From positions 12,968 through 76,967 of the forward strand of contig JBFMBH010000004.1 of the NCBI GenBank assembly GCA_040755095.1: DNA of 64,000 nt. Reading direction: 5' to 3'. The notes beneath the pieces were generated by a model. The model saw nothing but the letters and a program-made list of their open reading frames with translations. It was not told where the DNA came from and ran no database searches. Each line of letters begins with the position of its first letter. The first letter of the stretch is position 1. This stretch comes from Thermodesulfobacteriota bacterium (GTDB lineage Bacteria > Desulfobacterota > Desulfobulbia > Desulfobulbales > JBFMBH01). Below, one piece after another: positions 1-64,000 of this stretch. Made by a program: the position numbers and the translations under genes.

Positions 1-1
1 T

Positions 2-454
2 GAGGGGGCCTCGGTTCCCAGCCAAAGGCTGCTTTTCCCCACCCTGACCGAGCTGGGGCTGGAGGAGGCCGAGCTGGTCCGTCGCCACCAGGAGCAGCTG
101 GAACGGCTGGGGTTCGTCATCGAGCTTTTCGGCGGCGAAACCTTCCGGATCAGCGCCGTGCCCGGCCTGACCGCCCATCTGCCGCCGGAGGAGGTGCTGG
201 CAGGGGTGCTCTCCGGTCTGGCCCCGGCAGCCAGTGCCGATGGCCGGCGAGGCCTCTCCCCCCAGGGGGCGGTACTGGCCAGCCTGGCCTGCCGGGCCGC
301 CATCAAGGCCGGCCAGCCCCTCCGGGCGGAGGAGATGACGAGCCTGGTGTCGCAGCTGGCCGCAGCCCCGGCTCTGTCGCACTGTCCCCATGGCCGGCCG
401 GTGACCCGCTCCTTCGCGGCCAGCGAAATCCGCCGCTGGTTTCTGCGCGCCTAG
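2..454 (+). CDS. mutL: DNA mismatch repair protein MutL, C-terminal part (5' end lies outside the window)
   Basis: Frame 2 is open from the window edge to the stop at 452-454. The translation ...SQRLLFPTLTELG...FRISAVPG...LSHCPHGRPV...RRWF looks like the MutL C-terminal region. Confidence 0.8.
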   Translation, partial: EGASVPSQRLLFPTLTELGLEEAELVRRHQEQLERLGFVIELFGGETFRISAVPGLTAHLPPEEVLAGVLSGLAPAASADGRRGLSPQGAVLASLACRAAIKAGQPLRAEEMTSLVSQLAAAPALSHCPHGRPVTRSFAASEIRRWFLRA

Positions 455-546
455 CCACGTGATGCCAGGCCTCAGGCGGCACCAGACAAGGTCGCTCCCG
501 CCCAGGCCTCCAGTCAAACCCCTCCAGAAACAGGAATCCCACACCG

Positions 547-1431
547 ATGAACACCGCCCCGCTCCGTGAGACCTCTTTCCCGGATCTTGCCCTCGTCCAC
601 CGGGGCAAGGTACGAGATCTTTACGCGGTCGATGGCCAGCTCCTCATGGTGGCCACCGACCGCATCTCCGCCTTCGACGTGGTCATGGACGACCCGATCC
701 CGGACAAGGGCCGGGTGCTCACCCAGATCTCCCTGTTCTGGTTTGACTACCTCCGGGACATCATCGATAATCACCTAGTCAACGCCGAGCCGGCCGCCTA
801 TCCTGCCGCCTGCCACCCCTACCGGGAGCAGCTGGCCGGCCGCAGCATGCTGGTGAAGCGCTGCCAGCCCCTGCCGTTGGAGTGCATCGTCCGGGGGTAC
901 CTCGCCGGCTCGGGCTGGAAGGAGTACCAGCGCCAGGGCTCGGTGTGCGGCATCCCCCTGCCGGCTGGGCTGCGGGAGTCGGAGCAGCTGCCCCAGCCTA
1001 TCTTCACCCCGTCCACCAAGGCAGCCATCGGCCAGCACGACGAGAACATCACCCTGGCTGCCGCAGGCCAGCTGCTGGGGGAGGAGGTGGTGGCGCAGGT
1101 GGCCTCTGTCGCCATCCGGCTCTACCAGAAGGCGGCCGACTACGCCCGGGGACGGGGCATCATCATCGCGGACACCAAGTTCGAGATGGGATGGCACAAC
1201 GGCCGACTGATCCTCATCGACGAGGTGCTGACCCCGGACTCCTCCCGGTTCTGGCCCGCGGACGACTACGAGCCGGGCCGGGCCCAGAGGAGCTTTGACA
1301 AGCAGTTCCTGCGGGACTATCTGGCCGGCCTGGACTGGCCGCAGACGCCACCGCCTCCGAGGCTGCCGGCGGAGATCGTCGCCAGGACCAGGGAGCGGTA
1401 CCTGGAGGCCCTGAAGCGTCTTGCCGGCTGA
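547..1431 (+). CDS. purC: phosphoribosylaminoimidazole-succinocarboxamide (SAICAR) synthase
   Basis: 294-aa ORF. The N-terminus [11 protein letters not shown]...ATDRISAFD and the motif [11 protein letters not shown] are typical of PurC. Confidence 0.93.
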
Positions 1432-1476
1432 GCAAGCGGAATGGGCCATCCGATTCAGGCAAAGGAGAGCGCGGCG

Positions 1477-2622
1477 ATGTTCGAGTTCGTCTTCCACAAC
1501 CCCACCAAGATCGTCTTCGGCCGCGGCCGAGAGGGCCTCATCGGCAGTGAAATCCGGGAGGCGGGGTGCCGGCGGGTGCTCTTCGTCCACGGCCAGCAGT
1601 CCGTCAAGCGCTCCGGTCTTTATGAACGGACCCTGGCCAGCCTCCAGGAGGCGGGCGTGGAGGCAGTGCCCTTTGGCGGTGTCGTTCCCAATCCAGTGCT
1701 CAGCCACACCCGGCAGGGCGTGGCATTGGCCAAGATCCAGCAGGCGGATGGGGTGTTGGCGGTGGGCGGTGGCTCGGTGCTGGACGAGGCAAAGGCCATT
1801 GCCGCCGGTGCCTGCTCCGACCGGGATGTCTGGGACTTCTTCCTCGGGGAGCCGATCACCGCCGCGCTGCCGGTCTTCACCATCCTGACCCTGGCCGCCA
1901 CCGGCAGCGAGATGAACCGCAACAGCGTCGTCACCAACGAGGAGAGCCGCCAGAAATACGCCATCTCCTCGCCCCATCTCGCGCCCCGGGTCTCCATCCT
2001 CAACCCGGAGCTCACCTGCACCGTGCCGCTGGACCATTCCACCTATGGCGCGGTGGATGCCATCGCCCATGTCATTGAGGCCTACTTCACCGGCCGCATC
2101 CGGGCCCGGCTCCAGGACCGGCTGGTGGAGGCCATCGTCCGTACGGTCATGGACAGCCACAACCAGATCCTGGAGCACCCCACCAGCTACGAGGCCCGGG
2201 CCGAGCTCATGTGGGCCGCCACCCTGGCTTTGAATGGGCTCACCACCGCCGGTGTCGGGGGCTACGGCATGCCCAACCACATGATCGAGCACTCCTTGAG
2301 TGCCTTCTACAACATTCCCCACGGCGCGGGACTGGCCATCGTCATCCCAGCATGGATGAAGTGGCTCGCCCCACGGCAGCCGGCGCCGTTCGAGCGTTTC
2401 GCCCGGGAGATCTTCGGCAAGACCCGGGCCGCCGACGCCATCTCCGGGCTGGAGACCTGGTTCCGGGCCATCAAGGCCCCGACCCGGCTCGGAGAGGTCC
2501 ATATCCCCGCCGCCGATATCCCGGCCCTGGCGGAGAACGCCCATGGTCTGGCCCGGCAGTGGGGCCTGGCCGACGTCTACACCCCGGCGACCATCGGTCA
2601 GATCCTGGAGCTGGCGGCCTGA
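1477..2622 (+). CDS. iron-containing alcohol dehydrogenase (YqhD/butanol dehydrogenase-like)
   Basis: The ORF MFEFVFHNPTKIVFGRG...GGGSVLDEAKAIA...HMIEHSLSAFYNIPHGAGLA looks like the Fe-ADH family. The ATG at 1477 follows AAAGGAGAG with 7-nt spacing; an alternative in-frame ATG lies at 1441. Confidence 0.85.
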   Translation: MFEFVFHNPTKIVFGRGREGLIGSEIREAGCRRVLFVHGQQSVKRSGLYERTLASLQEAGVEAVPFGGVVPNPVLSHTRQGVALAKIQQADGVLAVGGGSVLDEAKAIAAGACSDRDVWDFFLGEPITAALPVFTILTLAATGSEMNRNSVVTNEESRQKYAISSPHLAPRVSILNPELTCTVPLDHSTYGAVDAIAHVIEAYFTGRIRARLQDRLVEAIVRTVMDSHNQILEHPTSYEARAELMWAATLALNGLTTAGVGGYGMPNHMIEHSLSAFYNIPHGAGLAIVIPAWMKWLAPRQPAPFERFAREIFGKTRAADAISGLETWFRAIKAPTRLGEVHIPAADIPALAENAHGLARQWGLADVYTPATIGQILELAA

Positions 2623-2680
2623 GAGGACCGGCCGCAGCGAGCCCACGTCGTAGAGCCGATGGAAGGCCGAAGGAGCCGCC

Positions 2681-3589
2681 ATGGACCGTCGACAGTTCCT
2701 GCAATCGAGCCTTGCCGGCGCCGGCCTGGCGCTCGCCGGCGACCTGGGCCTCAGCCTGGCCGCGCCGCCACCGGGAGCGAGCGCCACCTTCGATCTGGCG
2801 GTAGCCCGGGGACCGGTGGCAGCCCGCAACGTGGCTGCGGCAGTGGCAGCCTGGGGCGGGATGGAGCGCTTTGTCAGCCGGGGTGACGTGGTGGTGGTCA
2901 AGCCCAACATGGCCTGGGACCGCACCCCGGAGCAGGCCGCCAACACCGACCCCGCGGTGGTGGCCGAAGTGGTACGCCTGTGCCTGGCGGCTGGCGCCAA
3001 GACAGTCAAGGTCTTCGACCGGCCGGTGAACGACCCCCGGCGCTGCTACAGGCAAAGCGGCATCGAGAGGGCGGCAATCGGGGCCGGTGCCCAGGTCAAG
3101 CAGATGGACGATCGCCGTTTCCGGGAGATGGCGGTCAAAGGCGAGACCATGGCCAACTGGCCCCTGTATGTGGAGGTCTTCGAAGCGGACAAGGTGATCA
3201 ACGTCCCCATCGCCAAGCACCACAGCCTGGCTCGCATGACTGGCGCCATGAAGAACTGGATGGGGATCATGGGCGGCAACCGCAGCCGCATCCACCAGCG
3301 GTTGGACGAATCCCTCTGCGACTTGGCCAGCTTCGTCCGCCCCACCTTGACGGTGCTGGACGCTACCCGGGTCCTCTTGCGCAACGGCCCGCAGGGCGGC
3401 GACCTGGGCGACGTTCTGGCCGCTGACACCATCGTGGTGGGCCAGGACCAGGTGGCCGTGGATGCCTGGGCCAGTACCCTGTTCGGCCGGACCCCGGATG
3501 ATCTGCCGGTGCTGGCTGCGGCCCGGCGGCGCGATCTGGGCAAGACCGAGCTGGCCGCCATCACGATCCGGGAGCTGGCTGTATCCTGA
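2681..3589 (+). CDS. Tat-signal DUF362-like protein
   Basis: The N-terminus MDRRQFLQSSLAGAGLALAG is a twin-arginine signal. The body (VVVKPN..., INVPIAKHH, LTVLDATRVL) resembles the DUF362 family as I recall it. Confidence 0.7.
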   Translation: MDRRQFLQSSLAGAGLALAGDLGLSLAAPPPGASATFDLAVARGPVAARNVAAAVAAWGGMERFVSRGDVVVVKPNMAWDRTPEQAANTDPAVVAEVVRLCLAAGAKTVKVFDRPVNDPRRCYRQSGIERAAIGAGAQVKQMDDRRFREMAVKGETMANWPLYVEVFEADKVINVPIAKHHSLARMTGAMKNWMGIMGGNRSRIHQRLDESLCDLASFVRPTLTVLDATRVLLRNGPQGGDLGDVLAADTIVVGQDQVAVDAWASTLFGRTPDDLPVLAAARRRDLGKTELAAITIRELAVS

Positions 3590-3590
3590 G

Positions 3591-5132
3591 ATGCCCTGGC
3601 GCCGCCTGTGCCAGGGCCTGTTCCTGGCCCTGTTCCTCTGGCTCTTCATCGAAACCGACGGCCGGGGCGAGGACCAGCTCGGCCATCCGGTGAAGCTGTT
3701 CCTGGAGCTCGACCCGCTCCTGGGCCTGGCGACCGGCCTGGCCCGCCACTCCTGGCCCCTGACCTTCTGGCCCAGCTTCGCTACCGTCGTCCTTACCATC
3801 CTCCTGGGCCGGGTCTTCTGCGGCTGGATCTGCCCTTTGGGGACCTGCCACGACTTGGTGGGCGGTTCGCCGTCCGCCGCCGAGTCGGGCCGCCGCTGGC
3901 ACTGGCTCAAATACGCACTGCTGGCCAGCCTCCTGGCCGCGGCCTTCTTTTCTGTCCAGCTGGCGGGCATCTTCGACCCCTTGTCCCTCCTGGTCCGCTC
4001 CCTGGCCCTCGGGGTGTTTCCAGCCCTGCAGGCGGCTGCTTCAGCCTTCTTCGACGCCGTCTTCCGTCTGGATCCGCCCTGCCTGGTGGACCTTTCCGAA
4101 GGCCTTTACAATTTCCTGCGCGCCCGGGTATTCGCCCTCCGGCAGCCGCTCTTCCACCAGGGCCTGTTCCTGACCCTGCTCCTGGTCCTGATCCTGGCTG
4201 CCAACCGCTACCAGCGCCGGCTCTGGTGCCGCTGCCTGTGTCCTCTGGGGGCGCTCCTCGGGCTTTTGAGCCGCTGGTCCCTCCTGCGGCGGCAGGTATC
4301 CGCGGCCTGCAGCGACTGTGGGGCCTGCACCGGGGTCTGCCCGGGCAACGCCACCGGCAGCGCTGACCAGACCGCCGAATGCCTGCGCTGCCTCCAGTGC
4401 CGGACCGTCTGCCGGCCGGGAGCAGTGGCCTTCCGCTGGCGGGGCAGCGACGGTCGCCAGGGGGTGGAGCTGGGCCGGCGGCGTCTTCTGGTGGCCGCCG
4501 CCACCGGCATGGTGGCCGCGCCTCTCCTCCCCAACGAGCCTGCCGCCCGGAAGCAGTCAGCCGCGCTGCTGCGGCCACCGGGAGCCCTGCCGGAGGAGGC
4601 CTTTGTCGACGCCTGCATCCGCTGCGGCGAATGCATGAAGGTCTGCACCACCGGCGGCCTGCAGCCGGCGCTTCTGGAGGCGGGCCTCGTGGGCCTCTGG
4701 ACCCCGGTCCTGGTGCCTCGCCTGGGATACTGCGAGCTCCGCTGCACCCTCTGTGGCCAAGTCTGCCCCACCGGCGCCATCGCCCGCCTTGATCCGGAGA
4801 AGAAAGCCCGCACCCGCATCGGCCTGGCCTTCGTGGACCGCAGCCGCTGTCTGCCCTGGTCCCAGGGCCTGCCCTGCATCGTCTGCGAGGAGGTCTGTCC
4901 CACGCCGAAAAAGGCCATCCTCCTCGCACCCGAGACGGTGACCGACGCCCTGGGCCGGCGGCAACAGGTGCAGGTACCCCGGGTGGTGGTGGAGCGGTGT
5001 GTGGGCTGCGGCATCTGCGAGGCCCGCTGCCCTCTGGCCAGCCAGCCCGCCATTGTCATCAACAACACCAACGAATCCCGCCGGTCGGAGCCGGATATCC
5101 TGCTGCCGGCCCCCGGGGACAGCATGACCTGA
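3591..5132 (+). CDS. membrane-anchored polyferredoxin (NapH/MauN-like, multiple 4Fe-4S motifs)
   Basis: The ATG at 3591 lies 2 nt after the DUF362 stop. The N-terminal part is hydrophobic, with FCGWICPLG and WCRCLCPLG motifs. Six CxxCxxC(x3)CP-type clusters follow (CSDCGACTGVCP, CIRCGECMKVC, CTLCGQVCP, CIVCEEVCP, CVGCGICEARCP and others). Confidence 0.8.
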   Translation: MPWRRLCQGLFLALFLWLFIETDGRGEDQLGHPVKLFLELDPLLGLATGLARHSWPLTFWPSFATVVLTILLGRVFCGWICPLGTCHDLVGGSPSAAESGRRWHWLKYALLASLLAAAFFSVQLAGIFDPLSLLVRSLALGVFPALQAAASAFFDAVFRLDPPCLVDLSEGLYNFLRARVFALRQPLFHQGLFLTLLLVLILAANRYQRRLWCRCLCPLGALLGLLSRWSLLRRQVSAACSDCGACTGVCPGNATGSADQTAECLRCLQCRTVCRPGAVAFRWRGSDGRQGVELGRRRLLVAAATGMVAAPLLPNEPAARKQSAALLRPPGALPEEAFVDACIRCGECMKVCTTGGLQPALLEAGLVGLWTPVLVPRLGYCELRCTLCGQVCPTGAIARLDPEKKARTRIGLAFVDRSRCLPWSQGLPCIVCEEVCPTPKKAILLAPETVTDALGRRQQVQVPRVVVERCVGCGICEARCPLASQPAIVINNTNESRRSEPDILLPAPGDSMT

Positions 5133-5145
5133 AAGTGCCCCCGGT

Positions 5146-6867
5146 TTACGGTCCGGCGCGCCCAGGGCAAGGCCGCAGGGCCTCCAGCACGGCCCGCTGG
5201 GCCTGGCGCTCGGCCCGCCGGCGGGCAACGTGGATGGGCTGGCCGCGGTCACGGCCCCGGCCGCTGACGTACATGGCGGTGGCGATGGTGCCGGGGGTGG
5301 GGGTGAAGTCCTGGAACTGGCGGGGGGCAAGACCCAGGCCGCGGAGGCGGGTGGCCAACGCCTCCATGTGGGCCTGGGTGCAGCCGGGATGGCTGGCGAT
5401 CAGGTAAGGGGTGAGGGGGGGGAGGCGACCGCCGTTCAGCCGGCGGCAGGTGGCCAGGAAGGCCTCCAGAACCTCAGCCCCTGGCTTGTGCATGAGGCGC
5501 AGCACCTCGGGCTCGGTGTGCTCGGGGGCGATCTTGAGGGCACCGGGCAGGTGCTGCTCCAGGATCCGAGCCAGCAGGCGCGGGGTGCGGAGCAGAAGCT
5601 CCATGCGCAAGCCCGACGAAACAAAGAGGTGCTTGACCCCGGCGCGGCGGGAAACGGCGTCCAGGAGAGCCAGGACCCGCTCCTCGTCAATGGCCAGATG
5701 GGAGCAGATCCGGGGATAGAGACAGTCCCGGCGGCGGCAGGGACCCGGACGGCGGCAGGAGGTGCCGTAGAGGTTGGCGGTCGGGCCGCCCAGATCCGTG
5801 ATCGTGCCCGAAAAATCCGGTTGCCGGCAGATCGCCTCCACCTCGGCCAGCACCGAAGCCAGGGAGCGGCTGGTCACCACCGGTCCCTGGTGGCGGGCGA
5901 TGGCACAAAAGGAGCAGTTGCCGCAGCAGCCCCGGACGATGGTCACCGAATGGCGGATCATCCGAAAGGCCGGCACATCACCGGCGCCCGGGTGGGACAC
6001 GCGGCTATAGGGCAGGCCGTAGAGCGCGTCCAGTTCCTCAGGACCAAGGGGCGGCGACGCCGGGTGCTGGAGGATCCACACCGCCTGCTGCCGTTGCAGG
6101 AGGGGCTGGTCATCCCCAGCCCGGGCCTGGCGGTCCACCGCCTTTTCCGCGTCCAGAAAACGGCCGGGATCAGCGGCGATCTCCTCCCAGGAGGGCAAGA
6201 CCAACGGCGGGACAGGATAGGGCCGCTCCCGTTGCTCCCGGTCGGTGAGCCGCTCGCAGGTGCCGGGGATGCCGGTCAGATCAAGCCCGGCCGCCAGCCG
6301 CTGGGCCACCGCAAGGACCGCCCGCTCCCCCATGCCGTAGACGAGAAGATCGGCCTTGGCATCGGCCAGCACCGACGAGCGCAGCCGCTCCTGCTGGAAA
6401 TCGTAATGAACGAAACGGCGCAGGGAGGCCTCGAGGCCGCCGAGCACGATGGGCAGCCCCGGCCAGGCGGCCCGGGCCAACTGGCTGTAACGGATGGTGG
6501 CCCGGTCGGGCCGGCGGCGGTTGCCACGGCTGGCAGCACCCGGAAAATAGGGATCTCCCCCAGGGCTGTAGTCATCCCGGTCCCGGACCCGGGCATTGCC
6601 CGAATAGTTGGCGACGACCGAGTCCAGATTGCCGGCGCTGATGCCGGCGAAAAGCCGGGGCCGGCGGAAGCGAAGGAAGTCCTGAGGGCCGTCGTGGCGG
6701 GGTTGGGCCAGGACCGCCACCCGAAAACCGTGGGCCGAGAGCCACTGGCCGATGAGGGCGATGCCAAAGGCCGGGTGGTCCACGTAGCCATCGCCGGTGA
6801 CGAGAAGGACATCCACTGCCGGCCAGCCGCGGCTTCGCACCTCCTCTGACGACGCAGGCAGGAACAC
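5146..6867 (-). CDS. ygiQ: YgiQ-family radical SAM protein (UPF0313)
   Basis: 573 aa with a GTG start. FLPASSEEVRSRGWPAVDVLLVTGDGYVDHPAFG parallels the E. coli YgiQ N-terminus. The CGNCSFC radical-SAM cluster motif is present. Confidence 0.85.
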   Translation of the reverse strand: MFLPASSEEVRSRGWPAVDVLLVTGDGYVDHPAFGIALIGQWLSAHGFRVAVLAQPRHDGPQDFLRFRRPRLFAGISAGNLDSVVANYSGNARVRDRDDYSPGGDPYFPGAASRGNRRRPDRATIRYSQLARAAWPGLPIVLGGLEASLRRFVHYDFQQERLRSSVLADAKADLLVYGMGERAVLAVAQRLAAGLDLTGIPGTCERLTDREQRERPYPVPPLVLPSWEEIAADPGRFLDAEKAVDRQARAGDDQPLLQRQQAVWILQHPASPPLGPEELDALYGLPYSRVSHPGAGDVPAFRMIRHSVTIVRGCCGNCSFCAIARHQGPVVTSRSLASVLAEVEAICRQPDFSGTITDLGGPTANLYGTSCRRPGPCRRRDCLYPRICSHLAIDEERVLALLDAVSRRAGVKHLFVSSGLRMELLLRTPRLLARILEQHLPGALKIAPEHTEPEVLRLMHKPGAEVLEAFLATCRRLNGGRLPPLTPYLIASHPGCTQAHMEALATRLRGLGLAPRQFQDFTPTPGTIATAMYVSGRGRDRGQPIHVARRRAERQAQRAVLEALRPCPGRAGP

Positions 6868-6875
6868 CTGGCTCC

Positions 6876-9479
6876 CTACGCCTCTTCGAACAGGAGCCGG
6901 CTGCCGTCCGGGGCCGGCAGAACCCTGATCCGGTCCCCTTCCCGGAAGCGGCCGGCCAGGATCTCCATGGCCAGGGCGTCCTGGACATGGCGCTGGATGG
7001 CCCGCTTGAGGGGCCGGGCGCCGAAGGCGGGATCGAAGCCCTTGTCGACCAGAAAGGCCTTGGCCGCCGGCGCCAGCTCCAGGCTGAATTTCTGGTCGGC
7101 CAGGCGCCTGGCCAGGAGATCCACCTGGATGTCGACGATCCGCTCGATATGCTCCCGGCCCAGGGCGTGGAAGATGATGGTCTCGTCGATCCGGTTCAGG
7201 AACTCCGGCTTGAACTGGCGGTGCAGGATGGCATGCACCGCCTGCTCCATCTCCGTCCGCCGGGCCTCTCCCAGCTCCATGATCAGCGGACTGCCCAGAT
7301 TGGAGGTCATGATCAGGATGGTGTTTTTGAAGTCCACGGTCCGTCCCTGACCGTCGGTCATGCGGCCGTCGTCCAGAATCTGCAGCAGGACGTTGAAGAC
7401 GTCCGGGTGGGCCTTCTCGATCTCATCGAAGAGAATCACGGCATAGGGTCGCCGCCGCACCGCTTCGGTGAGGTACCCCCCCTCCTCATAGCCGACGTAG
7501 CCAGGGGGGGCGCCGATCAGGCGGGCCACCGAGTGCTTCTCCATGAACTCCGACATGTCGAGCCGGATCATCGCCTGCTCGGAATCGAACAGGAAGGCGG
7601 CCAGACTCCGGGCCAGCTCGGTCTTGCCCACCCCGGTGGGCCCCAGAAAGATGAAGGAGCCCAGGGGCCGGTTGGGGTCCTGCAAGCCAGCCCGGGCCCG
7701 ACGGACGGCGTTGGCCACCGCGGCGATGGCCTCGGTCTGGCCGACCACCCGGGAGGCCAGCCGCTCCTCGGCCTGGACCAGCTTGGACTTCTCTCCTTCC
7801 AGCATGCGGTCCACCGGGATGCCCGTCCACTTGGCCACCACCGAGGCCACATCCTCCTCGTCCACCTCCTCCTTGAGCATCCGCCGGTCCTTTTGCACCG
7901 CGGCCAGCCGGGCGTTGGCCGCGGCCAGCTCCCGCTCCAGGGCACCGATGCGGCCGTAACGGATCTCTGCGACCTTGGACAGATCGCCCGCCCGCTGTGC
8001 CTGCTGCTCCTCCACCCGGGCCTCGTCCATGGCCGTCTTCTTGGCCCGGATGCTGGCGATCACCTCCCGCTCCAGGCCCCAGTGAGCCCGCATGCCGGCC
8101 AGCTGCTCCTCGATGTCTGCCAGCTCGGCCTCCAGACGGGCCAGGCGCTCCCGGGACGCGACGTCGCTCTCCTTCTTCAACGCCTCCCGCTCGATGGACA
8201 GCTTCATCCGCCGCCGCTCCTGCTCGTCGATCTCGGTGGGCATGGAGTCGATCTCGATGCGCAGGAGGGAGGCAGCCTCGTCGATGAGATCAATGGCCTT
8301 GTCCGGGAGGAAGCGGTCCGTGATGTAGCGCTGGGACAATGTGGCGGCGGCCACCGTAGCCGCGTCCTTGATGCGCACGCCGTGGTGCACCTCATACTTC
8401 TCCTTGATGCCCCGCAGGATGGCGATGGTGTCCTCCACCGTGGGCTCCCGCACCAGCACCGGCTGGAAGCGACGCTCCAGGGCCGGGTCCTTCTCGATGT
8501 GCTTGCGGTACTCGCTGAGGGTGGTGGCGCCCACGCAGTGCAGCTCGCCCCGGGCCAAGGCGGGCTTGAGCATGTTGGAGGCATCCATGGCCCCCTCGGC
8601 GGCGCCAGCCCCCACCAGGGTGTGGATCTCGTCGATGAAGAGGACGATCTGCCCCTCCTTCTTCTGGACTTCCTTGAGCACTGCCTTCAGGCGATCCTCG
8701 AACTCGCCCCGGTACTTGGCGCCGGCCACCAGGGCCCCCATGTCCAAAGCCAGCACCTGCCGGTCCCGCAGGGTTTCCGGAATATCGCCAGCCACGATCC
8801 GCTGCGCCAATCCCTCGACGATGGCCGTCTTGCCCACCCCGGGCTCGCCGATCAGGACCGGGTTGTTCTTGGTACGTCGGGACAGGACCTGGACCACCCG
8901 CCGCACCTCGTCATCCCGGCCGATCACCGGATCGAGCTTTCCCTGCCGGGCCAAGTCGGTAAGGTTGCGGGCATACTTCTCCAGCGCCTGGTACTTCTCC
9001 TCCGGGTTGGGATCCGTGACCCGCTGGCTGCCCCGCACCCCGACCAGGGCCTGTAGAAAGGCCTCACGGCTTGCGCCCTGCCCAGCCAACAGGCGGGGTA
9101 TGGCCCCGTCCTTGTCTTCCAGAAGGGCCAGAAAGAGGTGCTCCTGGCTCACGTATTCATCCTTCATCTCCCCAGCCAGCCGGAAGGCGGCGTCCATCAC
9201 CTTGCGCAGCCGGGCGGACAGATAGAGCTGGCCGGCTCCGCCACCGCTCACCCGGGGCAGACGGCCCACAAGGGCGTCCACCTCCGCCAGGAGGCGACCG
9301 ACCTCTACCCCCATGGCCTTCAAGACCGGCACCACCACCCCATCCGGCTGCTCCAGGAGCGCCCGTAGCAAATGCTCCGGCTGCAGCTCCTGATGGCCTT
9401 TGGCCTCGGCCAGGCGCTGAGCCTGGTAGACCGCCTCCTGGGACTTCATGGTCAGCTTGTCGAATTGCATACCAGACAC
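6876..9479 (-). CDS. clpB: ATP-dependent chaperone ClpB
   Basis: 867 aa with two AAA+ modules (GEPGVGKT and GPTGVGKT Walker A motifs), a long coiled-coil middle domain and a Clp N-domain. Confidence 0.97.
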
Positions 9480-9702
9480 CTCACAAGGAGAGGGCGCTTC
9501 TCGCCTGAGCAGCCGGGTGATATCCTCGGCGGCAGGACAGACATCCTGATCAGCAGGACGGAATCCTTACCAGCAGGACGGGCTGACTGCGGGAATCGGT
9601 ACGCGAGACCGCAACAGTCGTGTGAACGAGTAAGGCGGGTAACGGGGGTTGTCAAGAAAGGACGGGCAGGTCCTTGGCCTGCAACAGATGGCGGCAGGAC
9701 CC

Positions 9703-9743
9703 AAAAGACATGGGGGAGACAGGGCCCGGACCCTGCCTCCCCC
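9703..9743 (-). terminator. intrinsic terminator-like hairpin after the truncated PEP-CTERM copy
   Basis: The minus strand reads GGGGGAGGCAGGG-tccggg-CCCTGTCTCCCCC followed by AUGUCUUUUGG. It is homologous to the terminators at 10203 and 11036, but its U-run is weaker. Confidence 0.5.
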
Positions 9744-9771
9744 GGGGGTAAGAGCTGAAAAGGAGATGGTG

Positions 9772-10156
9772 CTAGCTGCGGCGACGCACGGCAATGAGCC
9801 CAAAGAGGCCGGAGCCCAGGAGCAGCACGGAGGCCGGCACCGGAACCGGGCTGGCATCGTGGATCAGGACGCCGGTGCCGGAGCTCGGCTGCCCCACAAT
9901 ATCCCAAATCTCATAGGCTTCCACGCCCGGGATCGGCACCACATCATACTGGAGGTTGGTGACCACCGACCCGCCGCTCACCATGCCGAACTTGATGCCG
10001 AACTCTGCGGTCGGCCCCAGGGAGACGGTCGTCGAGTTCGGGGTGAAGCCCATGTACCAGGTGCCACCGAGGTTGCTGAAGTTCACTGTCCGGGTCCTGG
10101 CGGTGGGGGTGATCACCCACAGGGCGCTGCCCGGATTGCCCCAGTCGTAGAAGGCC
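9772..10156 (-). pseudogene. 5'-truncated PEP-CTERM paralogue (relic of tandem copy 1)
   Basis: It encodes only the C-terminal ~128 codons homologous to copies 2 and 3 (AFYDWGNPGSALWVITPTARTRT...VPVPASVLLLGSGLFGLIAVRRRS). An in-frame TAG sits directly upstream of AFYDW. Signal peptide, leader and promoter are all missing. Confidence 0.8.
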
Positions 10157-10202
10157 TAACTAAGGAAAGTGTGTCCCGCAGCCACGCGCCGGCAAAAGGC
10201 AC

Positions 10203-10247
10203 AAAAAAATCCGGAGGCGGCAGGGCCCGGACCCTGCTGCCTCCGGA
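10203..10247 (-). terminator. rho-independent terminator of PEP-CTERM copy 2
   Basis: The minus strand reads TCCGGAGGCAGCAGGG-tccggg-CCCTGCCGCCTCCGGA followed by UUUUUUU. Confidence 0.8.
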
Positions 10248-10272
10248 TGCGAAGTCTGAAACCGGATTGGCT

Positions 10273-10845
10273 CTAGTTGCGGCGGCCGCGCACAGCAATG
10301 AGCCCAAAAAGGCCGGAGCCCAGGAGCAGCACCGAGGCCGGCACCGGAACCGGGCTGGCATCGTGGATCAGGACGCCGGTGCCGGAGCTCGGCTGACCGA
10401 CAATATCCCAGATCTCATAGAGCTCGACGCCCGGAATCGGCACGACATCATACTGATAATTGGTGACCACCGAGCCGCCGCTCACCATGCCGAACTTGAT
10501 GCCGAACTCCGGGGTGGCCCCCAAAGATACGGTCGTCGAGTTCGGGGTGAAGCCCATGTACCAGGTGCCACCGAGGTTGCTGAAGTTCACGGTCCGGGTC
10601 CTGGCGGTGGGGGTGATCACCCACAAGGCACTGCCAGGATTGCCCCAGTCATAGAAGGCCATCCTGGGGTAGGTCGCGTTCTGGGCAACCAGGTGCAGGG
10701 CGAAGGTGAACACATCGTCCTGGGTGTTGTTGAGGTCGTTGGGCTGCCAGGCGCCACCATAGGTATAGGCACTCGCCGAGCTCGGCCGCGAGGCTGCAGC
10801 CAGCAGCACCAAGGCGATCACCGCCATCCATCGCATCTTCCGCAT
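10273..10845 (-). CDS. PEP-CTERM sorting-domain secreted protein (tandem copy 2)
   Basis: An RBS GAGGAGGAAG precedes the ATG at 10845. The signal peptide is MRKMRWMAVIALVLLAAASRPSSASA. The C-terminus VPVPASVLLLGSGLFGLIAVRGRRN has the PEP-CTERM layout: motif, transmembrane helix, Arg cluster. Confidence 0.85.
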   Translation of the reverse strand: MRKMRWMAVIALVLLAAASRPSSASAYTYGGAWQPNDLNNTQDDVFTFALHLVAQNATYPRMAFYDWGNPGSALWVITPTARTRTVNFSNLGGTWYMGFTPNSTTVSLGATPEFGIKFGMVSGGSVVTNYQYDVVPIPGVELYEIWDIVGQPSSGTGVLIHDASPVPVPASVLLLGSGLFGLIAVRGRRN

Positions 10846-10973
10846 CGTCTTCCTCCTCAGATTATGTTGGACCTTCGTTGCATCGGGTTGGGGTCTGCCC
10901 AGGCAGCCCCTCGACTCCACATTCCGCGCCGATCCCGGGAACCGGCGCTACCTTTCCATTGCCCCCTCCCCGC

Positions 10974-10990
10974 TAGCAGAAACCATGCCA
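10974..10990 (-). promoter_or_regulatory. sigma-54-type -24/-12 promoter (TGGCAT-N6-CTGCT) of copy 2
   Basis: The minus strand reads TGGCATGGTTTCTGCTA, with GG and GC 12 nt apart as in the TGGCAC-N5-TTGCW consensus. It is positionally homologous to the element upstream of copy 3. Confidence 0.6.
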
Positions 10991-11035
10991 TAACCGCAAG
11001 GGAAGCGCCCCCGCAGCCACAAGCCGGCCAAGAGC

Positions 11036-11082
11036 AAAAAAAAATCCGGAAGCAGCAGGGCCCGGACCCTCCTGCCTCCGGA
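11036..11082 (-). terminator. rho-independent terminator of PEP-CTERM copy 3
   Basis: The minus strand reads TCCGGAGGCAGGAGGG-tccggg-CCCTGCTGCTTCCGGA followed by a U9 run. Confidence 0.8.
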
Positions 11083-11107
11083 TGCGAAACCTGGATCGAA
11101 ATCGACT

Positions 11108-11680
11108 CTAGTTGCGGCGGCCGCGCACGGCAATGAGCCCGAAGAGGCCGGAGCCCAGGAGCAGCACCGAGGCCGGCACTGGAACCGGGCTGGCATCGTG
11201 GATCAGGACGCCGGTGCCGGAGCTCGGCTGACCAACAATGTCCCACACCTCATAGGCTTCCACGCCCGGGATCGGCACCACATCGTACTGAAGATTGGTC
11301 ACCACGCCGCCGCCGCTCACCATGCCGAACTTGATGCCAAACTCAGCGGTCGGCCCCAGGGAGACGGTCGTCGAGTTCGGGGTGAAGCCCATGTACCAGG
11401 TGCCACCGATGTTGCTGAAGTTGACTGTCCTGGTCCTGGCGGTAGGGGTGATCACCCACAAGGCACTGCCCGGATTGCCCCAATCGTAGAAGGCCATCCT
11501 GGGGTAGCTCACGTCCTGGGCAACTAGGTGCAGGGCGAAGGTGAACACATCGTCCTGGGTGTTGTTGAGGTCATTGGGCTGCCAGGCGCCGCCGTAGGTA
11601 TAGGCGCTCGCTGGGCACGGCCGCAGGGCTGCAGCAAGCAGCACCAAGGCGATCATCGCCATCCATCGCATCTTTCGCAT
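11108..11680 (-). CDS. PEP-CTERM sorting-domain secreted protein (tandem copy 3)
   Basis: An RBS GAGGAGGAAG precedes the ATG at 11680. The signal peptide is MRKMRWMAMIALVLLAAALRPCPASA, and the C-terminal PEP-CTERM motif is the same as in copy 2. Confidence 0.85.
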   Translation of the reverse strand: MRKMRWMAMIALVLLAAALRPCPASAYTYGGAWQPNDLNNTQDDVFTFALHLVAQDVSYPRMAFYDWGNPGSALWVITPTARTRTVNFSNIGGTWYMGFTPNSTTVSLGPTAEFGIKFGMVSGGGVVTNLQYDVVPIPGVEAYEVWDIVGQPSSGTGVLIHDASPVPVPASVLLLGSGLFGLIAVRGRRN

Positions 11681-11773
11681 CGTCTTCCTCCTCAGATTAT
11701 GCAAGACCTTCGTTTCATCGCGTCCTGCCCGATCCCGGGAACCGGCAGCACTTTCCATCTGCCCATCCCAAGC

Positions 11774-11790
11774 AAGCAGGAAGTGTGCCA
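11774..11790 (-). promoter_or_regulatory. sigma-54-type -24/-12 promoter (TGGCAC-N6-CTGCT) of copy 3
   Basis: The minus strand reads TGGCACACTTCCTGCTT with GG/GC spacing as in the consensus. It lies about 95 nt upstream of the start codon. Confidence 0.65.
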
Positions 11791-11894
11791 CTCATCTGAG
11801 GATCTGACCAGGCTGCCCAGCGCCACTCAGGAGACCAGTCGTGGCATTCCAACCAGCCAACCCTGCCCGATCAGCCCACCACCAATCCGATAAG

Positions 11895-11923
11895 CCGGAA
11901 AATCCGTTCGGAAAGCCGGAAAA
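11895..11923 (-). promoter_or_regulatory. candidate enhancer (UAS): CGGAA-repeat element
   Basis: The plus strand reads CCGGAAAATCCGTTCGGAAAGCCGGAAAA, centred about 120 bp upstream of the -24 element. A near-identical core, CCGGAAnAnCCGTTCGGAAA, occurs at 30797-30831 at the same relative position upstream of another PEP-CTERM gene. Confidence 0.5.
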
Positions 11924-12012
11924 CCTCCAGGAAACCGAACAACCCGAAAAAGGCGGGACCGACCAACACGTCTCACCCCCTGCACCGACCAGGAGGCGCC
12001 CACCCGCAGGCC

Positions 12013-12056
12013 CTCCCAGAAACACCAAGGCCGGCCAGAATGGCCGGCCTTGGTGT
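12013..12056 (-). terminator. terminator-like hairpin downstream of tRNA-Pro
   Basis: The minus strand reads ACACCAAGGCCGGCC-attc-(T)GGCCGGCCTTGGTGT followed by UUCUGGG. Confidence 0.55.
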
Positions 12057-12065
12057 GAAAAACCA

Positions 12066-12142
12066 TGGTCGGGACGAGAGGATTTGAACCTCCGACTCCC
12101 TGAACCCCATTCAGGTGCGCTACCAGACTGCGCTACGTCCCG
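12066..12142 (-). tRNA. tRNA-Pro (anticodon GGG)
   Basis: The minus strand reads CGGGACGTAGCGCAGTCTGGTAGCGCACCTGAATGGGGTTCAGGGAGTCGGAGGTTCAAATCCTCTCGTCCCGACCA. It folds as a cloverleaf with anticodon loop AUGGGGU and an encoded CCA. Confidence 0.93.
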
Positions 12143-12204
12143 ACCCCATGCCCCAAAAAGGCTCAATGGTTACCATGAATAGCCGCCTCGGTCAAGGAGA
12201 AGAC

Positions 12205-12534
12205 TCACCGCTCCTCCTCCAGCAGCCGGCAGATCGCCACCAGCTCCCCCTTGATGGCGGCCAGGATATCCGAGCGCTGACTGCGGCCCCCCTTGCGGGC
12301 CTGGGCCAGGGCCTTTCTGGCGCCAGGGATGGTATATCCCTCCTCGTAGAGGAGCTCTTTGATCCTGAGGAAATTCTCCACATCCGCCCGGCGGTACAGC
12401 CGCTGCTTGGAGGCCACGCGGTTTGGTCGGATGACCGCAAACTCCGATTCCCAATAGCGGAGGACATGCGCCGCGACACCGGTGAGAGAGGCCACCTCCC
12501 CCATTCGGAAGTACTGCTTGTCAGGGATGGCCAT
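12205..12534 (-). CDS. MerR-family transcriptional regulator
   Basis: [32 protein letters not shown]...RLYRRADV is a MerR helix-turn-helix. An alternative start lies at 12573. The gene sits downstream of ihfA, as in many deltaproteobacteria. Confidence 0.8.
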
Positions 12535-12607
12535 GGCCTGAGTCTCTGCCGGGGCCTTCCGTGCGTCGGTCACGGCCGCGTCCTCTCCCCCGCCCAGGGG
12601 CCTTGCC

Positions 12608-12910
12608 TCAACCTCCGCCCTGGCCGTTGATCCGCTGCCGTAGCTTCTTGCTGGGCCGGAAGCTGACCACCCGGCGGGGGGTGATGGCCATGGGCACCCC
12701 GGTCCGAGGATTACGGCCGAGCCTGGCCGCCTTGTCCCGGATCAGGAAGGTGCCGAACTGGACAAGCTTCACCGATTCGCCGGCCAAAAGGGTCTCCCGC
12801 AGGCACAAGAAGACGTCATCCACCAGCTCTCCTGCCACCCGCAGCGAAAAACCCAGTTGCTCGTGGATGGCCCGCGCCAGCTCCTTTCGGGTCAGACTCG
12901 GCTTCCTCAC
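12608..12910 (-). CDS. ihfA: integration host factor subunit alpha
   Basis: 100 aa. [10 protein letters not shown]...[47 protein letters not shown] is the HU/IHF fold signature. The GTG start overlaps the pheT stop (GTGA). Confidence 0.9.
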
Positions 12911-15336
12911 GCTGTCGTCTCCCGCAATCGCCCGCCAAACAGGGTTACCATGCGGTCCGCCAGTCGACGGTGCACCTTCTCCACCTCCAGATCGCCCAGG
13001 GTACGATCGGGCGCCCGGTACGTGACCGAGATGGCGACGCTCTTCTCCCCCGGCGCCAAGGGCTTTCCCCGATAGACATCAAAAAGCTCCGCCGCTTCCA
13101 CCAGAGGCTCTCCGGCGGCGATAAGCCCTGCCACCATCGCCCCGGCGGGCACCTCGTCGGCCACGACCAGGGCCAGATCCCAGTTGACCGCGGGAAAGCG
13201 GGGCAACGCTGCGAAGGCCTTGCGGTGCCGTTCCGCCGCCACCAGGGCATCCAGGTCCAGATCCAGGAAGAACACCGGCTGGCGAATCCCGAAACGATCC
13301 GCCACTGGCGGCGCCACCTGGCCCAGATGCCCCACAGTGCCGCCGGGCAAAACGACAGCCAGGAGACTCTCGGGCACCGCGAAGCCCAGGGGCTCCTGGC
13401 TGGCAACCAGGCCGGCGGTCGCCAGCCCCAGGCCCTGGATCAGGGCTTCAGCGACACCCTTGACATCGAAAACGTCAACCCCTTCATCACCGGCGCCATG
13501 CAGCCTCTGGCCCCGGGGCCACCGGGGGCCGGTGAGCACTGCTGCCAGACGCTGGCCCTCCTGGGGCTGCGGCTTGCCGTCCTGGGCGAAGAACACCTTG
13601 CCTACCTCAAACAGCCGCAACCGCAAGGTCTGCCGGTTCAGATTGTGGCGAACATTGCTGAAGAGTCCGGGCAACAGGCTGGTGCGCAGCACCCCCTGGT
13701 CCTCGGCGAGAGGGTTCAGCAGCGGCAGCTGACAACGTCGAGGATCCTGAGGCGGCAGCTCCAGCCACTCGCAATACCGCTTGTCGGTGAAGCTGTAATT
13801 GACCGCCTCGCAGAAACCCAAGGCGGTCAGAATCGAGGCTGCCTCCCGGCGCAACGGCCTGTCCGGAGTGGCCTCGGGCAAAACCAGCGGCACCCGCGGC
13901 AGGCTGGCGCCGATGGTCTCATAGCCCACCACCCGGGCTACTTCCTCAATAAGGTCAATCTCCCGCTCCAGATCCACCCGGAAGGATGGCGGCGTCACCG
14001 CCAGCCGGTCTTCCGCAACCTGGGTGGACGCCACCTCGATGCGGGCCAGCGTCGTCCGGATCTCGCCGGCGGTCAGGGTCGTGCCCAACAAGGTATTGGT
14101 CCTGGCCACCCGCAGGCCCAGGGTCACCGGCCGTCTGGGCCGGGGGCAGCAGTCCACCCCACCGGGCCGCGGCTGGCCGCCGGCCAGGTCCGCCATCAAC
14201 GCCGTCGCCCGCTGCAAGGCCGGGACCACGCCGCCGAAGTCCACGCCGCGCTCGAAGCGGTAGGAAGCCTCGGTGGACATCTTGAGAACACGGGCCGTGC
14301 GCCGAATGCTCGTGGGCTCAAAAAACGCGCTCTCCAGCAGCACCTCGGTGGTGCTCGCCGTGACCTCCGAGCTCTCCCCGCCCATGATCCCCGCCAGGGC
14401 TACCGGCCTTTCTGGGTCTGTGATGAGGAGCATGCCGGCGTCCAGTTGCCGGCGCGCCCCGTCCAGAGTGACCATGGCCTCCCCCACCCTGGCGGTTCGC
14501 ACCACAATCCGCCCGCCGGCGATGCGCTGGAAATCAAAGGCGTGCAGCGGCTGGCCGAGCTCCATAAGCACCAGGTTGGTGACATCGACGATGTTGTTGA
14601 TTGGCCGGACCCCCACCGCCCGCAGCCGCAACTGCAGCCACCAGGGAGAAGGACCGATTCGCACGCCGGTGATGAGGCGGGCGGCATAGCGAGGGCAGTG
14701 CTCCGGGGCCTGGATCTCCACAGCAAAGGGCAGATCTGCAGACGGCGCCGGCAGCTCGGCGGCAGCCTGTGGCCGGACCAGCCGCTGGCCGGTCAACGCT
14801 GCCACCTCCCGGGCAATCCCGATCACCGACGCGCAGTCCGGCCGGTTGGGGGTGAGATCCACCTCAATAAGCCAGTCGTCCAGACCCAGAGCCGTGGCCA
14901 GGGGCTGCCCTGGCCTGCAGGTCGGTGGCAGCTCCAGAAGGCCGGTCGCGTCATCCCCCAGGCCCAGCTCCTTGGCTGAGCACAGCATGCCCGCCGAGGC
15001 CCGACCTCGGATCTCCACGGCGGACACCCGACGGCCATCCGCCAGCACCGCCTCCGGCAAGGCGAGGGGCGCCAAGAGGCCGGGGCGGGCATTGGCCGCA
15101 CCGCAGACGACCGGCAAGGCCGTGCCCTCGATCGCCACCCGGCACAACGCCAGACGTTCCGCGCTGGGATGGCGGCTCACCTCCAGGATCTGGCCCACCA
15201 CCACGTTGTCCAGGGCCGGAGCCAGATGACTGATCGACTCCACCTCCAGGCCGCGCATGGTCAGGCCGTCAGCCACAGCCGCCGGCGACAACGGGGTGTC
15301 CACGTACTCCTTGAGCCAGTTGATGGTGAACTTCAT
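12907..15336 (-). CDS. pheT: phenylalanine--tRNA ligase beta subunit
   Basis: MKFTINWLKEYV... is the classic PheT N-terminus. The product is about 809 aa. An upstream alternative start at 15357 is less likely. Confidence 0.93.
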   Translation of the reverse strand: MKFTINWLKEYVDTPLSPAAVADGLTMRGLEVESISHLAPALDNVVVGQILEVSRHPSAERLALCRVAIEGTALPVVCGAANARPGLLAPLALPEAVLADGRRVSAVEIRGRASAGMLCSAKELGLGDDATGLLELPPTCRPGQPLATALGLDDWLIEVDLTPNRPDCASVIGIAREVAALTGQRLVRPQAAAELPAPSADLPFAVEIQAPEHCPRYAARLITGVRIGPSPWWLQLRLRAVGVRPINNIVDVTNLVLMELGQPLHAFDFQRIAGGRIVVRTARVGEAMVTLDGARRQLDAGMLLITDPERPVALAGIMGGESSEVTASTTEVLLESAFFEPTSIRRTARVLKMSTEASYRFERGVDFGGVVPALQRATALMADLAGGQPRPGGVDCCPRPRRPVTLGLRVARTNTLLGTTLTAGEIRTTLARIEVASTQVAEDRLAVTPPSFRVDLEREIDLIEEVARVVGYETIGASLPRVPLVLPEATPDRPLRREAASILTALGFCEAVNYSFTDKRYCEWLELPPQDPRRCQLPLLNPLAEDQGVLRTSLLPGLFSNVRHNLNRQTLRLRLFEVGKVFFAQDGKPQPQEGQRLAAVLTGPRWPRGQRLHGAGDEGVDVFDVKGVAEALIQGLGLATAGLVASQEPLGFAVPESLLAVVLPGGTVGHLGQVAPPVADRFGIRQPVFFLDLDLDALVAAERHRKAFAALPRFPAVNWDLALVVADEVPAGAMVAGLIAAGEPLVEAAELFDVYRGKPLAPGEKSVAISVTYRAPDRTLGDLEVEKVHRRLADRMVTLFGGRLRETTA

Positions 15337-15400
15337 GCCGTTGCCAGGGGGGGCCACGCCACCAAGGAGGTCCTGGACGCACCCCGGTGGCTGGCCTCGT

Positions 15401-16453
15401 TCAGAATTGGGTCAGGAAGCGCAGGTCGTTTTCGTAGAAAAGCCTGATGTCATCGATGCCGTACCGGAGCATGGCAATCCGCTCGATCCCCAGGCCGAAG
15501 GCCAAGCCACTCACTTCCTCCGGATCGTAGCCTACCATCCGGAAGACCTCCGGATCGATCAGGCCGGCGCCCAGGATTTCCAGCCAGCCCGTCGTCTTGC
15601 ACACCCGACAGCCTTTGCCGCCGCAGATGACGCAAGCGATGTCCACCTCAACGGACGGCTCCGTGAAGGGGAAGAAACTAGGCCGAAAGCGCAAGGCGAT
15701 GTCCGGGGCGAACATGCGCTGGCAGAAAAGCGAGAGGAGTCCCTTGAGGTCCCCGAAGGAGACTCGGCGGTCCACCAGGAATCCTTCCACCTGATGGAAC
15801 ATGGGGGTATGGGTGATGTCGGAGTCGCAGCGGTAGACCTTGCCCGGCGCGATCATCCTCAACGGGGGCCGACGCGCCTGCATGGCCCGGATCTGCATGG
15901 GGGAGGTGTGGGTGCGCAGGAGCACCCCCTCCCCCAGGTAGAAGGTGTCGTGCATGTCCCGGGCCGGGTGGTGGGGCGGAATATTGAGGGCCTCGAAGTT
16001 GTAGAAATCCAGCTCGACGTCCGGTCCCTCGGCCACCGAAAAACCCAGATCGGTGAAAATGGAGCACACCTCCTCCAGGACCTGGGACACCGGATGGCGC
16101 CGTCCCAACGGCATGCCCCGCCCGGGCAAGGAGCGATCCAGCAGCGGCCCTGTCGATACCGGCGCGGGGGCGGTGCTGGCCATGGTCAGCCGCTCGGCCA
16201 GCAGCCCTTCCAGCTCCGCCTTGATCGTATTGGCCAATTGCCCCAGGCGAGGCCGTTCGGCGGCGGGCGCCTTGCCCAGCTCCCGAAGAGCGGCGGTCAG
16301 AAGGCCCTTGCGGCCCAGGAAACGGATCCGCGCCTCCTCCACGGCCTCCGGCCCCGTGGCTGCAGCGATGGCCTCCCGGGCTTGGATCCGCAAAGCAGCC
16401 AGACCCGCCTCCAGGTCCGAAGGTCCGGCCGGGACAGTGATCTTGGGGCTCAC
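15401..16453 (-). CDS. pheS: phenylalanine--tRNA ligase alpha subunit
   Basis: The C-terminal catalytic core carries FNFEALNIPPHHPARDMHDTFY and FRPSFFPFTEPS. The GTG at 16453 was chosen because the longer ORF would overlap rplT; the exact start is uncertain. Confidence 0.85.
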   Translation of the reverse strand: MSPKITVPAGPSDLEAGLAALRIQAREAIAAATGPEAVEEARIRFLGRKGLLTAALRELGKAPAAERPRLGQLANTIKAELEGLLAERLTMASTAPAPVSTGPLLDRSLPGRGMPLGRRHPVSQVLEEVCSIFTDLGFSVAEGPDVELDFYNFEALNIPPHHPARDMHDTFYLGEGVLLRTHTSPMQIRAMQARRPPLRMIAPGKVYRCDSDITHTPMFHQVEGFLVDRRVSFGDLKGLLSLFCQRMFAPDIALRFRPSFFPFTEPSVEVDIACVICGGKGCRVCKTTGWLEILGAGLIDPEVFRMVGYDPEEVSGLAFGLGIERIAMLRYGIDDIRLFYENDLRFLTQF

Positions 16454-16464
16454 GACAGGTCGGT

Positions 16465-16824
16465 TCAGGAGGCGAAGCTTTGGGAGGCCAACTGGGCCAG
16501 TTGGCCGAAGGAGGCCGGATCCACCAGGGCCAAGTGGGCCAGAACCTTGCGGTCCAGCTCGACATTGGCCTTCTTGAGCCCGCCCATGAACCGGCTGTAG
16601 GAAAGACCATGCAGGGCTGCTCCGGCGCCGATCCGGACGATCCACAGCCGGCGGAAATCCCGCTTGCGCTGCCGTCGATCCCGGTACGCATACACCAGGG
16701 CCCGATCCACCGTCTCGGTGGCGGTCCGGTACAAACGGCTGCGGCCGCCCCGGTAGCCCTTGGCCAGCTTCAGCACCTTGTTGCGTCTTTGGCGGGCTTT
16801 GAAGCCCCGCTTGACTCGTGGCAT
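16465..16824 (-). CDS. rplT: 50S ribosomal protein L20
   Basis: [33 protein letters not shown]... is a canonical L20 sequence. Confidence 0.97.
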
Positions 16825-16840
16825 GAGTGCACCCCTTTTC

Positions 16841-17038
16841 TCAGACGTACGGCAGAAGCCGCTTGAGGCCTCGACGGTTGGCGTCGTCCACCACCTCGGC
16901 CTTGCGCAGCCCGCGCTTGCGCTTGGTGGTCTTCTTGGTGAGGATGTGGCTGTGGTTGGCCTTGCTGGCCATCATCTGGCCGCCACCGGTAGGCCGGAAC
17001 CTCTTGGCAGCGCCGCGGTTGGTCTTCATCTTCGGCAT
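16841..17038 (-). CDS. rpmI: 50S ribosomal protein L35
   Basis: [20 protein letters not shown]... is a canonical L35 sequence of 65 aa. Confidence 0.95.
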
Positions 17039-17093
17039 GGATCATCACTCCTGTCGGACCGTGTCCCCAGGGGACGGGGACGACCGGCGGTAT

Positions 17094-17639
17094 TTAGTGC
17101 TTGGGGCCCAGGAACATGGCCATCTGCCGGCCCTCCATCTTCGGTGGCTGCACCACCACCCCGACGTCGGCAATGGCCTCCCCGACTTTGGTGAGGAGCT
17201 GCATCCCGTACTGATCGGCGTAGGCGATCTCCCGGCCCCGGAAGCGCAAGGTCACCTTGACCTTGTTCTTCTGCTCCAGAAACTTGCGGATGTTACGGAT
17301 CTTGAAGGCCAGATCGTGCTCCTCGGTCTTGGGCCGGAACTTGATCTCCTTGACCTCCACCACCGTCTGCTTCTTCTTGGCCTCCTGAGCCTTCTTGCTC
17401 TGCTCGAACCGGTACTTGCCGTGATCCATGATCCGGCAGACCGGCGGTGTGGCAGCGGCAGCGATCTCCACCAGATCCAGCCCCTCCTCCTCGGCCAGAG
17501 CCAAGGCCTGCCGGCTGGAGACCACCCCGATCTGTTTGCCATCGGAGCCGATCAGACGGACCTCCGGAGCGTTGATCATATGGTTGACCCGGACCCTGAC
17601 CTCCTGCGTTGGCCTCTGCGGCAGCTTCTTACCTTTGAT
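17094..17639 (-). CDS. infC: translation initiation factor IF-3, probable AUC start
   Basis: The ATG-delimited ORF (to 17579) lacks the conserved N-terminus. Twenty in-frame codons upstream encode IKGKKLPQRPTQEVRVRVNH, which parallels E. coli MKGGKRVQTARPNRING. The ATC at 17639 is preceded by AGGAGG (6-nt spacing), and an in-frame TAG lies two codons upstream. Confidence 0.85.
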   Translation of the reverse strand: MKGKKLPQRPTQEVRVRVNHMINAPEVRLIGSDGKQIGVVSSRQALALAEEEGLDLVEIAAAATPPVCRIMDHGKYRFEQSKKAQEAKKKQTVVEVKEIKFRPKTEEHDLAFKIRNIRKFLEQKNKVKVTLRFRGREIAYADQYGMQLLTKVGEAIADVGVVVQPPKMEGRQMAMFLGPKH

Positions 17640-17733
17640 ACCCTACCTCCTGTAACGACCGAATGATCCCCAACCACCGGCGCCAATGCGCCAGCCGCTC
17701 CGATACCTAAAGCCCCCAGGCGCAACGACCGCC

Positions 17734-19665
17734 CTAGAAGCCCCGGGCGCGGCGGCTCTCCTCCCCCACCAGCTCCAGGAAGGCGGCAGGGGTCATGGCC
17801 GGCAGGTTCTGGCCGTCCCGCAGCCGCACGGTCAAGGTGCCGTCAGCCTTCTCCTTGTCGCCGATCACCACCATGTAGGGCACCTTGCCCAACTGGGCCT
17901 CCCGGATTTTGTAGCCGAGCTTCTCGTTGCGCAGATCCAGCTCCACCCGGCAGCCGGCCAGCTGCAGCTGGCGATGCACGGCCTGGGCATAGTCCGCCTG
18001 CTCGTCGGTCACGGTGAGGAGCCGCGCTTGCACCGGGGCCAGCCAGACCGGAAAGGCGCCAGCATAGTGCTCGATGAGCACGCCGAAAAAACGCTCCAGG
18101 GAGCCCATCAAGGCCCGGTGCACCATGATCGGCCGGTGCTCCTGGCCATCCTCACCCGTGTAGCCGATATCAAAGCGCTCGGGCAGGTTGAAGTCCACCT
18201 GAATGGTCGAGCACTGCCAAGCGCGCCCCAGAACGTCCTTGATCTTGATGTCGATCTTGGGGCCGTAGAACACCCCTTCACCGGGGTCGATGGCATACGC
18301 CATACCCTTTTTCTCCAGGGCCAAGCGCAGAGCGTCGGTGGCCTGCTGCCAGTGCTCGTCGCTGCCCACGTACTTCTCGGGCCGGGTGGACAGGTAGATG
18401 TCGTACTGGTCAAAACCGAAGGTGGACAGCACCTGGAGGTTGAGGTCCAGGATGTTGAAAATCTCGTCCTCCAACTGGTCCGGCCGGCAGAAGATGTGGG
18501 CGTCGTCCTGGGTGAAGCCCCGCACCCGCATGAGGCCGTGCAGCACCCCGGTGCGCTCGTAACGGTAGACCGTGCCCAGCTCGCACCAGCGGATCGGCAG
18601 CTCCCGGTAGCTGCGCCGCCGTACCTTGTAGATGGCGATATGGAAGGGGCAGTTCATGGGCTTGAGCTGGTAGGGCACCTCATCGATGGCCATCGGCGCG
18701 TACATGTTCTCGCTGTAGAAGTCGAGATGGCCGCTGCGCCGCCACAGGTCCAGGCGGGCGATATGGGGTGTGTAGAGCAGCTCGTAGCCGTGCCGGTTGT
18801 GCATCTCCTTCCAGTGGTCTTCGATCAGCCGGCGCACCAGGGCGCCTTTGGGCTGCCAGAGGATGAGCCCCGGGCCCACGCCATCCTGGATGGCGAACAG
18901 CTCCAGATCCTTGCCCAACCGGCGGTGATCCCGGCGCTTGGCCTCCTCCAGGGCTGCCAGATGGGCCTTCAGGGCCTTCTCCTCGAAGAAGGCAGTGCCA
19001 TAGAGGCGCTGCAGCATGGGCCGCGTCTCGTCGCCGCGCCAGTAAGCCCCAGCCACCTGCGTCAGCTTGAAGGCCCGGATCCAGCCGCTGTGGGGAATAT
19101 GCGGCCCCCGGCACAGGTCCAGGAAGCTGCCCTGACGGTAGACCGAGACGATCGGCTCGGTCAGCTCCTCCAGCAGCTCCACCTTGTACGGCTCATCAAG
19201 CTCCCGGAAGAGGGCGATGGCCGCGGCACGATCCATCTCCTCCCGGACAAAGGGCAGCGCCTGGGCAATGAGCTCCCGCATCCGAGCCTCAATGGCCTCG
19301 AAATCCTCGGGCGTAAACGGCTCGGCGCGGTCGAAATCGTAATAGAAGCCGTTGTCGATGGCTGGCCCGATCGCCACCTTTACCCCGGGCCCGAACAGCT
19401 CCCGCACCGCGGCCGCCATGATATGGGCGGTGCTGTGGCGGAGGATCGCCAGGGACTCCGGGGCGTCCTCGGCAAGAGACGTCAGGACCGTGTCCACCGC
19501 CAGCGGTCGGCTCAGGTCCAGAAGCTGGCCGTCGGCAGTGCGCGCTGCCAGGGCTCTTTTGGCCTGCTTCTTGGACAGCAGCTCGGCCAGGGCGCCCGCC
19601 ACGGTGGTGCCGGCATCGACCTCTTTGGCCTGACCGTCCGGCAGCGATACAGTGATCACGCTCAT
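17734..19665 (-). CDS. thrS: threonine--tRNA ligase
   Basis: 643 aa. It has a TGS domain N-terminus (MSVITVSLPDGQAKEV), a class II core and an anticodon-binding domain. Confidence 0.96.
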   Translation of the reverse strand: MSVITVSLPDGQAKEVDAGTTVAGALAELLSKKQAKRALAARTADGQLLDLSRPLAVDTVLTSLAEDAPESLAILRHSTAHIMAAAVRELFGPGVKVAIGPAIDNGFYYDFDRAEPFTPEDFEAIEARMRELIAQALPFVREEMDRAAAIALFRELDEPYKVELLEELTEPIVSVYRQGSFLDLCRGPHIPHSGWIRAFKLTQVAGAYWRGDETRPMLQRLYGTAFFEEKALKAHLAALEEAKRRDHRRLGKDLELFAIQDGVGPGLILWQPKGALVRRLIEDHWKEMHNRHGYELLYTPHIARLDLWRRSGHLDFYSENMYAPMAIDEVPYQLKPMNCPFHIAIYKVRRRSYRELPIRWCELGTVYRYERTGVLHGLMRVRGFTQDDAHIFCRPDQLEDEIFNILDLNLQVLSTFGFDQYDIYLSTRPEKYVGSDEHWQQATDALRLALEKKGMAYAIDPGEGVFYGPKIDIKIKDVLGRAWQCSTIQVDFNLPERFDIGYTGEDGQEHRPIMVHRALMGSLERFFGVLIEHYAGAFPVWLAPVQARLLTVTDEQADYAQAVHRQLQLAGCRVELDLRNEKLGYKIREAQLGKVPYMVVIGDKEKADGTLTVRLRDGQNLPAMTPAAFLELVGEESRRARGF

Positions 19666-19767
19666 GCCCGCCCCACAGGAAAAAGGAAGCTCCGCAACGA
19701 CGGCGGATCGTTGCGAAGCCGAGCAGCCAGCACAAACACCGATGTCAACAACCGACGGAAACAGGAA

Positions 19768-19842
19768 TGGTAGGCGCGGGCGGGATTGAACCGCCGACTT
19801 CTACCGCGTCAAGGTAGCGCTCTCCCACTGAGCTACGCGCCT
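19768..19842 (-). tRNA. tRNA-Val (anticodon GAC)
   Basis: The minus strand reads AGGCGCGTAGCTCAGTGGGAGAGCGCTACCTTGACGCGGTAGAAGTCGGCGGTTCAATCCCGCCCGCGCCTACCA, 75 nt, with anticodon loop UUGACGC. Confidence 0.93.
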
Positions 19843-19966
19843 GTTCTGTTTGGTCCAACGCTTCCTGGCAAGGTCACGGCGGGACCCCGTTCAAATACCA
19901 GCAAACGGTGGCGAAGTCAAGGGGAATATGGCCCGGGACGCCGCTCTGACGGCCGGCCGCCGGCCG

Positions 19967-20617
19967 TCAGCCCCCGTTTGCTCCCCCCTGCCCCTGGCCG
20001 TCCACCGGACCCGGCGCACACGGCCGGCGGCCCTCGATGGCCCGGGCCAGGGTCACCTCGTCAGCATACTTGATGTCCATGCCCATGGGAATACCGAAGG
20101 CCAACCGGGAGATCCGAGCCGCTCCTCCGCGCAGGCGCTGGATGAGGAGGGCTGCCGTCGCCTCCCCCGGCACCGTGGAACTGGTGGCAATCAGCACCTC
20201 CCGGATCTGCGGCTGCCGGGCCCGGGCCACGAGCAGATCCACCTTGAGCTCCTCGGACCCGATGCCGTCCACGGGGGACAGCACGCCGTGGAGGACATGG
20301 TACAGGCCCCGGTAGGTACCGGACTTCTCCACCGCGGCCAGATCGCTGGCCTCCTCCACCACGCAGACCAGGCCCCGGTCCCGGGACGGATCGGCGCAGA
20401 CGGGGCAGGGATCGGTCGCCGAAAAGGCGCAGCAAACCGAACAGAGGCGGATGGCACCATGCAGCTCCGCCAGGCTCCGGGCCAGGGCCTGCGCCTCCGC
20501 CGCCGGCCGGCGCAGCAGGAACAGAGCCAGCCGGGTGGCGGTCTTCCTGCCGATGCCCGGCAGGCGGTGCAGGTCTTCGATGAGCCGGACCAGGGCCGCC
20601 GGCATGGTCTCCCGCAT
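19967..20617 (-). CDS. recR: recombination protein RecR
   Basis: LIEDLHRLPGIGRKTATRLALFLL is a helix-hairpin-helix. A CxxC...CxxC zinc finger (CSVCCAFSATDPCPVC) and a Toprim region follow. The start was chosen downstream of the ybaB stop. Confidence 0.9.
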   Translation of the reverse strand: MRETMPAALVRLIEDLHRLPGIGRKTATRLALFLLRRPAAEAQALARSLAELHGAIRLCSVCCAFSATDPCPVCADPSRDRGLVCVVEEASDLAAVEKSGTYRGLYHVLHGVLSPVDGIGSEELKVDLLVARARQPQIREVLIATSSTVPGEATAALLIQRLRGGAARISRLAFGIPMGMDIKYADEVTLARAIEGRRPCAPGPVDGQGQGGANGG

Positions 20618-20627
20618 ATGGCAGCGC

Positions 20628-20936
20628 CTAGAAGAGGCCCGGAATGCGCATCCCGCCGGTGAGCTTGCCCATCTCTTCCTGGGCCATGGCCGCGGCCTTG
20701 GAATGGGCATCGTTCACCGCGGCGATCACCAGATCCTGGAGCAGGGTCGGATCGGCGGGGTCGATCACCGTCGGCTCGATGGTCAGGGCGACCAGCTCAT
20801 GGCGGCCGTTCACGGTGGCCTGCACCATGCCGCCGCCTACGGACGAAGTCACCCGCCGGGAGCCCAGGTCCTCTTGCATCTCGGCGATCCTTTTCTGAAA
20901 CTGCTGGGCCTGTTTGAACAGCTGATCCATGTTCAT
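20628..20936 (-). CDS. ybaB: YbaB/EbfC nucleoid-associated protein
   Basis: MNMDQLFKQAQQFQKRIAEMQEDL...GGGMVQATVNG...MRIPGLF is typical of YbaB. It sits between dnaX and recR. Confidence 0.92.
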   Translation of the reverse strand: MNMDQLFKQAQQFQKRIAEMQEDLGSRRVTSSVGGGMVQATVNGRHELVALTIEPTVIDPADPTLLQDLVIAAVNDAHSKAAAMAQEEMGKLTGGMRIPGLF

Positions 20937-20955
20937 GGTGTCTTTCCTCCGGCCC

Positions 20956-22695
20956 TCAGGGCTTTCTGGCGTCGCTGGTGCGGATCTCGGTGATGGCGCC
21001 GCCGAAGATCTCCACCGCGGCTTGCACCAGCGGCTCGGCGGCCAGGGCCCGGCGCTCTGCGCCGGGGTCGGGACCACTGGTGGCCGCGGCCGGCGCTGAC
21101 TCCGGGATACCGGCCGGGGTGTCGATGACGACCCGCAGCTCCCGCTGAAAAAAATCAGCCAGATAGCCGGCGATCAGGCGTACGTTCTCCTGGTCCTGGA
21201 GCACCGCACCGTCGCTGGCCTGCCCGAAGCGTACCACAAGACTGCCCCCTTCCTCCCGGACCCCGTCGGCCAGACGCAGGGAGTGGGCCAGCCATGGCTT
21301 GCGGCCCTTGACATAGCCGATGAACTCGTCCCAGCCCTGGCGCACCGAGCGGTTGCCCGCTGGCCCCGTCACCGGGAGCGGCTCGGCGGCAGCCGGCGGC
21401 CGGCGGGGCTCGGCGGGGGCCGGCGCGGGGGCATTGGCCGCCGGTTGGCCCGGTCCCCCGGTTGGCACCGGCCGGGGCAGGCCCGGGGCCCCGGCCGGCT
21501 GGGCCAACAGCGCCGCCGGCTCCACCGGCCAACCCAGGCCGGCCGGCAGAGTCCCTGCAGCCAGCAGGCGATCCAGCCTGTCCAGCACCTCGTCCAGGGG
21601 CACGAGCTGGCCGGCCTGCATGGCCCGGATGAGTGCGGTCTCCAGCACCAGCCGCGGCTGGGCCGCCCGCCCCATGGCCTCCACCCCCTGGACCAGGTGG
21701 TGAAAGTGCTGTCCCAACGCCTCCACGGCGTGACCGGCTGCCAAGTCCCTGGCCGCCGCCAGCTCCTCCTCCGGCAGATCAATGAGCTCGGCTGGCTTCT
21801 GGGCCAGCCGGCACACGAGGAGAGCCCGGAAGTATTCCACCAGATCCTGGGCGAAGCGGCGCACGTCGCCGCCGATCTGACTCACCCGCGCCAGCACCCC
21901 GAGGCAGCGTCCCAGGTCGGCGGCCAGAATGGCTCGGGCCATCTCCTCAATGAGCCGGCGGTCGACCAGGCCCAGCACCTCCAGGACGTCGGTATCCGCC
22001 ACCGACTCGCCGGCAAAGGAAAAGATCTGATCCAGCAGGGACAGGCCGTCCCGCACCGAGCCCCCGGCCTCCCGAGCCACCAGGCCCAGGGCCCGATCCG
22101 AGATCGCTACCCCCTCCCCGTCGGCCACCCGGCGGAAGAAGGCTGCCAGCTCGGCCATCGACACCCTCTTGAGCTCATGGCGCTGGCACCGGGAGAGGAT
22201 GGTCACAGGCACCCGATGCAGCTCGGTGGTGGCGAACAGGAAGTAGACGTGGGCCGGCGGCTCCTCCAGGGTCTTCAACAGGGCGTTGAAGGCCTCGGTG
22301 GTGAGCATGTGCACCTCGTCGATGATCACCACCCGGAAGCGGCACTGGGTCGGGAAGTAGCGGATGTTCTCCTTGAGGTCCCGGATCTCCTGGATACCCC
22401 GGTTGGAGGCGCCGTCGATCTCCTGCACGTCCAGGGCCGCGCCGGCGGTGATCTCCTGGCAGGGCGGACAGCGGTTGCAGGGGGTTGGGGTGGGACCTTC
22501 GACGCAGTTGAGGGCCTTGGCCATGATCCGGGCCAGGGTGGTCTTGCCCACCCCCCGCACCCCGGAGAAGATGAGGGCATGGGGCACCCGGTCCCGCCGC
22601 AGGGCATTCTCCAGGGTGGCGACCACCGACCGCTGGCCGATGACATCGGCAAAGGTCTGCGGCCGCATCTTGCGGGCCAGCACCAGGTAGCTCAT
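20956..22695 (-). CDS. dnaX: DNA polymerase III subunits gamma/tau
   Basis: MSYLVLARKMRPQTFADVIGQ...GVRGVGKTT...VIIIDEVHML. The upstream extension of the ORF to 22911 reads through the SRP RNA and a tRNA and is rejected. Confidence 0.93.
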   Translation of the reverse strand: MSYLVLARKMRPQTFADVIGQRSVVATLENALRRDRVPHALIFSGVRGVGKTTLARIMAKALNCVEGPTPTPCNRCPPCQEITAGAALDVQEIDGASNRGIQEIRDLKENIRYFPTQCRFRVVIIDEVHMLTTEAFNALLKTLEEPPAHVYFLFATTELHRVPVTILSRCQRHELKRVSMAELAAFFRRVADGEGVAISDRALGLVAREAGGSVRDGLSLLDQIFSFAGESVADTDVLEVLGLVDRRLIEEMARAILAADLGRCLGVLARVSQIGGDVRRFAQDLVEYFRALLVCRLAQKPAELIDLPEEELAAARDLAAGHAVEALGQHFHHLVQGVEAMGRAAQPRLVLETALIRAMQAGQLVPLDEVLDRLDRLLAAGTLPAGLGWPVEPAALLAQPAGAPGLPRPVPTGGPGQPAANAPAPAPAEPRRPPAAAEPLPVTGPAGNRSVRQGWDEFIGYVKGRKPWLAHSLRLADGVREEGGSLVVRFGQASDGAVLQDQENVRLIAGYLADFFQRELRVVIDTPAGIPESAPAAATSGPDPGAERRALAAEPLVQAAVEIFGGAITEIRTSDARKP

Positions 22696-22740
22696 GGCGC
22701 GCTCGCCGGACCAGACAGCATCAGCTGGCCCCGAAAAAAA

Positions 22741-22843
22741 TGATAGCCAGGCACCCTGCGGCACACAAAGGATCTTGCTACCGTTGCTTCCTCCCGGACC
22801 TGGCGGGGTTCGCAAGACTTTGTTGCGCAGGACCCGGCTATCA
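22741..22843 (-). ncRNA. ffs: signal recognition particle RNA (small/4.5S type)
   Basis: The minus strand forms a long hairpin: 5' GATAGCCGGGTCCTGCG pairs with 3' CGCAGGGTGCCTGGCTATC. It contains the conserved CCAGGUCCGGGAGGAAGCAAC domain IV motif and is followed by a U7 run. This is the classic position upstream of dnaX. Ends are approximate, within about 5 nt. Confidence 0.85.
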
Positions 22844-22861
22844 AACCGAAGTCCTTTCTTC

Positions 22862-22954
<93 letters not shown>

Positions 22955-23044
22955 TGATGGCAAACGGTTGTCGAGGGATATCTCCTCCCGGCGGGCCGCC
23001 ATACCCCAACGGGCATTTCAGGCTTCCGGCTGACGACATGGCTT

Positions 23045-23113
<69 letters not shown>

Positions 23114-23137
<24 letters not shown>

Positions 23138-23677
23138 GCAACCGCTGGCGGCATCCCGCCCCCTGACCTCGATCCCAGCATAACCGCCCGCAAGGGGCCG
23201 GCGGACGCGAAAGAAATCCTTCAAGATCCCGCCACAGGCCTCCGCCGCCACCCCGGCGCAGACCGTCAGGCGGTGGTTCAGAAGGCCATCCTGCCCGATC
23301 CGGTAGCGGGAAGCGACCCCCCCCGCCTTGGGGTCGTCGGCGCCGTAGACCAGACGCGCAACCCGTGCATGCACCAGGGCCGCGGCGCACATGGCACAGG
23401 GCTCCACGGTCACATACACCGTGGTGCCGGTCAACCGGTAATTGGCCAGCCTCTGCCCGGCGGCCCGCAGCACCAGAATCTCGGCATGGGCAGTAGGGTC
23501 GTGGCGCTCCCGGCTGCGGTTGCCATCCCGGGCCAGCACCTGGCCGCTCCCGTCCACCAGCACCGCGCCCACCGGCACCTCGCCCCGGATCGCCGCGGCC
23601 TGCGCCTCTTCCAGGGCCAGGGCCATGCAGGCCGCATCCTGCTCGGCCAACGGGAGGGCACTATATACCATGGCCAA
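23114..23677 (-). CDS. tadA: tRNA-specific adenosine deaminase
   Basis: HAEILVLR...TVEPCAMCAAAL is the CDA zinc motif, and FFRVRR is near the C-terminus. The last ~8 codons overlap the 5' end of tRNA-Ser(CGA). Confidence 0.88.
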
Positions 23678-23701
23678 GGGCTGGCTGCAACCGGCTCGCG
23701 G

Positions 23702-24622
23702 TCAGCCGCCGGCAGCCCGGCGGCGGCTGCGGGCGTAGTTGGCCGCCTCCCAGCCGGCCACACAGCCCTCGCCCACCGCCTTGGCCATCTGGTACGGATG
23801 GCCGGTGATGTCGCCGGCGGCGTAGACCCCAGCCAGGTTGGTGCGGCCCTTGCGGTCCACCAGGATGTGGGTGAAATCCTCGGGGTCCAGGTCCACACCC
23901 AGGCTGGTGGCCAGCTCCAGGGCGCCCTTGGCCCCCAGCTCCACGAACACCCCTTCCAGCTCCAGGCGGCGGCCATCGTCCAGGAGAAGGCCCGCCACCT
24001 CCTGCTCCCCCAGGACCTCCTGCACCCAGACCCCCTGGCGAACCTCCACCGGGCTTGCCGCCAACCGTTGCGCCAGGGCGTCGGAGACTGCCAGCTCCCG
24101 GGCGATGAGGGTGACCTGCCGGGCATACCGGGTCAAGGTCAAGGCGCCATCGGCCGCAGCGCTCTCGTTGCCCACCACCGCCACCCGCTGGTTGCGGAAG
24201 AAGTTGGCGTCGCAGTCCACACAGTAGCTCACCCCACGGCCGGCCAGCTCCTTCTCCCCTTTCACCTTGAGCTTCTTGCGGGCGGTGCCGGTGGCCAGGA
24301 TCACCGCCAGGCCCTGGTGCTGCCCGCCGCCTTCGCTCTCCACCACAAAGCCGTCCCCCTCCTGCCGCACCGCCAGGACGTCCTCGCCAAGGAGGCGGGC
24401 GCCAAAGGCCAGCGCCTGCCGCCGGCCGATGGCCACCAGCTCCTCGCCGGCCGAGACCCCCTCCACCCCCAGATAATTCTCCACATGGGCGCCGGCCAGG
24501 CTGCTGCGCTCCGGCCGGCCCAGGACCAGCACCGAGGCCTTCTTGCGCACAGCATGGATGGCGGCCTGCAGTCCCGCCGGCCCGCTGCCAATGATGATGA
24601 CATCGACAATCGGCTCATTCAT
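23702..24622 (-). CDS. thioredoxin-reductase-like FAD/NAD(P)-dependent oxidoreductase
   Basis: VDVIIIGSGPAGLQAA is an FAD-binding motif. A redox CxxC (SYCVDCD) and a second dinucleotide-binding motif (VAVVGNESAA) are present. 306 aa. Confidence 0.8.
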   Translation of the reverse strand: MNEPIVDVIIIGSGPAGLQAAIHAVRKKASVLVLGRPERSSLAGAHVENYLGVEGVSAGEELVAIGRRQALAFGARLLGEDVLAVRQEGDGFVVESEGGGQHQGLAVILATGTARKKLKVKGEKELAGRGVSYCVDCDANFFRNQRVAVVGNESAAADGALTLTRYARQVTLIARELAVSDALAQRLAASPVEVRQGVWVQEVLGEQEVAGLLLDDGRRLELEGVFVELGAKGALELATSLGVDLDPEDFTHILVDRKGRTNLAGVYAAGDITGHPYQMAKAVGEGCVAGWEAANYARSRRRAAGG

Positions 24623-24712
24623 GGTGACTCCTCCCAGACCATAGACTTTCGTGCCTACCGGCAGACGGCGGCCGGCTGTCTTTCATCTCTTCCCCCGGGC
24701 CATCCGGGTGGC

Positions 24713-25726
24713 TCACGACTGAAGACCGGGCTCCAGGACCTGTCCGCCCGCCTTCCAGCAGCGGGCCCAGTGGCCAGGGCCAATGGCGTAGGCGGCGATT
24801 GCCCCGGCCCGGCAGCGGGCCTCCACCAGGGGACAGCGGCCCTGGAAGCGGCAGCCCCGGGGGAGATCCACCGGGCTCGGCGGCTCGCCGGGCAGGACCG
24901 CGAGACCACGGCCTTCGTCCGGACGTACAGAAGGCACTGCCGCCAGAAGCGCCCGGGTGTACGGATGGCTGGGCCGGGCAAAGACCGCCCCGCAGGGACC
25001 ATACTCCATGATATGCCCCAGATACATGACCGCCAGCGTGTGGCTGAGATAGCCCACCACATGGAGGTCGTGAGAGATGAACAGGTAGCCAAGCCCCAGC
25101 TCGGCCTGGAGATCGGTCAAAAGGTTCACGATCTGGGACTGGATGGACACGTCCAGGGCTGACACCGGCTCGTCGCACACGATGAGCCGCGGCCGGACAG
25201 ACAGCGCCCGGGCAATGCCGACCCGCTGGCGCTGGCCGCCGGAAAACTCGTGGGGGTAACGGCCGGCCGCCGCCCGGGGCAGGCCCACCATCTCCAGAAG
25301 CTCGGCCACCCGGGCCCGGCGCTCCGGGCCGCGACCGCCCTCCTGCCGCACCCCTTCCTCGATAGCCTCGCCTACGGTCATACGGGGGTTCAAGGATCCG
25401 TACGGGTCCTGGAAGATGATCTGCATCTGCCGCCGCAGACGCCGCAGCTCCCCTGCCGGCATGCGGCCCAGGTCCTGATCCTGGAAGAGAACCCGGCCGC
25501 CGTCGGCGGGCAGGAGCCGGAGCACCAGCCGGCCCACGGTGGACTTGCCGCAGCCGCTCTCCCCGACCAGCCCCAGGGTTTGGCCCGGGGCCATCGCCAG
25601 GTCAATGCCGTCCACCGCCTTGATCCAGCCCGCCGGCCGTTGCAGAACGCCGCGCCGCAGCGGAAAATATTTTTTGAGCCCCTGAACCGTCAACAGCTGC
25701 TCCCCAGTGCTGGATGGCCCGCTCAC
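24713..25726 (-). CDS. ABC transporter ATP-binding protein, OppF/DppF type
   Basis: Walker A (GESGCGKST), signature (FSGGQRQRVGIARAL) and Walker B (LIVCDEPVSALD) are present. The C-terminal oligopeptide-type extension is SHPYTRALL...GCRFQGRCP. The GTG start overlaps the upstream TPR gene stop (GTGA). No permease or binding-protein gene is nearby. Confidence 0.88.
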   Translation of the reverse strand: MSGPSSTGEQLLTVQGLKKYFPLRRGVLQRPAGWIKAVDGIDLAMAPGQTLGLVGESGCGKSTVGRLVLRLLPADGGRVLFQDQDLGRMPAGELRRLRRQMQIIFQDPYGSLNPRMTVGEAIEEGVRQEGGRGPERRARVAELLEMVGLPRAAAGRYPHEFSGGQRQRVGIARALSVRPRLIVCDEPVSALDVSIQSQIVNLLTDLQAELGLGYLFISHDLHVVGYLSHTLAVMYLGHIMEYGPCGAVFARPSHPYTRALLAAVPSVRPDEGRGLAVLPGEPPSPVDLPRGCRFQGRCPLVEARCRAGAIAAYAIGPGHWARCWKAGGQVLEPGLQS

Positions 25727-27993
25727 GGCTGCCCCCCTGTCCCTTCCTGGGCCGAGCCCGCCCGCTGCCTGTCCAGGCGCTGGCCCATATCCCGGGCCCG
25801 CTTGTACAGCCCCTCCGCCTCCATGTAGCGCCCCTGGGCCTGGCAGTTGGCAGCCAGAGCAGACAGTCCCAGGACGATGTTGCCGTGCTCCGGCCCGAAG
25901 GCCTGCTCCCAGATCGCCAGGCTGCGCCGCAGGAGCGGCTCGGCCTCCTGGTAGCGTCCCTGGTCCTGATGAAGACCAGCCAGGTTTCTGAGCACCGCCG
26001 CCACATAGGGATGCTCCGGCCCCAGGTGCTCCTCCCAGACGCTCAGGGCACGACGGTAGAGGGTGTCGGCCTGCCGGAAGCGACCCTGACCGTGGAGCAG
26101 CCGCGCCAGGTCATTGAGGATCTCGCCTTGCAGGGAATCGCTGGGCGCCACGGCCTGCTCGGCACCGGCCAGGGCCTCCCGGAACAAGACCTCAGCGGGC
26201 TCGGTCCGCCGCTCAGCCAGCAGCAGACGGGCCAGGCGGGCCTGCCAGCGGGCCAGCTCGCCCCGGTCGGCACCGGGCTGGGCCGCCAAGAGATCCACCG
26301 CCCGGCGCAACGAGGCCTCGGCCTCGGCGAGGCGCCCCCCCTGCTCGTGAACGCTGGCCAGGCCCCCCAGGGCCGGCACCAGCTCCAGGGCTGCCGTGCC
26401 CTGGCTGGCCTCGATGATCCCCAGCAGCCGGCGGTAGGTCTCCTCCGCCGCAACCGGCTGAGCGACCCGTTCCTGGAGATCCGCCAGGATCAAGAGCGGC
26501 TCGACAAGCTCAGGTGCCTGGGTGCCAAAGGTGGCTTCCCAGATCGCCACCGCCCGGGCCTGGAGCGGCAGGGCAGCGCCCGGTCCCTGGGTTGCCAGAC
26601 GCAGGCTGGCCACAAGCTGCAGCTGACCGGCTACGAAGGGATGCTCCACCCCGAAAAGCCTTTCCCATACCGCGACCGCCTGGCCGGCTAACGGCTCCGC
26701 CTCCCCCAACCGCCCGGCCAGGCGCAGGCAGTCCACCAGATCCGAGAGGCTGGCCGCGGTCCAGGCGTGGTCAGGGCCAAACTCCTGCCGGCGGATGGCG
26801 TACGACTCCCGCAGGAGCGGCTCCGCAGCCTGGGGCTGCCCCTGGGCCAGGAACAGACGCCCCCGGTCGGTCAAGGTCTCGGCCAGCTCCGGATCATCCG
26901 CCTCCAGGATGCGGCGCTGGATGGCCAGGGCCTGCTCCAGGGTGCCAGCAGCTGCGGCGGTCTCCCCCAAAGCCTTTTGCACCTCGGCCAGAGCCCGGAG
27001 CGTTGGCAACAGGTCGGAATGGGAAGGCCCCAGGGCGGCCCGCCACTCCGCGAGCGCCGCCTCCAGCGCAGCCTTGGCCACCGGCAGGTCGCCCCGGTCC
27101 CGATTGACCCGGCCAAGCCCCAGAAGACAGGCAGCCAACCGGCCCCGCTGCCGTGGCTCCACGGCGGCCAAGGCCGCCAGGGCCTGCAAATAGCCGGCCT
27201 CGGCCTGGCCGAGATCGCCCACTCTTTCCTGCGTCTGGGCCAGGGCCAAAGCAGCGGAGGCCGCGGCTGGGTGGCGGCCTCCGTGCGAGGACAGGGTCAG
27301 GGCCAGCACCCGGGTTCGGAGCTGACTGGCCGCCGGCATCTCCCCCAGCTCCTCGGCAGCCGCGGCCTGGCGGGCCAGGAGGTCGGCCAACAGCCCGTCG
27401 GCTCCTGCTCCGGCCGGCACCAGTTCTGTCGCTTGGCCATAGATACTGGCCGCCTCGGCGGTGGCCAGCAGCATGAAGGCCCGGTCGCCGTCGAAGCCGA
27501 GCAGGGTGGCGGCGGCCAGAGCCCCCTGGCCGCCGGTGGCCTTCTCCCGGGCCTGGCCGGCCAGGCGGGCCAGCTCCTCGTGCAGCCGGCCCAGCTCACC
27601 GGCATTGAGCCAGATCAGAAGCTGAGCCGCCCCGGGATCGCCGGACAGACTGTCCTCCTCCCATGCCGCGAGCCGGTTGCGGACCAGGCGGTAGCGCTCG
27701 CTCATGAGCCGCAGGCGCTCCCGGCGCTCCCTGGTCGTCAGCCGGTCAGGAAGCGCCTGCCGCAACGCCTGATAGACCCCGGCTGGCAAGCCGAGACGTT
27801 GCGGGCCGGGATCCGCATCCCCGCTGGCCGGGGCAGCGCTCTGGCCGGCCGGCTCCACCACGGGAGGCGGAGCCGGCTCCCCGCCGGGCTGTCCCCGCTG
27901 CCGCATTCCGCGGACGAGGCCCAGCCCCAGAGCCGGAACCAGCAGGCCCACGAGCAGCAGCCACAAGGCGGGTCGGTTGCGGAGGTCGGTCAT
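25723..27993 (-). CDS. membrane-anchored tetratricopeptide-repeat protein
   Basis: 756 aa. An N-terminal transmembrane helix (PALWLLLVGLLVPALGLGLV) and a Pro-rich linker are followed by many 42-residue TPR_12-like repeats (...LAxLxxxQGRYxEAEPLxxRALAIxExxxGPEHP...). Confidence 0.85.
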   Translation of the reverse strand: MTDLRNRPALWLLLVGLLVPALGLGLVRGMRQRGQPGGEPAPPPVVEPAGQSAAPASGDADPGPQRLGLPAGVYQALRQALPDRLTTRERRERLRLMSERYRLVRNRLAAWEEDSLSGDPGAAQLLIWLNAGELGRLHEELARLAGQAREKATGGQGALAAATLLGFDGDRAFMLLATAEAASIYGQATELVPAGAGADGLLADLLARQAAAAEELGEMPAASQLRTRVLALTLSSHGGRHPAAASAALALAQTQERVGDLGQAEAGYLQALAALAAVEPRQRGRLAACLLGLGRVNRDRGDLPVAKAALEAALAEWRAALGPSHSDLLPTLRALAEVQKALGETAAAAGTLEQALAIQRRILEADDPELAETLTDRGRLFLAQGQPQAAEPLLRESYAIRRQEFGPDHAWTAASLSDLVDCLRLAGRLGEAEPLAGQAVAVWERLFGVEHPFVAGQLQLVASLRLATQGPGAALPLQARAVAIWEATFGTQAPELVEPLLILADLQERVAQPVAAEETYRRLLGIIEASQGTAALELVPALGGLASVHEQGGRLAEAEASLRRAVDLLAAQPGADRGELARWQARLARLLLAERRTEPAEVLFREALAGAEQAVAPSDSLQGEILNDLARLLHGQGRFRQADTLYRRALSVWEEHLGPEHPYVAAVLRNLAGLHQDQGRYQEAEPLLRRSLAIWEQAFGPEHGNIVLGLSALAANCQAQGRYMEAEGLYKRARDMGQRLDRQRAGSAQEGTGGQP

Positions 27994-28272
27994 GAGTGCT
28001 CACGGCAGCCCAGTCGAGATCGGCCACGGGTCGGAGCTTGGCCCAAAAAAGGGCATCTTACTGCGATTCCGGCAGCGCAGCAATCACCGCCCCCCGCCCT
28101 CGGCGCCACCGGGCGGGCTTTGAATTCGGCCGCGAAACCGGGTATAACAGCGGATACGATCGAGCCGCCATGCCGGCGGCCGCCCTTGTCCGCCCGCCAC
28201 CGAGGCCGCTGGCGCTTTTAAGAGAGCCAGGTGGCCCTGCCCGTCAATCAGGCTGTCAGCGAGATCCTGCCC

Positions 28273-29052
28273 ATGCCGTTCACCACGCTTCTTGTCGCCC
28301 TCCTGGCGGTCTTCGGGCCGGTCACCCATGCCATCGCCTTCCAGGAGAGTGGCTGCGGGGTTGGCCAATGCCGGGACTGCCACGAGCTGTCGAAGCCCGA
28401 TGCCGAAAAGCTCCTGAAGGACATGGTCAGCGAGGTGCTGACGGTTCAAGACAGCGAAGTGCCAGGGCTGTGGATGGTGGAAGTCCGCCAGAACGACCGG
28501 AAGTTCCCGGTCTACATCGACTATTCCAAGCGGTTCGTGGTCAGCGGCAATGTCATCCGCATCGCCACCCAGGAGAACCTGACCCGGGAGAAGGTCATCG
28601 AGATGAACCGGGTGGACGTCAGCCAGATCCCCCTGGAGGACGCCCTGGTCCTGGGAAGCCGGCAGGCGGCCAACCGGATCATCGTCTTCGATGACCCGGA
28701 ATGCAGCTACTGCCAGAAGCTGCAGCCGGAGATGCAGGCGGTGGTGGCCCAGCGGCCGGATATCGCGTTCTACATCAAGATGTTCCCTTTGCAGTCCCAC
28801 CCCACCGCCTACGACAAGGCGAAGGCCATCGTCTGTGCCGCCTCGCTTGGCTTGCTGGAGGACAGCCTGGCGGGAAAACCGATTCCGGCTGCCACCTGCG
28901 CCGGCGAGGCTGTGGACCAGAACATCGCCCTGGGCGCCCGCTTGCGGATCAACAGCACCCCTACCCTGATCCTGGGCGACGGCCGGGTTATCCCCGGCTT
29001 CAAGCCCGCCGACCGGATGATCGAGCTGGTGGGCGAGCCGCCGAAGGAGTGA
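28273..29052 (+). CDS. DsbC-family thiol:disulfide interchange protein with N-terminal CxxCH motif
   Basis: The signal peptide is MPFTTLLVALLAVFGPVTHAIA. GCGVGQCRDCHEL follows, then a DsbC-like N-domain and a thioredoxin fold with ECSYCQKL. An alternative start lies at 28231. Confidence 0.8.
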   Translation: MPFTTLLVALLAVFGPVTHAIAFQESGCGVGQCRDCHELSKPDAEKLLKDMVSEVLTVQDSEVPGLWMVEVRQNDRKFPVYIDYSKRFVVSGNVIRIATQENLTREKVIEMNRVDVSQIPLEDALVLGSRQAANRIIVFDDPECSYCQKLQPEMQAVVAQRPDIAFYIKMFPLQSHPTAYDKAKAIVCAASLGLLEDSLAGKPIPAATCAGEAVDQNIALGARLRINSTPTLILGDGRVIPGFKPADRMIELVGEPPKE

Positions 29053-29078
29053 GATCGACCGACCGACAGGAGATCCCC

Positions 29079-29804
29079 ATGCAGGACACCGGCGTCGCCA
29101 CCGTCCGCTACGAATTCCACTTCCCGGACAGTCCGGTGAAGGTCTTCCCCCTGGACATCGACATGGAGCGGCTGGTCCTCCTTGCCAAGGCCGGGGGGGA
29201 GCCGCCGCCCTGGACCGCCCTCACCGACCACCAGTGCCCCTGCTGTCCCCTGCCACCGGACCCGGAGGCGATCTGCCCCCTGGCCGCCAGCATTGCCCGC
29301 ATCGTCGACGCCTTCGCGGACACCCCCTCCTTCGATCAGGTTCATGTCCGCTGCATCACCGCCGACCGCACCTATGCCAAGGACACCTCCGTCCAGGACG
29401 GCCTGTACTCCATCCTCGGCCTGGTGATGGCCACCAGCGGCTGCCCGGTCATGCAGCCCTTCAAGCCCATGGCCCGCTTCCACCTGCCGTTCTCCACGGT
29501 GGAGGAGACCATGGTCCGGGCCATCTCCTTCTACCTCTTAGGCCAGTACTTCCGGTTCAAGGAAGGTCATCCCCCGGACCTCGGCCTCAAGGAGCTGGAC
29601 GCTCATTACAGCCGGGTGCAGCAGATCAACGAGTCCATCCTGCAACGGATCCGGGCCATCTCCTCCCGGGACGCCGACCGCAACGCCATGACCATCCTTC
29701 ACTCCCTGGCGCAGATGCTCTCCATGGAGATCGACGCCAACCTGAGCAGCCTGGAGCCCTTCTTCACCCCCGCCGACCCGGCCGGACCACCAGGCCCGGC
29801 CTGA
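29079..29804 (+). CDS. hypothetical cytoplasmic protein (CPCCP motif)
   Basis: 241-aa ORF with ATG at 29079 and coding-like composition. It contains HQCPCCPL and ICPLAASI. I recognise no family. Confidence 0.6.
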   Translation: MQDTGVATVRYEFHFPDSPVKVFPLDIDMERLVLLAKAGGEPPPWTALTDHQCPCCPLPPDPEAICPLAASIARIVDAFADTPSFDQVHVRCITADRTYAKDTSVQDGLYSILGLVMATSGCPVMQPFKPMARFHLPFSTVEETMVRAISFYLLGQYFRFKEGHPPDLGLKELDAHYSRVQQINESILQRIRAISSRDADRNAMTILHSLAQMLSMEIDANLSSLEPFFTPADPAGPPGPA

Positions 29805-29897
29805 AGGAGACAACGACCGCCGCCCCGAGCCGCTGCACCCGTTGCCGGCGAGACCGAAGCGGAGCGCTACCCGCCGGAGGTGTCGTGGCACGCACCC

Positions 29898-29939
29898 AAA
29901 AAAAGGCAGGGCCGCCCGGAGATGAGCGGCCCTGCCTTT
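29898..29939 (-). terminator. rho-independent terminator (possibly bidirectional)
   Basis: The stem GGCAGGGCCGC/GCGGCCCTGCC has a 10-nt loop, with A7 on one side and T3 on the other. On the minus strand it is followed by U7, downstream of the PEP-CTERM gene at 29967. Confidence 0.8.
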
Positions 29940-29966
29940 GGGGGCAGAGGGGAAACGAGCCCCGTG

Positions 29967-30560
29967 CTATCTCTGTCGCCGCCGGCAGGCCAGGCCGGCA
30001 AGGCCAGAGCCCAGAAGGAGGATGGAGGCAGGCGCGGGCACCGGGGTCCCGGCATCCGAGGAGACTACCAGCTCCGTCACGCGCCAGGATTCATCGTTGA
30101 TGCCCTGAAATCCAGAGCCATAGCCATAGAAGGAGAGGCTCAACGTGGTCGCCGTGTGGGCAAAGGTGAAGCCGTTGTTGTAGTTCTGGAAGTAGCGATC
30201 GATTGGCCCCCAGCTGTTGATGCCGTTGTAGTTGCCGATTCCATCGGCGGTATCGGTGTTGGACTCGGCCCCGCCGAAGTTGTCAAATGTCCAGCCCTGA
30301 GCCGCCCCGTCCACACTGAAACCGAAGGCGTCTGGTGACCAGCCACCATCCGAGCCATCCCAGCTGTCCATGATGAAGAGGTCAAAATTGACGGTGACCG
30401 TTGAATGTGGCGCCAGGCCACTCAGATTGATGGTCACGGCATCTGTGGTATGGTCGCCCAGGTTGGGATTGGAGTAAATAACCGTCGATGCTTGTGCCAG
30501 GTTGGTCATGCCGAGCATCAAGAATCCGGTTGCCAATGCGGCCCGCAGCAGTCTCTTCAT
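29967..30560 (-). CDS. PEP-CTERM sorting-domain secreted protein (unrelated mature domain)
   Basis: The signal peptide is MKRLLRAALATGFLMLGMTNLAQA. The C-terminus is TPVPAPASILLLGSGLAGLACRRRQR. The ATG at 30560 follows GGAGCGAGACCACG. Confidence 0.85.
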   Translation of the reverse strand: MKRLLRAALATGFLMLGMTNLAQASTVIYSNPNLGDHTTDAVTINLSGLAPHSTVTVNFDLFIMDSWDGSDGGWSPDAFGFSVDGAAQGWTFDNFGGAESNTDTADGIGNYNGINSWGPIDRYFQNYNNGFTFAHTATTLSLSFYGYGSGFQGINDESWRVTELVVSSDAGTPVPAPASILLLGSGLAGLACRRRQR

Positions 30561-30684
30561 CGTGGTCTCGCTCCTTCGGTTGCCTTGTTCTGCCAAGTGT
30601 GAGAGTCCCCGCCCTGGGGGGGAGGCGGCCGATTAGCATCTTTGGCCGCCACGACGGCTCAGGGTGCCGCCTGCGCAGAAGGCT

Positions 30685-30701
30685 ATGCATAAAGGGCGCC
30701 A
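30685..30701 (-). promoter_or_regulatory. sigma-54-type -24/-12 promoter (TGGCGC-N6-ATGCA)
   Basis: The minus strand reads TGGCGCCCTTTATGCAT with GG/GC spacing as in the consensus. It lies about 125 nt upstream of the start codon at 30560. Confidence 0.55.
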
Positions 30702-30796
30702 CCCTGCCGAGCGGGAGGTCTTCTTTCAACATCCAGCAATTTCAACCAGTTGGTCGGATGGTTGCCGGCTGCCCGACAAGGAGTCCATTCGGCAAT

Positions 30797-30831
30797 CCGG
30801 AATAGCCGTTCGGAAACGCGGAAGCCGGAAT
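30797..30831 (-). promoter_or_regulatory. candidate enhancer (UAS): CGGAA-repeat element
   Basis: The plus strand reads CCGGAATAGCCGTTCGGAAACGCGGAAGCCGGAAT. Its first 20 nt match 11895-11914 at 18/20 positions. It is centred about 112 bp upstream of the -24 element. Confidence 0.5.
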
Positions 30832-31175
30832 CCCCTTCCCCACCCGTCCTGCCCCCCCGGCATCGCATGGGCATATCTCTCCTTGGCGTGTTCCATGGGG
30901 GCTGCGGCCGAGGCACCGTTGTCCTGGCCGGGATGTCCATCGTATGCCTCCCGGAAGCCGCGCCGGTCAAGCCAGCTGCTGGCTGCGGATCATTGCCAAG
31001 AGCGGTCCGCTGGGGCAGATGAAGGGGCGGTTGCCGCATGCCGGAAAGCCACCCCTCCGGAGCTTGCGGCCGGCAGCGGATCCGCCAACCCTGCACAGGG
31101 GCACTGCACGAGCCATGACCGGGTCGTCTGCGCCTCTCCTCGTGCCTTGGCCGGCGAGCGGAGGCCTCGGCGCAT

Positions 31176-31209
31176 AAAAAAAGACCCCAGGGGGCAACCC
31201 CCCGGGGCC
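31176..31209 (-). terminator. rho-independent terminator of ppaC
   Basis: The minus strand reads GGCCCCGGGGGG-ttg-CCCCCTGGGGTC followed by U7, 36 nt after the ppaC stop. Confidence 0.8.
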
Positions 31210-31244
31210 TTGGACCGTGTGGCCGAACAGCGGCGGAAAGGATC

Positions 31245-32165
31245 TCAGCAGCCGAAGGCCTTCTGCAGCGGCGGCACGGTCTGCTTCTTGCGGCTCATCA
31301 TGCCGGGCAGCCACATGGACTCGCCCTGGAGCTTGCCACCAAAGGCCTTCTCGATGAGGGCCGGATCCTCGGAGACCACCAGAAGATCGGTGCCTTCCTT
31401 GACCACGTCGGTGAGCATGAACAGGACCGAGTGGCGGCCGTCGGCCTTGAGACCCTGGAGGGCCTTGACCAAGTCGGAGCGGACCCCAGCGGCCTGGTCG
31501 ATGGTCGCCAGCTCCAACTGGCCGATGCCCACCTTCTTGCCGTTCATGTCGAAGTCCTTGAAGTCGCGGTTCAAGAGGTCGTTGATCGGCACGCCGTCGA
31601 TGGAGGACTTGGCCTTGAGCATCTCCATGAACACCGCGTCCCGGTCGGTGATGCCGGCGATCTTGGCGAGCTCGGCCACCGCCGCCTTGTCCTCGTCGGT
31701 GCAGGTGGGGGACTTGAAGTTGACGGTATCGCTCAGGATGGCGCACAGCATGATGCCGGCCATCTGCTTGGAGATGGCGACGTTGGCGCTCTTGTACATC
31801 TCGGTGATGACGGTGCAGGTGCAGCCCACCGGCTTGGCGTAGAAGAAAATGGGGTTGTTGGTGGTGACGTCGCCGATCTTGTGATGATCCACGATCTCGA
31901 CGACGTCATTGGCGCTCATGTTGGCCGGGCCCTGGGCCAGGTCGCTGAAATCCACCAGAATGATCTTCTTGCCGGCGGCGTCGGTCATGATCTCCGGGGT
32001 CGCGGCCCCGAACTTGCTGAGCACCACCTGGGCCTCGGGATTGAGCGGTCCCTGCATGACCGGCACGGCATCCATGCCCTGGGCCTTGCGCAGGTTGGCC
32101 AGGGCGATCGCCGCCGCCACAGAATCGGTATCCGGACTCTTGTGCCCCACCACATAGACAGACAT
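31245..32165 (-). CDS. ppaC: manganese-dependent inorganic pyrophosphatase (family II, DHH)
   Basis: MSVYVVGHKSPDTDSVAAAIA...VDHHKIGD...DGRHSVLFMLTD shows the DHH/DHHA2 motifs. An RBS AAGGAGGAG precedes the ATG at 32165. Confidence 0.92.
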   Translation of the reverse strand: MSVYVVGHKSPDTDSVAAAIALANLRKAQGMDAVPVMQGPLNPEAQVVLSKFGAATPEIMTDAAGKKIILVDFSDLAQGPANMSANDVVEIVDHHKIGDVTTNNPIFFYAKPVGCTCTVITEMYKSANVAISKQMAGIMLCAILSDTVNFKSPTCTDEDKAAVAELAKIAGITDRDAVFMEMLKAKSSIDGVPINDLLNRDFKDFDMNGKKVGIGQLELATIDQAAGVRSDLVKALQGLKADGRHSVLFMLTDVVKEGTDLLVVSEDPALIEKAFGGKLQGESMWLPGMMSRKKQTVPPLQKAFGC

Positions 32166-32366
32166 CGTACGCTCCTCCTTTGCTTCGTGTGATTTGGCTC
32201 CCTCAGCCGCGATCCACCACATCCGTCGGGGTCCGGGGGACGGATCCCGCATAGCCCTGGTCCCTGCCCGCCGGAGTGACGCGGCACCTCTGCCGGCGAT
32301 GAGGACCCATTCAGTTGTCAACAGAGGTCGTCGGCATCTTAGTGTCCGGAATGGCCGGCGTCAAGT

Positions 32367-32410
32367 CAAAAAAGGGGCCGGCATCCGGCACCGGAAGCGG
32401 CCCTTTTCGG
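32367..32410. terminator. orphan bidirectional terminator-like hairpin in the ppaC-mazG intergenic region
   Basis: The sequence is A6-GGGGCCG...(17-nt loop)...CGGCCC-TTTT. The minus-strand reading ends in U6. No gene ends next to it on either strand. Confidence 0.45.
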
Positions 32411-32541
32411 CCTTGCAAAACAGTACCCCGGGTATAGATTGGGGGGCCGTCGCGCGGTCAATCCGCAGCCAGCGGACCTGCACGGACGTTCAGAACTGAG
32501 GCGGCGCGCCAGGCCAGGAGCCGGAAAAGAGGAGGGGGGAG

Positions 32542-33246
32542 ATGAGCCAAGCCAACGAGGGGGCGGGAGCCAAGCTGGAAGAGCTCATCCGGATCGTCGC
32601 CCGGCTGCGGGGGCCGGAGGGCTGTCCCTGGGACCAGCGCCAGGATGACGAGAGCATGAAAGGCCACCTCATCGAGGAGACCTACGAGCTGGCCGAGGCC
32701 CTGGATCGCCAGGATCCCGGCCACGTCTGCGAGGAGCTGGGCGATGTGCTGTTCCACATCGTCTTTCTAAGCCAGCTCTACGCCGAGCGGGGGGCCTTCG
32801 CCATGCCGGCGGTGGCCGCCGGCATCATCGCCAAGATGATCCGGCGCCACCCCCACGTCTTCGGCAGCGAGCGCCTGGCAGACGAGGCCGCGCAGCGGGC
32901 CGCCTGGCAGCGGCTGAAGGCGGCGGAAGGCCGGGCCGACCGTCTGGCCTCCATCCCCCGCACCCTGCCCGCCCTGCGCCGGGCGCAGAAGATCCTCTCC
33001 CGGGCCACGGCGGACGGCCTGCCGCTGCCGGATCTCACCGGCACCCTGGCGTCTCTGGCTGCGCCGCCACCGGAGGCAACCCCGGCCGATGATGCCCGCC
33101 AGCTGGCCGACGCCCTCCTGGCCCTGGTGGAGCGGGCCAGGAGGGCCGGTCTCAATGCCGAGGAGATCCTGGCCCGCCGCCTGGAGGCCCTGATCGTCGA
33201 GCTGGGGACCGGCGGCGACGGGGCCGTGGTCCCGGCCACCGATTGA
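32542..33246 (+). CDS. mazG: nucleoside triphosphate pyrophosphohydrolase MazG
   Basis: LRGPEGCPWDQRQDDESMKGHLIEETYELAEALD...ELGDVLFHIVF is the MazG signature. Confidence 0.9.
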   Translation: MSQANEGAGAKLEELIRIVARLRGPEGCPWDQRQDDESMKGHLIEETYELAEALDRQDPGHVCEELGDVLFHIVFLSQLYAERGAFAMPAVAAGIIAKMIRRHPHVFGSERLADEAAQRAAWQRLKAAEGRADRLASIPRTLPALRRAQKILSRATADGLPLPDLTGTLASLAAPPPEATPADDARQLADALLALVERARRAGLNAEEILARRLEALIVELGTGGDGAVVPATD

Positions 33247-33302
33247 CCGGTCGGCGCTGGCCGGCCACAAGCCAGCAGGCTGCCGGAGCGGCTGAGCCTG
33301 CC

Positions 33303-36014
33303 TCAGGGCGCGGTGGCGATGGAGTCGATCTCGATGGCGCAGCCGCTGGTGACCGTGGGATCCAGGCGCAGGCTGCGGATCTCCCGGCCGGCCCACTCGC
33401 CATGGGCCGCCGTGTCGATCAGGTAGTCGTGGAACTGGCCGTCGGCGGTGACCGCGAAGTTAATCTTCCTCAGCTCCGACTCGGACAGAGCAGTGCTGTG
33501 GGTCCAGAAGAGCTGGCCGGTGGTGGTGGCCGCCGCGCTGCAGCTGGTTTTCATGCGCACCGCCAGCAGGGGCACCTCGTTGCCGGCAAAGGACATGCCG
33601 CTGCGTCGCAGGTAAGGATCGGTGCCGGTGCTGGAGGTGGCCAGCGCGCCACCCGACACCACCAGGGAGGTCAGGTGGGTGTTCTTCACCCAGCCCTCGG
33701 TGTCACCGGCCGCCTCGAACTGGAAGCTCACCGGGCTCGCCGCGGTGGTGACCGCCACCACGTTGCTGCTGGCGGATTCCCCCTGACCGTTGACCGCCTT
33801 GACCCGGAGCCAGTAGCTGGTGGCCCGGGCAAGCCCGGAGACGGTGCTGGTCACGAAGTTGCTGCCATTGTCCGCTGCCACGACCCAGGTGCTGCCATCG
33901 GTGGACCGCTCGACGACGAAGCCGTCCTCGTCGTCGGCATGGTCTGTCCACCGGAGGTCGACCCGGTTGTGGAAGACAGCGGACGCCACCAGGCCGCTGG
34001 GGGCGGCGGGCGGCGCCGCGGCCGGGGCAGGCGGCGGTACCGTCTGGATGAAATCGATGGCCATGGCGGCGCCGGCCACGTCCGTGGGATCCAGGCGCAG
34101 GCTGCGGATGTCCTTGCCGGCCCACTGGGGATGGCCGGACAGATCCAGGGCGTACAGATGGAACTGGCCGTCGACGATGGGGGTGAAGGCCAGGGCCTTG
34201 GACATCGATTCTGCGGTGTCGCTGGTGGTGGTCCAAAGAACATGGCCGACGCTGCCAGCGGAGACCTTCATCTACGGGGTATTGGGCTCCAGGCCCTGGT
34301 CGACAAAGCTGCTGGAGGTGCCGCCCATAGCGTGGTTGATGGCCGGCGCAGTGCCGATCTGCACCCAGCCGCCGGTGCCGGTGAGGGATCTTTCCACCGT
34401 GAAGCCCTCTTCGTAGTCCAGCCGGCCATGGGGCAGGTGACGCCAGGAGAAGGCGAGCCCATTGACCGAGGTGCTGGACATGGTCAGGGCCGTGGGCGCC
34501 GGCGGCGGCAGCTCGGCCGGCGGCAGCTCGTTGCGCCAATCGATGGGATTGCTGAACCGCCAGGAGATGTGGCAGGCGTTGCTGGAGCAGGTGCCACCGC
34601 CGACCTTGGGCTGATAAACAAAGCTCAATGGCTGCCAGGCCTGGTGGGCGAAGAACTGGGGGGCGGCCACCACGTCCATCCGGCCATTGACATGGATCGA
34701 CCGGTCCCGGATCGAGATGGCGCCGGCAGCTGGATCCTTCTGCACACTGGTGGCATGGCACAGCTCGCAGGTGCAGCCCCGGGAGATGTGAGTCCAGTGG
34801 GCGTCGCCGGCCGGCGGCCGGCCGTGGCAGTTGTTGCAGGTGTCGCTGTCCCCCTGGGGATCGGAAGCGGAGCCATCCCAGGCCAGTGAGCGGCCGGTGA
34901 CCCGGCGGCCGTCCACACTGCTCTTGCCGTCGCTGTGGCAGTAGACGTTGTCACAGGTCAGGGCATCGTCCTTGACCACCGCGGTGCCGTTGGTGGCCTG
35001 TAGTCGTAGCCGGTGACCGCCGGGGACACCGCGGTCTGGCCGTGGAAGATGGTATTTTCTCCAGCGCGGCCGAAGGTGGCAAAGCCGATCTGGATCCTGG
35101 AGTCATCGTAGACCGGGCTGGCCGGCATCCCGCCGCTATGGCAGTTGTCGCAGGCAAAACCGTAGCCGGTGGCCTGGTCGACATGGATCCGGTGGGCGCC
35201 GGCGGACGCCGAGCCGGTGGGCGACGGGATGTCCACCAGGCCGTCCGGGCTGCCCGGGGCGTCGGTTACCGGCGGGTAGCCGTGGCAGGCCAGGCAGCTG
35301 GGCGCAAAGCCGGTGGCGTGGTCATGGCAGTCGGTGCAGGTGCGGCCGCTGAAATGGTCGGCCAGCATGGCGTTGGCCCGCCAGTGGTCGGTGGCGGTGT
35401 GGCAGACCTGGCAGACCCCGTCCGGGCTGGGGTCGGCCGCCGGATCGCCACCATCGTCGGCAAAGCCGTTCGTGCCCTCACGGTCGAAGAGCTTCACCGG
35501 CTTCAGGCTGTGGTCCGCCGGGTTCTCCATCTCCTCCTTGACATACTGGCCGTAGAGGATGGCGAAGGCGTCGCCGCTGGCCACCTGGCCGGCATAGGCC
35601 GGGATGGCGGCGATATTGCCGCTCACTGTGATGGAGGCGGCGTCGGCGGCAAGGATCTCGAAGCTCACCTCCGGGGCCGCCAGGCTGGGCAGAAGGATGA
35701 GACCGCGGCCCGGTCCGGTCTTGTGGCTCCAACGGCCAGGATCCGCCCAGGCGGCCCGTGCGGTAGACATTGGCGTCGTGGCACTCCTGGCAGGAGGCAG
35801 CCGGCAGCACCGTCCGGTCGTGGCGGGCCTCATGGCTTGCGCCGTGACAGGCGGCGCAGTTGGCGGCCTGCACATGGCTGGCCTGGTGACAATCCGTGCA
35901 CTCCACCGCCAGGGCGTAAGCCAGGCCGGGCGCCCCGGCGAGCCATCCCAGAAGACCGCCCTGCACCAGGACCGCCACCACGGACAAGATGCCGCTCCGC
36001 CTTCCCTGTCGCAT
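33303..36014 (-). pseudogene. large secreted multihaem cytochrome c / FN3-domain protein, disrupted by 2 frameshifts and 1 in-frame TAG
   Basis: An RBS GGGGGAAGG precedes the ATG at 36014, and the signal peptide is MRQGRRSGILSVVAVLVQGGLLGWLAGAPGLAYA. Coding sense moves from the frame of ORF 35478..36128 to the frame of 34958..36073 near 35740-35765, then to the frame of 34272..34979 near 34990-35005. A TAG lies at 34272-34274. The gene carries 9 CxxCH and 2 CxxxxCH motifs, two FN3-like domains and a duplicated C-terminal domain. Confidence 0.7.
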
Positions 36015-36274
36015 CCGCCTTCCCCCTTTCCCGGATGGATGAGCTGCCGCTCGCGGCCACCGGCCCCGAACACGCCGCCGGGGCGTACCGCATCGTTCTC
36101 TTGTCCAAAAAGCGGCCGGCGGGCTCAATTGGCGGAACGCTCATTTCGGATTAAGCGGAGGACGGGTGACCGGTGGGAAGGTTGCGCGGGGGAGCGACCG
36201 GAGCTCGCGCCCAGCCGGCATGGCGGGGTACCTCCTGGCCGGGGCCGGCGGCCGCCGTGCCCTGTTGCCTGGGG

Positions 36275-36844
36275 CTAGAGGATCTCCATGGAATCGATGA
36301 TGGCGGTCACCTCGGGCAGATAGCGCTCGTAATGGTAGAGGTCGCTGCCGGCGTACAGCACCAGATGCAGCCGGCGGCCTTGGACGGCGCCGGCCACCAG
36401 ACCGCGGTAGCGCAGGCCGGACCGGGTGGCAAAGGCCATCTGGAAGCGGAAGCCTTCCAGGGTGCCGAAACGGGCCGGCTTGAGATCGCTCTTTTCGATG
36501 CCGTGGCAGTCACTCCGGGCCAGGGTCGCCTCCACCAGGTCCATGATCTCCAGAGGCGTCATGGTGTCCGCAAAGGCCGGCAGATCCCTGGTTGGCCCGA
36601 AGCCCAGATCCAGACCCTCGCCGCTGTCTACTGCCGGGACAAAGGTCAGCCGGTGCAAGGCCGGGCCGTCGATGGTCCAGAAGACCACCCCGTGGTCCTC
36701 GTGCATGCTCCAGGCCAAGCGGGGCTGCACCCGGAAGACCTCGCCCACGGTCTGCGAGGTGCCGGACTCCACCAGGGTGAAGTAGCTGCAGCCGCTCATC
36801 ATGAGCAGCAGGACCGGGATGAGGCGGACGATGGCACGCTTCAT
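36275..36844 (-). CDS. lipoprotein, unknown function
   Basis: MKRAIVRLIPVLLLMMSGC is a lipobox signal. The product is 189 aa. The ATG overlaps the upstream M48 gene stop (ATGA). Confidence 0.75.
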   Translation of the reverse strand: MKRAIVRLIPVLLLMMSGCSYFTLVESGTSQTVGEVFRVQPRLAWSMHEDHGVVFWTIDGPALHRLTFVPAVDSGEGLDLGFGPTRDLPAFADTMTPLEIMDLVEATLARSDCHGIEKSDLKPARFGTLEGFRFQMAFATRSGLRYRGLVAGAVQGRRLHLVLYAGSDLYHYERYLPEVTAIIDSMEIL

Positions 36845-38169
36845 GGGGTCTCCTGGGTCAGCATGTGGAGGATCATCTCCCGGTCCGGCGCGGCCGGTCG
36901 CTCGGCCAGGTAGCTGTGGAAGGCCTCCCGGGCCTGGGCCGCTTCCCCCCGCTCCCGGAGAAGCAGGGCCTGGGCCCGATGGGCCTCCGCCGGATGGGTC
37001 GGGGCGGCGATGGCCTCGGTGTAGGCAGCCAAGGCCAGCGCCCGGTCCCCGGCCTGGTTGCGGAGCCGGTGCAGCTCGCCGGCCCCGAACCGGAGCCGGC
37101 CGGGGTCGGTGCCGGCCTGGGCCAGGCTGGACAGGAGGACCTCGGTGCGGCCGAATTGGCGCAGGTGCAGCTCGTCTTGCAAGAGGTCCAGCCAATGAGG
37201 AGCAAGGATGGCCTGGTAGCGCTCCTGCTCCAGACTGCCCTCCCGGCCGCCGGCCACCAGCCGGCCGGCCAGCTCATCCAGGGCCGCCAGGCGCTCCTCG
37301 GAAGGGGGGTGGGAATCGAACAGCATGAGGGAGAAAGTCTTGTCCTCGCCGGCATCCTTTTCGGCGATGACCTGCCGCCACAGGGCCGCAGCCTGGCGGG
37401 GATCGTATCCCGCCCGGGCCATGAGGGCCAGGCCGTAACCGTCCGCCTCCCGTTCCTGATCCCGGCTGTAGGCGGAAAGCCCGCCGGCGGCGGCGAGGGT
37501 CGCCAGATCACCGGCGACCCCCACCCCGGCCGCTGCGGCGGCCAGCCGCACAAAGGCCAGGACGTTGGTGGTGTTGACCACATCCCGCATCCGCTCCAGG
37601 GCATGCCGCCGGAGGTAGTGGCCGATCTCGTGCCCCAGTACCGAGGCCAGCTGGGCCTCGTTGTGCACCCGCAACAGCAGGCCGGACCAGACCACCAGGG
37701 CGCCGTTGGGGGCCATGGTCGCGTTGAAATACGGGACACGCAGGGCATAGACCCGGATGTCGGCGCAGTATTCCGGGGTCAGCCGGCAGACCACCTCCTG
37801 GAGATAGGCCGCCAGCTCCGGGTCGGTGATCCGGTTGCCCGCCTCCTTGTACTCCTCCTCGGTCCGGTCCATGACCATCCAGATCCCGGCCTCGTCCGTA
37901 GCCAGGGCCGGCCGCTGGCCAGGCTGCAGGCTGGCCAGCTCCCCGGGCGCCACCGCCGGCAGCGGCCACGGCCCCTGGCCGCCGGGTTGGGCCATGCCCT
38001 CCACCGGCGCGGCGTAGCGGGCCTGGCTGCTCACACAGCCCCCAGCCGCCAGGGCCACGAGCGCCAGGGCGAGCCAGCCGGTCCAGCTCCAGCCCCGCTG
38101 CTGCCGTGCCGGTCCCCCTCCGGGTGCTGCCATCGTCTTCACGTCGCCGCCTCCCGTGGCCCTGGTCAC
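36841..38169 (-). CDS. M48-family zinc metalloprotease with C-terminal TPR region (BepA-like)
   Basis: HEIGHYLRRH is the HExxH motif. The signal and lipobox read WLALALVALAAGGC. The C-terminal part is TPR-like helical. The true start may be the ATG at 38133. Confidence 0.85.
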   Translation of the reverse strand: MTRATGGGDVKTMAAPGGGPARQQRGWSWTGWLALALVALAAGGCVSSQARYAAPVEGMAQPGGQGPWPLPAVAPGELASLQPGQRPALATDEAGIWMVMDRTEEEYKEAGNRITDPELAAYLQEVVCRLTPEYCADIRVYALRVPYFNATMAPNGALVVWSGLLLRVHNEAQLASVLGHEIGHYLRRHALERMRDVVNTTNVLAFVRLAAAAAGVGVAGDLATLAAAGGLSAYSRDQEREADGYGLALMARAGYDPRQAAALWRQVIAEKDAGEDKTFSLMLFDSHPPSEERLAALDELAGRLVAGGREGSLEQERYQAILAPHWLDLLQDELHLRQFGRTEVLLSSLAQAGTDPGRLRFGAGELHRLRNQAGDRALALAAYTEAIAAPTHPAEAHRAQALLLRERGEAAQAREAFHSYLAERPAAPDREMILHMLTQETP

Positions 38170-38897
38170 GAGGCGGGAAAGTCGACCAGAAGCGCGGCCA
38201 CCGACTCGACAGCCGCTTCCTGGGTGCGCAGATCGCCGGCGCCCCGGAGCAGGCGGTTGAACCAGACGATCTCGCCGGTCTCCAGATCCACCAGGGAGGC
38301 AAAGCCCAGCTGCCGGCCGCCACCCACCGCCACGCCGGTCAAGGCCGCCACGGCCACCTGCATCACCACCCGGCCGGCACTGGCGTAGCTGTCCCGGACA
38401 TAGACGAACAAGGCATAGTCAGCGCCGTATCTGTCCTTGAGAAACGACGCCCCGGGGCCCAGGGACCAGTCGAAGCGGCCGGCCTTGTTGGGCAGGCGCA
38501 GGCCTTCCAGGTAGTGATGCCTCAGGATCGTGGTGCCGACCGCGCTGTGGAGCTGGATGATCTGGCTGCGGCGCTCCCGCTCGGCTGCGGTGAGCGCCAC
38601 CGCCTGGCCGCCCGGATCGGCCAGCAAGGTGATGCCGCAACCGGCGAAACGCTCATTGAAGGCCCGTTCCATGAAGCCCTTGGCATCCTGGGTCCAGGCC
38701 GCATTGGGCTCCTCCACCCCGCCAGCGTTCAAGAGGCTCAGCTCCACATCGAGGGGCATGAGCAGCACCTTCTTGCCTGCCTGCCGCAAGGACAGGTCCG
38801 GGAAGGGCTTGCAGACGGTGCTCGGCACACAGCCTGCCAGAAGCACCAGGAGCAGAGGGATGATGGCGAGCGAACAAACGCCTCGTTTTCGGTCCAT
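38166..38897 (-). CDS. lipoprotein, unknown function
   Basis: MDRKRGVCSLAIIPLLLVLLAGC is a lipobox signal. The product is 243 aa. Its stop overlaps the M48 ORF start by 4 nt. Confidence 0.75.
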   Translation of the reverse strand: MDRKRGVCSLAIIPLLLVLLAGCVPSTVCKPFPDLSLRQAGKKVLLMPLDVELSLLNAGGVEEPNAAWTQDAKGFMERAFNERFAGCGITLLADPGGQAVALTAAERERRSQIIQLHSAVGTTILRHHYLEGLRLPNKAGRFDWSLGPGASFLKDRYGADYALFVYVRDSYASAGRVVMQVAVAALTGVAVGGGRQLGFASLVDLETGEIVWFNRLLRGAGDLRTQEAAVESVAALLVDFPAS

Positions 38898-38982
38898 GGC
38901 ACGATGGGGGCAGTCTTAGGAATGGAGCCGCGGTGCGGCCGGAGAGCACCAGGCCGCGAAGCCCTGGCATCAACAGCTGATC

Positions 38983-39011
38983 CTTATAGCGAATACCTGG
39001 CGCCGATGCAA
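38983..39011 (-). promoter_or_regulatory. sigma-70-like promoter (TTGCAT-N17-TATAAG) for the lipoprotein-M48-lipoprotein operon
   Basis: The minus strand reads TTGCATcggcgccaggtattcgcTATAAG, about 85 nt upstream of the start at 38897. Confidence 0.5.
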
Positions 39012-39047
39012 CGGAAAAGCCGTCGGTCCGGCCCCATCTGGCAGGAT

Positions 39048-39905
39048 TCACCAGGGGGGCGGCCCGGCAGTCCGGCGGGCCGCCAGTCGGGCCTTGAGAC
39101 GGGCCACGGTGGATGGATCCGGCAGGATCGGCCGCAGCGGCTGGCCGGGGGCCGGCATAGGCGGGCAGGTGACGAGCGGCGTCGCCGCGCGGTGGCGGTT
39201 GTAGGCCTCCACCAGCAAGGCCTCCAGATTGACGGTATCCTCGATGTTGTAGGCCAGGAGGGTGTCCAGGGCGGCTCGGCAGCCGCTGCGCTGGAATTCC
39301 TGCCAGAGGAGCACCGCAGCATAGCCGTCCAGGCCGTCGAGAGGCCCGCGGTCGAGTCCCAGCGACCGCTCGCAGGCCTTGAGCCCGCCTTTGAGCCCCA
39401 GAGCCCGGAGCACCGAGACCAGATCGATCTGGGCCTGGGGCAGCGCCAGGCCCAGCTGGGCCCGCAGCACCGGCACATCGAAACGCCGGCCGTTGAAGGT
39501 GACGAGCACGTCGTAGCCGGCCAGCTCCGCGGCCAGCTGGTCCAGGTTGCGGCCACGCACATACCAGGACACGGCCGCCCCGTCGAAGACCGCCACCGTG
39601 GTGACCTGGTTGGCGGCGTCACCGGTGGTCTCGATATCGAGATAGCCGGTCCGGGGCCGGAAATGGGGAAAGAGCCGCCAGTGCTGGCCCGGCGGCAGGA
39701 GCCGCTCGAAGAAGACGGCATCCCCTGCCGCCAGAGCCTGGCGGCAGGCGTCGATCTCAGTGACCAAGCGGACCATGGTCCCCGGGGCAAAAAAGCGCTC
39801 ACCCCGAGCCAGAAGGTCATCCCAGCAATGGACGCCCGCTGACCACAGCCGGCGCTCGGTCTTGACACCGATGCCGGTCAGGAGCAGGAAGGACTGTTCC
39901 AGCAT
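39048..39905 (-). CDS. RNase H-like (YprB/exonuclease-fold) domain protein
   Basis: MLEQSFLLLTGIGVKTERRLW...GYLDIETTG...VTFNGRRFDVPVL...AYNIEDT resembles a DEDD-like exonuclease pattern. An RBS GGGAGGGAGG precedes the ATG at 39905. The longer ORF to 40460 is antisense to the TM2 gene and is rejected. Confidence 0.75.
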   Translation of the reverse strand: MLEQSFLLLTGIGVKTERRLWSAGVHCWDDLLARGERFFAPGTMVRLVTEIDACRQALAAGDAVFFERLLPPGQHWRLFPHFRPRTGYLDIETTGDAANQVTTVAVFDGAAVSWYVRGRNLDQLAAELAGYDVLVTFNGRRFDVPVLRAQLGLALPQAQIDLVSVLRALGLKGGLKACERSLGLDRGPLDGLDGYAAVLLWQEFQRSGCRAALDTLLAYNIEDTVNLEALLVEAYNRHRAATPLVTCPPMPAPGQPLRPILPDPSTVARLKARLAARRTAGPPPW

Positions 39906-40067
39906 GCCGTGACCTCCCTCCCCCTGCACATACCGGCCCCGGTGCGGCTGCTGTCTCGCGGCAGCCAGGTCTTGCAGGCGCAGACCGATTTCCCGTATGG
40001 TGGTGGCTGTCCGCAGGCAAGCGCCAGACCGAGGGGCACCACCCGGCGACAGGAGGACACCGGTCCC

Positions 40068-40475
40068 ATGCATCCTTTTCCCAGCACCCACAGCGTCACC
40101 ATCGGCTACATCCTCTGGATCTTCGGCTTCACCGGCTCGCACCGCTTCTACTACGGCAGGCCCATCTCCGGTACGGTCTGGTTTTTTACCTTGGGCCTTC
40201 TGGGCATCGGCTGGCTGGTGGACCTGTTCCTTATTCCCGCCATGGACCGGCAGGCGGACCTGCGCTTTGTGCCCGGGCCCATCGACTACACGGTGGCCTG
40301 GATTCTCCTCACCTTTCTGGGCCTGTTCGGGGCGCACCGGATCTACATCGGCAAATGGCCAAGCGGTATCCTGTATCTTCTCACCTGTGGCCTGTTCGGG
40401 ATCGGGGTCATCTATGACTTCTGGACCCTCAACAGCCAGATCAGCCTCAAGAACAGCCAAGGGAGCCTGCGATGA
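40068..40475 (+). CDS. TM2 domain-containing membrane protein
   Basis: 135 aa with two repeats of the GxHRFYxGxxxxG TM2 pattern (GSHRFYYGRPISG and GAHRIYIGKWPSG) in hydrophobic segments. Confidence 0.8.
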   Translation: MHPFPSTHSVTIGYILWIFGFTGSHRFYYGRPISGTVWFFTLGLLGIGWLVDLFLIPAMDRQADLRFVPGPIDYTVAWILLTFLGLFGAHRIYIGKWPSGILYLLTCGLFGIGVIYDFWTLNSQISLKNSQGSLR

Positions 40476-42503
40476 TGTCAGAGAGCCTGCCGCCGTCCCC
40501 TGAGAAAGCTGTCCATGCCGCCGGCCGCGACCTCATGGACAGCCTGCGCGCCGAGGACATCCTGGCCGCCATGGGCGATCCGGTAAGCATCCAGGATACC
40601 AGCCTGGTCATCCGGTACCAGAACCCCGCCCACCAGGCCCTGGTCGGCGATCACCGGGGAGAGCCCTGCTTTGTCGCGTACGAGGGACAGGATCACCCCT
40701 GCGACCGCTGCCCGCTTCTGGCCGCCTTCCGGGATGGACAAACCCATCTCTGCGAGCGCACAGGCCGCGGGTCCCAGGGCGAGGCCGTCATCGAGATCAC
40801 CGCCTCGCCCCTCCGGGACAGCCAGGGACGCATCGTGGCGGGCATCGAGGTCTGCCGGGACATCACAGTCCGGCGCCGCGAAGAACAGGCCTTGCGCCAG
40901 GCCCACAGCCAGGCGGTCGAGGACCGGCGCCGTCTGGGCGCTGTCCTGGAGCACAGCCCAGACACCGTGGCCATCCTGGATGCCAGCGGCCGGATCGTCT
41001 ACCTCAATGACAGCGGCCGCCGGCTCCTCGGTCTGGACACCGTGGAATCAGGACTGGGACGCCCCTTTGCCGACCTGATCCCGGCCAGTGACCACTCCCT
41101 GTTCACCAACTCCATCCTGCCGATCCTGCACCGCCGTGGTGAGTACCGGGGAGAGCTCCGGATCCAGCATCTGGCCAGCAGCCGGCCAGTGCCGGTGGAG
41201 ATGACCGCTTTCCGGTTGGACGAAGCAGGCTCGGCCGCTCTCAGCATCCGGGAGATCACCGAACGGCTCCGCCAGCAGGTGGCCCTGCAGGAGGCCAGAA
41301 GCAAGGCGGACGCGGCCCTCGCGGCCAAGAGCCAGTTCCTGGCCAACATCAGCCACGAGATCCGAACGCCCTTGAACGGCATCGTTGGCATGCTGGCCAT
41401 CGCCCTGGGCAGCGACCTGCCGGCAGACATCCGCCGCCACCTGGACATGGCCCGGGACTCGGCGGACCGCCTGGTGGGCATCGTGGGCGACGTCCTGGAC
41501 TTCTCCCGGATCGAGGCCCGGCAGCTGCGGCTGGCAGACCAGCCCTTCCAGCTGCGGGCCCTTCTGGAAAGGACGATGCCGATCTTCGCCGTGCAGGCCC
41601 GGGCCAAGGGGCTGGACCTGTCCTGGCAGATCGACAGCGACGTGCCCGACCTGCTGCAGGGGGATGGCGAGCGCCTGCGTCAGATCCTGGTCAACCTCCT
41701 GGCCAACGCCGTCAAGTTCACCAAGACCGGTTCCGTCGCCGTCCGGATCAGCACCGAGATGCTGGACCTCGAGAAGGTGCTCCTGCATGTGACGGTGCAG
41801 GATACCGGTGTCGGCATCCCCCGCAAGGAGCTGGATGGGATCTTCGAGCCTTTCAGCCAGGCGGACGGCTCCCACACCCGGCGCTACGGCGGCGCCGGTC
41901 TGGGCCTCGCCATCGCCTCCCGGCTGGTGGCCCTCATGGAGGGACACATCTGGGTGGAGAGCGTCCCGGCCAAGGGCTCCACCTTCCACTTCACCGCGCT
42001 CTTTCCATATCAGCCCAGCGTACAAGCCGCCCCCCCCCCCCAGCGCCACGCCTGTTGCTCCCCGGGAAGCCGGCGCCAGCCCGCCAGCCGCCACAGCCAC
42101 CGTACCGGCACCGCCCCCCCGGCAGGCCCGCATCCTCTTGGCCGAGGACGACGAGGTCAATCAGGCCCTGGCGGTCACCGTTCTGGAGCAGGCCGGCTGG
42201 CTGGTCACCGCGGTGGCCAACGGCCAGGAGGCGCTGGCCGCCCTGGAGGCCCAGGGCTTCGATCTGGTGCTCATGGATCTGCAGATGCCGGTCATGGACG
42301 GGCTGGCGGCGGTACACCGCCTGCGGCAGCGGGAGAAGGTCGCCGGCGGGCATCTGCCGGTGGTGGCCATGACCGCCCACGCCATGAAGGGGGACCGGGA
42401 GCGCTGCCTGGCCGCCGGCATGGACGACTACCTCGCCAAGCCCATCGGCATCGCCGACCTGGTGGCCATGGTCCGCCGCTACCTGCCGCCGCAGGCCCAG
42501 TAG
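40472..42503 (+). CDS. hybrid sensor histidine kinase/response regulator (2 PAS + HisKA + HATPase + REC), frame broken at a C12 tract
   Basis: The H-box is FLANISHEIRTPLNGIVGM and the G-boxes are GGAGLGLAI. After 42030-42041 the receiver domain (ILLAEDDEVNQ...DLVLMDLQMPVMDG...LAKPI) continues in another frame, that of ORF 41808..42503. Eleven Cs would give a single ~676-aa ORF. The ATG overlaps the TM2 gene stop (ATGA). Confidence 0.8.
42030..42041 (+). repeat. homopolymeric C12 tract
   Basis: Twelve consecutive C residues were counted directly in ...caagccg-CCCCCCCCCCCC-agcgcc. The tract lies in the Pro-rich linker between the kinase core and the receiver domain. Confidence 0.95.
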
Positions 42504-42504
42504 C

Positions 42505-43338
42505 TCAGCGGCCCTCGCCAGTGTCGCCCCGGATGGGCAGCTCGGCCAGGGCCGCCTCGACGCCGGCGCGGACGTCGTCGGCCCGGCGGGAGTCGCTGTT
42601 GAACCAGCGGCCGTCGTCGTACCAGAGGAGCCGGCCGCTGGCGGCCTCCAGCCAGTAGATCTGGACCGCCAGGCCCCGGGGCACCGTGGTGCCGGCGGCA
42701 AAGCCCGGACCGCCCAGCCCGCCGCCGTCCGATGGCCGGTACGGAGGAAACTGGATCTGCCCGCAGGGGGGAAACTCGAAACGGCCGTCGCAGCCCACCA
42801 CCACCGCCGCCACCAGGCTGCCGGCGCCGCCGGCCAGGGAGCGGACCAGATCCGGCGCCACCCCGCGATCGGTCGTGCGCCGGCCCTCGTTCTTCTCGTG
42901 CAGCCGCACCCCGCGGCCGATGGCATCCAGGGCCTGAAGAAGCTGGCCCGCCCCGGCGGCGCGGTGCTCCTCCGCCGCCAGCTCGGCGCCCGCCGCAAGC
43001 CCCGGGTACTCCCGCGGCTCGGCCAGACGCACCGTCCAGCCCCGCTGGCCAAAGCCTGCGGCCAGCACCTCCGCCACCCAGGCCGCCAGGCCTTGGCTGG
43101 CCTCGGCATCCACCAGGGCCTCGCGGCTGAACAGCTCGTTTTCATAGACCGAGGCCAGGGGCCAGAGCACCAGCACCGGCTCGGCGCTGCCGAGGGCTGC
43201 CGCCAGGTCGGGGTGCCGGACGCTATCCGGGCCGCTGGCGCAGCTGGCCAGGGCCAGGGCAGCGGCCACAAGGCTAGTCCTGGCGGCCGTAGGTGTCTTC
43301 CAGGCGGACGATATCGTCTTCGCCCAGGTACGACCCAT
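42505..43338 (-). CDS. lipoprotein, unknown function
   Basis: The lipobox is LVAAALALASC. The body looks like coding sequence (...VLVLWPLASVYENELFS...). The start is uncertain: the ATG at 43338 overlaps the manC 3' end by 65 nt, and an alternative GTG lies near 43264. Confidence 0.6.
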   Translation of the reverse strand: MGRTWAKTISSAWKTPTAARTSLVAAALALASCASGPDSVRHPDLAAALGSAEPVLVLWPLASVYENELFSREALVDAEASQGLAAWVAEVLAAGFGQRGWTVRLAEPREYPGLAAGAELAAEEHRAAGAGQLLQALDAIGRGVRLHEKNEGRRTTDRGVAPDLVRSLAGGAGSLVAAVVVGCDGRFEFPPCGQIQFPPYRPSDGGGLGGPGFAAGTTVPRGLAVQIYWLEAASGRLLWYDDGRWFNSDSRRADDVRAGVEAALAELPIRGDTGEGR

Positions 43339-44680
43339 TTTGCACCTCGATAAGCTCCAGGGGGATCTTGCCCGGGTTCTCCAGCCGGTGGCGCTCGTTG
43401 GCCGGGATGTACGTGGACTGGTTCTCCACCAGAAGGAAGGTGTCGTCTCCCCGGACGATGCGGGCCGTGCCCCGCACCACCACCCAGTGCTCGGAGCGGT
43501 GATGGTGCATCTGCAACGACAGCTTGGCCCCCGGATTGACGGTGATGCGCTTGATCTTGAAGCGGGGCTGCTCCTCCAATAGGGTGTAGCTGCCCCAGGG
43601 CCGGTAGACCGTGCGGTGCAGGCGGTATTCCTCCCGGTTCTTGGCCTTGAGGCGGGGCACGATCTTCTTCACATCCTGGGAGCGGTCCAGGGGCGCCACC
43701 AGCACCGCGTCGCCGGTCTCCACCACCAGGGTGTCCGCAAGGCCCACCGCAGCCACCAGGGCGTGCTCGGCCCGGATCAGGCAATTGTGTGCCCCTTCCA
43801 GCATGACGTCGCCCACCACCACATTGCCGTCTCCATCCTTGGGGGAGACCTCCCAGAGGGCCTGCCAGGAGCCGATATCGCTCCAGCCGAGATCGGCCGG
43901 CACCACCGCCACCTGGTCGGATTTCTCCATGAGGCAGTAGTCGATGGAGTCCGAGGGACAGTCGGTCATGGCCTGGCGGTCCAGATGGAAGAAGGTGCCG
44001 TCGGCCCGGCCGGCCGCCACCGCCATCTCCATCTGGGAGAGGACCTGCGGCGCGTGCCGGGCCAGCTCCTGGCGCAGGGTGGGCAGGGAGAAGGCAAACA
44101 TGCCGCTGTTCCAGAAGTAGGTGCCAGCGGCCAGGTAGGCCTCGGCCGTCGGCCGGTCCGGCTTCTCCACAAAGGAGCGCACCCGGTGTCCCTCGCCGGC
44201 CTCGATATAGCCGTAGCCGGTCTCCGGTGCGGTGGGCCGGATGCCGAAGGTGACCAGGAGCCCCTGCTCGGCCAAGGCGGTTGCCTGGCGCACCGCGTCC
44301 CGGAAGGCCGCCTCATCCCGCAGCAGGTGATCGGCGGGCAGCACCAGGAGGGTGGAGGTCGGGTCCCGGTGAGCCGCTACCCAGTGGGCCGCGGCACAGA
44401 CCGCGGGCCCGGTGTTGCGGCCTACCGGCTCCAGGAGGATGGTCACCCCTTTGTCCAGCGCCAGCTCCTCGATCTGGCGCTGGACCAGAAAGCGGTGCTC
44501 CTGGCCGACGATGACGATGGGCGGTGCCGCCGCCAGGCCGTCCAGGCGCAGGATGGTGGCTTGCAGGAGGGAGCGCTCCTGGGACAGGCTCAAGAGCTGC
44601 TTGGGATAAAGCTCCCGGGACAGGGGCCACAGCCGGGAGCCGGTGCCGCCGGCCAGAATCACGGGCTGAATGACGCTCAT
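43274..44680 (-). CDS. manC: mannose-1-phosphate guanylyltransferase / mannose-6-phosphate isomerase
   Basis: MSVIQPVILAGGTGSRLWPLSR... is the N-terminal nucleotidyltransferase. The C-terminal cupin reads QMHHHRSEHWVVVRGTA. 468 aa. Confidence 0.92.
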   Translation of the reverse strand: MSVIQPVILAGGTGSRLWPLSRELYPKQLLSLSQERSLLQATILRLDGLAAAPPIVIVGQEHRFLVQRQIEELALDKGVTILLEPVGRNTGPAVCAAAHWVAAHRDPTSTLLVLPADHLLRDEAAFRDAVRQATALAEQGLLVTFGIRPTAPETGYGYIEAGEGHRVRSFVEKPDRPTAEAYLAAGTYFWNSGMFAFSLPTLRQELARHAPQVLSQMEMAVAAGRADGTFFHLDRQAMTDCPSDSIDYCLMEKSDQVAVVPADLGWSDIGSWQALWEVSPKDGDGNVVVGDVMLEGAHNCLIRAEHALVAAVGLADTLVVETGDAVLVAPLDRSQDVKKIVPRLKAKNREEYRLHRTVYRPWGSYTLLEEQPRFKIKRITVNPGAKLSLQMHHHRSEHWVVVRGTARIVRGDDTFLLVENQSTYIPANERHRLENPGKIPLELIEVQNGSYLGEDDIVRLEDTYGRQD

Positions 44681-44698
44681 GGGGGGGGCCTCAAATGG

Positions 44699-44727
44699 GG
44701 AGGGGCGACCCGGCGGGTCGCCCCTCC
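44699..44727 (-). terminator. GC-rich hairpin between the mltD-like gene and manC (weak terminator or attenuator)
   Basis: A perfect 13-bp stem GGAGGGGCGACCC-ggc-GGGTCGCCCCTCC. The downstream U-run on the minus strand is poor (CCAUUUGAGG). Confidence 0.4.
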
Positions 44728-44754
44728 GCTGTCTGAATGACCTTTGACAATGGA

Positions 44755-46122
44755 TCAGGTACCGCCGGCGGCGGTCTTGCCCTTGCGGCTGCTGCCGGCC
44801 TTGGCCTTGGCCGCCCCTTCGGCGGCGGGGATGCGCAGCTCCTGGCCCGGGAAGATCCGGTCGGCGGATTGGAGGTTGTTGGCCAGCAGGATGGCGCCGG
44901 CGGGCAGGTTGTGACGCCGGGCCACCGCGGACAGGGTGTCCCCGCGGCGCACCCGGTAGACCAGGGCCGGCCGGCCCTTGGCCGGCTCGGGCGCGGCGGC
45001 GGCCAGCACCGGTCCGGCAGCCTTGGCGCCGGCGGGCAGCCGCAGGCGGTATCCTGCCGGGATGCGGCGCCCGCCGTCCCGGACCGGTTTCAGAAGGGCC
45101 GGGTTGAGATCCGCCAGGGTGTCGGCGCTGACCCCGTAGCGCCGGCAGGCGTCGGCAAAGCGCAGTCCAGCCGGCACCGTCAGCTCCCGGCAGCCCTTTT
45201 CCGGGCTTTCGAGGCGCAGCTCACCGAAATAGCGGCGAAAATCCTTGGCGACCTCCCGGGCCGCCAGAAACTCGCTGTAGAAGTTGCGGGATGCGAACTT
45301 GAAGAGCGGCCCGTTGTATTCCCGGAAGATGGTGGGATAATCGCCCTTCTCGGCCTTGGCCCGCCGCATGCCACCGGCGCCGTGGTTGTACGCGGTCAGG
45401 GCCAGCGGCCAGTCCCCCAGGGCCTCGTGGTTCTCCTTGAGCAGACGGGCCGCGGCATGGCTGGCCCGGATGGGGTCGTAGCGCTCGTCCACCGCGCTGC
45501 CGATGCGCAAGAACCGGCTGCCGGTGCTGCGGGTGAACTGCCAGACCCCGGCAGCGCCCGCCTTGCTGCCGGCTCGGATCTGGAAGGAGGATTCCACATG
45601 GGGCAGATAGGCGAGATCCTCCGGCAGTCCCTGGCTGCGGAAGATGCCCTTCATCTCCGCCAGATAGGCGCCGGAACGGATGAGCCCTTCCCGGAAGCGG
45701 TCCGCCTGGCCCCGCTGCCAACGGATGTTGCCGGCAGCCGCCTGCAGGCGGGCCGCGGGGAGATCGGCAGCAAACAGACCCCGCACCCGCCGCTCCTCGG
45801 CAGTGGCTGGCGGCCGGCCGGCGGCCAGGCCCTGGACAATTGCTTTGTATTTCTCCAGGGCTTCCTTTATGCTGTCCCTGTTGGCCTGACCGATATCGTC
45901 CCCCACTGGCCCCAGGTCCATCACCTCGTAGACGATGGACAAGTCGGTGGCGTCGTGCAGGATGGCCTGGCCGGTGGTATAGCGGCTGTAGACGTCCTTC
46001 CAGAAGGCAACGTTGGGGGCGATGCAGTCGAAAAGGGGAAACTCCTCCGCCGGACAAGGGACCGCGGCAGTCAACAGGACAGCAATCGCCAGCAGCAGGC
46101 GGCGGATCCCTGGAATGGCCAT
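44755..46122 (-). CDS. lytic transglycosylase with C-terminal LysM domains (MltD-like)
   Basis: A signal peptide is followed by an SLT catalytic region (LPHVESSFQIRAGSKAGAAGVWQFTRSTG). There are two LysM-like repeats, including YRVRRGDTLSAVARRHN. Confidence 0.85.
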   Translation of the reverse strand: MAIPGIRRLLLAIAVLLTAAVPCPAEEFPLFDCIAPNVAFWKDVYSRYTTGQAILHDATDLSIVYEVMDLGPVGDDIGQANRDSIKEALEKYKAIVQGLAAGRPPATAEERRVRGLFAADLPAARLQAAAGNIRWQRGQADRFREGLIRSGAYLAEMKGIFRSQGLPEDLAYLPHVESSFQIRAGSKAGAAGVWQFTRSTGSRFLRIGSAVDERYDPIRASHAAARLLKENHEALGDWPLALTAYNHGAGGMRRAKAEKGDYPTIFREYNGPLFKFASRNFYSEFLAAREVAKDFRRYFGELRLESPEKGCRELTVPAGLRFADACRRYGVSADTLADLNPALLKPVRDGGRRIPAGYRLRLPAGAKAAGPVLAAAAPEPAKGRPALVYRVRRGDTLSAVARRHNLPAGAILLANNLQSADRIFPGQELRIPAAEGAAKAKAGSSRKGKTAAGGT

Positions 46123-46285
46123 GACAGGGGTCTCTCAGGCTCAGGTGGGCATGGGGCGCCGCGGCGTGCGCCGGCAGCTTCCAAGGTGCCGACAGGGTAA
46201 CACAGCCGCCGGCCGGAATCAATCGCCGCCGGCCGGCTTGGCTGCCGGCCGGCGGCCCTGAGACGATTGAGGAATCAACGTATTC

Positions 46286-47149
46286 ATGTGGAGCTCCAAG
46301 GACGTCTACTACATCTCGGACAGCACCGGCATCCTGGCCAGCAACCTGGGCCATGCCCTGCTCTGTCAGTTCCCGGCCACCAACTTCTACGAGGAGCGCT
46401 TCCCCTTTGTCCGGACTCGGGAACAGGCCAAGAAGACCCTCGGGTACATCCTCAAGCAATCAGCGGGCCGCCGGCCCCTCATCTTCTCCACCATCGTCAA
46501 GCCCGAGCTGCGCAAGATCTTCGACACCCCGGAGGTGGAGGTGTTCGACGTCTTTGCCGCCTTTCTGGACCGGCTGGAGGGATGTCTCGAGGCCAAGGCC
46601 ATCGGCGAGCCTGGCTTTTCCCACCAGGCCATGGACGAGCGGGCGATCAACCGGCGGGTGGAGGCAATCCAGTACTGCCTGAGCCATGATGACGGCTTCA
46701 AGGCCCACGAGTTCGACGAGGCGGACGTGGTGCTGGTGGGGGTGTCCCGGGCCGGCAAGACGCCCGTGTCCGTCTACCTGGCAACCCAGATGGGGCTCAA
46801 GGCCGGCAACTTCCCGCTCACCGCCGAGCAGCTCAACGAGGGGCGCCTGCCGGACACCCTGGTGCGGAACCTCAAGCACGTGGTGGGCCTGGCCACCTCG
46901 GCGGAGATTTTGCGGGCCATGCGGGAGAAGCGCTACCCGGGCAGCAACTACGCCAAGCTGGTCACCTGCAGCCAGGAGCTGCACCAGGCAGAGGCCATCT
47001 TCCGCCAGTACCGGATACCGGTGGTCTCCTCGGCCGGCAAATCCATCGAGGAGATCGCCACCCAGGTCTCCCAGGAGCTGGGGCTGTCCAAGAAGCCGGA
47101 GACCCTGGCGCCGGCGTCGCTGCCGGTGACGCCCCGCCGGGACGAATAG
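46286..47149 (+). CDS. ppsR: pyruvate, water dikinase regulatory protein (PEP synthase kinase/phosphorylase, DUF299)
   Basis: VYYISDSTGILASNLGHALLCQF...VVLVGVSRAGKTPVSVYLA is the PpsR signature. Confidence 0.88.
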   Translation: MWSSKDVYYISDSTGILASNLGHALLCQFPATNFYEERFPFVRTREQAKKTLGYILKQSAGRRPLIFSTIVKPELRKIFDTPEVEVFDVFAAFLDRLEGCLEAKAIGEPGFSHQAMDERAINRRVEAIQYCLSHDDGFKAHEFDEADVVLVGVSRAGKTPVSVYLATQMGLKAGNFPLTAEQLNEGRLPDTLVRNLKHVVGLATSAEILRAMREKRYPGSNYAKLVTCSQELHQAEAIFRQYRIPVVSSAGKSIEEIATQVSQELGLSKKPETLAPASLPVTPRRDE

Positions 47150-47234
47150 GCGGCGGGGCGCCCTTTTTCCTTGTGCTGGCTGGCCCCCTGTGGCATCATG
47201 CTGGCCGCTGCCGCATGGACCACGCCAACATTGT

Positions 47235-48281
47235 ATGGCCAAGAGCATTCGGGAAGAGACCGAAGACCGGGAGGCGGCATTCCTGTCGCCGTTTGCCTGC
47301 CTGAGCCAGGCCAGCCGGGGCCGGCTGCGGCCGGAGCCGGAATGCCCCATCCGCACGGCCTTCCAGCGGGATCGGGATCGGATCATCCACTCCAAGACCT
47401 TCCGCCGGCTCAAGCACAAGACCCAGGTCTTCCTGTCCCCCACCGGCGACCACTACCGGACCCGGCTGACCCACGCCCTGGAAGTCGCCCAGATCGCGCG
47501 CACCATCGGCTGTGCCCTGCGGCTCAACGAGAGCCTCATCGAGGCCATCGCCCTGGGCCATGATCTGGGCCACACCCCCTTTGGCCACGCTGGCGAGGCA
47601 ACCCTGAATGCGGTGCATCCCGGCGGCTTCCGCCATTTCGAGCAGAGCCTGCGGGTGGTGGACGTGCTGGAGAAGGGGGGTCTGGGCCTGAACCTGACCC
47701 ACGAGGTGCGGGACGGCATCCTGCACCACTCCAAGGGCCGCAAGGAGATCCTGCCCGAGGACCTGGCCGACCTGCCTGCCACCCTGGAGGGCCAAGTGGT
47801 GCGCCTGGCGGACATCATGGCCTATGTCAACCATGATCTGGACGACGCCTTGCGGGCCGGCGTCATCCGGGAGGAGGATGTGCCTGTCCCCGTCCGCCGC
47901 ACCTTGGGCGATCGCCATTCCCAGCGCCTGGGCAGCATGGTCCGCGATCTGGTCGCCCGGACCCTGGCGAGGAACGACGGCCGCCTGGCCATGGACCGGG
48001 CGATGCTGGCCGCCATCGCCGAGCTGCGCTCCTTCCTCTACGACAATGTCTACGATGTGGATCGGGTACACGGGGATTTCGTCAAGGCCTCGAAGATTCT
48101 GCGGGAGCTCTATGACCACTTCCTGGCCCAGGATTCGGTCTGGGACAAGGAGAGCAGCATCTACCCGGATGGCACCCCGAAGCACCGCAAGGTTTGCGAC
48201 TTCATTGCCGGCATGACCGACCGCTATGCCCTGGACCTCTACGCCCAGATCTTCTTTCCGAAGCCCTGGAGCGTCCTGTAG
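47235..48281 (+). CDS. dGTP triphosphohydrolase-like HD-domain protein
   Basis: FQRDRDRIIHSKTFRRLKHKTQVF...HYRTRLTHALEVAQIAR...GHDLGHTPFGH. An alternative upstream start lies at 47190. Confidence 0.88.
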   Translation: MAKSIREETEDREAAFLSPFACLSQASRGRLRPEPECPIRTAFQRDRDRIIHSKTFRRLKHKTQVFLSPTGDHYRTRLTHALEVAQIARTIGCALRLNESLIEAIALGHDLGHTPFGHAGEATLNAVHPGGFRHFEQSLRVVDVLEKGGLGLNLTHEVRDGILHHSKGRKEILPEDLADLPATLEGQVVRLADIMAYVNHDLDDALRAGVIREEDVPVPVRRTLGDRHSQRLGSMVRDLVARTLARNDGRLAMDRAMLAAIAELRSFLYDNVYDVDRVHGDFVKASKILRELYDHFLAQDSVWDKESSIYPDGTPKHRKVCDFIAGMTDRYALDLYAQIFFPKPWSVL

Positions 48282-48329
48282 CCTTTGCCGGCCGGCCCGC
48301 CTGACCCGGCCCGGCGTTGACCACAAGGA

Positions 48330-51011
48330 GTGGCCATGATCAAGGATGATTCTCCCCCCTCGCCCAGGGCCGAGCTGGCCAAGGCTTACGAATTCGCCCA
48401 GGTGGAGGAAAACTGGCGCCGGAGATGGGCGGCCGAGCACCCCTTCCGGGCCGGCCTGGAGCCTGACCGGCCCGCCTTCTGCATCGTCATCCCGCCGCCC
48501 AACGTCACCGGTGTGCTCCACGTCGGCCACGCCCTCAACAACACCCTGCAGGACGTTCTGGTCCGCTACCACCGGATGCGGGGGGACAACACCCTCTGGG
48601 TGCCCGGCACCGACCATGCCGGCATCGCCACCCAGAACGTGGTGGAGCGGCAGCTGGCCGCCGAGGGCAGCTCCCGCCACGCCATCGGCCGGGAGCGCTT
48701 CGTGGACCGGGTCTGGCAGTGGCGCCAGGAATCCGGTGGCCAGATCATCCACCAGCTCAAGCGCCTGGGCTGCTCCTGCGACTGGGAGCGGGAGCGGTTC
48801 ACCATGGACGAGGGCCTGTCCCGGGCCGTGCGGGAGGTGTTCGTCCGCCTCTACCAGGACGGCCTCATCTACCAGGGGGACTACATCATCAACTGGTGTC
48901 CCCGCTGCCTGACCGCCCTGGCAGATCTGGAGGTGGAGCACGAGCCGACTGCCGGCCAGCTCTATGTCATCCGCTATCCCCTGGCCGCCGGCTCCGGCCA
49001 CCTCCTGGTCGCCACCACCCGGCCGGAGACCATGCTGGGGGATACGGCGGTGGCGGTCCATCCCGGGGACGAGCGCTACCGGCACCTGACCGGCTCCTCG
49101 GTGCTCCTGCCCCTGGTGGGCCGTCCCATCCCGGTGGTCATGGACACCCACGTGGACATGGCCTTCGGCACCGGCGCCCTCAAGGTCACCCCGGCCCATG
49201 ATCTCGCCGACTTCGAGCTGGCGCGGCGCCACGACCTGCCGGCCATGAAGATCATGGACAACGAGGGCCGCATGACCGGGGAGGCGGGTCCCTATGCCGG
49301 CCTCGACCGTTTCGCCTGCCGCCAGCAGGTGGTGGCGGATCTGGCGGCCGCCGGCCTCCTGGAGCGGGTGGAGGACTACCAGCACGGTGTCGGTCACTGC
49401 TACCGCTGCCGGACGGTGGTGGAGCCCACCCTCTCCCGCCAGTGGTTCGTGGCCGTGAAGCCCCTGGCCGCCAAGGCCATGGCCGCGGTGCGCAGCGGCG
49501 AGACCCGCATCCATCCGGCGGCCTGGGAAAAGAGCTTCTTCGACTGGATGGAGAACATCCGGGACTGGTGCATCTCCCGCCAGATCTGGTGGGGCCACCA
49601 GGTGCCGGCCTGGACCTGCGGCGCCTGCGGCCGGCTGGTGGTGGCGGTGGAGGCGCCCCGGGCCTGTCCCGACTGCGGCGCCGGCCAGCTCAGCCAGTCT
49701 CCGGACGTGCTGGACACCTGGTTCTCCTCGGCCCTGTGGCCATTTTCCACCCTGGGCTGGCCCGAGGCGACCAGGGAGCTGGCGCTCTTCTACCCCACCT
49801 CGGTCCTGGTGACGAGCTTCGACATCCTGTTCTTCTGGGTTGCCCGGATGATGATGATGGGCATCCATTTCCTGGGCCAGAGCCCCTTTGCCGACGTCTA
49901 TCTGCATGCCCTGGTCCGGGATGCCCAGGGCCAGAAGATGAGCAAGTCCAAGGGCAATGTCCTTGACCCGCTGCTGCTCATGGACCGCTACGGCACCGAT
50001 GCCCTGCGCCTGACCCTCACCGCTTTTGCCGCCCAGGGCCGGGAGATCCGGCTGGCCGAGGAGCGGATCGAAGGCTACCGCCACTTTCTCAACAAGCTGT
50101 GGAACGCCAGCCGCTTCGCCCTGCCCCACCTGCCTGCCGCGGCCGAGCCCCTGCCGCCTGCTGCCGAGCTGGGCCTGGCCCACCGCTGGATCCTCTCCCG
50201 CCTGGCCCGGACGATGAAGGCCACCATCGAGGCCCTGCATAGCTACCACTTCGACGATGTGGCCAATACGATCTACCAGTTCTTCTGGTACGAATTCTGC
50301 GACTGGTACCTGGAATGGATCAAGCCGGCCCTCTACGGGGAGGATTCCCCGGAGCGCCGCGCCAGCCGGCTGGTCCTGGGCCGGGTCCTGGAAGACGCTA
50401 TTGCCCTGCTCCACCCGGTGGTGCCCTTCATCACCGAGGAGCTGTGGCAGGTGCTGCCCGGCAAGGGGGAGCTGCTGTGCCGCTCCCCCTTCCCGACCCC
50501 GGAGGAGGACCGCATCGATCCCCAGGCCGAGGCGGCCATGGCGGTGGTGCAGGGGGTGACGGCGGGCCTGCGCACCATCCGCGCCGATCTGTCCATCCCG
50601 CCCGGCGCCTGGATCTCCGCCCGGATCGTCGCCCCGGATCCGGAGCGGGCCGAGCTTTTGGCGGCCAACCGGGAGGCCATCGGTCTTTTGGCCCGGGCCA
50701 AGGAGGTCGAGGTGGTGACCAGCGGCGAGCGGCCGGCCGGGGCCGCGGGCCATCTCTGGCAGGACGTGGAGATCTTCGTGCCCGTGGCCGGGCTGGTGGA
50801 CATCGAGCAGGAGATGGCCAAGCTGGCGCGGGAGCGGCAGAAGGTGGAGCAGCAGCTGGCCGGGGTGACCAAGAAGCTGGCCAACGAGCAGTTCCGGGCC
50901 CAGGCCCCGGCCGCGGTGGTGGCCGCCGAGGCGGAGAAGGAGGAGAAGCTCCTGGCCCGCCTCGCGACCATCGACGCCAACCGGCAGCGACTCCAGGAGC
51001 TGCAGGCGTGA
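48330..51011 (+). CDS. valS: valine--tRNA ligase
   Basis: 893 aa. It has HIGH (PPNVTGVLHVGH), KMSKS and a C-terminal coiled coil. The start is either GTG 48330 or ATG 48336. Confidence 0.96.
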   Translation: MAMIKDDSPPSPRAELAKAYEFAQVEENWRRRWAAEHPFRAGLEPDRPAFCIVIPPPNVTGVLHVGHALNNTLQDVLVRYHRMRGDNTLWVPGTDHAGIATQNVVERQLAAEGSSRHAIGRERFVDRVWQWRQESGGQIIHQLKRLGCSCDWERERFTMDEGLSRAVREVFVRLYQDGLIYQGDYIINWCPRCLTALADLEVEHEPTAGQLYVIRYPLAAGSGHLLVATTRPETMLGDTAVAVHPGDERYRHLTGSSVLLPLVGRPIPVVMDTHVDMAFGTGALKVTPAHDLADFELARRHDLPAMKIMDNEGRMTGEAGPYAGLDRFACRQQVVADLAAAGLLERVEDYQHGVGHCYRCRTVVEPTLSRQWFVAVKPLAAKAMAAVRSGETRIHPAAWEKSFFDWMENIRDWCISRQIWWGHQVPAWTCGACGRLVVAVEAPRACPDCGAGQLSQSPDVLDTWFSSALWPFSTLGWPEATRELALFYPTSVLVTSFDILFFWVARMMMMGIHFLGQSPFADVYLHALVRDAQGQKMSKSKGNVLDPLLLMDRYGTDALRLTLTAFAAQGREIRLAEERIEGYRHFLNKLWNASRFALPHLPAAAEPLPPAAELGLAHRWILSRLARTMKATIEALHSYHFDDVANTIYQFFWYEFCDWYLEWIKPALYGEDSPERRASRLVLGRVLEDAIALLHPVVPFITEELWQVLPGKGELLCRSPFPTPEEDRIDPQAEAAMAVVQGVTAGLRTIRADLSIPPGAWISARIVAPDPERAELLAANREAIGLLARAKEVEVVTSGERPAGAAGHLWQDVEIFVPVAGLVDIEQEMAKLARERQKVEQQLAGVTKKLANEQFRAQAPAAVVAAEAEKEEKLLARLATIDANRQRLQELQA

Positions 51012-51901
51012 GCATCGACCCCTTCCTTCTGCGGGACAGCCTGACCCGCTTCCTGGCCGAGGATCTGGGCCGGGGGGACGTCACCACCGAGGCGATCTTC
51101 GCGCCGGAGGCCATGACTGCCGGCCGCTTCCTGGCCAAAGGCCATTTCGTGGCCTGCGGTGTTGCCACAGTGGCGCCCCTGGTCTTCACCCTCCTGGACC
51201 CGGAGGTGCAGGTCCGGCCCGGGGTTGCGGACGGCCAGTTGGTGGCGCCCGGCCAGACGCTGTGCACCCTGGCCGGCCGCGCCCGTTCGCTCCTCCGGGG
51301 TGAGCGGGTGGCCCTCAACCTGGCGATGCGCCTTTCCGGCATCGCCACCCTGACCGCGGCCTTTGTCGAAAGACTTGCCGGCCTGCCGGTGCGGGTGCTG
51401 GATACCAGAAAGACGGTCCCCGGGCTGCGGCTGCTGGACAAGTACGCGGTGCGCACCGGCGGCGGTCACAACCACCGCTTCGGCCTCGACGACGGCATCC
51501 TGGTGAAGGACAACCATGTCGCTGCCTGCGGCTCCATCGCCGAGGCGGTCGCCCGGGTGCGGGCCCGGGCCCCCCACACCCTGCGCCTGCAGGTGGAGGC
51601 CAGCACCCTCGACGAGGTGGCCGAGTGTCTGGCCGCCGGCGTGGATGCCATCCTCCTGGACAACATGGATGGTCCCACCCTGCGCCAGGCGGTGGCCCTG
51701 GTGGCCGGCCGTGCCTTTCTCGAGGCCTCCGGCGGCATCACCCTGGAGACGGTGCGGGCGGTGGCCGAGACCGGGGTCCAGGCGGTCTCGGTGGGCGCCC
51801 TCACCCACTCGGCGCCGGCCGCCGACATCAGCATGCGCCTGGGGCCTGGCAGCGGGAAGGAACAACGAATATCGAACCGCAGAAGAGACCGGCAAGGCTG
51901 A
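51008..51901 (+). CDS. nadC: nicotinate-nucleotide diphosphorylase (carboxylating)
   Basis: The GTG at 51008 overlaps the valS stop (GTGA). ...LDTRKTVPGLRLLDKYAVRTGGGHNHRFGLDD...LLDNM... is the QPRTase signature. The C-terminal ~20 residues (GPGSGKEQRISNRRRDRQG) extend into the low-GC islet. Confidence 0.9.
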   Translation: MSIDPFLLRDSLTRFLAEDLGRGDVTTEAIFAPEAMTAGRFLAKGHFVACGVATVAPLVFTLLDPEVQVRPGVADGQLVAPGQTLCTLAGRARSLLRGERVALNLAMRLSGIATLTAAFVERLAGLPVRVLDTRKTVPGLRLLDKYAVRTGGGHNHRFGLDDGILVKDNHVAACGSIAEAVARVRARAPHTLRLQVEASTLDEVAECLAAGVDAILLDNMDGPTLRQAVALVAGRAFLEASGGITLETVRAVAETGVQAVSVGALTHSAPAADISMRLGPGSGKEQRISNRRRDRQG

Positions 51902-52002
51902 TTCGAAGCGTCAGCTACCGGTCCCTTCAACCTGCGAAATTGTTGGGCCTACCCTTACGCAGCACGCCTGGGCCTCGATTGGCGAGTCACGCGAATGTTG
52001 AG

Positions 52003-52296
52003 ATGATACCGACGATCAGCTCAACACACGGAGGCCAGATCACCGAAATGCCACTTCACCTTTACCTGAACGTCCACGCATCCGGTTCAGTGCCGCAGGA
52101 TTGGGAGCCAAGCAAGGGCGACACTGTAAAATATGCGGTGCATAATCCTGTGGTACGCTGTTACCTCCGACAACTTCTGACCGGCAGCTGGCAAAAGGTG
52201 ATAAAAAAAGGTACCACTGGCGAGGTTCACTATTTTGAGCATTCGTCTGGCCAGGTTGCTGGAGTAAAATTCTTCCCGCGCAAGGACATGTCATGA
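52003..52296 (+). CDS. small hypothetical protein in the low-GC islet
   Basis: 97-aa ORF, or 82 aa from the ATG at 52048 (GGAGG lies 13 nt upstream of that ATG). Local G+C is about 47%. The stop overlaps the next ORF start (ATGA). I recognise no family. Confidence 0.5.
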   Translation: MIPTISSTHGGQITEMPLHLYLNVHASGSVPQDWEPSKGDTVKYAVHNPVVRCYLRQLLTGSWQKVIKKGTTGEVHYFEHSSGQVAGVKFFPRKDMS

Positions 52297-52640
52297 AACA
52301 ACGCGTCCATCTCCATACACTGCTGGCACAAGAGGTTGACAAGGATCAGCAATTTGCATCCTTTGCATTGCTTTCCTTGGGGGTAATCGAGTCGCTATTT
52401 GCTGGGGCCATTTCTGTATCCAATGCAGTTGATCTCTTTTTTCACGCTGACAATTGTCTGTTCGTCCGAAAGCAGTTACGGCAAAAAGCCGCTGATGAGA
52501 TAATGGGTCGTGGCGTGCAACTGCCCGATATATTTGATGCATTGACCGCGGCAGAAGCACAGCAAGAATTTCAGCGAGAACTGACGGCAATGCGCTTGCT
52601 GTGCCTGAAACTTCTTGGAAACATTCAACTGGCGGCATAA
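52293..52640 (+). CDS. small hypothetical helical protein in the low-GC islet
   Basis: 115-aa ORF translationally coupled to the previous one, with acidic, helical-looking composition. A weak hairpin plus T5 follows at about 52643-52670. Confidence 0.55.
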   Translation: MKQRVHLHTLLAQEVDKDQQFASFALLSLGVIESLFAGAISVSNAVDLFFHADNCLFVRKQLRQKAADEIMGRGVQLPDIFDALTAAEAQQEFQRELTAMRLLCLKLLGNIQLAA

Positions 52641-52793
52641 GGTCGGAAACAGCTTCTCTCTGCCGTTTTTCGACTGAACAAGGAAGGCCATCGGCTCGGG
52701 AGCGCACAAGAGTCAGCATGTTGGTATCGGCTCTGCGGTTCGTCTTTGGCAGTAAGGCCTGGCCGCGGCGGGAATGATTCGGAGGACAACGGC

Positions 52794-53369
52794 ATGGGGG
52801 CAACACGGCTGCTCTTGGTAGACGACGAGGAGATCGTGCTCCGGGCCTTGAGCCGGGATCTGAATGCCGAAGGCTACGAGGTCGCGGCCGTCGGGAGCGG
52901 CCAGGACGCGCTCCTGCGGCTGGGCAAGGACGTCCGGTTCGACGTGGTCATCACGGATCTGGTCATGGAGGGCCTGGACGGCATCCAGGTCCTGCGGGAG
53001 GCCCGGAGGCTGGACCCGGAGGTGGGGGTGATCATCCTCACCGGCCATGGCGCCCTGTCCTCGGCCATCGATGCCCTGCGCCTGGGCGCCGACGACTACC
53101 TGCTCAAGCCCTGCGCCACCGAGGAGCTGCTCTTGCGCATCCGGCGCTGCCAGGAGCGCCAGGAGCTGCGCCGCAAGCTCAAGCTCTACGAGAACATCCT
53201 GCCCATCTGCGCGGTCTGCAAGATGATCCGGGACGATTCCGGCAAGGGTCCTGGCCAGGGGGAGTGGCTGCCGGTGGACGTCTACATCACCCGCAAGACC
53301 GGGGTGCTCATGAGCCACACCTACTGCCCGGAGTGCGGCCGCAAGGCGCTCCAGGAGCTCATCCGCTGA
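52794..53369 (+). CDS. response regulator: REC domain plus C-terminal Cys-pair (CxxC...CPxC) tail
   Basis: LLLVDDEEIVLRAL...FDVVITDLVMEGLDG...LLKP is the receiver domain. The tail is ILPICAVCKMIRDDSG...WLPVDVYI...SHTYCPECGRKAL. Confidence 0.85.
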   Translation: MGATRLLLVDDEEIVLRALSRDLNAEGYEVAAVGSGQDALLRLGKDVRFDVVITDLVMEGLDGIQVLREARRLDPEVGVIILTGHGALSSAIDALRLGADDYLLKPCATEELLLRIRRCQERQELRRKLKLYENILPICAVCKMIRDDSGKGPGQGEWLPVDVYITRKTGVLMSHTYCPECGRKALQELIR

Positions 53370-53377
53370 CCAGCCGC

Positions 53378-54910
53378 ATGCCCGATTTCCTTTTGCACCA
53401 CCGCTTCATCCGCGTCGCCCGGCGCCAGGCCGGCAAGCCGGCCATCATCGACCGCACCGCCGACCGCCGTCTGAGCTACGGCAAGTGCCTGATCGCCGCC
53501 CTGCTCCTGGCCGACCGCTTCCGGAGCTGTCCGGACGGCTTTCTCGGCATCATGCTGCCCACCGGGGCCGGTTGCACCCTGGCCGTACTCGGGGCGCTCT
53601 TTGCCGGCAAGACGCCGGTCCTCATCAACTATTCCACCGGCGCGGCGGACAACGCCCGCTACGCCCAGCGCAAGTGCCTCTTCCGGACGATCGTCACCGC
53701 CCGGGCGCTCCTGGACAAGGTCGGCTGCCCGCCGGTGGAAGGCATGATCATGGTCGAGGACCTCCTGGCCAGCTTTTCAGCCGGCGAGAGGCTCAAGAAG
53801 GCCCTGTTGACCCGGCTGCCACTTCCCATGCTCCTCAAGCAGGTGGCGGGCGGCGAGCCGGACGACCTTCTGGTGGTGCTTTTTACCAGCGGCTCGGAAA
53901 AGGACCCCAAGGCGGTGCCGCTCACCCACCGCAACATCGCCAGCAACGTGGCGGCCTTCAGCCAGGTCTTCGGTTTGTCCCACCGGGACGTCATGATGGC
54001 GAGCCTGCCCTTCTTCCACATCTTCGGCCTGACGGTCAACCTGTGGACCCCCCTTTTCCACGGCATGACCATGGTCTCGGTGGCCAACCCCCTGGAGTAC
54101 CGGACGATCTGCCAGGTGATCCGCGAGGAGCGGCCCACCATGCTGGCCGGCACCCCCAGCTTCCTGGCCGGCTACCTGGCGAAATCGGCACCCGGCGACT
54201 TCGAGAGCCTGCGGATCGTGGTGAGCGGTGCCGACAAGTGCCCGGACTCCCTGCGGGAGGGCTTTGCCGCCCAGCACGGCATCACCGTCTACGAGGGCTA
54301 CGGCGCCACAGAGACCTCGCCGGTGATCTCCGCCAACAGCCCGGGCGCCAACCGGCCCGGGAGCGTCGGCCGAGTGCTGCCCGGGGTGGAGGTGCGCATC
54401 GAGGACTACGAAACCGGCGCCGACTGCCCGCCCGGGAAGACCGGCCGCATCCTGGTGCGCGGCGAGCTGGTCATGCCCGGCTATCTCCACGATCTCGAGG
54501 AGACCTCCATGCGCATCCGCCAGGGCTGGTACGACACCGGCGACATGGGTCACCTGGATGCCGACGGCTTCCTGTGGCATGCCGGCCGGCTGCGGCGCTT
54601 CGTCAAGATCGGCGGCGAGATGATCTCCCTGGTGCGGGTGGAGGATGTCCTGGCCCGGCAGATTGCCGCCGACAACCCGTGCTGCGTGGTGGAGGTCCCG
54701 GATCCCCGGAAAGGCTCCCGGATTGTGGCCGCGGTGGCGGCACCGGTGGATGAGCCGGCGGTCCTGGCCGCCATGGCCAAGGAGCTGCCCAACATCGCCC
54801 TGCCCCGCCGCTTCCTGGCCCTGGGCGATCTGCCCAAGATGGGCTCGGGCAAGGTCGACTTCCGCCAGGTGACCAGCCTGGTCCAGGAGCGTCTGGCCGC
54901 CGGCTCCTGA
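53378..54910 (+). CDS. AMP-dependent synthetase/ligase (acyl-CoA/acyl-ACP synthetase-like)
   Basis: The motifs are VVLFTSGSEKDPKAV (AMP-binding P-loop), YEGYGATETSP, TGDMGHLDADGF and GKVDF. Confidence 0.85.
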   Translation: MPDFLLHHRFIRVARRQAGKPAIIDRTADRRLSYGKCLIAALLLADRFRSCPDGFLGIMLPTGAGCTLAVLGALFAGKTPVLINYSTGAADNARYAQRKCLFRTIVTARALLDKVGCPPVEGMIMVEDLLASFSAGERLKKALLTRLPLPMLLKQVAGGEPDDLLVVLFTSGSEKDPKAVPLTHRNIASNVAAFSQVFGLSHRDVMMASLPFFHIFGLTVNLWTPLFHGMTMVSVANPLEYRTICQVIREERPTMLAGTPSFLAGYLAKSAPGDFESLRIVVSGADKCPDSLREGFAAQHGITVYEGYGATETSPVISANSPGANRPGSVGRVLPGVEVRIEDYETGADCPPGKTGRILVRGELVMPGYLHDLEETSMRIRQGWYDTGDMGHLDADGFLWHAGRLRRFVKIGGEMISLVRVEDVLARQIAADNPCCVVEVPDPRKGSRIVAAVAAPVDEPAVLAAMAKELPNIALPRRFLALGDLPKMGSGKVDFRQVTSLVQERLAAGS

Positions 54911-54928
54911 CCACGGGTCCCCCGGGCC

Positions 54929-57040
54929 ATGGCCTCCATCGACGACATCCCCATCCTGCCCGCCGAGCCGGCCGCCGGGCTGCCGCCGGAGCCGGCCCCC
55001 GACCCGGGGCCGCGGCCGCTGCCGGTCTGGACCCACCTCCAGCTCATGGCCCTGGCCTCCGGCATCGGCCTTCTGGTCACGGTGCTGATCGGCATCGGCC
55101 TCTACCTGTTCGTGGCCCTCGATCTGCCCAGCCTGGCCTCGGTGGCCGACTACCAGCCGGACACCACGGCGGTCATCCTGGGCCGCGACGGCGGCATCCT
55201 GGGCCGCATCCACCGGGAGAACCGCACCCTGGTCACCCTGGACAGCCTGCCGCCCCTCCTGCCCCAGGCCTTTGTGGCGGCCGAGGACAGCCGCTTCTTC
55301 TCCCATCCCGGGGTGGATCTGTGGAGCGTGCTCCGGGCCGCCATCCACAACCTCAGAGCCGGCGCGCCGGTCCAGGGCGGCAGCACCATCACCCAGCAGG
55401 TGGCCCGCTCCCTTCTCCTCTCCCGGGAGAAAACCTATGCCCGCAAGCTCCGGGAGGTGCTCCTGGCCTGGCGCATCGATGCGGCGCTCAGCAAGGACGA
55501 GATCCTCTACCTCTATCTGAACCAGATCTACTTCGGCGAAGGGGCCTACGGGGTGGAGGCGGCGGCCCAGACCTATTTCGGCACCGCCGCCTCCCGCCTG
55601 AGTCTGCCGCAGCTGGCGATCCTGGCGGGCCTACCCCAGGCACCCAGCCGCTATTCGCCCTTCCGGCGCCTGGACCTGGCCAAGAAGCGCCAGGCCTATG
55701 TCCTGAACCGCATGGCCGAGGAGGGGATGATCGCGCCGCAGGAGGCCCGGGACGCCTATGCCGAGCCTCTGACCTGGGCGACCCCGCCCGCAGGCCACCA
55801 CGAGGCCGGCTACTTCTTGCAACAGGTGCGCCAGGAGGTGGAAGAAAGGCTGGGCCGGGAGGCCTGGTGGCGGCTGGGACTGACGGTGGAGACCACCCTG
55901 GACGGCCGGCTGCAGCAGGCGGCCACCGAAGCGGTACAGGCGGGGGTCGCCGCCTGGCAGAAGCGGCAGCGGCGGGCCGCGGGCAGCCCGGCGGCCCAGG
56001 CGGCCCTGGTCGCCCTGGATCCGGCCAGCGGCGAGATTCTGGCCCTGGTAGGAGGGAGCGACTATGCCGCCAGCCAGTTCAATCGGGCGGTGCAGGCCCG
56101 CCGGCAGCCAGGCTCGGCCTTCAAGCCCTTCATCTATGCCGCGGCCCTGGAACAGGGCGTCACCCCGAGCCAGATCTTTGCCGACGCCCCCCTGAGCTTA
56201 CCGGGCAGCCGGCCTGGTGAGACCTGGAGCCCCCAGAACTACGACCACCGCTTCCATGGCCCGGTGACCCTCAGGACCGCGCTGACCCAGTCCCTCAACC
56301 TGGCCACCCTCCGGGTCCTGGAGACGGTAGGGGTGGAGCGCCCGGTGCGGCTGGCCCACAGCCTGGGCATCGCCTCGCCCCTGGCTGCCGACCTCTCCCT
56401 GGCCCTGGGGGTGTCCGAGGTGTCGCTCCTGGAGCTCAGCGCCGCCTACGCCGCCTTTGCCAACGGCGGCCTGGCGGTGGCCCCCCGCAGCTGCACCCGG
56501 ATCCTGGATCGCCACGGCATCGTCCTGGCCGAAAACACCCCCCGCCGCCGCCGGATCCTCTCCGCCGAGACCGCCTTCCAGATGGCCCATCTCCTGAAAG
56601 GGGTGGTCACCGAGGGCACCGGCCGGGCCGCAGCCAAATTGGCCCGGCCGGCAGCGGGCAAGACCGGCACCACCGACGACAACCGGGATGCCTGGTTCAT
56701 CGGCTTCACGCCGAACCTCCTGGCCGGGGTGTGGATGGGCCACGACCGGCGCTCCTCCCTGGGCCGGGAGGAGACCGGCGGCCGGGCCGCGGTGCCGATC
56801 TGGCTGGATTTCATGGCCCGGGTCCTGCCCCGGGAGGATGCCGGCGCCGATTTTGTGCCGCCACCCGGCATCGAGCTCGTCAGGGTGGATCCGGCAACCG
56901 GAACGGTGCTGGCCGCCGGCGAAGAGGGGGGGGTGCTGGAGGCCTTCAACCGGCGCTGGCCGTTGCCGGCACCGGAGCCGGGGACGGATGAGCAGGGATC
57001 GGCGGTCAGGCCCGATCGTTCTTCCGGGGCAGGTCCTTGA
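54929..57040 (+). CDS. mrcA: class A penicillin-binding protein 1A (glycosyltransferase + transpeptidase)
   Basis: The GT51 motifs are AAEDSRFFSHPGVD and GGSTITQQ. The transpeptidase motifs are SAFKP and KTGTT. An N-terminal transmembrane anchor is present. Confidence 0.9.
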   Translation: MASIDDIPILPAEPAAGLPPEPAPDPGPRPLPVWTHLQLMALASGIGLLVTVLIGIGLYLFVALDLPSLASVADYQPDTTAVILGRDGGILGRIHRENRTLVTLDSLPPLLPQAFVAAEDSRFFSHPGVDLWSVLRAAIHNLRAGAPVQGGSTITQQVARSLLLSREKTYARKLREVLLAWRIDAALSKDEILYLYLNQIYFGEGAYGVEAAAQTYFGTAASRLSLPQLAILAGLPQAPSRYSPFRRLDLAKKRQAYVLNRMAEEGMIAPQEARDAYAEPLTWATPPAGHHEAGYFLQQVRQEVEERLGREAWWRLGLTVETTLDGRLQQAATEAVQAGVAAWQKRQRRAAGSPAAQAALVALDPASGEILALVGGSDYAASQFNRAVQARRQPGSAFKPFIYAAALEQGVTPSQIFADAPLSLPGSRPGETWSPQNYDHRFHGPVTLRTALTQSLNLATLRVLETVGVERPVRLAHSLGIASPLAADLSLALGVSEVSLLELSAAYAAFANGGLAVAPRSCTRILDRHGIVLAENTPRRRRILSAETAFQMAHLLKGVVTEGTGRAAAKLARPAAGKTGTTDDNRDAWFIGFTPNLLAGVWMGHDRRSSLGREETGGRAAVPIWLDFMARVLPREDAGADFVPPPGIELVRVDPATGTVLAAGEEGGVLEAFNRRWPLPAPEPGTDEQGSAVRPDRSSGAGP

Positions 57041-57695
57041 GCTCGTCGCGGACCTGGTAGAGGAGCTTGAACTCGGCGGCCAGGGTGGTGGACAGGTCCG
57101 GCAGGATGGCCTCGTCGTCCACCGTCACCCGGACCGCCACCTGCTTTCTCCCCTCCGGCACGTCCTCGTAGGAGGTGAGGATGCTGACCATGCGGGCGCC
57201 CTTGGCGCGCACCGCGTCGATGACCGCGCCCACCGCGCCCGGGGCATCGGCCAGCTCGAAGACATACTGGATGGCGCCGTCCTTGATGCCGGTGCTGTGG
57301 ATGAAGCTGCGCAGGATGTCGGTCTCGGAGAGGATGCCAATGAGGTGCCCGAGCTCGTCCACCACCATGAGGCCGGAGATGCGGTTCTCCAGCAGGATCA
57401 CCGCCGCCTTCTCCACGGTGTCGTCGCCGCTCACCGTGATCGGGCTGGGGGTCATGACATCCTTGACCTTCATCTCGGACAGGAGGTAATAGAGCTCGTG
57501 GATGTCCAGGGAGGTGGTCTTGGACGGGGAGGCGTCCTTGAGATCCCGGTCGGTAACCACCCCGATCAGACGGCCGTGGGAGACCACCGGCAGGCGGCGG
57601 ATGCGGTTCTCTTTCATCATGCGGGTCGCCCGCATCACCGACGTGTTCTCGTCCACGGACAGGACGTCCTTGGCCATCCACTCTTTGATGAGCAT
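57006..57695 (-). CDS. CBS-pair plus ACT domain protein (AcuB-like)
   Basis: MLIKEWMAKDVLSVDENTSVMRATRMMKENRIRRLPVV is followed by a second CBS domain and then an ACT-like C-terminus. It overlaps the PBP1A 3' end convergently by 35 nt. Confidence 0.8.
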   Translation of the reverse strand: MLIKEWMAKDVLSVDENTSVMRATRMMKENRIRRLPVVSHGRLIGVVTDRDLKDASPSKTTSLDIHELYYLLSEMKVKDVMTPSPITVSGDDTVEKAAVILLENRISGLMVVDELGHLIGILSETDILRSFIHSTGIKDGAIQYVFELADAPGAVGAVIDAVRAKGARMVSILTSYEDVPEGRKQVAVRVTVDDEAILPDLSTTLAAEFKLLYQVRDELKDLPRKNDRA

Positions 57696-57963
57696 GGGAT
57701 TTCTCCTTGGTGCCGAGGGCTGAGATTGGGGCGGCAGCGCGCCGGGCCACCAGCGCAGCAGGTCGCTTTATAATCCATTCCCCGCGCCCGGTGCAAGACC
57801 CCGATGCCAGGGTCCGTGACCCTTGGCATCCGGCCGGGAAGGCGGTACCTTGGGCACGACGTCAGCCCCTGGCGCGGGGTCCCTGGCTCCGCCTGCCCGG
57901 ACTTGTCCGCCAACCGGCTTGGCCCGCCATAAGCCAGCCCTTCGCCAGCCTTCCTTCACGCCC

Positions 57964-59904
57964 ATGGTCGATGCCCCCTGCCCTGCCGGACCCCTGTCCG
58001 CCCCTGGCCGGCCGATGAGCGCCGGCGATCTGGCCCGGGTGCTGGAGCTGGTGGACCGGGAGCCCTTTGCCATCTTCCTGGACACCGCCCGACCCGGGCC
58101 GGGCGAGCGCTTCTCCTACCTCTACCGCCATCCGGTCCGGCAGCTGCGCCTGGCAGCCGCCGCGGAGCTGCCCGCCTTCCTGGCCGCCTGCCAGGAGGCC
58201 ATGGACCAGGGCCTGATCCTGGCCGGCTATCTGGCCTACGAACTGGGCTATCTCCTGGAGCCGGCCCTGGCCGGACTGCTGCCGGCCTCCGACCTGCCGT
58301 TGGCCGAGCTGGGGGCCTTTGCGCGGCCGGAGGTGTTCGACCATGCCACCGGCCGCTGGCAGCCGGATTCCCCCTGCCCGGCCGGGCCGACCCCGGCGGC
58401 CGGTGAGTATCGGATCACCGGGCTGGCGCCGGATCTCGGCCAGGAGCAGTATACCCGGGCCGTGGCCCGGATCCTGGACCTCATTGCCGCCGGCGACACC
58501 TACCAGGTCAACTACACCCTCAAGTACCGGTTCTCGTGGACCGGCTCCGCCGCCGCCCTCTACCTGGCCCTGCGCCGCAGCCAGCGGGTGGCCTATGCCG
58601 GCTATCTCCGGCTGGGGGCGCGCCGGATCCTTTCTTTGTCGCCAGAGCTCTTCTTCCACGCCGCGGGCGGCCGCTGCACGGTGCGGCCCATGAAGGGCAC
58701 CAGCCGCCGGGGCCGGGATCGGGTCGAGGATGAGGGCCGGCGCGAGGCCCTGGCCGCTGATCCCAAGAACCGGGCCGAGAACGTCATGATCGTCGACCTC
58801 CTGCGCAACGACCTGGGCCGGCTGTGCGTGCCAGGGGGGGTGGCGGTGGCGTCGCTTTTCGATGTCGAGACCTACGAAACCCTCCTGCAGATGACTTCCA
58901 CCATCGAAGGCCAGCTGCGGCCGGAGGTGGGACTGGCCGGGCTTCTTGCCGGCCTCTTCCCCTGCGGCTCGGTGACCGGCGCCCCCAAGATCCGCACCAT
59001 GGCCATCATCCGGGAGCTGGAGGCGGGCCCCCGGGGCGTGTACACCGGGGCCATCGGCCATCTGTCGGCTGCGGGCGGCACCATGAGCGTGCCGATCCGC
59101 ACCGTGGTCCTGGAGGAGGGGAAAGGCGAGATGGGGGTCGGCTCCGGCATCGTGGCGGACTCGGATCCGGAGCGGGAATGGGCGGAATGCCAGCTCAAGG
59201 CCGAGTTCCTGGCCCGGCCCCATCCCGAGTTCGGGCTGGTGGAGACCATGCTCTGGCGGCCAGCCACCGGCTTCTGGCTCCTGGCCGGGCATCTGGAGCG
59301 CCTGGCCGAGTCGGCGGCCTTCTTTGGCTTTCCCTGCGACCGGCCCGCTCTGGAGGCAGCCCTCCAGCAGCAGGTCGAGACGCTCGCCGGCAGCCAGAGC
59401 CAGCGGCTGCGGCTGGTGCTGGCGCCGGACGGCAGCTGGCGGCTCACCGCCATCCCCCTGCCAGCGGGCGCCCGGCCGGCCGGCGAGCCGCCGCTGGTGG
59501 CCCTGGCGGGCCAGCGGGTCGACTCGACCTCCGTCTTCCTCTACCACAAGACCACCTGCCGAAAGCTCCAGGACCAGGAGCTGGCGCGGGGCCGGGAGCG
59601 GGGTCTGTTCGAGGTCATCTTCACCAACGAGCGGGGGGAGGTGACCGAGGGGAGCTTCACCAACCTGTTCATCCGCCGGGACGATCTGTTCCTCACCCCG
59701 CCCGTATCCTCCGGCCTCCTGCCCGGCGTCTTCCGCCGCCACTTCCTGGCCCGACAGGGGGGCAGGGCCCGGACCCAGGTGCTCACCCCAGAGGATCTGA
59801 CAAAGGCCGAGGCAGTGTACGTGGGCAACTCGGTGCGGGGCCTCGTCCCGGTGCGCTACTGCGCGGCCGGCTTGCCCTTGGCACCGGCCCGGGCCTTGGG
59901 GTAA
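57964..59904 (+). CDS. pabB: aminodeoxychorismate synthase component I fused to aminodeoxychorismate lyase (PabB-PabC)
   Basis: The chorismate-binding core carries GDTYQVNYT, PMKGTSRRG, DLLRNDLGR, GSVTGAPKIRTM and YTGAIG. The C-terminal fold-type IV part carries FGLVETMLW... and GLLPGVFR. The start is uncertain (57964, 58015 or an upstream non-ATG). Confidence 0.85.
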   Translation: MVDAPCPAGPLSAPGRPMSAGDLARVLELVDREPFAIFLDTARPGPGERFSYLYRHPVRQLRLAAAAELPAFLAACQEAMDQGLILAGYLAYELGYLLEPALAGLLPASDLPLAELGAFARPEVFDHATGRWQPDSPCPAGPTPAAGEYRITGLAPDLGQEQYTRAVARILDLIAAGDTYQVNYTLKYRFSWTGSAAALYLALRRSQRVAYAGYLRLGARRILSLSPELFFHAAGGRCTVRPMKGTSRRGRDRVEDEGRREALAADPKNRAENVMIVDLLRNDLGRLCVPGGVAVASLFDVETYETLLQMTSTIEGQLRPEVGLAGLLAGLFPCGSVTGAPKIRTMAIIRELEAGPRGVYTGAIGHLSAAGGTMSVPIRTVVLEEGKGEMGVGSGIVADSDPEREWAECQLKAEFLARPHPEFGLVETMLWRPATGFWLLAGHLERLAESAAFFGFPCDRPALEAALQQQVETLAGSQSQRLRLVLAPDGSWRLTAIPLPAGARPAGEPPLVALAGQRVDSTSVFLYHKTTCRKLQDQELARGRERGLFEVIFTNERGEVTEGSFTNLFIRRDDLFLTPPVSSGLLPGVFRRHFLARQGGRARTQVLTPEDLTKAEAVYVGNSVRGLVPVRYCAAGLPLAPARALG

Positions 59905-61292
59905 GGTCCCTGGCTGGGATAGCCCAGGGCCTGCCAGTCCATCCGGCCGTCCTTCTTGTGGCAGTCCGCACACTTCAAGGCCTGCTTGGCCGGTGGCACC
60001 ATGTGGTTGATCCGGTAGAGCATGCTGGTCTCCACGAATTCCACCTCGCCGCCAAAGGCCAGCCCAGCGCCCTTCATCCCCTCCTTCAAGGCCCGTTGCC
60101 AGTCGCCGGTGGCCGCCAGCGAGCCCTCACCCGCCAGCTTGGGGATGGCCAGGTAGCCGTTCTTGACATCCAACGGCTGCCGGGCGGTCAGACGCTTGAA
60201 GGGGAAGATGCGGGCCTCGGGCTCGTCGATGGCGCCCAGGGGCGCGGTGAGCTGCGCCGGCCGGGCAGCGTCGATCTTGTCGCCCACCCGGGTCACGTGG
60301 GCCTTGCGGTTGAACCAGGCATAGACCGGCGCCACGTTCTCTTCCCAGACCAGGGTGCCCTTCTCTTTGTCGTAGAGGGGCCGGCCAGCCGCATCGGTCT
60401 CGGCCTCCTTGGCCTGGCCGGCGGTGGACCAGTCCACCCGGGTGATCGTGGCGGTCCTCCGGGCGAACAAGGGGATGTGACAGGTCTGGCAGGCCACGGC
60501 GCTGGTGTGGCGGTTGAGACGGCCGGAACGGTGGGGGGCCATTTCATGGCAGTCCGGGCAGTCCAGCCGGTTGCCGCCGCCCGGGGAGACGGCCATGGCG
60601 TTGCCTTTGATGTCATGGAGGGAGGCCTTGTGGCAGGTCTGGCAGGTGAAGCCCAGCTCCGAGGACATGTGCACGTCCAGGTCCCGGCTGGGCTCCAGAA
60701 GATCGGCTCCCAGGTCACCATGCTTGGCGTTGTCGAAGCCGCCGGCACCGAAGTGGCAGATGCCGCAGTTGCGGCGGGTGGGCTTGACCACCGAGCGGGC
60801 GACGGCCAAAAGATCCACCGCCGCCTCCCCAGGCTTGCTGCCAGGACCGAAGCCCTCCGGCAGGCCGCCAATGCCCTTGCGGTAGGTGCCGGTGTCGTCG
60901 TGGCAGATCAGGCAGTCGACGGCGGAGGGCTGATCAAAGGCGAAGCGGCCGTCGGTCCAGCCGTAGCTGGGATGGCAGGCGGCGCAGGCGCCCCAGTTGG
61001 AGGGGATGGCCAGACACAGGCTGCTCACCGCCACCTTCTTGCCAAAATCCACCGCCCCCTGCCCCGGCAGGCTTTGCAGCCCGAGCCAGCGCCAGTGGCT
61101 GGTGCGCATCAGCTCGGTGGCCACCGTCTTGTGGCACTCCAGACACTTCTCGGTGACCGCCTTGGGGCTGGTGAAGGGGGTGCTCATGGCCCGGCTGTGC
61201 ACCTCGGCCGCCGCCCAGGCCCTGCCAGGGGCTGCCACCAGAAGGGCCAGACCCAACCCCGTCACCGCCTGCCGCCATCGCTTCGCGTCCAT
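59856..61292 (-). CDS. octahaem c-type cytochrome (tetrathionate-reductase/OTR-family-like)
   Basis: The signal peptide is MDAKRWRQAVTGLGLALLVAAPGRAWA. There are eight CxxCH motifs: CLECH, CAACH, CLICH, CGICH, CQTCH, CPDCH, CQTCH and CADCH. 478 aa. Confidence 0.85.
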   Translation of the reverse strand: MDAKRWRQAVTGLGLALLVAAPGRAWAAAEVHSRAMSTPFTSPKAVTEKCLECHKTVATELMRTSHWRWLGLQSLPGQGAVDFGKKVAVSSLCLAIPSNWGACAACHPSYGWTDGRFAFDQPSAVDCLICHDDTGTYRKGIGGLPEGFGPGSKPGEAAVDLLAVARSVVKPTRRNCGICHFGAGGFDNAKHGDLGADLLEPSRDLDVHMSSELGFTCQTCHKASLHDIKGNAMAVSPGGGNRLDCPDCHEMAPHRSGRLNRHTSAVACQTCHIPLFARRTATITRVDWSTAGQAKEAETDAAGRPLYDKEKGTLVWEENVAPVYAWFNRKAHVTRVGDKIDAARPAQLTAPLGAIDEPEARIFPFKRLTARQPLDVKNGYLAIPKLAGEGSLAATGDWQRALKEGMKGAGLAFGGEVEFVETSMLYRINHMVPPAKQALKCADCHKKDGRMDWQALGYPSQGPYPKARAGAKGKPAAQ

Positions 61293-61382
61293 TCCCGCAT
61301 CCTCCTTGTCGCCACGTCGTCCCGGCGCCGGCCGCCGGCCTCTTCCCTTCTAGCATGGATGGCCCGGTGGGGTCAAAGGGGT

Positions 61383-61427
61383 GACTGACAGGACCCGCAG
61401 CGACCCGCTGCCGTCAGTCCGATTTTT
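61383..61427 (+). terminator. orphan terminator-like hairpin
   Basis: The outer stem is GACTGAC...GTCAGTC and the inner stem is GCAGCG-acc-CGCTGC, followed by CGATTTTT. No plus-strand gene ends upstream of it. Confidence 0.45.
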
Positions 61428-61430
61428 CGT

Positions 61431-61459
61431 TTGACCCCGGCCCTGCCTTGTGGCATAAG
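61431..61459 (+). promoter_or_regulatory. sigma-70-like promoter (TTGACC-N17-CATAAG) upstream of the PilZ gene
   Basis: The hexamers were read directly from the sequence. They lie about 115 nt upstream of the ATG at 61576. Confidence 0.4.
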
Positions 61460-61575
61460 ATGACCAGCCGGTTCTGGCGCTGCCGGATGCCAGGTGTATC
61501 CCAGTCCAACGGTAGGTCTTCGCTGAAGAGCGGCAGCGAGGCCGACATGAAATGACCCAGCTACGGAGACCAGCC

Positions 61576-61968
61576 ATGAGCCACGACGAAGGTGGAGCCG
61601 AGAAGCGGCGCTTCCAGCGCTTTCCGGTGCGCGATCTGGCCTTTGCCGTTCTGGAGCCCTATTTCGGACGCCTTGGCCAGCTCAAGGACGTCAGCCGGGG
61701 TGGGGTGGGGTTCGAATATGTGGAGTTCGAGGAGGCAGGGCCGGAACGGCCGACCGGGCCGTTGCGGCTGGAGGTGATGCGGCTTGCCGAGGGGTTCTGC
61801 CTGCAGGACTTCCCCTGCCGGATCGTCTATGACGAGAAGAGCCCCAACGCCAGCGCCCTGGTCCACAGCGTGATCACCCGTCGCTGCGGGGTTGCCTTCG
61901 GCTCCCTGTCCGCCGAGCAGGAGACCGACCTGGACCAGTTCATCACCAGCCACGCGTTGTCCGGCTGA
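61576..61968 (+). CDS. PilZ domain protein (c-di-GMP receptor-like)
   Basis: The RxxxR motif (EKRRFQRFPV) and the D/NxSxxG motif (KDVSRGGVGF) are present. An alternative start lies at 61552. Confidence 0.8.
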   Translation: MSHDEGGAEKRRFQRFPVRDLAFAVLEPYFGRLGQLKDVSRGGVGFEYVEFEEAGPERPTGPLRLEVMRLAEGFCLQDFPCRIVYDEKSPNASALVHSVITRRCGVAFGSLSAEQETDLDQFITSHALSG

Positions 61969-62022
61969 CCGGCGTCGCCGGCGCCCCCTCCTCACCCCAG
62001 GCCGGGGCTCTGCCGGGGCAGC

Positions 62023-63570
62023 TCAGCCGCCGCTGTCCTCCCCCAGCTGGTGGCGCACGATGCAGGCCACCAGCGCCTCGATGGTGGCCTGCGGCGGCTC
62101 GATGTGCACCGGCAGGCCGGCCTGGCGGGCGGTGGCACTGGTGACCGGCCCGATGGAAGCCACCTGCACCCCGGCCATGAGCTGGGCCAGCTCGTCCGGG
62201 CCGGCCGGCTGCAGCATGGCGAGAAAGTTGCGCACCGTGGAGGAGGAGGTGAAGGTCACCAGATCGATCTGCTTGCCGGCCAGCCGCCGCCGCAGCTCCT
62301 CCTCCTGGCCCTGGGGCCGCACGTTCCGGTAGACCGGCACCAGCCGCACCTGGGCGCCGGCCGCCACCAGGGCCTCCGGCAGCACCTCCCGCGCCTCCTG
62401 GGCCCGGGGGATGAGGAAGCGCTGGCCGGCAATCCCCTGCCCCACAAAGCTCGCCACCAACCCCTCCCCCTGGAAGACCTCGGGAATGAGATCCGGCCGC
62501 AGGCCCCGTTGCGCCAGGGCCTGGCCGGTCTTCTCCCCCACCGCCGCAATCCGGGGACCGGCCAGGGACCGCACGTCCTGCCCCCGCTCCAGGAGCCGGC
62601 TCATGAAGAGCTCGACCCCGTTGGCGCTGGTGAAGACCAGCCAGTCGTACGAGGACACCTGATCCAGCTCGGTGTCCAGCTCCTGCCAGCTGGCCGGCGG
62701 CCGCATCTCGATGGTGGGGCAGGCAAAACAGCTGGCCCCCAGCTCCTCCAGCTGCCGCACGAGCTCGCTGGCCTGGGCCCGGCTGCGGGTGACGGCGATC
62801 CGCTTGCCGAACAGCGGCCGCCGCTCGAACCAGTTGATCCGATCCCTGAGGCTCACCACCTCGCCGACCACGATGATGGCCGGCGGCCGCAGGCCTGCTT
62901 CCCGCACCCGGTCGCTGATATCCCGGATCGTGCCCACCACGGTCTGCTGCTCCGGGGTGGAGGCCCAGCGCACCACCGCCACCGGCGTCGCCGGATCCCG
63001 GCCGTTGGCCTCCAGGCGGGCCATGATCGAGGACAGGTTCTTGATGCCCATGAAGAACACCAGGGTGCCGATGCCGGTGGCCAGCTTGTCCCAGGCGATC
63101 TGGCTGTCCGGCTTGGTGGGATCCTCATGGCCGGTGACAAAGGCCACGGTGGAGGTGCAGCCCCGGTGGGTGATGGGGATGCCGGCATAGGTGGCCGCGG
63201 CCACTGCCGCTGTCACCCCAGGCACCACCTCGAAGGGGATGCCGGCGGCCACCAGGGCCTCGATCTCCTCGCCGCCGCGGCCGAAGATGAAGGGATCGCC
63301 GCCTTTGAGCCGTACCACCTGCCGGCCGGCCGCCGCCTTGTCCACCAGGATGGCGTTGATCTCCTCCTGGGAGCAGGCGTGGTGGACCCCGCCCCGCTTG
63401 CCCACGTAGATCCGCTCCGCGCCCTGGGGGGCGTGGGCCAGAAGCTCCTCGTTGGCCAGGTAGTCGTAGACCACCACCTCGGCCTGCGCCAGAAACCGAA
63501 GACCCTTGACGGTGATCAGCTCCGGATCCCCGGGACCGGCGCCCACCAGATAAACCTTGCCCGTGCTCAT
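62023..63570 (-). CDS. cobA: uroporphyrinogen-III C-methyltransferase fused to uroporphyrinogen-III synthase
   Basis: The N-terminus VYLVGAGPGDPELITVKGLRFLAQAEVVVYD is SUMT. The C-terminal ~250 aa are HemD-like. Its start overlaps the hemC stop. Confidence 0.9.
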   Translation of the reverse strand: MSTGKVYLVGAGPGDPELITVKGLRFLAQAEVVVYDYLANEELLAHAPQGAERIYVGKRGGVHHACSQEEINAILVDKAAAGRQVVRLKGGDPFIFGRGGEEIEALVAAGIPFEVVPGVTAAVAAATYAGIPITHRGCTSTVAFVTGHEDPTKPDSQIAWDKLATGIGTLVFFMGIKNLSSIMARLEANGRDPATPVAVVRWASTPEQQTVVGTIRDISDRVREAGLRPPAIIVVGEVVSLRDRINWFERRPLFGKRIAVTRSRAQASELVRQLEELGASCFACPTIEMRPPASWQELDTELDQVSSYDWLVFTSANGVELFMSRLLERGQDVRSLAGPRIAAVGEKTGQALAQRGLRPDLIPEVFQGEGLVASFVGQGIAGQRFLIPRAQEAREVLPEALVAAGAQVRLVPVYRNVRPQGQEEELRRRLAGKQIDLVTFTSSSTVRNFLAMLQPAGPDELAQLMAGVQVASIGPVTSATARQAGLPVHIEPPQATIEALVACIVRHQLGEDSGG

Positions 63571-64000
63571 GCCCCCTCCATGCTGCGGCCGTAGACCGCC
63601 TCCAGGATCTCCCGGCCGCCGGCGTCCAGGATCTCGCCGGCGAGATCCCAGCCCAGGGCTTCGGCCTCGGCGGCCGGCGCGGTGCGGGCGCGCTTCACCA
63701 GCCGGCTGCCGTCCACCGCCGCCACCAGGCCGGTGAGGGTGACCTGGCCGGCCGCCACCTCGCCGTGGGCGCCGATGGGCACCTGGCAGCCACCCTCCAG
63801 CCGGGCCAGGAAGGCCCGCTCCGCCCGGACCGCCACCGCCGTCTCCTCGTGGTTGAGGAAGCCGAGCCGGGACAAGAGCCAGTCATCCGCCCGCCGCAGC
63901 TCCAGGCCCAGGGCGCCCTGGCCGATGGCGGGCAGCATCTCGACCGGCGAGAAGAAGGCGGTGGCCCGGTCGATCATCCCCAGGCGCCGCAGCCCGGCCG
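63567..64000 (-). CDS. hemC: hydroxymethylbilane synthase (porphobilinogen deaminase), 3' part; 5' end outside the window
   Basis: ...LPAIGQGALGLELR...ERAFLARLEGGCQVPIGA... is the HemC domain 2/3 signature. The frame is open to the window edge. Confidence 0.88.
   Translation of the reverse strand, partial: AGLRRLGMIDRATAFFSPVEMLPAIGQGALGLELRRADDWLLSRLGFLNHEETAVAVRAERAFLARLEGGCQVPIGAHGEVAAGQVTLTGLVAAVDGSRLVKRARTAPAAEAEALGWDLAGEILDAGGREILEAVYGRSMEGA

Follow-up and report, generated by a model that had tools for sequence, protein, structure and literature searches.

The pairing of sigma-54 promoters with genes for PEP-CTERM proteins has already been described, and the two promoters predicted here add to this known class. 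In the study of Haft et al. (2006; PMC1569441), 99 of 167 proteobacterial PEP-CTERM genes were preceded by a sigma-54 motif. This site (motif 2) is located 23-221 nt before the start codon (mean, 71 nt). Another element, motif 1 or the PrsR box, is 17 nt long (TGTCGGA-N5-TTACA, ending TTTACA) and is located 32-92 nt upstream of motif 2. The cis-region is characterized by a single-gene operon and more than 200 nt of upstream non-coding DNA. In Desulfovibrio vulgaris, the targets of DVUA0057 are PEP-CTERM genes with sigma-54 promoters (PMC3333781, PMC4641369). The pepA gene of Aquincola depends on RpoN1, and its mapped start is associated with TGGCAC and CTGCTT elements (PMC9850573). The positions given for the curated sigma-54 promoters of D. 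vulgaris are mostly -40 to -330; four promoters are more than 300 bp away from the activator site, and the flagellar sites of DVU1063 are located 40-70 bp downstream (PMC4641369). For 23 sigma-54 operons of D. vulgaris, no activator site could be detected. The relative number of enhancer-binding proteins is highest in anaerobic Deltaproteobacteria, and the Thermodesulfobacteriota are rich in sigma-54 systems.

Here, we analyzed a window of 64 kb (the whole stretch of DNA studied, 64,000 nucleotides) from a metagenome-assembled genome (MAG) of a high-GC Thermodesulfobacteriota bacterium (68% GC). We propose that it contains a tandem PEP-CTERM-type gene array, which would consist of two intact copies (genes A and B) and one recently truncated copy (copy C), and that each intact copy is probably transcribed from its own sigma-54 promoter. 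We estimate the probability of this reading at roughly three in four (~0.77), and all the sequence-based tests available favor it. The matches, their rarity and position, the terminators, the gene class, and the purifying selection on both genes are observed, and the sigma-54 dependence, the transcription starts, and the enhancer are predictions from the sequence. The main features are listed below.

11774-11792, minus strand: predicted sigma-54 (-24/-12) promoter of gene A, AGTGGCACACTTCCTGCTT; GG at 11789-11788, GC at 11777-11776; matrix score 21.05 bits
11108-11680, minus strand: gene A, 190 aa; signal peptide, beta-sandwich domain, and PEP-CTERM/VPLPA-type C-terminal sorting signal (PVPVPASVLLLGSGLFGLIAVRGRRN)
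11035-11083, minus strand: intrinsic terminator of gene A (inverted repeat I1); stem of 12 + 5 bp, then U9
10974-10992, minus strand: predicted sigma-54 (-24/-12) promoter of gene B, TATGGCATGGTTTCTGCTA; GG at 10989-10988, GC at 10977-10976; matrix score 22.77 bits
10273-10845, minus strand: gene B, paralogue of gene A (93% amino acid and 90.8% nucleotide identity); 190 aa, signal peptide, and PEP-CTERM-type tail
10202-10248, minus strand: intrinsic terminator of gene B (inverted repeat I2); U7 after the stem
9772-10155, minus strand: copy C, 5'-truncated third copy, beginning at codon 63

The locus resembles the described PEP-CTERM systems (Haft et al., the DVUA0057 targets, and pepA of Aquincola and Zoogloea) in its cargo, since both genes encode a signal peptide and a PEP-CTERM-type tail. 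Both are single-gene units with their own terminator and long upstream non-coding DNA (388 nt for gene A and 262 nt for gene B). The elements are 93 nt (promoter A; ATG at 11680) and 128 nt (promoter B; ATG at 10845) before the start codon, inside the reported range of motif 2. The hexamers of copy A, TGGCAC and CTGCTT, are those shaded at the mapped pepA promoter. In contrast to the described systems, no PrsR box was found at the motif 1 distance from promoters A and B or anywhere else in the locus. Moreover, the sorting signal is a VPxP variant that scores just below the cut-offs of curated hidden Markov models (HMMs), the genes are located among housekeeping genes and not beside exopolysaccharide or exosortase genes, and each promoter was duplicated in tandem within a unit that leaves out any upstream enhancer. 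Compared with generic -24/-12 promoters, represented by the 87 of D. vulgaris, promoters A and B have the canonical GG/GC spacing and scores in the upper part of the set. Their CTGCT variant of the -12 element is also present in DVU0036, DVU0617, DVU2107, DVU2822, DVU3143, and DVUA203. Unlike for the generic promoters, neither a cognate activator nor an rpoN gene was found in the 64-kb window, and no IHF site was found near them. Copy B resembles the D. vulgaris promoters with downstream or remote activators, in that its core scores highly but has too little space upstream for an activator site of the conventional kind.

Promoters A and B do not change the understanding of sigma-54 or PEP-CTERM regulation. 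Sigma-54 is already known to be linked to exosortase-sorted surface proteins, and this link would now include an uncultured lineage of high-GC Thermodesulfobacteriota and a family of ~180-aa PEP-CTERM proteins that had not been modelled before. The locus would also be a clear case from nature of a sigma-54 core promoter that was duplicated without an upstream enhancer and is still intact, and the place where the activator acts is therefore directly testable.

Genes A and B and their relatives

The array is located between tRNA-Pro(GGG) and clpB, and the neighboring genes are of the housekeeping type (pheST-ihfA-merR-tRNA-Pro ... clpB). Genes A and B are both under purifying selection (dS 0.30, dN 0.044, dN/dS 0.15). 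Copy C lacks a promoter and a leader as well as a Shine-Dalgarno sequence and a signal peptide, and an in-frame TAG is present just upstream. The C terminus of protein A is PVPVPAS-VLLLGSGLFGLIAV-RGRRN. Its assignment by HMM is borderline because the scores against NCBIfam TIGR03370 (24.7 bits; cut-off 25.35) and Pfam PF07589 (20.6 bits; cut-off 20.7) are both just below the cut-offs. The closest relative (P0002; 84% identity) is named a PEP-CTERM protein by NCBI, and the product of gene A is identical to a protein from a Thermodesulfobacteriota MAG. As judged from the sequences, genes A and B encode PEP-CTERM proteins, and the sorting signal is a VPxP variant. The AF2 model of protein A has a pLDDT of 86 and a C-terminal helix at residues 170-189. 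The result of the structure search of the PDB with this model contained no significant match (best E value 0.018, TM score < 0.3).

The family to which the proteins belong (~180-aa PEP-CTERM proteins) comprises about 150 representative clusters, and neither Pfam nor NCBIfam has a model of its mature domain. Among the family loci elsewhere, L009 has a sigma-54 site, TGGCATATTAATTGCT (16.1 bits), 44 nt before the start, together with two PrsR boxes of 28-29 bits; one of these, TGTCGGAATATTTTACA (29 bits), is 83 nt upstream of the sigma-54 site. A conserved CGGCAYGCTCATTGCGATA is common to L013 and L014, 116 nt before the ATG. Most other family loci show no sigma-54 site (L001, L002-L003, L004, L005-L008, L010-L011, L012, and L015-L017), and L011 has a good sigma-70-like promoter. 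A profile scan of the genome and metagenome contigs with the close alignment found no relatives. The scan with a wider alignment found four loci in Deltaproteobacteria/Desulfobacteraceae MAGs, none of them with a clear sigma-54 site.

Sequence, rarity, and conservation of the two -24/-12 elements

The core sites are TGGCACACTTCCTGCT (copy A, minus strand, 11790-11775) and TGGCATGGTTTCTGCT (copy B, minus strand, 10990-10975), and the sequences and minus-strand coordinates that a preliminary description of this DNA had given for them were verified. They are positional homologues, as had been claimed, because they have an equal offset within a 62-nt ungapped repeat (repeat family D4). Its account of the conserved blocks also holds: TGGCA (5/5) and CTGCT (5/5) are identical between the copies, and the GG/GC spacing is canonical at both sites, with 10 nt between GG and GC. 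Both elements are intergenic and in the sense orientation, and the ATGs downstream are associated with strong GGAGG Shine-Dalgarno sequences.

For scoring, a count of matches to the plain 12-position consensus (TGGCACG-N4-TTGCW) was not discriminating. Sites A and B each match at 10/12 positions, and six sites at this level were found against 6.2 expected; it was therefore replaced by a weight matrix from published promoters, made from the 87 curated D. vulgaris sigma-54 promoters. Matrix scoring, which the preliminary description had recommended, ranked sites B (22.8 bits) and A (21.1 bits) first and second in the 128 kb scanned. The next best match scored 14.7 bits, a gap of more than 6 bits. 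Site A outscores 87% and site B 98% of the training promoters (median, 17.3 bits). A score of at least 21 bits is expected 0.005 (iid) to 0.015 (shuffle) times per window, or ~0.3 times per 4-Mb genome. The looser pattern TGGCAY-N6-TGCW matches only sites A and B on both strands of the window, against 0.74 expected; two or more matches occurred in 16 of 100 shuffles. Since the sites are paralogous, they represent roughly one independent event.

The preliminary description further regarded the contrast between kept blocks and changed surroundings as the pattern that selection on a promoter would produce. This argument stands in part. The core is fully kept: the aligned leaders have 20 mismatches in 64 positions, and all 10 core positions are conserved. 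The probability of no mismatch at these positions is 0.016 (~0.001 without the 18-nt block described below), and these P values are inflated because the site was chosen for matching in both copies. However, the surrounding divergence was overstated. The 6-nt spacer, said to differ almost completely, is identical at 3/6 positions under the original partition (ACTTCC versus GGTTTC) and at 2/6 under the partition TGGCA|N6|CTGCT. Likewise, the ~15 downstream bases, said to be almost wholly different, are identical at 9/15 positions without gaps.

A second -24/-12-like element, GGGGCGCTTCCCTTGCG, is located 22 nt upstream of promoter B and was rejected (matrix score, -5.9 bits).

Proposed activation of the two units and the alternatives

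The positions that would be involved in transcription and its activation are as follows.

11892-11951, minus strand: candidate activator region upstream of promoter A, at about -128 to -187 relative to the predicted start; locally T-rich
11681-11764, minus strand: predicted 5' leader of gene A, ~84 nt; 18-nt block and 8-codon upstream open reading frame (uORF; 11718-11692)
10846-10964, minus strand: predicted 5' leader of gene B, ~119 nt; 18-nt block, 35-nt insertion (10922-10888), and uORF (10883-10857)

In the proposed mechanism, sigma-54 RNA polymerase would bind the -24 (TGGCAY) and -12 (CTGCT) element, and an ATP-dependent enhancer-binding protein would then open the complex. Searches of the 64-kb window found no rpoN (RpoN-box or rpoN-like open reading frame [ORF]), no enhancer-binding protein (GAFTGA-type activator), and no exosortase, prsK, prsR, or prsT gene, which counts against this mechanism. 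From the canonical distance between -12 and +1, transcription is predicted to start ~12 nt downstream of the GC, near 11764 (A) and 10964 (B), giving leaders of 84 and 119 nt. Each intact copy would be a monocistronic unit that ends at its own strong terminator. The terminator of gene A (stem at 11083-11044, T-run to 11035) has a folding energy of -32.5 kcal/mol (z -3.6), and that of gene B has -34.6 kcal/mol (z -4.0). Because a strong terminator precedes copy B, this copy needs its own promoter. The distance from the U-run to the TGGCAT of promoter B is 44 nt, in agreement with the ~45 bp reported earlier.

The duplicated unit appears to begin at the -24 element and to end about 44 nt beyond the terminator. 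The core promoter would therefore have been copied and the region upstream of promoter A would not. Copy A is probably activated from the region of the TTTTCCGGCTT repeats, about -130 to -190. Two exact copies of this sequence lie 21 nt apart, at 11923-11913 and 11902-11892 (about -130 to -160 of copy A), and the window contains no other exact copy. The candidate region also contains TTTTTCGGGTT at 11951-11941. No dyads were found upstream of A, and no IHF consensus site was found near the promoters. For copy B, the preliminary description had suggested that it lacks its own enhancer or depends on a distant one, and the absence of an enhancer of its own is borne out. The homology between A and B begins exactly at TGGCA, so that copy B inherited no upstream enhancer; the 40 nt just upstream are unrelated (10/40 identity), the two upstream regions have no motif in common, and no upstream enhancer of copy B was identifiable. 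Copy B would have to be activated by an element inside the unit, by the enhancer of copy A ~0.9 kb away, or by an activator that needs no nearby site.

The same upstream divergence, the short distance between the terminator and promoter B, and the restriction of the exact repeats to the upstream side of A favor the alternative that only promoter A works, so that B is an enhancer-less duplicate and gene B is silent or expressed only by read-through from A. We consider this unlikely. Promoter B outscores promoter A, its 10 core bases have been kept despite a dS of 0.30, and gene B is intact and under purifying selection. The terminator after gene A is strong, and read-through should therefore be low. 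In addition, sigma-54 enhancers can work from afar or from downstream, as in the D. vulgaris cases cited above, and the D. vulgaris operons without a detectable activator site also argue against it.

That both genes have canonical promoters of the PrsK/PrsR regulon, with PrsR binding an upstream PEP-CTERM box and activating sigma-54 as in the system of Haft et al., is less probable again. In favor of this regulon are its agreement with the locus in gene class, promoter type, and monocistronic layout, and the textbook PrsR boxes of the homologous locus L009. Upstream of A, CGGATTTTCCG corresponds to the center of palindromic PrsR sites such as TGTCGGATTTTCCGACA. Nevertheless, the repeats upstream of A are without the invariant outer TGT and ACA, and the PrsR box pattern was not found near the locus with up to three mismatches. 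A matrix from 28 DVUA0057 sites found nothing in 10900-12100; the best score, inside gene A, was 5.4 bits against a training minimum of 10.8. TTTACA is present in the window only at 4105 and 52125, not near the locus.

The least probable account, and a very unlikely one, is that the matches are not promoters and that a duplicated sequence fits the consensus by chance in a genome of this GC content, with transcription starting at another, unrecognized promoter upstream or in the leader: the chance-level consensus count, the shuffles of the looser pattern, the non-independence of the sites, and the other promoter types of several family homologues point in this direction, but the matrix scores are far outside the window background, a search of both strands of 9400-12300 found no sigma-70-like site, the position, orientation, and gene-class precedent all fit, and the core bases have been kept while the sequence around them has diverged.

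The conserved 18-nt block in the leaders

The best-conserved element of the leaders is not the promoter, and it is absent from the preliminary description. It is a block of 18 nt, GCCGGTTCCCGGGATCGG, identical at 18/18 positions between A (11746-11729) and B (10946-10929). The block is located at about +19 to +36 in both copies, and two compensating 1-nt indels hold it at an equal distance from the two promoters. It is a near-palindrome; where the symmetry is broken, the sense strand has G-U pairs, and this favors an RNA hairpin. Folding of the whole leaders was no more stable than that of shuffled sequences (z -1.2 and -0.25), and a search of the leaders against Rfam found nothing at the gathering and E-value thresholds. 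The position of the block, ~46 bp downstream of the promoter center in both copies and perfectly conserved, is similar to the DVU1063 layout, whereas as a putative activator site its sequence does not resemble the TGT-N-ACA type of D. vulgaris.

A tentative and rather improbable possibility is that this near-palindrome is the control element through which each duplicated unit becomes a sigma-54 cassette complete in itself. An activator might bind to it downstream of the promoter, in place of the upstream enhancer that is missing, or it might form a hairpin in the 5' leader and so gate expression. In that case, tandem multiplication of a PEP-CTERM gene would not require an upstream enhancer to be copied along with it.

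A scan of metagenome contigs with the 18-mer gave at least 120 matches, and none among the matches listed had the promoter and leader context of the window; they were treated as chance. One match that was checked in detail (L053), in which the 18-mer adjoins a sigma-54-like 19-mer, is inside a 521-aa ORF. In the leaders of A and B, conservation is also high over the final ~45 nt, directly ahead of the ATG.

Probable sigma-54 promoters of the paralogous genes A and B

Genes A and B are each preceded by a predicted -24/-12 element, and a third copy (copy C) is truncated at its 5' end.

Features of the A-B-C array, as read from the sequence
11790-11775, minus strand: predicted promoter A element, TGGCACACTTCCTGCT
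11680-11108, minus strand: gene A, 190 codons, preceded by promoter A
10990-10975, minus strand: predicted promoter B element, TGGCATGGTTTCTGCT
10845-10273, minus strand: gene B, 190 codons, preceded by promoter B
11746-11729 and 10946-10929, minus strand: near-palindrome GCCGGTTCCCGGGATCGG, 18/18 identical, at about +19 to +36 of both leaders
10155-9772, minus strand: copy C, beginning at codon 63, without promoter, leader, Shine-Dalgarno sequence, or signal peptide

On both strands of the 64-kb window, TGGCAY-N6-TGCW matches only at promoters A and B. Counting matches to TGGCACG-N4-TTGCW was uninformative in this window (68% GC; 10/12 at six sites versus 6.2 expected), and a 19-column weight matrix was therefore made from 87 published sigma-54 promoters of Desulfovibrio vulgaris Hildenborough (Kazakov et al. 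2015, Additional file 6). In a scan of both strands, promoters B (22.8 bits) and A (21.1 bits) ranked first and second, scoring above 98% and 87% of the training promoters, respectively (leave-one-out scores). The third-best match (14.7 bits) is antisense within thrS. Scores of at least 21.05 bits are expected 0.005 times per window with an iid background, 0.015 times with shuffles, and ~0.3 times per 4-Mb genome. Because the two promoters are paralogous, they count statistically as about one event, and this event is clearly non-random. Both sites also lie in intergenic, sense-oriented sequence ~100 nt from a start codon, which is a small fraction of the whole. In silico, the sigma-54 reading of both sites is well supported, and we put the probability that both are functional sigma-54 promoters at slightly over three in four.

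Genes A and B each have a strong GGAGG Shine-Dalgarno sequence and encode an N-terminal signal peptide. Both proteins end in PVPVPAS-VLLLGSGLFGLIAV-RGRRN, a tail scoring just below the cut-offs (in parentheses) of the PEP-CTERM/VPLPA-CTERM models TIGR03370, 24.7 (25.35), and PF07589, 20.6 (20.7). Protein A matches a hypothetical protein of a Thermodesulfobacteriota MAG at 100%, and its sole close relative (P0002, 84%) is named PEP-CTERM protein by NCBI. According to Haft et al. 2006 (PMC1569441), PEP-CTERM genes are mostly single-gene operons with long upstream regions, and 99 of 167 proteobacterial genes carry a two-part upstream element. Motif 1 (the PrsR box; 17 nt, with TTTACA at its end) is where the sigma-54-dependent response regulator PrsR is predicted to bind. 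Motif 2, a -24/-12 sigma-54 site, follows after 63 nt on average and precedes the start codon by a mean of 71 nt (range 23-221). Sites of DVUA0057, the D. vulgaris regulator of PEP-CTERM genes, read TGTCGGA-N5-TTACA. The PEP-CTERM gene pepA of Aquincola tertiaricarbonis is RpoN1-dependent, with a mapped start behind TGGCAC and CTGCTT (PMC9850573), hexamers identical to those of copy A. Genes A and B agree with the Haft class in the kind of gene, the monocistronic layout, the length of non-coding DNA, and the distance from promoter to start. Based on these precedents, promoters A and B therefore belong to the described class of sigma-54 promoters of PEP-CTERM genes.

Unlike a Haft-type regulatory region, the locus has no recognizable PrsR box. 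Neither TTTACA nor the PrsR pattern with up to three mismatches was found there, and the best score of a 28-site DVUA0057 matrix in 10900-12100 was 5.4 bits, versus a training minimum of 10.8. The activator is thus probably something other than a canonical PrsR; alternatively, its site is too diverged to be recognized.

Transcription units and leader conservation

Strong intrinsic terminators follow gene A (-32.5 kcal/mol, z -3.6, then U9) and gene B (-34.6 kcal/mol, z -4.0, then U7); because of the former, gene B requires its own promoter. A sigma-70 consensus scan of both strands of 9400-12300 gave no match. By canonical geometry, transcription would start near 11764 (A) and 10964 (B), giving leaders of ~84 and ~119 nt. 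B is longer through a 35-nt insertion (10922-10888), missing from A, with a small GGGGCUGCC...GGCAGACCCC hairpin (minus strand, -16.2 kcal/mol) that is not significant against shuffles. Both leaders also contain an eight-codon uORF on the minus strand, MKRRSCII* in A (11692-11718) and MQRRSNII* in B (10857-10883), whose TGA stop overlaps the main gene's Shine-Dalgarno sequence; AGGA occurs shortly 5' of the uORF ATG in copy A only.

The two elements lie equally far into an ungapped direct repeat of 62 nt (10929-10990 and 11729-11790, 71% identical) and are therefore positional homologues, as previously proposed. The TGGCA and CTGCT blocks are indeed retained (5/5 each), but the claim that the bases between and just downstream of them differ almost completely was too strong: 2/6 bases between them are identical (3/6 by the original partition), as are 9/15 after CTGCT. 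If the 20 mismatches of the 64-position alignment fell at random, all ten core positions would be spared with a probability of 0.016, a value biased by choosing the site for matching in both copies. The conservation pattern as first described is thus qualitatively right but overstated. The copies are old (dS 0.30) and both genes are under purifying selection (dN/dS 0.15), which gives the intact core bases some weight.

The most conserved leader element, overlooked in the preliminary description, is the 18-nt block; the ~45 nt preceding the ATG are also well conserved. In our alignment, the distance of the 18-mer from the promoter is kept equal by two compensating 1-nt indels that lie between them. 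The sense strand of the block forms a common 10-bp hairpin in A and B, whose two imperfections are G-U pairs. Where its outer pairs are C-G and U-A in A, copy B has G-C and C-G, each a compensatory double change. The hairpin folds at -11.2 kcal/mol (z -0.5) in one copy and -16.6 kcal/mol (z -2.0) in the other, and the antisense strand folds less well. The compensatory pairs, from two sequences only, are suggestive at most of an RNA hairpin; the whole-leader folds are not unusually stable, and an Rfam search of the leaders gave no match. The 18-mer may work as a hairpin in the 5' leader, as an operator for a protein, or as an activator site downstream of the promoter. In a scan of metagenome contigs, none of the 18-mer matches listed (at least 120) had the promoter and leader context of the window, and they were treated as chance.

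Upstream regions and family loci

The A/B homology starts precisely at TGGCA, and only 10 of the preceding 40 nt are identical. Since the 44-nt spacer 5' of promoter B is homologous to that 5' of copy C, the duplicated unit runs from the -24 element to ~44 nt past the terminator, excluding the region upstream of promoter A. That region contains a locally T-rich stretch in which TTTTCCGGCTT occurs twice exactly, at 11923-11913 and, 21 nt away, at 11902-11892, and nowhere else in the window. Together with a degenerate third copy at 11951-11941, the set spans about -128 to -187. This stretch is a reasonable candidate for the activator-binding region of promoter A. Between the two exact repeats, CGGATTTTCCG (11905-11921, minus strand) has the same sequence as the middle of PrsR palindromes such as TGTCGGATTTTCCGACA, without their invariant outer TGT and ACA; this may reflect a diverged activator site or chance.

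Nothing like these repeats, and no motif common to both upstream regions, was found upstream of B, and no IHF consensus site occurs near the locus. The earlier proposal that copy B either has no enhancer of its own or relies on a remote one is therefore correct to the extent that sequence can tell. Precedents exist in D. vulgaris, where some sigma-54 promoters are >300 bp from the activator site and some activator sites lie 40-70 bp downstream of the promoter (PMC4641369). In the same species, 23 sigma-54 operons, mostly of cell-exterior genes, have no detectable activator site.

Among 1.84 billion representatives, 152 proteins matched the family profile at E <= 0.001, mostly of 170-200 aa with the same layout; the family is real but sparsely sampled. 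Its mature domain (11108-11680, minus strand; family alignment A3) represents an unmodelled family of ~180-aa PEP-CTERM proteins with the motifs YSGAW.PN, LY.YD.G, WYA, L.LG.T.EFGFYF, and YD. AF2 predicts a beta-sandwich with confidence (pLDDT 86), and a structure search of the PDB gave no significant neighbour (best E 0.018, FlgD/LecB-like, TM <0.3). All family loci with an organism name are from Desulfobacterota or Deltaproteobacteria MAGs, and several genes are located in PEP-CTERM gene clusters.

Among about ten independent family loci compared, sigma-54-type sites occur in two lineages, one represented by L009 and the other by L013 and L014. In L009, TGGCATATTAATTGCT (4939-4957, 16.1 bits) lies 44 nt before the start of P0070, a 34% identical homologue. 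Unlike the window locus, L009 is canonical for the PEP-CTERM regulon that Haft and co-workers described, with textbook PrsR boxes TGTCGAAATTTTTTACA and TGTCGGAATATTTTACA (4626-4642 and 4840-4856, 28-29 bits), one of them 83 nt upstream of the sigma-54 site. The orthologous upstream regions of L013 (60-480) and L014 (385-798) have in common CGGCAYGCTCATTGCGATA, conserved at 116 nt ahead of the ATG, and several conserved blocks farther upstream with TGTCA and TGACA, among them the palindrome TGTCATTTTGACA in L014. The arrangement resembles a sigma-54 promoter that uses another activator. The remaining loci compared showed no sigma-54-type site, and L011 has a good sigma-70-like TTGACT-17-TATATT. 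Sigma-54 control thus recurs in the family without being universal, in agreement with what Haft observed for PEP-CTERM genes in general.

Truncated copy C and the neighbourhood

Copy C has an in-frame TAG immediately upstream of its start, and its junction (GTTAG joined to GCCTTC) is compatible with a deletion between two ATGGC microhomologies, at the -24 element and at codon 62. Its dN/dS against A and B is nevertheless only 0.06-0.07, with 1/0/7 copy-specific changes by codon position; hence either the truncation is recent or the fragment remains constrained or homogenized by gene conversion.

The array lies between tRNA-Pro(GGG) and clpB in otherwise housekeeping surroundings (thrS, infC, rplT, pheS, pheT, an IHF/HU-like gene, and a MerR-family gene); rpoN, a GAFTGA-type activator, and an exosortase gene were not found within the 64-kb window. 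The clpB 5' region contains three tandem 19-21-nt CCGTCCTGCTGRTMAGGAT-like repeats (9522-9581), each a mini inverted repeat of the UCCUG-N5-CAGGA type, and upstream of them a sigma-32-like CTTGACA ... CCCGCCTTA (~9625-9655, minus strand). Together, these may form a heat-shock control element.

What the first reader, a model, noticed from the sequence alone, without database searches (positions are those of the whole stretch)
11895..11923. CGGAA-repeat element upstream of the PEP-CTERM array: candidate enhancer shared with an unlinked PEP-CTERM gene
CCGGAAAATCCGTTCGGAAAGCCGGAAAA contains three CGGAA(A) direct repeats with starts spaced 13 and 8 nt apart. It also contains an inverted TCCG-nn-CGGA core. 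It is centred about 120 bp upstream of the -24 GG. At 30797-30831, about 19 kb away, a near-identical core (18/20 over CCGGAAnAnCCGTTCGGAAA) shows the same 13/8 repeat spacing. That copy sits about 112 bp upstream of a third -24/-12 element, in front of a PEP-CTERM gene with an unrelated mature domain. The flanking sequences of the two sites are otherwise unrelated. Same motif, same distance, same promoter class and same sorting-signal family point to a common bacterial enhancer-binding protein site. PEP-CTERM/exosortase systems are known to be associated with an NtrC-family sigma-54 activator (the PrsK/PrsR pair). I do not know of a defined operator for this lineage.
Basis: partly seen in the sequence, partly recalled or inferred. 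Interest (0 to 1): 0.65.

Follow-up and report, generated by a model that had tools for sequence, protein, structure and literature searches.

The report
Candidate sigma-54 enhancer upstream of PEP-CTERM genes
A 35-45 bp CGGAA/TTCCG-rich element occurs twice in the window, each time about 100-125 bp upstream of a sigma-54-type promoter of a secreted PEP-CTERM protein gene, so it is most likely the docking site of the activator that switches these genes on; its sequence differs from the published operator of this regulon.

Summary
Clusters of at least three CGGAA in 32 nt occur only at 11896-11921 and 30798-30830 (0.035 expected). The two copies share 25/30 bases, the same orientation and nearly the same distance from a -24/-12 promoter. 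The genes are on the minus strand: a tandem pair plus a truncated copy, and an unrelated PEP-CTERM gene 19 kb away.

The element extends further toward the promoter than reported. It reads best as two imperfect 16-bp dyads (TTCCG-N6-CGRAN) whose centres are 21 bp apart. The promoter-proximal dyad lies 104 and 95 bp from the -24 GG. One distant orthologue (L127) has the same two-dyad layout, 115 bp from its own sigma-54 promoter.

An upstream activating sequence for an NtrC-family enhancer-binding protein is the best reading (about 0.6). A PrsR operator has in fact been published (Haft 2006; Kazakov 2015; DAP-chip in Rajeev 2011): TGTCGGA-N5-yTTACA. It is absent here, yet present upstream of two other orthologues.

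The activator may therefore be a PrsR with altered specificity or a different protein. No activator gene lies in the window, and the rest of the genome could not be reached. This is a modest finding: a new operator motif within a known regulatory scheme.

The parts
11885..11923 (-). Site 1 of the CGGAA/TTCCG element. Read on the minus strand: TTTTCCGGCTTTCCGAACGGATTTTCCGGCTTATCGGAT. Dyad D1 is 11906-11921 (TTCCG-GCTTTC-CGAAC). Dyad D2 is 11885-11900 (TTCCG-GCTTAT-CGGAT). The centres are 21 bp apart, and the D2 centre is 104 bp from the -24 GG.
30787..30831 (-). Site 2 of the element. Read on the minus strand: TTCCGGCTTCCGCGTTTCCGAACGGCTATTCCGGATTGCCGAAT. D1 is 30808-30823 (TTCCG-CGTTTC-CGAAC). 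D2 is 30787-30802 (TTCCG-GATTGC-CGAAT). One extra distal TTCCGG lies at 30825-30831. The D2 centre is 95 bp from the -24 GG.
11775..11790 (-). Sigma-54-type -24/-12 promoter of gene A1: TGGCACACTTCCTGCT.
   Evidence: PWM 20.9 bits, second best in the window; no sigma-70-like promoter in 9500-12300
30686..30701 (-). Sigma-54-type -24/-12 promoter of gene B: TGGCGCCCTTTATGCA. This is the weakest of the three.
   Evidence: PWM 12.2 bits; orthologues in other lineages carry clear sigma-54 promoters
10975..10990 (-). Sigma-54-type promoter of gene A2: TGGCATGGTTTCTGCT. It has no copy of the element. Only the A1 terminator lies upstream, and site 1 is about 900 bp away.
11108..11680 (-). Gene A1, 190 aa: signal peptide, lineage-restricted mature domain, and a C-terminal PVPVPAS + TM + RGRRN sorting signal.
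10273..10845 (-). Gene A2, a tandem paralogue of A1 (93% aa, 91% nt identity).
9772..10152 (-). A3, a 5'-truncated third copy with no promoter and no start codon.
29967..30560 (-). Gene B, 197 aa: a PEP-CTERM protein of a different, widely scattered family (PF07589; about 45 homologues).
30740..30752 (+). IHF-like site TTTCAACCAGTTG (1 mismatch to WATCAANNNNTTR), between site 2 and the B promoter. No counterpart at A1.

Best explanation
The element is an upstream activating sequence (enhancer) for an NtrC-family sigma-54 enhancer-binding protein. That protein co-regulates otherwise unrelated PEP-CTERM/exosortase substrates in this Thermodesulfobacteriota MAG.

Shown: each copy consists of two imperfect 16-bp dyads (TTCCG-N6-CGRAN) whose centres are 21 bp apart, which is two helical turns. 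They lie 95-125 bp upstream of a -24/-12 promoter, in one orientation, at near-integral numbers of helical turns from the -24 GG.

Inferred mechanism: each dyad binds a dimer of the activator through its C-terminal Fis-type helix-turn-helix. Two dimers on one face of the DNA nucleate the active AAA+ hexamer once the receiver domain is phosphorylated by its kinase. DNA looping, possibly helped by IHF at gene B, brings the hexamer to the closed sigma-54 holoenzyme complex. ATP hydrolysis then opens the promoter.

The activator is not identified. It is either a PrsR orthologue with changed DNA specificity (my estimate about 0.35 overall) or a different activator that has taken over these genes (about 0.25).
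For: - Sequence and position.
- Only two CGGAA clusters in 64 kb, against 0.035 expected.
- 25/30 identity at -131/-122, and 20/24 never reached in 300 shuffles.
- Exact 11-nt repeat at 21 nt. The two-dyad pattern occurs only at these two sites, though it was derived post hoc.
- Distances from the D2 centre to GG are 104, 95 and 115 bp, i.e. 9.9, 9.05 and 10.95 turns, in A1, B and L127.
- L127 is a 58%-identical orthologue of B from an AT-rich organism. It has a 15/20 match (P about 0.0045 per region) in the same orientation, with better palindromes: GTTCA-N6-CGAAC and TTCCG-N6-CGGAA, 21 bp apart.
- Of 120 unrelated genomic occurrences of the 20-nt core, none has both flanking half-sites.
- The promoters are sigma-54 type and no sigma-70-like promoter is present. 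Such promoters strictly need an upstream-bound activator (established knowledge).
- Precedents in the same phylum: DVU0653 sites are TGTCCG-N6-CGGACA, in 2-3 copies about 30 nt apart and 120-150 nt upstream of a sigma-54 promoter. PrsR (DVUA0057) binds upstream of PEP-CTERM genes in DAP-chip.
- The proteins share only the sorting signal, which fits a common regulon of exosortase substrates.
- The element shows no RNA structure signal and no Rfam match.
Against: - There are only two copies plus one distant relative, and the dyad model was partly shaped on those same three sequences.
- The dyads are imperfect (3-4 of 5 half-site positions symmetric in the window copies), so a direct-repeat reading (TTCCG at 0, 8, 21) is not excluded.
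- About 20 other family-B upstream regions lack the element.
- The strongest promoter, A2, has no copy of its own.
- The B promoter is weak by PWM (12.2 bits), similar to several intragenic chance hits.
- No activator gene, exosortase or prsK/R/T lies in the window.
- Genome-wide enrichment could not be tested. The genome scan was saturated by chance hits, the metagenome scan found nothing, and the source contigs are not retrievable.
Confidence: 0.6

Rival explanations
1. It is the canonical 'PEP-CTERM box', the published PrsR operator, simply not recognised as such.
For: The genes are PEP-CTERM genes with sigma-54 promoters, the setting in which the PrsR operator was defined. The known half-site TGTCGGAA contains CGGAA, and the central repeat here is GTTCGGAAA.
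Against: A PWM from 28 DVUA0057 sites gives no hit above 8 bits upstream of A1, A2 or B, while true sites score 14.3-24.3. The best hit in the window (12.1) lies at the clpB start. There is no TGT-N11-ACA frame and no TTTACA. The spacer to the sigma-54 motif is 83-92 nt, against 62.8 +/- 10.6 in Haft 2006. The same PWM does find strong sites upstream of orthologues L121 (20.7) and L135 (18.6), both P<0.001, so the test has power.
Confidence: 0.05
2. It is a binding site for a regulator that is not an enhancer-binding protein. Examples are a repressor, or a response regulator of the OmpR or NarL type that recognises direct TTCCG repeats and modulates these promoters.
For: The direct-repeat reading (TTCCG at 0, 8, 21 and +/-7) fits the window copies at least as well as the dyad reading. 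The site is intergenic, conserved and oriented.
Against: Sigma-54 promoters need an activator bound upstream, and no other shared element exists in the -60 to -260 interval. The shared 8-mer TCGGGCAG at -75/-80 is not enriched. A position 95-125 bp upstream with integral helical phasing is typical of enhancers, not of repressors, which usually overlap the promoter (established knowledge). In L127 the direct-repeat reading fails but the dyad reading holds.
Confidence: 0.12
3. It is a non-functional similarity: chance, or a relic of an old duplication of a promoter region.
For: There are only two copies in the window. The sequence is of fairly low complexity (CGGAA repeats). PEP-CTERM genes duplicate readily, as the A1/A2/A3 array shows.
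Against: Shuffle tests argue against chance. Orientation, distance and phasing are the same. The similarity is confined to a roughly 35-nt patch, while promoters, 5'UTRs and coding regions are not alignable. A related element exists in L127 inside an otherwise unrelated AT-rich region. The real duplication (A1 to A2) copied the promoter but not this element.
Confidence: 0.1
4. It is a copy of a short dispersed repeat (REP- or MITE-like) that happens to sit in long intergenic regions.
For: It lies in long non-coding regions next to terminators and a tRNA gene. It contains short palindromes.
Against: There are only two copies in 64 kb, both in one orientation relative to a promoter. It has no terminal inverted repeats. 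Folding is no better than shuffles, with z from -0.84 to +0.74. It was absent from the metagenome scan.
Confidence: 0.04

Closest known systems
PEP-CTERM box: predicted PrsR operator (Haft et al. 2006 motif 1; DVUA0057 motif of Kazakov et al. 2015; DAP-chip of Rajeev et al. 2011)
   Same: It is a cis element upstream of the -24/-12 promoters of single-gene PEP-CTERM operons with long intergenic regions. It is sometimes repeated and is presumed to dock an NtrC-family response regulator. Orthologues of gene B in other lineages (L121, L135) carry this canonical box.
   Different: The sequence and frame differ: TGTCGGA-N5-yTTACA (17 bp, TGT...ACA) against TTCCG-N6-CGRAN (16 bp), twice at 21 bp. 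The PWM test was not met. The spacer to the promoter is longer (83-92 against about 63 nt). The presence of PrsK/R/T in this genome is unknown.
DVU0653 enhancer of Desulfovibrio (sigma-54-dependent ncRNA promoter)
   Same: It has the same core geometry, TCCG-N6-CGGA, in 2-3 tandem copies located 120-150 nt upstream of the promoter, in the same phylum.
   Different: The copies are 30-33 bp apart rather than 21. The outer TGT/ACA bases are conserved there but absent here. The target is a small RNA next to the regulator gene, not PEP-CTERM genes.
Classical NtrC/DctD/ZraR-type tandem-dyad enhancers
   Same: Two dyad sites on one face of the helix, about 100-140 bp upstream, with optional IHF-assisted looping (established knowledge, not tested here).
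   Different: The half-site sequence is different. Binding and cooperativity are untested.
Aquincola/Zoogloea pepA promoter (RpoN-dependent PEP-CTERM gene)
   Same: The -24/-12 hexamers TGGCAC ... CTGCTT are identical to those of A1. RpoN dependence was shown experimentally there, and the previously predicted enhancer is reported upstream. NCBIfam's best match of the A1/A2 C-terminus is floc_PepA.
   Different: The organism is a betaproteobacterium and carries the canonical box. The mature protein is unrelated.

Membership tests
Sigma-54 enhancer (upstream activating sequence of an enhancer-binding protein) | Lies upstream (typically 80-150 bp) of a -24/-12 (GG-N10-GC) promoter | tested here: met
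   Element centres are about 105-115 bp upstream of the GG of promoters at 11790 and 30701. The B promoter is weak (12.2 bits).
Sigma-54 enhancer (upstream activating sequence of an enhancer-binding protein) | One or more dyad-symmetric sites of about 15-18 bp, often in tandem on one helical face | tested here: inconclusive
   Two 16-bp dyads lie 21 bp apart in all three instances. Symmetry in the window copies is only 3-4 of 5 per half-site. The model was derived from the same sequences.
Sigma-54 enhancer (upstream activating sequence of an enhancer-binding protein) | Bound by an AAA+ activator and required for transcription | not testable with these tools
   Needs EMSA or DAP-seq and reporter assays. 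No activator gene is in the window.
Sigma-54 enhancer (upstream activating sequence of an enhancer-binding protein) | Recurs upstream of the co-regulated promoters of the genome and in relatives | tested here: inconclusive
   Present at 2 of 3 promoters in the window and in 1 of about 21 family-B upstream regions from other organisms. A whole-genome test was impossible.
PEP-CTERM box (PrsR operator) | 17-nt motif TGTCGGA-N5-yTTACA (Haft motif 1 ends in TTTACA) | tested here: not met
   A PWM of 28 published sites gives nothing above 8 bits upstream of A1, A2 or B. Positive controls L121 and L135 score 20.7 and 18.6.
PEP-CTERM box (PrsR operator) | Spacer of about 63 +/- 11 nt to the sigma-54 motif | tested here: not met
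   The spacer is 92 nt (A1) and 83 nt (B) from the proximal end of the element to the 17-nt promoter motif. These values are at or beyond the upper end of the published range, whose maximum is 92.
PEP-CTERM box (PrsR operator) | Located upstream of PEP-CTERM genes | tested here: met
PEP-CTERM box (PrsR operator) | Genome encodes PrsK, PrsR and PrsT | not testable with these tools
   None is in the 64-kb window. The TPR protein at 25723-27993 does not hit TIGR02917.
PEP-CTERM/exosortase substrates (the regulated genes) | C-terminal P-E-P-like motif + TM helix + basic cluster, with an N-terminal signal peptide | tested here: met
   B and A3 pass TIGR02595 (18.9 against a cut-off of 16), and B has PF07589. 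A1 and A2 reach 24.7 bits on TIGR03370 VPLPA-CTERM (cut-off 25.35) and match PepA and other PEP-CTERM C-termini. The motif is PVPVPAS/PVPAPAS rather than PEP.
Dispersed short repeat (REP/MITE) | Many copies, stable palindromic fold, no fixed relation to promoters | tested here: not met
   There are two copies in 64 kb, both promoter-oriented. Folding z-scores are -0.84 to +0.74.

The most novel reading that the evidence does not exclude
In this high-GC Thermodesulfobacteriota lineage, and independently visible in the organism of L127, the PEP-CTERM regulon may have been rewired away from the canonical PEP-CTERM box. The replacement would be a different operator: two TTCCG-N6-CGGAA-type dyads two helical turns apart. 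This could arise because PrsR changed its DNA specificity, or because another NtrC-family activator captured the exosortase substrates. Orthologous genes in other lineages still carry the canonical box, so this would be a traceable case of operator turnover at sigma-54 enhancers.
Probability: 0.4. Interest if true: 0.45.

Novelty: new member of a known kind. Interest (0 to 1): 0.3.

Why it matters
PEP-CTERM/exosortase systems shape biofilm and floc formation, and their regulation is known mostly from predictions plus one DAP-chip study. A second, non-canonical operator for the same class of genes would show that the regulon's wiring is not universal. It would also give a concrete motif for finding the responsible activator and the full set of exosortase substrates in uncultured Thermodesulfobacteriota. 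The gain is incremental: the overall logic (sigma-54 promoter plus an upstream activator site in front of single PEP-CTERM genes) has been described since 2006.

Tried and rejected
- **Genome collection scan.** None had a sigma-54 motif within 220 nt or the flanking half-sites. It was uninformative apart from serving as a negative control.
- **Metagenome scan.** The 21-base pattern CGGAANNNCCGTTCGGAAANNCGGAA gave 0 hits.
- **Retrieving source or sister contigs.** Exact-protein look-up with A1, P0001, P0002 and IHF-alpha found nothing on record. The A family has only two members in 5.8 billion proteins.
- **Canonical PrsR operator.** The PWM scan was negative.
- **Shared 8-mer TCGGGCAG at -75/-80.** It is not enriched (9 found, 6.35 expected), so it was dropped.
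- **A PrsR-like TGTCGGGCAGCCGGCA near B.** It has the wrong spacer and scores below 8 bits.
- **RNA element.** No Rfam hit and no folding signal.
- **A copy of the element for the A2 promoter.** None was found.
- **Fourth -24/-12 match at 55818-55833.** It is antisense inside the PBP1A gene and is probably chance.
- **Closer relatives of L127.** None exist in the database. The extra orthologue loci L146-L149 are AT-rich and lack the element.
- **IHF site.** One is plausible only at B.

Full report
**What is at the coordinates**

The quoted 29-mer is at 11895-11923 and its relative is at 30797-30831. All relevant genes are on the minus strand, so in the direction of transcription the element reads TTCCG rather than CGGAA.

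Downstream of site 1 lie, in order:
- a -24/-12 promoter, TGGCACACTTCCTGCT, at 11790-11775;
- gene A1 (11680-11108) and a terminator;
- a second promoter, TGGCATGGTTTCTGCT, at 10990-10975;
- gene A2 (10845-10273);
- a 5'-truncated third copy, A3 (10152-9772).

A1 and A2 are 93% identical in protein and 91% in DNA. Upstream of site 1 are a perfect 16-bp hairpin and tRNA-Pro. Downstream of site 2 lie TGGCGCCCTTTATGCA (30701-30686) and gene B (30560-29967).

NCBIfam matches all of these proteins only through their C-terminal sorting domains (PEP-CTERM, VPLPA-CTERM, PepA tail). A1 and B share nothing beyond that tail. The source is an NCBI MAG labelled Thermodesulfobacteriota bacterium. The window has 68% G+C.

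**Is it more than chance?**

Yes.
That pattern was built from the sites, so it is not an independent test.
- Independently, clusters of three or more CGGAA within 32 nt occur only here in 64 kb on either strand (0.035 expected).
- The best ungapped match between the two 260-nt regions upstream of the promoters is 25/30. The matches start 131 and 122 nt upstream of the -24 TGG. A score of 20/24 was never reached in 300 dinucleotide shuffles, and 18/20 was reached once.
- Among 120 occurrences of the same 20-nt core in unrelated genomes, none carries both flanking half-sites that both window copies have. None has a sigma-54 motif nearby either.

**Anatomy**

Site 1 contains an exact 11-nt direct repeat, AAGCCGGAAAA, at 21-nt spacing.

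| Copy | D1 | D2 |
|---|---|---|
| A1 | TTCCGGCTTTCCGAAC | TTCCGGCTTATCGGAT |
| B | TTCCGCGTTTCCGAAC | TTCCGGATTGCCGAAT |

B has one extra distal TTCCGG. The pattern T[CT]CG-N6-CG[AG]A-N7-T[CT]CG-N6-CG[AG]A occurs only at these two sites in the window (0.0 expected), but it was derived post hoc.

The centre of the proximal dyad lies 104 bp (A1) and 95 bp (B) from the -24 GG. These distances are 9.9 and 9.05 helical turns. As RNA the element folds no better than shuffles. Rfam finds only tRNAs and SRP RNA in the window.

**Promoters**

A PWM built from the 87 D. vulgaris sigma-54 promoters of Kazakov 2015 ranks the A2 and A1 promoters first and second in the whole window, at 22.6 and 20.9 bits. 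The median of real sites is 17.9. The B promoter scores 12.2, near the 10th percentile and similar to a few intragenic hits.

The B promoter is intergenic, correctly oriented and 141 nt from the start codon. Orthologues of B elsewhere carry clear sigma-54 promoters. No sigma-70-like promoter is found around the array.

**Relatives**

The A family has only one other member in 5.8 billion proteins, and its contig could not be retrieved. The B family has about 45 members, and I read about 21 of their upstream regions. Most come from AT-rich organisms and lack the element.

One does not. L127 is 58% identical and comes from a Logan assembly of ERR4592244. It has AATCCGAACCGTTTTTCCGA, a 15/20 match to the core (P about 0.0045 per region by shuffling), in the same orientation. 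It resolves into two good palindromes, GTTCA-N6-CGAAC and TTCCG-N6-CGGAA, again 21 bp apart. The proximal one is 115 bp (10.95 turns) from a sigma-54 promoter, TGGTCTCGATGTTGCA. In L127 the direct-repeat reading fails and the dyad reading holds, which is why I prefer dyads.

**Comparison with what is known**

- Haft et al. 2006 described a 17-nt 'motif 1' ending in TTTACA, 62.8 +/- 10.6 nt upstream of the sigma-54 motif. It was found before 99 of 167 proteobacterial PEP-CTERM genes. Its phylogenetic profile was used to discover PrsK, PrsR and PrsT.
- Rajeev et al. 2011 showed by DAP-chip that the D. vulgaris PrsR (DVUA0057) binds upstream of its PEP-CTERM genes.
- Kazakov et al. 2015 list its sites as TGTCGGA-N5-yTTACA.

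A PWM from 28 of those sites gives no hit above 8 bits upstream of A1, A2 or B, whereas real sites score 14.3-24.3. The same PWM finds strong sites upstream of the B orthologues in L121 (20.7 bits) and L135 (18.6 bits), both P<0.001 by shuffling.

So genes of this family belong to the canonical PrsR regulon in some lineages, while in this MAG and in L127 the canonical box is replaced by the TTCCG element.

The geometry has a precedent in the same phylum. The DVU0653 activator recognises TGTCCG-N6-CGGACA in 2-3 copies, 120-150 nt upstream of a sigma-54 promoter. The A1 -24/-12 hexamers (TGGCAC, CTGCTT) equal those of the experimentally RpoN-dependent pepA of Aquincola.

**Mechanism proposed**

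Shown: the sequence, copy number, orientation, distance, phasing and promoter class.

Inferred: each dyad binds a dimer of an NtrC-family activator. Two dimers on one DNA face seed the ATPase hexamer after phosphorylation. The DNA loops, and an IHF-like site, TTTCAACCAGTTG, lies between the element and the promoter at B only. The hexamer then remodels the closed sigma-54 complex.

The A2 promoter was copied without the element. A2 would have to use site 1 from about 900 bp away, or be poorly expressed.

Which activator binds is open. No activator, kinase of the PrsK type, PrsT or exosortase is encoded in the window.

**Limits**

The evidence rests on two copies and one distant relative. The genome-wide enrichment test that would decide the matter could not be run. 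The genome collection scan was saturated by chance hits. The specific metagenome scan found nothing.

**Verdict**

The PrsR attribution is unproven and is contradicted at the level of the published operator. The finding is a new operator motif within a known regulatory scheme, of modest interest.

Noticed in passing
window 9772-10152 (-): A third copy of the A gene is truncated at its 5' end. It starts mid-gene at ...FYDWGNPG and has no promoter or start codon, but keeps an intact sorting signal and terminator. It is probably a pseudogene left by unequal recombination in the array.
   Followed up: partly
window 10975-11100 (-): The A1-to-A2 duplication copied the -24/-12 promoter and the 5'UTR but not the upstream element. 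The A2 promoter has the best sigma-54 PWM score in the window (22.6 bits), yet only the A1 terminator lies upstream of it.
   Followed up: partly
window 11722-11751 (-), and the equivalent stretch in A2: A palindrome in the 5' untranslated region (CCGGTTCCCGGGATCGG...) is conserved between A1 and A2. It could be a leader hairpin or a second protein site.
   Followed up: no
window 12022-12056: A perfect 16-bp inverted repeat (ACACCAAGGCCGGCCA / TGGCCGGCCTTGGTGT) lies directly downstream of tRNA-Pro and is followed by only a short T-run. The terminator scan did not call it.
   Followed up: no
window 11108-11190, 10273-10355 and 29967-30050 (-): The sorting signals read PVPVPAS or PVPAPAS instead of the near-invariant P-E-P. 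A1 and A2 score just under the cut-off of TIGR03370 (VPLPA-CTERM). This suggests a lineage-specific exosortase recognition motif shared by unrelated substrates.
   Followed up: partly
window 29967-30560 (-); proteins P0003-P0047: Gene B belongs to a conserved family of about 200 aa with invariant DSWDG and DESWRV motifs. It has no Pfam domain other than the sorting tail and no sequence relative in the PDB. Its function is unknown.
   Followed up: partly
L121 about 9669-9787; L135 upstream of 2908: Orthologues of gene B in two AT-rich organisms carry strong canonical PrsR-type boxes upstream of the gene: TGTCGAAAAATTTAACA (20.7 bits) in L121 and TGTCAAAAATATTTACA (18.6 bits) in L135. A sigma-54 promoter was found only in L121 (TGGCACGATATATGCT); the promoter scan found none in L135.
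   Followed up: yes
window 12608-12910 (-): The integration host factor alpha gene (in the usual pheST-ihfA arrangement), followed by a MerR-family regulator gene (12205-12573), lies just upstream of tRNA-Pro and site 1. This is probably coincidental.
   Followed up: no
window 55818-55833 (-): A fourth match to the -24/-12 pattern (TGGCGCACCTGTTGCA, 12.7 bits) lies antisense inside the PBP1A gene. It is most likely chance.
   Followed up: partly
window 33303-36073 (-) and 59856-61292 (-): There is a cluster of putative multihaem cytochromes, including the Geobacter-type CxxxxCH motif and an fn3 protein. A tetrathionate-reductase-family octahaem cytochrome is also present. These hint at a metal- or sulfur-respiring lifestyle.
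   Followed up: no
window 9772-11680 and 29967-30560: The PEP-CTERM genes have lower G+C (59-64%) than the window average (68%) and neighbouring housekeeping genes (67-69%). The A array sits next to a tRNA gene. This is compatible with horizontal acquisition.
   Followed up: no

Follow-up and report, generated by a model that had tools for sequence, protein, structure and literature searches.

A non-canonical TTCCG-repeat block upstream of a candidate sigma-54 promoter at a solitary PEP-CTERM gene

In the NtrC-glnAp2 and NifA-nifH systems, the activator site is located approximately 80-150 nt upstream of the sigma-54 promoter and on the same helix face, an IHF-induced bend of the intervening DNA is optional and the off-state is tight. 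The activator sites of NtrC and NifA are clear inverted repeats, which read TGCACC-N5-GGTGCA and TGT-N10-ACA, respectively.

A layout of this kind has also been described for PEP-CTERM genes. In proteobacteria, these genes mostly form single-gene operons preceded by intergenic regions of more than 200 nt (Haft et al. 2006, PMC1569441). The upstream element, designated motif 1, comprises 17 nt ending in TTTACA and is separated from the sigma-54 motif by a spacer of 62.8 +/- 10.6 nt (maximum 92); PrsK, PrsR and PrsT (TIGR02915-02917) phylogenetically co-occur with this arrangement (PMC1569441). The PrsR orthologue DVUA0057 was found by DAP-chip to bind upstream of the PEP-CTERM genes of Desulfovibrio vulgaris (Rajeev 2011, PMC3333781), and 28 DVUA0057 sites of the form TGTCGGA-N-TTTACA or TGTCGG-N5-CCGACA have been listed (Kazakov 2015, PMC4641369). 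For pepA of Aquincola tertiaricarbonis, dependence on RpoN (RpoN1) and a mapped transcription start have been reported (PMC9850573). Given this work, the general architecture is already known. The arrangement at the present locus belongs to a class reported for PEP-CTERM genes in 2006; the new part is a non-canonical upstream site, which differs from the published PEP-CTERM box and takes its place.

The solitary PEP-CTERM gene and its candidate promoter

The analysis covers one contiguous stretch of 64 kb, subsequently designated the window. Its ThrS is 69-73% identical to the proteins of named Desulfobulbia (Desulfocapsaceae, Desulfobulbus, Desulfofustis, Desulfurivibrio). The solitary PEP-CTERM gene sits among housekeeping genes, and the following elements delimit its transcription unit.

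29967-30560, minus strand: solitary PEP-CTERM gene, encoding 197 aa
30576-30571, minus strand: ribosome-binding site AAGGAG, 10 nt before ATG 30560 (direct reading)
29902-29939, minus strand: intrinsic terminator of the solitary PEP-CTERM gene, a 16-bp stem followed by a T-run
31181-31211, minus strand: intrinsic terminator of the upstream gene for a Mn-dependent pyrophosphatase

The 197-aa protein, a presumed secreted surface protein, passes the PEP-CTERM model TIGR02595 with 18.9 bits (cutoff 16). It is composed of a putative Sec-type signal peptide, a family-specific domain and the sorting tail VPAPASILLLGSGLAGLACRRRQR, in which the PEP-like motif, the hydrophobic helix and the basic cluster of the tripartite PEP-CTERM tail are all present. 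The N-terminus, MKRLLRAALATGFLMLGMTNLAQA/S, resembles a Sec signal by inspection. We found 43 homologues, the majority of which carry PF07589; they exhibit 40-65% identity and come from genomes that are much more A+T-rich.

The gene is a single-gene unit flanked by two strong intrinsic terminators, and the terminator at 31181-31211 insulates it from read-through out of the pyrophosphatase gene. The intergenic region upstream comprises 683 nt and is non-coding; ORFs overlapping it were rejected as genes, as their GC1/2/3 profiles are flat. A single-gene operon, more than 200 nt of non-coding upstream DNA and a sigma-54 motif are found together here, as described by Haft and co-workers. No sigma-70-like promoter was detected in 29850-31300, and Rfam yielded no match in the leader or in the intergenic region. 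Since the predicted leader is not more structured than shuffled sequences (z = -0.37), a riboswitch or leader structure was rejected.

Several further observations concern the surroundings of the unit. Approximately 350 nt of non-coding DNA (30832-31180), with neither an Rfam match nor a credible ORF, separate the activator block described below from the pyrophosphatase terminator. An additional TTCCGGC is located at ~31046, 486 nt upstream of ATG 30560. At 33303-34979 (minus strand), a gene for a protein with a fibronectin type III domain adjoins one whose product carries a cytochrome domain of the Geobacter CxxxxCH/CxxCH type.

Two elements were delineated close to the predicted transcription start.

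30685-30703, minus strand: candidate sigma-54 promoter GGTGGCGCCCTTTATGCAT, with the -24 GG at 30700-30699 and the -12 GC at 30688-30687
30660-30671 and 30695-30706: 12-nt inverted repeat CAGGGTGGCGCC / GGCGGCACCCTG, bracketing the promoter, 11/12 positions complementary

The initial annotation had proposed a correctly spaced -24/-12 match on the minus strand, about 125 nt upstream of the start codon. Direct reading bears this out: TGGCGCCCTTTATGCAT is present at 30701-30685 with GG-N10-GC spacing, and 125 nt separate the end of the -12 element from ATG 30560. The promoter reads TGGCGC-CCTTT-ATGCA. Its spacing is right, and there are two mismatches to the 11-base TGGCAC-N5-TTGCW-like consensus, namely a G at -22 and an A in place of the T that should precede the -12 GC. 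When the window was scanned with a matrix derived from 87 published promoters of D. vulgaris (PMC4641369, Additional file 6), the candidate scored 12.3 bits. This corresponds to rank 8 among 127,964 window positions and lies above only 8% of the published sites, within a range that has its minimum at 6.2 and its 10th percentile at 13.2. Five of the sites outscoring the candidate fall within the coordinates of identified genes. The window shows no enrichment of the -24/-12 consensus as such (11 matches versus 7.8 expected; 27 versus 29.5 in a second count). Elsewhere in the window, a site at 20514-20529 was discarded as a chance match, as it resides inside a recR-like coding region.

Judged by its score alone, the promoter at 30685 does not stand out from the best chance matches in the window. 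Support for it is drawn from its context, i.e. from the upstream block, from other genomes, from phasing and from the single-gene unit. The candidate is intergenic, correctly oriented and has the activator block 95-115 nt upstream, which is the layout of a sigma-54 promoter. Given the block, the probability of a promoter-like site this good within the expected 41-nt spacing range is p ~0.002. Transcription is predicted to start near 30675, which would yield a leader of ~115 nt. The upstream arm of the inverted repeat holds the -24 element. At least one such repeat appeared in 18% of composition-matched simulations of 684 nt; the repeat is possibly an operator or else a product of chance, and it offers a possible alternative origin of the TGGCGCC at the -24 element.

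The TTCCG-repeat block and its sister region

Upstream of the candidate promoter lies a block of TTCCG repeats, which has a counterpart in front of a tandem family of PEP-CTERM genes elsewhere in the window. The relevant elements are as follows.

30785-30831, minus strand: candidate upstream activator block, TTCCGGC-TTCCG-CGT-TTCCGAAC-GGCTA-TTCCGG-AT-TGCCGAATGG
30823-30797, minus strand: conserved core, TTCCG-N3-TTCCGAAC-N5-TTCCGG
30740-30752, plus strand: IHF-like site TTTCAACCAGTTG, which differs from WATCAANNNNTTR at one position and is located in the middle of the spacer, in its relatively A+T-rich part
11882-11921, minus strand: sister activator block, TTCCG-GCT-TTCCGAAC-GGATT-TTCCGG-CT-TATCGGATTGG
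11774-11792, minus strand: strong sigma-54 promoter AGTGGCACACTTCCTGCTT of the first tandem gene, 20.9 bits, rank 2 in the window
10974-10992, minus strand: strong sigma-54 promoter TATGGCATGGTTTCTGCTA preceding the second tandem gene, with the highest matrix score in the window (22.7 bits)
9772-11792, minus strand: tandem PEP-CTERM family, with genes at 11108-11680 and 10273-10845 and a 5'-truncated third copy at ~9772-10160

Four CGGAA repeats had been annotated at the solitary gene. Indeed, CCGGAATAGCCGTTCGGAAACGCGGAAGCCGGAAT is found at 30797-30831 on the plus strand, with CGGAA starting at 30798, 30811, 30819 and 30826. However, the element is better described as a structured block, in which the core TTCCG-N3-TTCCGAAC-N5-TTCCGG is followed by a second half-unit, TTGCCGAATGG. 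Clusters of CGGAA occur in the window only at 11896-11921 and 30798-30830. Likewise, both the exact 11-mer TTTCCGAACGG and the core TCCGAAY-N5-TTCCG were found only at the solitary and the sister block when both strands (128 kb) were searched, and no match to the core lies inside a gene. Copies of the 11-mer or the core with one mismatch are absent from the window, and matches with two mismatches are at chance level. The repeat block is far beyond chance.

Symmetry within the block is restricted to the short elements TTC-S-GAA and TCCGGA; it is dominated by direct TTCCGRA repeats at intervals of 8 and 13 nt. Each unit spans 21-22 nt, or about two helical turns, and the second one is degenerate. 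Direct rather than clearly inverted repeats are less typical of Fis-type HTH activators. The sister block contains two exact copies of TTTTCCGGCTT at a spacing of 21 nt, and its second unit is TATCGGATTGG as compared to TTGCCGAATGG at the solitary gene. From the end of TTCCGG to the TGG of the promoter, the spacer measures 95 nt at the solitary gene and 104 nt in the sister region.

According to the initial annotation, the architecture of the solitary gene mirrors that of 11774-11923. This is correct insofar as a common block is followed by a sigma-54-like site in both regions. The promoter strength implied by the comparison must be revised, however, as the site at 30685 is far weaker: it falls into the 8th percentile of the published sites versus the 82nd and the 95th for the tandem-gene promoters.

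The shared architecture had further been regarded as regulatory rather than as a by-product of gene duplication, and this view is upheld. Local alignment of the two upstream regions (683 versus 524 nt) recovered the 30-nt block only, in which 25/30 positions are identical. The alignment score of 35 compares with 21.4 +/- 2.5 (maximum 33) for shuffled sequences, and the second-best alignment (score 22) is at chance level. When the proteins were compared, the 197-aa protein and the tandem family had the C-terminal sorting tail alone in common, in agreement with the earlier description. As similarity is limited to a single block and the proteins resemble each other only in their tails, joint duplication of gene and upstream region is excluded.

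Each of the three tandem copies is followed by a terminator. The promoter of the second tandem gene is without an activator block of its own; the tandem duplication took in the sigma-54 promoter and the leader, not the upstream block. Among 5.8 billion proteins, the tandem family has one non-self homologue (P0045, 84% identity). Directly upstream of the sister block, a tRNA gene with a perfect 16-bp terminator hairpin (12022-12056) is located, and an SRP RNA and two tRNAs are encoded just upstream of dnaX; the RNA genes are at 22742-23137, 19771-19842 and 12069-12142, all on the minus strand.

Recurrence, helical phasing and comparison with the PEP-CTERM box

To find further instances of the block, 185,579 species-representative genomes were scanned with the two-unit pattern TTCCGNNNTTCCGAANNNNNNTTCCGG, which gave 77 matches, and metagenomes were scanned with a 19-base pattern, which gave 29. 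Nearly all of the 77 genome matches were rejected, being single chance matches in unrelated phyla or conserved coding sequence (e.g. the Chryseobacterium set); one of them, L081, is convincing and a second, L056, is suggestive. Most metagenome matches are noise, including a repeated human-gut sequence, and the inspected ones are coding apart from the intergenic match L095. In all, the block is represented by ~4-6 instances in two very large collections.

L081 is an uncultured deltaproteobacterium MAG with 39% GC. Here, the block TTCCGTTTTTCCGAACATCTTTTCCGG is followed at +101 by TGGTATGATTTTTGCA, which scores 14.7 bits, and the downstream gene encodes a PEP-CTERM protein with a signal peptide that ends in TPEPATMILLGTGLAGLIAVQRKKTV and resembles the 197-aa protein in its tail only. 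Diverged blocks were detected upstream of two homologues of the 197-aa protein: ATCCGAACCGTTTTTCCGA in L114 (58% homologue), ~130 nt upstream of a sigma-54-like site, and GTTCCGAAT-N11-TTCCGGGTATCCGGA in L118 (65% homologue), at a similar distance. The other block-bearing genomes have 33-40% GC, and their blocks have the same orientation relative to the sigma-54 sites. The TTCCG site is probably specific to a Desulfobulbia-related lineage. The IHF-like site in the spacer of the solitary gene is weak evidence for IHF-assisted bending; one-mismatch IHF-like sites are likewise present in the L081 and L114 spacers.

Many homologues of the 197-aa protein have a sigma-54-type site 80-230 nt before the start codon. 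The scores are 16.5 bits in L001, 11.0 bits in L002, 11.1 bits in L115 and 9.3 bits in L004, and the sites in L114 (8.3 bits) and L118 (9.6 bits) are weak. Neither a box nor a clear sigma-54 site was seen at the homologue loci L112/113, L117 and L119/120. The sites in L001, L002 and L115 and the top two matches in the window suggest that sigma-54 promoters are a trait of the cargo family. In L005, a paralogue is located directly upstream of the homologue.

Two further loci deserve mention. In the Desulfobulbaceae MAG L056, a PEP-CTERM gene with a sigma-54-like site (12.3 bits) is flanked on either side by TTCCGRA clusters (features at 341-360, 796-814, 900-1547 and 1971-1997); one cluster is inverted and lies ~450 nt upstream, the other is found ~420 nt downstream of the stop codon. 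In the metagenome contig L095 (3590-3730), the block TTCCGTATTTCCGAATATAAATTCCGGAA is accompanied by a sigma-54-like site at +123. Downstream of it there is no PEP-CTERM gene, just a 13-codon ORF; the target could be a small RNA or a peptide, or the match could be due to chance.

TCCGAAY and the -24 GG lie 93, 114, 115, 123, 134 and 135 nt apart, which corresponds to 7.5 to 10.0 modulo 10.5. With the best-scoring promoter-like site per region as input and only 4-6 data points, the Rayleigh R at 10.5 bp was 0.89 for all six distances, 0.93 without L095 and 0.97 when one instance per genome was considered. Monte-Carlo analysis of the phasing yielded p = 0.003-0.006, and p = 0.02-0.03 when the period was optimised between 10 and 11 bp. 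The upstream sites lie on one helix face relative to the promoters, as enhancer-dependent activation predicts.

These data bear on the possibility that the match at 30685 arose by chance, that the promoter of another sigma factor is used and that the block binds a repressor or an activator other than an enhancer-binding protein. The score of 12.3 bits, which does not stand out from those of the best chance matches, and the lack of enrichment of the consensus in the window would be in line with such a scenario. Moreover, the inverted repeat over the -24 element could be an operator, and direct repeats at 8 and 13 nt resemble the sites of other response-regulator families. However, we consider this scenario unlikely: a search for sigma-70-like promoters was negative, an unambiguous sigma-54 promoter (20.9 bits) follows the sister block and orthologues possess good sigma-54 sites. 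The phasing across genomes and the p of ~0.002 within the spacing range also argue against it and in favor of a sigma-54 promoter at 30685.

To compare the block with the published box, we employed a matrix derived from the 28 published DVUA0057 sites, the scores of which have a minimum of 10.6 and a median of 17.4. The canonical PrsR box TGTCGG-N5-TTTACA is absent at the solitary gene (best score -0.3) and in the sister region at 11.7-12.2 kb (best score 0.0), and the best score in L081 is 3.7. As positive control served L001, a 63%-identical homologue, in which two PrsR boxes, TGTCGAAAAATTTAACA (18.9) and CGTCGGTTTTTTTTACA (16.0), are located upstream of a strong sigma-54 promoter (4669-4787 locus). 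Outside L001, scores of at least 16 were obtained for four sites in 808 kb of fetched DNA, i.e. ~1 per 200 kb. The L001 boxes lie inside a called 93-aa ORF without a Pfam match, which is probably a spurious gene call. The words TTCCGAA and TTCCGG do not occur in the other D. vulgaris activator motif sets, and our literature search found no paper linking TTCCGAA to an enhancer-binding protein.

The locus has much in common with the PrsR regulon: an upstream site, which is sometimes repeated, is followed by a spacer and by a sigma-54 promoter ~50-130 nt before the start codon, the cargo genes form single-gene units behind long non-coding regions, and unrelated cargo is placed under a common site. 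The site itself is different, i.e. a 17-nt dyad TGTCGG-N5-(CCG/TTT)ACA in the PrsR regulon and TTCCG-N3-TTCCGAAC-N5-TTCCGG here, and the spacer of ~63 nt in the former contrasts with 95-105 nt in the latter, which is outside the published spacing. Both sites contain a TCGGA/TCCGA core, whereas their flanks differ and the gap between CGG and CCG is 5 nt in the PrsR box and 4 nt in the block.

It is on this common core, and on the sharing of Haft's layout, in which a single gene is preceded by a long intergenic region with an upstream site and a sigma-54 site, that one could build the case for classical PrsR of published specificity binding the TTCCG block as a degenerate PEP-CTERM box. We regard this as very unlikely, since the matrix, which gives 18.9 and 16.0 in L001, does not exceed -0.3 at the solitary gene, 0.0 at the sister locus and 3.7 in L081, CGG and CCG are separated by 4 instead of 5 nt, the block lacks the TGT/ACA flanks and its spacer to the promoter is 95-105 nt as against 62.8 +/- 10.6 nt. 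That the shared block is a non-functional relic, such as a duplicated upstream fragment or a small dispersed repeat, is highly improbable: its two copies in the window are 25/30 identical and the tandem genes show that duplication occurs locally, but the flanks lack any similarity, the two blocks precede unrelated genes, genomes of 33-40% GC have the block with the same orientation and phase to sigma-54 sites, and the 64 kb contain just two copies, none of them within a gene.

With NtrC-glnAp2 and NifA-nifH, the locus shares the distance of the upstream site and would share the demand for a defined helix face, the optional IHF bend and the tight off-state; in contrast to the NtrC and NifA sites, the block consists mainly of direct TTCCGRA repeats at spacings of 8 and 13 nt. 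Aquincola pepA resembles the loci in the window in that its TGGCAC/CTGCTT hexamers are shared with the sister promoter at 11774-11792 and in that a terminator follows the gene. It differs in that it adjoins prsT and is said to carry the enhancer predicted previously (PMC9850573). Compared to pepA, the solitary gene has a weaker promoter and another upstream site.

Proposed mechanism and meaning

Trans-acting partners were sought in the window. A GAFTGA / Walker-A activator signature is not present in any frame of the 64 kb, and no rpoN, enhancer-binding protein, exosortase (EpsH/XrtA family) or prsK/prsR/prsT gene is found among the genes scanned there. The activator of the TTCCG block is not encoded in the window. 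The gene at 25723-27993 (minus strand) encodes a 756-aa TPR protein that does not match PrsT and whose match to the TPR family of the FxSxx-COOH system stays below threshold, and the gene at 40472-42658 (plus strand) encodes a PAS/PAS histidine kinase, which has no adjacent response regulator among the identified genes and the domains of which are not PrsK-like.

In our favored model, which we consider probable, the weak sigma-54 promoter stays off as long as no AAA+ enhancer-binding protein has assembled on the TTCCG block. The solitary PEP-CTERM gene would be transcribed as an insulated single-gene unit from the sigma-54 promoter at 30685-30703, and the AAA+ protein would occupy the block 95-115 nt upstream of it. 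From there, looping of the DNA, possibly assisted by IHF bending in the spacer, would bring the activator into contact with the closed promoter complex, which it would open by ATP hydrolysis. The sequence elements with their specificity, recurrence and phasing and the lack of the canonical box are observed, and dependence on sigma-54, binding of an activator, looping and the nature of the activator are what we infer. As the same block precedes unrelated PEP-CTERM genes, the solitary and the tandem loci would belong to one regulon of exosortase cargo proteins. Since the arrangement is of the PrsR type but the DNA site is a different one, the candidates for the activator would be a PrsR orthologue of altered specificity and an enhancer-binding protein other than PrsR.

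In mechanistic terms, the locus falls within textbook sigma-54 biology, and for this reason it opens no long-standing question. Its meaning rather lies with the cargo family. PEP-CTERM/exosortase cargo is abundant in sediment and biofilm bacteria, and its control has largely been inferred from one predicted box. We tentatively raise the idea, as one that falls short of being probable, that a second PEP-CTERM box exists in a Desulfobulbia-related lineage, which is read by an enhancer-binding protein with a specificity other than that of PrsR and perhaps with a direct-repeat binding mode. If true, sigma-54 control of cargo would have been rewired, with one cargo family placed either behind the PrsR box, as in L001, or behind the TTCCG box, as in the window, L114 and L118. 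A second site with the same layout, phasing and cargo family would exemplify enhancer turnover within a sigma-54 regulon. In uncultured genomes of the Desulfobulbia type, in which a search with the published box would come up empty, the block may also serve as a motif to track down the regulon and its activator.

Follow-up and report, generated by a model that had tools for sequence, protein, structure and literature searches.

A multihaem cytochrome gene that changes reading frame

A cytochrome gene on the minus strand, extending from 36014 to 33303, switches reading frame at about 35777–35756 and again at 34999–34998. The window, a stretch of 64,000 nucleotides (nt) of Thermodesulfobacteriota DNA, comes from a metagenome-assembled genome (MAG). 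We asked whether the locus is a single gene that has decayed, a set of separate functional genes, or an intact gene damaged during assembly. Sequence comparison suggests that it is probably a recent pseudogene, derived from a single gene that encoded a secreted c-type cytochrome with 11 haems. The ancestral gene would have had ~1,020 codons and been of the CxxxxCH/CxxCH (TIGR01904 / PF09698) kind. A first-pass annotation had likewise proposed decay of a putative extracellular multihaem cytochrome gene. This proposal is supported by our analysis and strengthened by a third lesion and by colinear homologues.

Homologues are single, uninterrupted proteins

The locus was compared with its homologues by tblastn with 16 homologous proteins and with a profile HMM that was trained on homologues and excluded the window copy. 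Intact homologues are single proteins of ~700–1150 amino acids (aa) at 36–48% identity, encoded in MAGs of Desulfobulbia and Thermodesulfovibrionia. They are colinear with the first three fragments of the window copy, termed A, B and C, through both frame changes, and none is frameshifted. The first-pass annotation had proposed, as a test of its own reading, whether the segments are normally separate genes; they are not, as the homologues continue as single polypeptides through both junctions. Profile positions 33–91 match frame 0 at 35915–35763, positions 120–363 match frame +1 at 35770–35015 (score 292, E 1e-90; the homologue tblastn concurs), and positions 369–525 match frame 0 at 35000–34527.

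A homology-independent measure, third-position GC, switches frame at both junctions, with values of 0.83, 0.87, 0.86 and 0.89 in the inferred frames (0.87 being that of fragment B in frame +1). Profile and GC together confirm the two frame changes that the first-pass annotation had placed near 35740–35765 and 34990–35005. All fragments retain their codon bias, which suggests that the decay is recent. An undecayed codon bias is equally expected from an assembly artefact in an intact gene.

Three lesions disrupt the gene

At the first junction (35756–35777), where the reading frame passes from 0 to +1, profile positions 92–119 are unmatched. On the DNA, the flanking matches in the two frames adjoin or overlap, so that nothing remains between them. 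Because 28 conserved positions are missing without any DNA left for them, the lesion is best described as a deletion of ~86 nt (3n+2), not as the point or small indel assumed earlier. The missing block, ~28 conserved codons, is present in all 15 aligned homologues. In the AlphaFold model of the homologue P0007 it forms the first β-hairpin (strands E97–107 and E110–120; pLDDT 76–91) of a β domain, so the deletion would have removed this hairpin and shifted the frame by +1. Some of the 28-residue gap could be lineage-specific. Deletion sizes and end points at this locus are derived from distant homologues, none above 48% identity, and from an internal repeat.

At the second junction (34998–34999) one base has been lost, so that only 'AG' remains of a codon. 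With GAG restored, the sequence reads YDYEATNGT and fits the family consensus YxYEGTNGT. Five profile positions (364–368) are unmatched here, and the DNA between the flanking matches amounts to 14 nt. This loss brings the frame back to 0.

The remaining stretch, from 35000 to 33303, had been taken as open. It is interrupted by an in-frame TAG at 34274–34272, a third lesion that had been missed, located between a truncated fibronectin type III (FN3) domain and half of a C-terminal domain. The stop codon marks the junction of a ~90-codon deletion: its 'TA' comes from a Tyr codon of the FN3 domain and its 'G' from an Arg codon of '..VRMK..'. Such an in-frame deletion, of ~270 nt, would have taken away the last part of FN3 domain 1 together with the N-terminal half of C-terminal domain copy 1, and left the TAG at its junction. 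In the internal repeat, unit 1 measures 159 aa against 236 aa for unit 2, and the 79 residues that follow the TAG correspond to unit 2 positions 158–236 (43% identity, E 3e-23). We also considered the TAG as a coding codon and rejected this, as the loss of ~90 residues falls precisely there.

The frame change of the two shifts sums to zero, which had been regarded as unusual. It is a coincidence: two frameshifting lesions cancel with a probability of ~1/2. The cancellation rescues nothing, since the frame of fragment A runs into a stop at 35480–35478 after an out-of-frame stretch and the TAG at 34274 follows. Frame +1 stops at 34960–34958.

Measured against its homologues, the locus has two frame changes and a TAG, and has lost 28 profile positions and ~90 residues. 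In showing several disabling lesions relative to intact homologues, it resembles ordinary bacterial pseudogenes that automatic annotation splits into several 'genes', and, with the cancelling frames a coincidence, it shows no notable difference from them. Gene decay of this sort is ordinary, and broken genes are common.

Content of the four fragments

Fragment A (frame 0, 35778–36014) is preceded by a Shine-Dalgarno-like sequence, GGGGGAAGG (36018–36026), and opens with the ATG (36014–36012). The N-terminus resembles a Sec-type signal peptide (MRQGRRSG...APGLAYA, predicted from sequence), in agreement with the first-pass description of the start. An N-terminal three-haem module follows, with CTDCH (35900–35886), CAACH (35858–35844) and CQECH (35792–35778). 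Two His residues that are nearly invariant among the homologues, in 'SPH' and 'TH' motifs, are absent. Translation from the ATG at 36014 yields at most 178 aa, made up of the signal peptide, the three haem motifs and ~90 out-of-frame residues. Fragment A alone scored 18.3 bits against the MtrC/OmcA-type model PF22113 (domain II/IV), below its cut-off of 30.

Fragment B (frame +1, 35000–35755) comprises the remainder of the β domain (AAWADPGRWSHKTGPGRGLIL...) and four haem motifs: CQVCH (35413–35399), CTDCH (35338–35324), CLACH (35296–35282) and CDNCH (35152–35138).

Fragment C (frame 0, 34275–34997) contains four haem motifs, a Pro-rich linker and FN3 domain 1. Both CxxxxCH sites of the gene lie here, and they pair with CxxCH sites as the first-pass annotation had noted: CDNVYCH (34955–34935) with CNNCH (34838–34824), and CELCH (34769–34755) with CSSNACH (34589–34569). 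The fragment scores above the cut-offs of both TIGR01904 (TIGR01904.2; 36.3 bits, cut-off 27) and PF09698 (34.9 bits, cut-off 21.7). The count of 11 haem-binding motifs for the whole gene stands, and all 11, the CX4CH/CXXCH pairs included, fall on columns that are invariant in the alignment with 15 homologues. FN3 domain 1 (34505–34275) breaks off at a conserved Tyr, and its alignment to FN3 domain 2 covers only the beginning of that domain.

Fragment D (frame 0, 33303–34271) runs from the C-terminal half of domain copy 1 (34271–34038) and a Pro/Ala linker through the complete FN3 domain 2 (34004–33744) to a complete C-terminal domain of ~146 aa (33743–33306), then the stop. FN3 domain 2 matches fn3 (PF00041) with 33.1 bits over profile positions 2–83 of 84; the final 146-aa domain has no match in Pfam up to E 10. 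Of the two FN3-like domains and duplicated C-terminal domain described earlier, only the second set is complete, while the first FN3 domain and the first C-terminal copy are truncated. Searched against all protein representatives, fragment D matched mostly FN3 repeats of giant proteins, and fragment D itself is among the deposited proteins.

The public annotation of the MAG lists three of the fragments as independent proteins. Fragment B is annotated from the ATG at 35770 as hypothetical protein MEW6218228.1, fragment C from a GTG at 34979 as MEW6218227.1, and fragment D as FN3 domain-containing protein MEW6218226.1. The open reading frame (ORF) of fragment A is missing, the pipeline having made no call. 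Estimates of extracellular electron-transfer potential or of multihaem cytochrome number based on this annotation would be wrong for the organism.

Assembly error and other explanations

The main alternative, a local form of which was raised in the first pass, is that the organism carries an unbroken gene and that all three lesions are metagenome assembly or consensus errors, arising by misjoins across strain variants or across paralogues elsewhere in the genome, or by polishing error. We consider this unlikely, though it deserves serious attention. The contig belongs to a MAG, the codon bias is fully preserved, and relatives carry several paralogues of the family per genome (sometimes two per contig, as for loci L004/L008 and L003/L010), which makes cross-paralogue misassembly conceivable. 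A further frameshift, at a run of 12 C residues in a kinase gene (42030–42041), may be a sequencing error.

This kinase, correctly flagged by the first-pass annotation, holds the sole other frameshift seen in the window among the genes checked. The surroundings are otherwise clean, with 10 short genes encoding full-length domains and many intact ORFs of 600–890 aa, in line with the earlier statement that the other genes are intact. A generally high indel rate in the assembly was rejected, the other genes checked being intact. Against this background, three lesions of different kinds are packed into 2.7 kb of the cytochrome gene. The one-base loss lies outside any homopolymer: as noted in the first pass, neither frame junction sits in an obvious run, and we found none of ≥5 at either.

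The ends of the two long deletions do not lie in repeats, judged from unit 2, and read-level error does not yield long deletions without repeats, which counts in favour of a real pseudogene. There is no paralogue of the cytochrome gene within the window, which makes a chimeric join a less likely source, and assemblers that collapse strain bubbles still give a haplotype that exists. The lesions would then be present in the cells rather than in the assembly alone.

A second possibility is that the fragments are functional, either as separate genes or as one protein produced by programmed +1/−1 ribosomal frameshifts and stop-codon read-through. Each later fragment does have a possible start (ATG 35770, GTG 34979 and ATG 34271, directly after the TAG), and NCBI proteins MEW6218228.1, MEW6218227.1 and MEW6218226.1 correspond to B, C and D. 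However, every homologue is one unbroken protein. The cytochrome c maturation system attaches haem outside the cytoplasm, and B, C and D could not mature as c-type cytochromes because they have no signal peptide. A scan for slippery heptamers (X XXY YYZ) found none at the two frame junctions, which on inspection of their sequence also have no +1 shift site. Recoding would still yield a defective protein, since conserved structural elements (the β-hairpin, the final strands of an FN3 domain and half of a C-terminal domain) are physically gone. We rejected programmed frameshifting or recoding, given unbroken homologues and no shift sites, and regard functional fragments in any form as highly improbable.

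It is equally hard to credit that the first 178 codons alone still work as a small periplasmic three-haem cytochrome while the remainder is dead: the start, Shine-Dalgarno-like sequence and signal peptide are undamaged, as are three CxxCH motifs, and models of cytochrome c7 and c3 type match weakly, but the two nearly invariant His of the family's N-terminal module are absent, ~90 Arg/Pro-rich out-of-frame residues follow the haem motifs, Pfam and NCBIfam scores are below cut-offs, and NCBI did not annotate the ORF.

The presumed ancestral protein and its family

On the pseudogene reading, the intact ancestor can be sketched from the fragments and the homologues. A Sec signal peptide would have carried the protein to the periplasm, where the cytochrome c maturation system would have attached 11 haems, three in the N-terminal module and eight in a core with two CX4CH sites. 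A β-sandwich domain of ~100 residues would have lain between haems 3 and 4. The tail would have been built from a twofold repeat of an FN3 domain followed by the unnamed ~146-aa domain, and may have held or presented the haem chain at the cell surface. Such an arrangement fits an outer-surface electron-transfer protein, and an extracellular electron-transfer role for the ancestor seems plausible.

The CxxxxCH/CxxCH domain (TIGR01904; PF09698, GSu_C4xC__C2xCH) was originally described from proteins of Geobacter sulfurreducens. Fragment C scores above the curated threshold of each model, and its homologues share the domain names. The Geobacter proteins are only 27–29% identical, whereas the close relatives are found in MAGs of Desulfobulbia and Thermodesulfovibrionia. 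Compared with the Geobacter type, these relatives have a distinct 11-haem architecture, a β domain that separates haem 3 from haem 4, and tails of Ig-like type (PKD/FN3). Sixteen uncharacterised MAG proteins (P0001–P0016, e.g. P0007 and P0009) have the same 11 motifs, β domain and signal peptide as the window copy and, unlike it, run without interruption. PKD-type or other domains form their tails; only P0004 has the FN3 plus unnamed-domain tail, entire within one protein.

With the OmcS, OmcE and OmcZ filaments, MtrC/OmcA and OcwA, the family has in common the general idea of a secreted multihaem chain assumed to be an extracellular electron carrier. Searching PDB sequences with the family profile gave no significant similarity. 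Matches of cytochrome c3 and NrfA type were weak, the best being cytochrome c3 (E 3e-4), with OcwA (6i5b) at E 0.06, and none of OmcS, OmcE or OmcZ appeared among the matches up to E 1. The haem core of the P0007 AlphaFold2 model is of low confidence (mean pLDDT 63), and only the β-domain part of the model was used here; a Foldseek search of this model, with its poor haem core, against the PDB returned unspecific hits to FN3, PKD and Ig domains, all in the tail. In the literature on the domain names we found surveys and no functional study of the family. The alignment outlines a coherent 11-haem family of Desulfobulbia and Thermodesulfovibrionia without a solved structure, which could merit genetic or structural work in organisms where it is intact. 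For general biology the locus carries little weight, being a broken gene within a named, uncharacterised cytochrome domain family.

No orthologue closer than 48% identity was found among the matches listed in the collections searched. A scan of one genome per species for relatives gave at least 78 loci, the best at ~40% identity among the matches listed. A wobble-tolerant DNA pattern for 'CQVCHTATDHW' had 0 matches in metagenome contigs, and exact protein look-up of MazG, the pyrophosphatase, fragment D and protein P0081 retrieved no independent assembly of the same population. The window copy is flanked by genes for MazG and a lipoprotein. In the nearest pyrophosphatase relatives (~80% identity, Desulfobulbia), genes for ribosomal proteins come after MazG, and the syntenic site has no cytochrome gene.

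The window copy stands alone, whereas some of the P0001–P0016 genes cluster with genes for multihaem cytochromes, NHL-repeat proteins and PPIases. The neighbours of P0009 are multihaem cytochromes, an NHL-repeat protein and SurA-like PPIases, a setting consistent with an extracellular electron-transfer role of the family. As a more speculative reading, which we think improbable, the relatives may constitute an unstudied family of surface electron conduits confined to Desulfobulbia and Thermodesulfovibrionia, with the broken copy either marking a lineage that is losing it or still serving through a retained 178-codon ORF. In that last variant the N-terminal ORF would be kept as a small periplasmic three-haem cytochrome. 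Such conduits would be defined by 11 haems, a β-sandwich following the third haem, a pair of CX4CH sites and Ig-like or adhesin-like tails that are interchangeable.

Layout of the multihaem cytochrome gene

The cytochrome gene (36014 to 33303, minus strand) begins at an ATG at 36014, preceded by a GGGGGAAGG motif, and encodes a signal-peptide-like N-terminus followed by three CxxCH motifs, as the first-pass annotation had described. Read from stop to stop on the minus strand, it falls into four pieces: fragment A (36014 to a stop at 35478); fragment B, in a different frame and ending at 34958; fragment C, which returns to the frame of A and ends in a TAG at 34274–34272; and fragment D, which starts right behind this TAG in the frame of C (ATG 34271 to 33303). 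Our count of haem-binding motifs agrees with the earlier total of 11 (A has three, B and C four each). The CX4CH type accounts for two, and all 11 fall on invariant columns of a 16-sequence alignment. Fragment A lacks two His residues, those of 'SPH' and 'TH', that hardly vary across the family in this N-terminal module; their absence may reflect further decay or mere divergence.

Both frame changes are real

The first-pass annotation had proposed two frame changes, to be located by frameshift-aware comparison with intact homologues. A search of the stitched translation against about 5.8 billion proteins returned 80 homologues, the best of which (36–48% identity) are CxxxxCH/CxxCH domain proteins of about 700–1150 aa from Thermodesulfobacteriota, Desulfobulbaceae and Nitrospirota MAGs. 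Using tblastn with 16 homologues, we obtained colinear matches that cross from frame to frame: residues 141–407 of homologue P0001 match 35773–35021 and residues 401–561 match 35018–34536 in another frame, while P0011 matches with residues 1–85 in frame A and then 80–437 in frame B. With the query left out, a profile HMM of 15 homologues matched frame 0 at 35915–35763 (profile positions 33–91), frame +1 at 35770–35015 (120–363; 292 bits) and frame 0 again at 35000–34527 (369–525; 183 bits). Third-position GC, at 0.83, 0.87, 0.86 and 0.89 for A to D when each is read in its inferred frame, changes frame at about 35770–35745 and about 35020–35000. Two independent lines thus concur, and both frame changes are real.

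Nature of the three lesions

At lesion 1 (35777–35756, minus strand), between A and B, the frame change coincides with a profile gap: positions 92–119 have no counterpart, and on the DNA the matches to either side meet directly. The lost block (consensus PLVxGxFxG.......TTFT.....V) is present in all 15 homologues. AlphaFold2 modelling of homologue P0007 places this block at the start of a beta domain that separates haem 3 from haem 4, as strands one and two (97–107 and 110–120; pLDDT 76–91). A deletion of about 86 nt (3n+2) fits these data and the +1 frame arithmetic.

At lesion 2 (34999–34998, minus strand), between B and C, the DNA offers 14 nt for five profile positions. The sequence at this point is TAC GAC TAC AG GCC ACC. 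Adding one base (GAG) gives YDYEATNGT, against the family consensus YxYEGTNGT; the lesion is the loss of one base.

Lesion 3, the premature TAG (34274–34272, minus strand) between C and D, had been overlooked. The two FN3-like domains and duplicated C-terminal domain noted previously do form two units, in both of which an unnamed ~146-aa domain follows the FN3, but unit 1 is truncated at the TAG. Unit 2 is complete (236 aa; its fn3 match spans profile positions 2–83 of 84), and homologue P0004 carries a whole FN3 + domain tail within a single protein. Unit 1 measures 159 aa. Its FN3 aligns only with the opening portion of FN3 domain 2, ending at GLEPNTP (counterpart GLARATSY), and the 79 residues past the TAG align to unit 2 positions 158–236 (43% identity, E 3e-23). 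These alignments put the missing stretch at about 90 codons. The best reading of the TAG itself joins 'TA', left from the FN3 Tyr codon, to 'G', left from the Arg codon of '..VRMK..'.

The ~146-aa domain (33306–33743, minus strand; half copy at 34038–34271), with the motif DGQFHxY...W.G..IRSLRLDP, matched nothing in Pfam even at E 10. The domain occurs twice in the gene and at the end of P0004.

Gene decay and its alternatives

Three lesions of differing kind lie within 2.7 kb, and two are long deletions not ending in repeats. Such a cluster is not what read-level error would produce, and because of this mixed, clustered damage we favour a real pseudogene, whose decay we judge recent because its codon bias is uneroded. 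The gene-decay reading proposed earlier, with local assembly error as its alternative, is supported and extended from two lesions to three. The other genes checked in the window proved intact, as claimed, except for one kinase. Long ORFs of 600–890 aa are unbroken; ten short genes that might have been fragments (MerR, HU/IHF, PheS, L20, L35, IF3, three PEP-CTERM proteins and a deaminase) match their own Pfam domains essentially full length; and the neighbouring genes for a DsbC-like protein, DUF6901, MazG, an M48 peptidase and an RNase H-like protein are intact. No cytochrome paralogue was found within the window. A DNA pattern scan of metagenomes gave no matches to the cytochrome, no relative above 48% identity was among the matches listed in the collections searched, and in the genomes whose pyrophosphatase is most similar (about 80% identity) the equivalent position holds no cytochrome. 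We regard the gene as an ordinary pseudogene; its cytochrome family is named but uncharacterised.

The sole other frameshift in the window lies in a hybrid histidine kinase (40472–42503, plus strand). PAS, HisKA and HATPase_c share one frame as far as a C12 run (42030–42041), beyond which the receiver domain (ILLAEDDEVNQ...LMDLQMPVMDG...) is in a different frame that runs to 42503. Either the homopolymer was misread in sequencing or the tract is phase-variable.

In the public record the fragments stand as separate genes. The NCBI annotation of the source MAG lists, in genomic order, MEW6218224.1 (pyrophosphatase), MEW6218225.1 (MazG), MEW6218226.1 (FN3 domain-containing protein; fragment D), MEW6218227.1 (CxxxxCH/CxxCH domain-containing protein; fragment C from GTG 34979), MEW6218228.1 (hypothetical protein AB1634_01680; fragment B from ATG 35770) and, as the next gene, MEW6218229.1 (hypothetical protein AB1634_01685, with a lipoprotein-like signal peptide). 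Fragments D, C and B thus stand as three proteins (33303–35770, minus strand) with no pseudogene flag, and fragment A (36014–35478) is missing. However, every homologue is one polypeptide, an outcome contrary to the separate genes that the first-pass annotation had considered; conserved structural elements are physically gone from the fragments; and B, C and D start without a signal peptide. Haem attachment to c-type cytochromes requires export (Ccm and Sec pathways).

Programmed recoding was rejected because shift sites are lacking (no X XXY YYZ heptamer in a scan of both junctions, and no +1 shift-type site on reading their sequences) and no homologue is frameshifted. Neither junction has a homopolymer of 5 or more, in line with the earlier remark. 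The zero net frame change had been called unusual, but two shifts cancel half the time, since each is +1 or −1 modulo 3. Frame A stops at 35480–35478, well before the second shift is reached, and the TAG comes later still; the cancelling shifts therefore rescue nothing, and their cancellation is a coincidence without meaning.

Family and probable role of the intact gene

Fragment C passes the PF09698/TIGR01904 domain models and fragment B the cytochrome c7 model PF14522 (29.6 bits; cut-off 24.8). Because family tails carry FN3, PKD or Ig-like domains and homologue P0009 sits amid other multihaem cytochromes, the intact protein was probably a secreted, surface-exposed electron-transfer protein. 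The P0009 locus (L082; JBMONP010000064.1, 1–22145), in a Thermodesulfobacteriota MAG, carries seven or more multihaem cytochrome genes (the product of one has 1308 aa), with an NHL-repeat protein and two SurA-like PPIases, and is a candidate extracellular electron-transfer island. Homologue P0013 lies outside any such cluster, and the window copy is solitary. Comparing the family profile with the PDB gave no sequence-related solved structure; the P0007 model gave generic Ig-like fold matches only, its haem core being modelled poorly. Our literature search brought up surveys in which the CxxxxCH/CxxCH domain is listed, and no study of its function.

Other features of the window

A seemingly intact housekeeping block (12066–23137, minus strand) comprises pheT, pheS, rplT, rpmI, infC and probable thrS, with genes for tRNA-Pro (12066–12142), tRNA-Val (19768–19842), SRP RNA (22742–22839) and two tRNA-Ser (22863–22954 and 23045–23137), all on the minus strand. 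Four small secreted PEP-CTERM proteins (9772–10116, 10273–10845, 11108–11662 and 29967–30596, all minus strand), three hitting Pfam PF07589 and the fourth recognised by eye (...VPAPASILLLGSGLAGLACRRRQR), would imply an exosortase system in the source organism. GC content dips to 0.59–0.63 at 29800–31250, against 0.68–0.72 in the surroundings, over one PEP-CTERM gene and about 650 nt without a convincing ORF (30600–31245), upstream of the pyrophosphatase gene.
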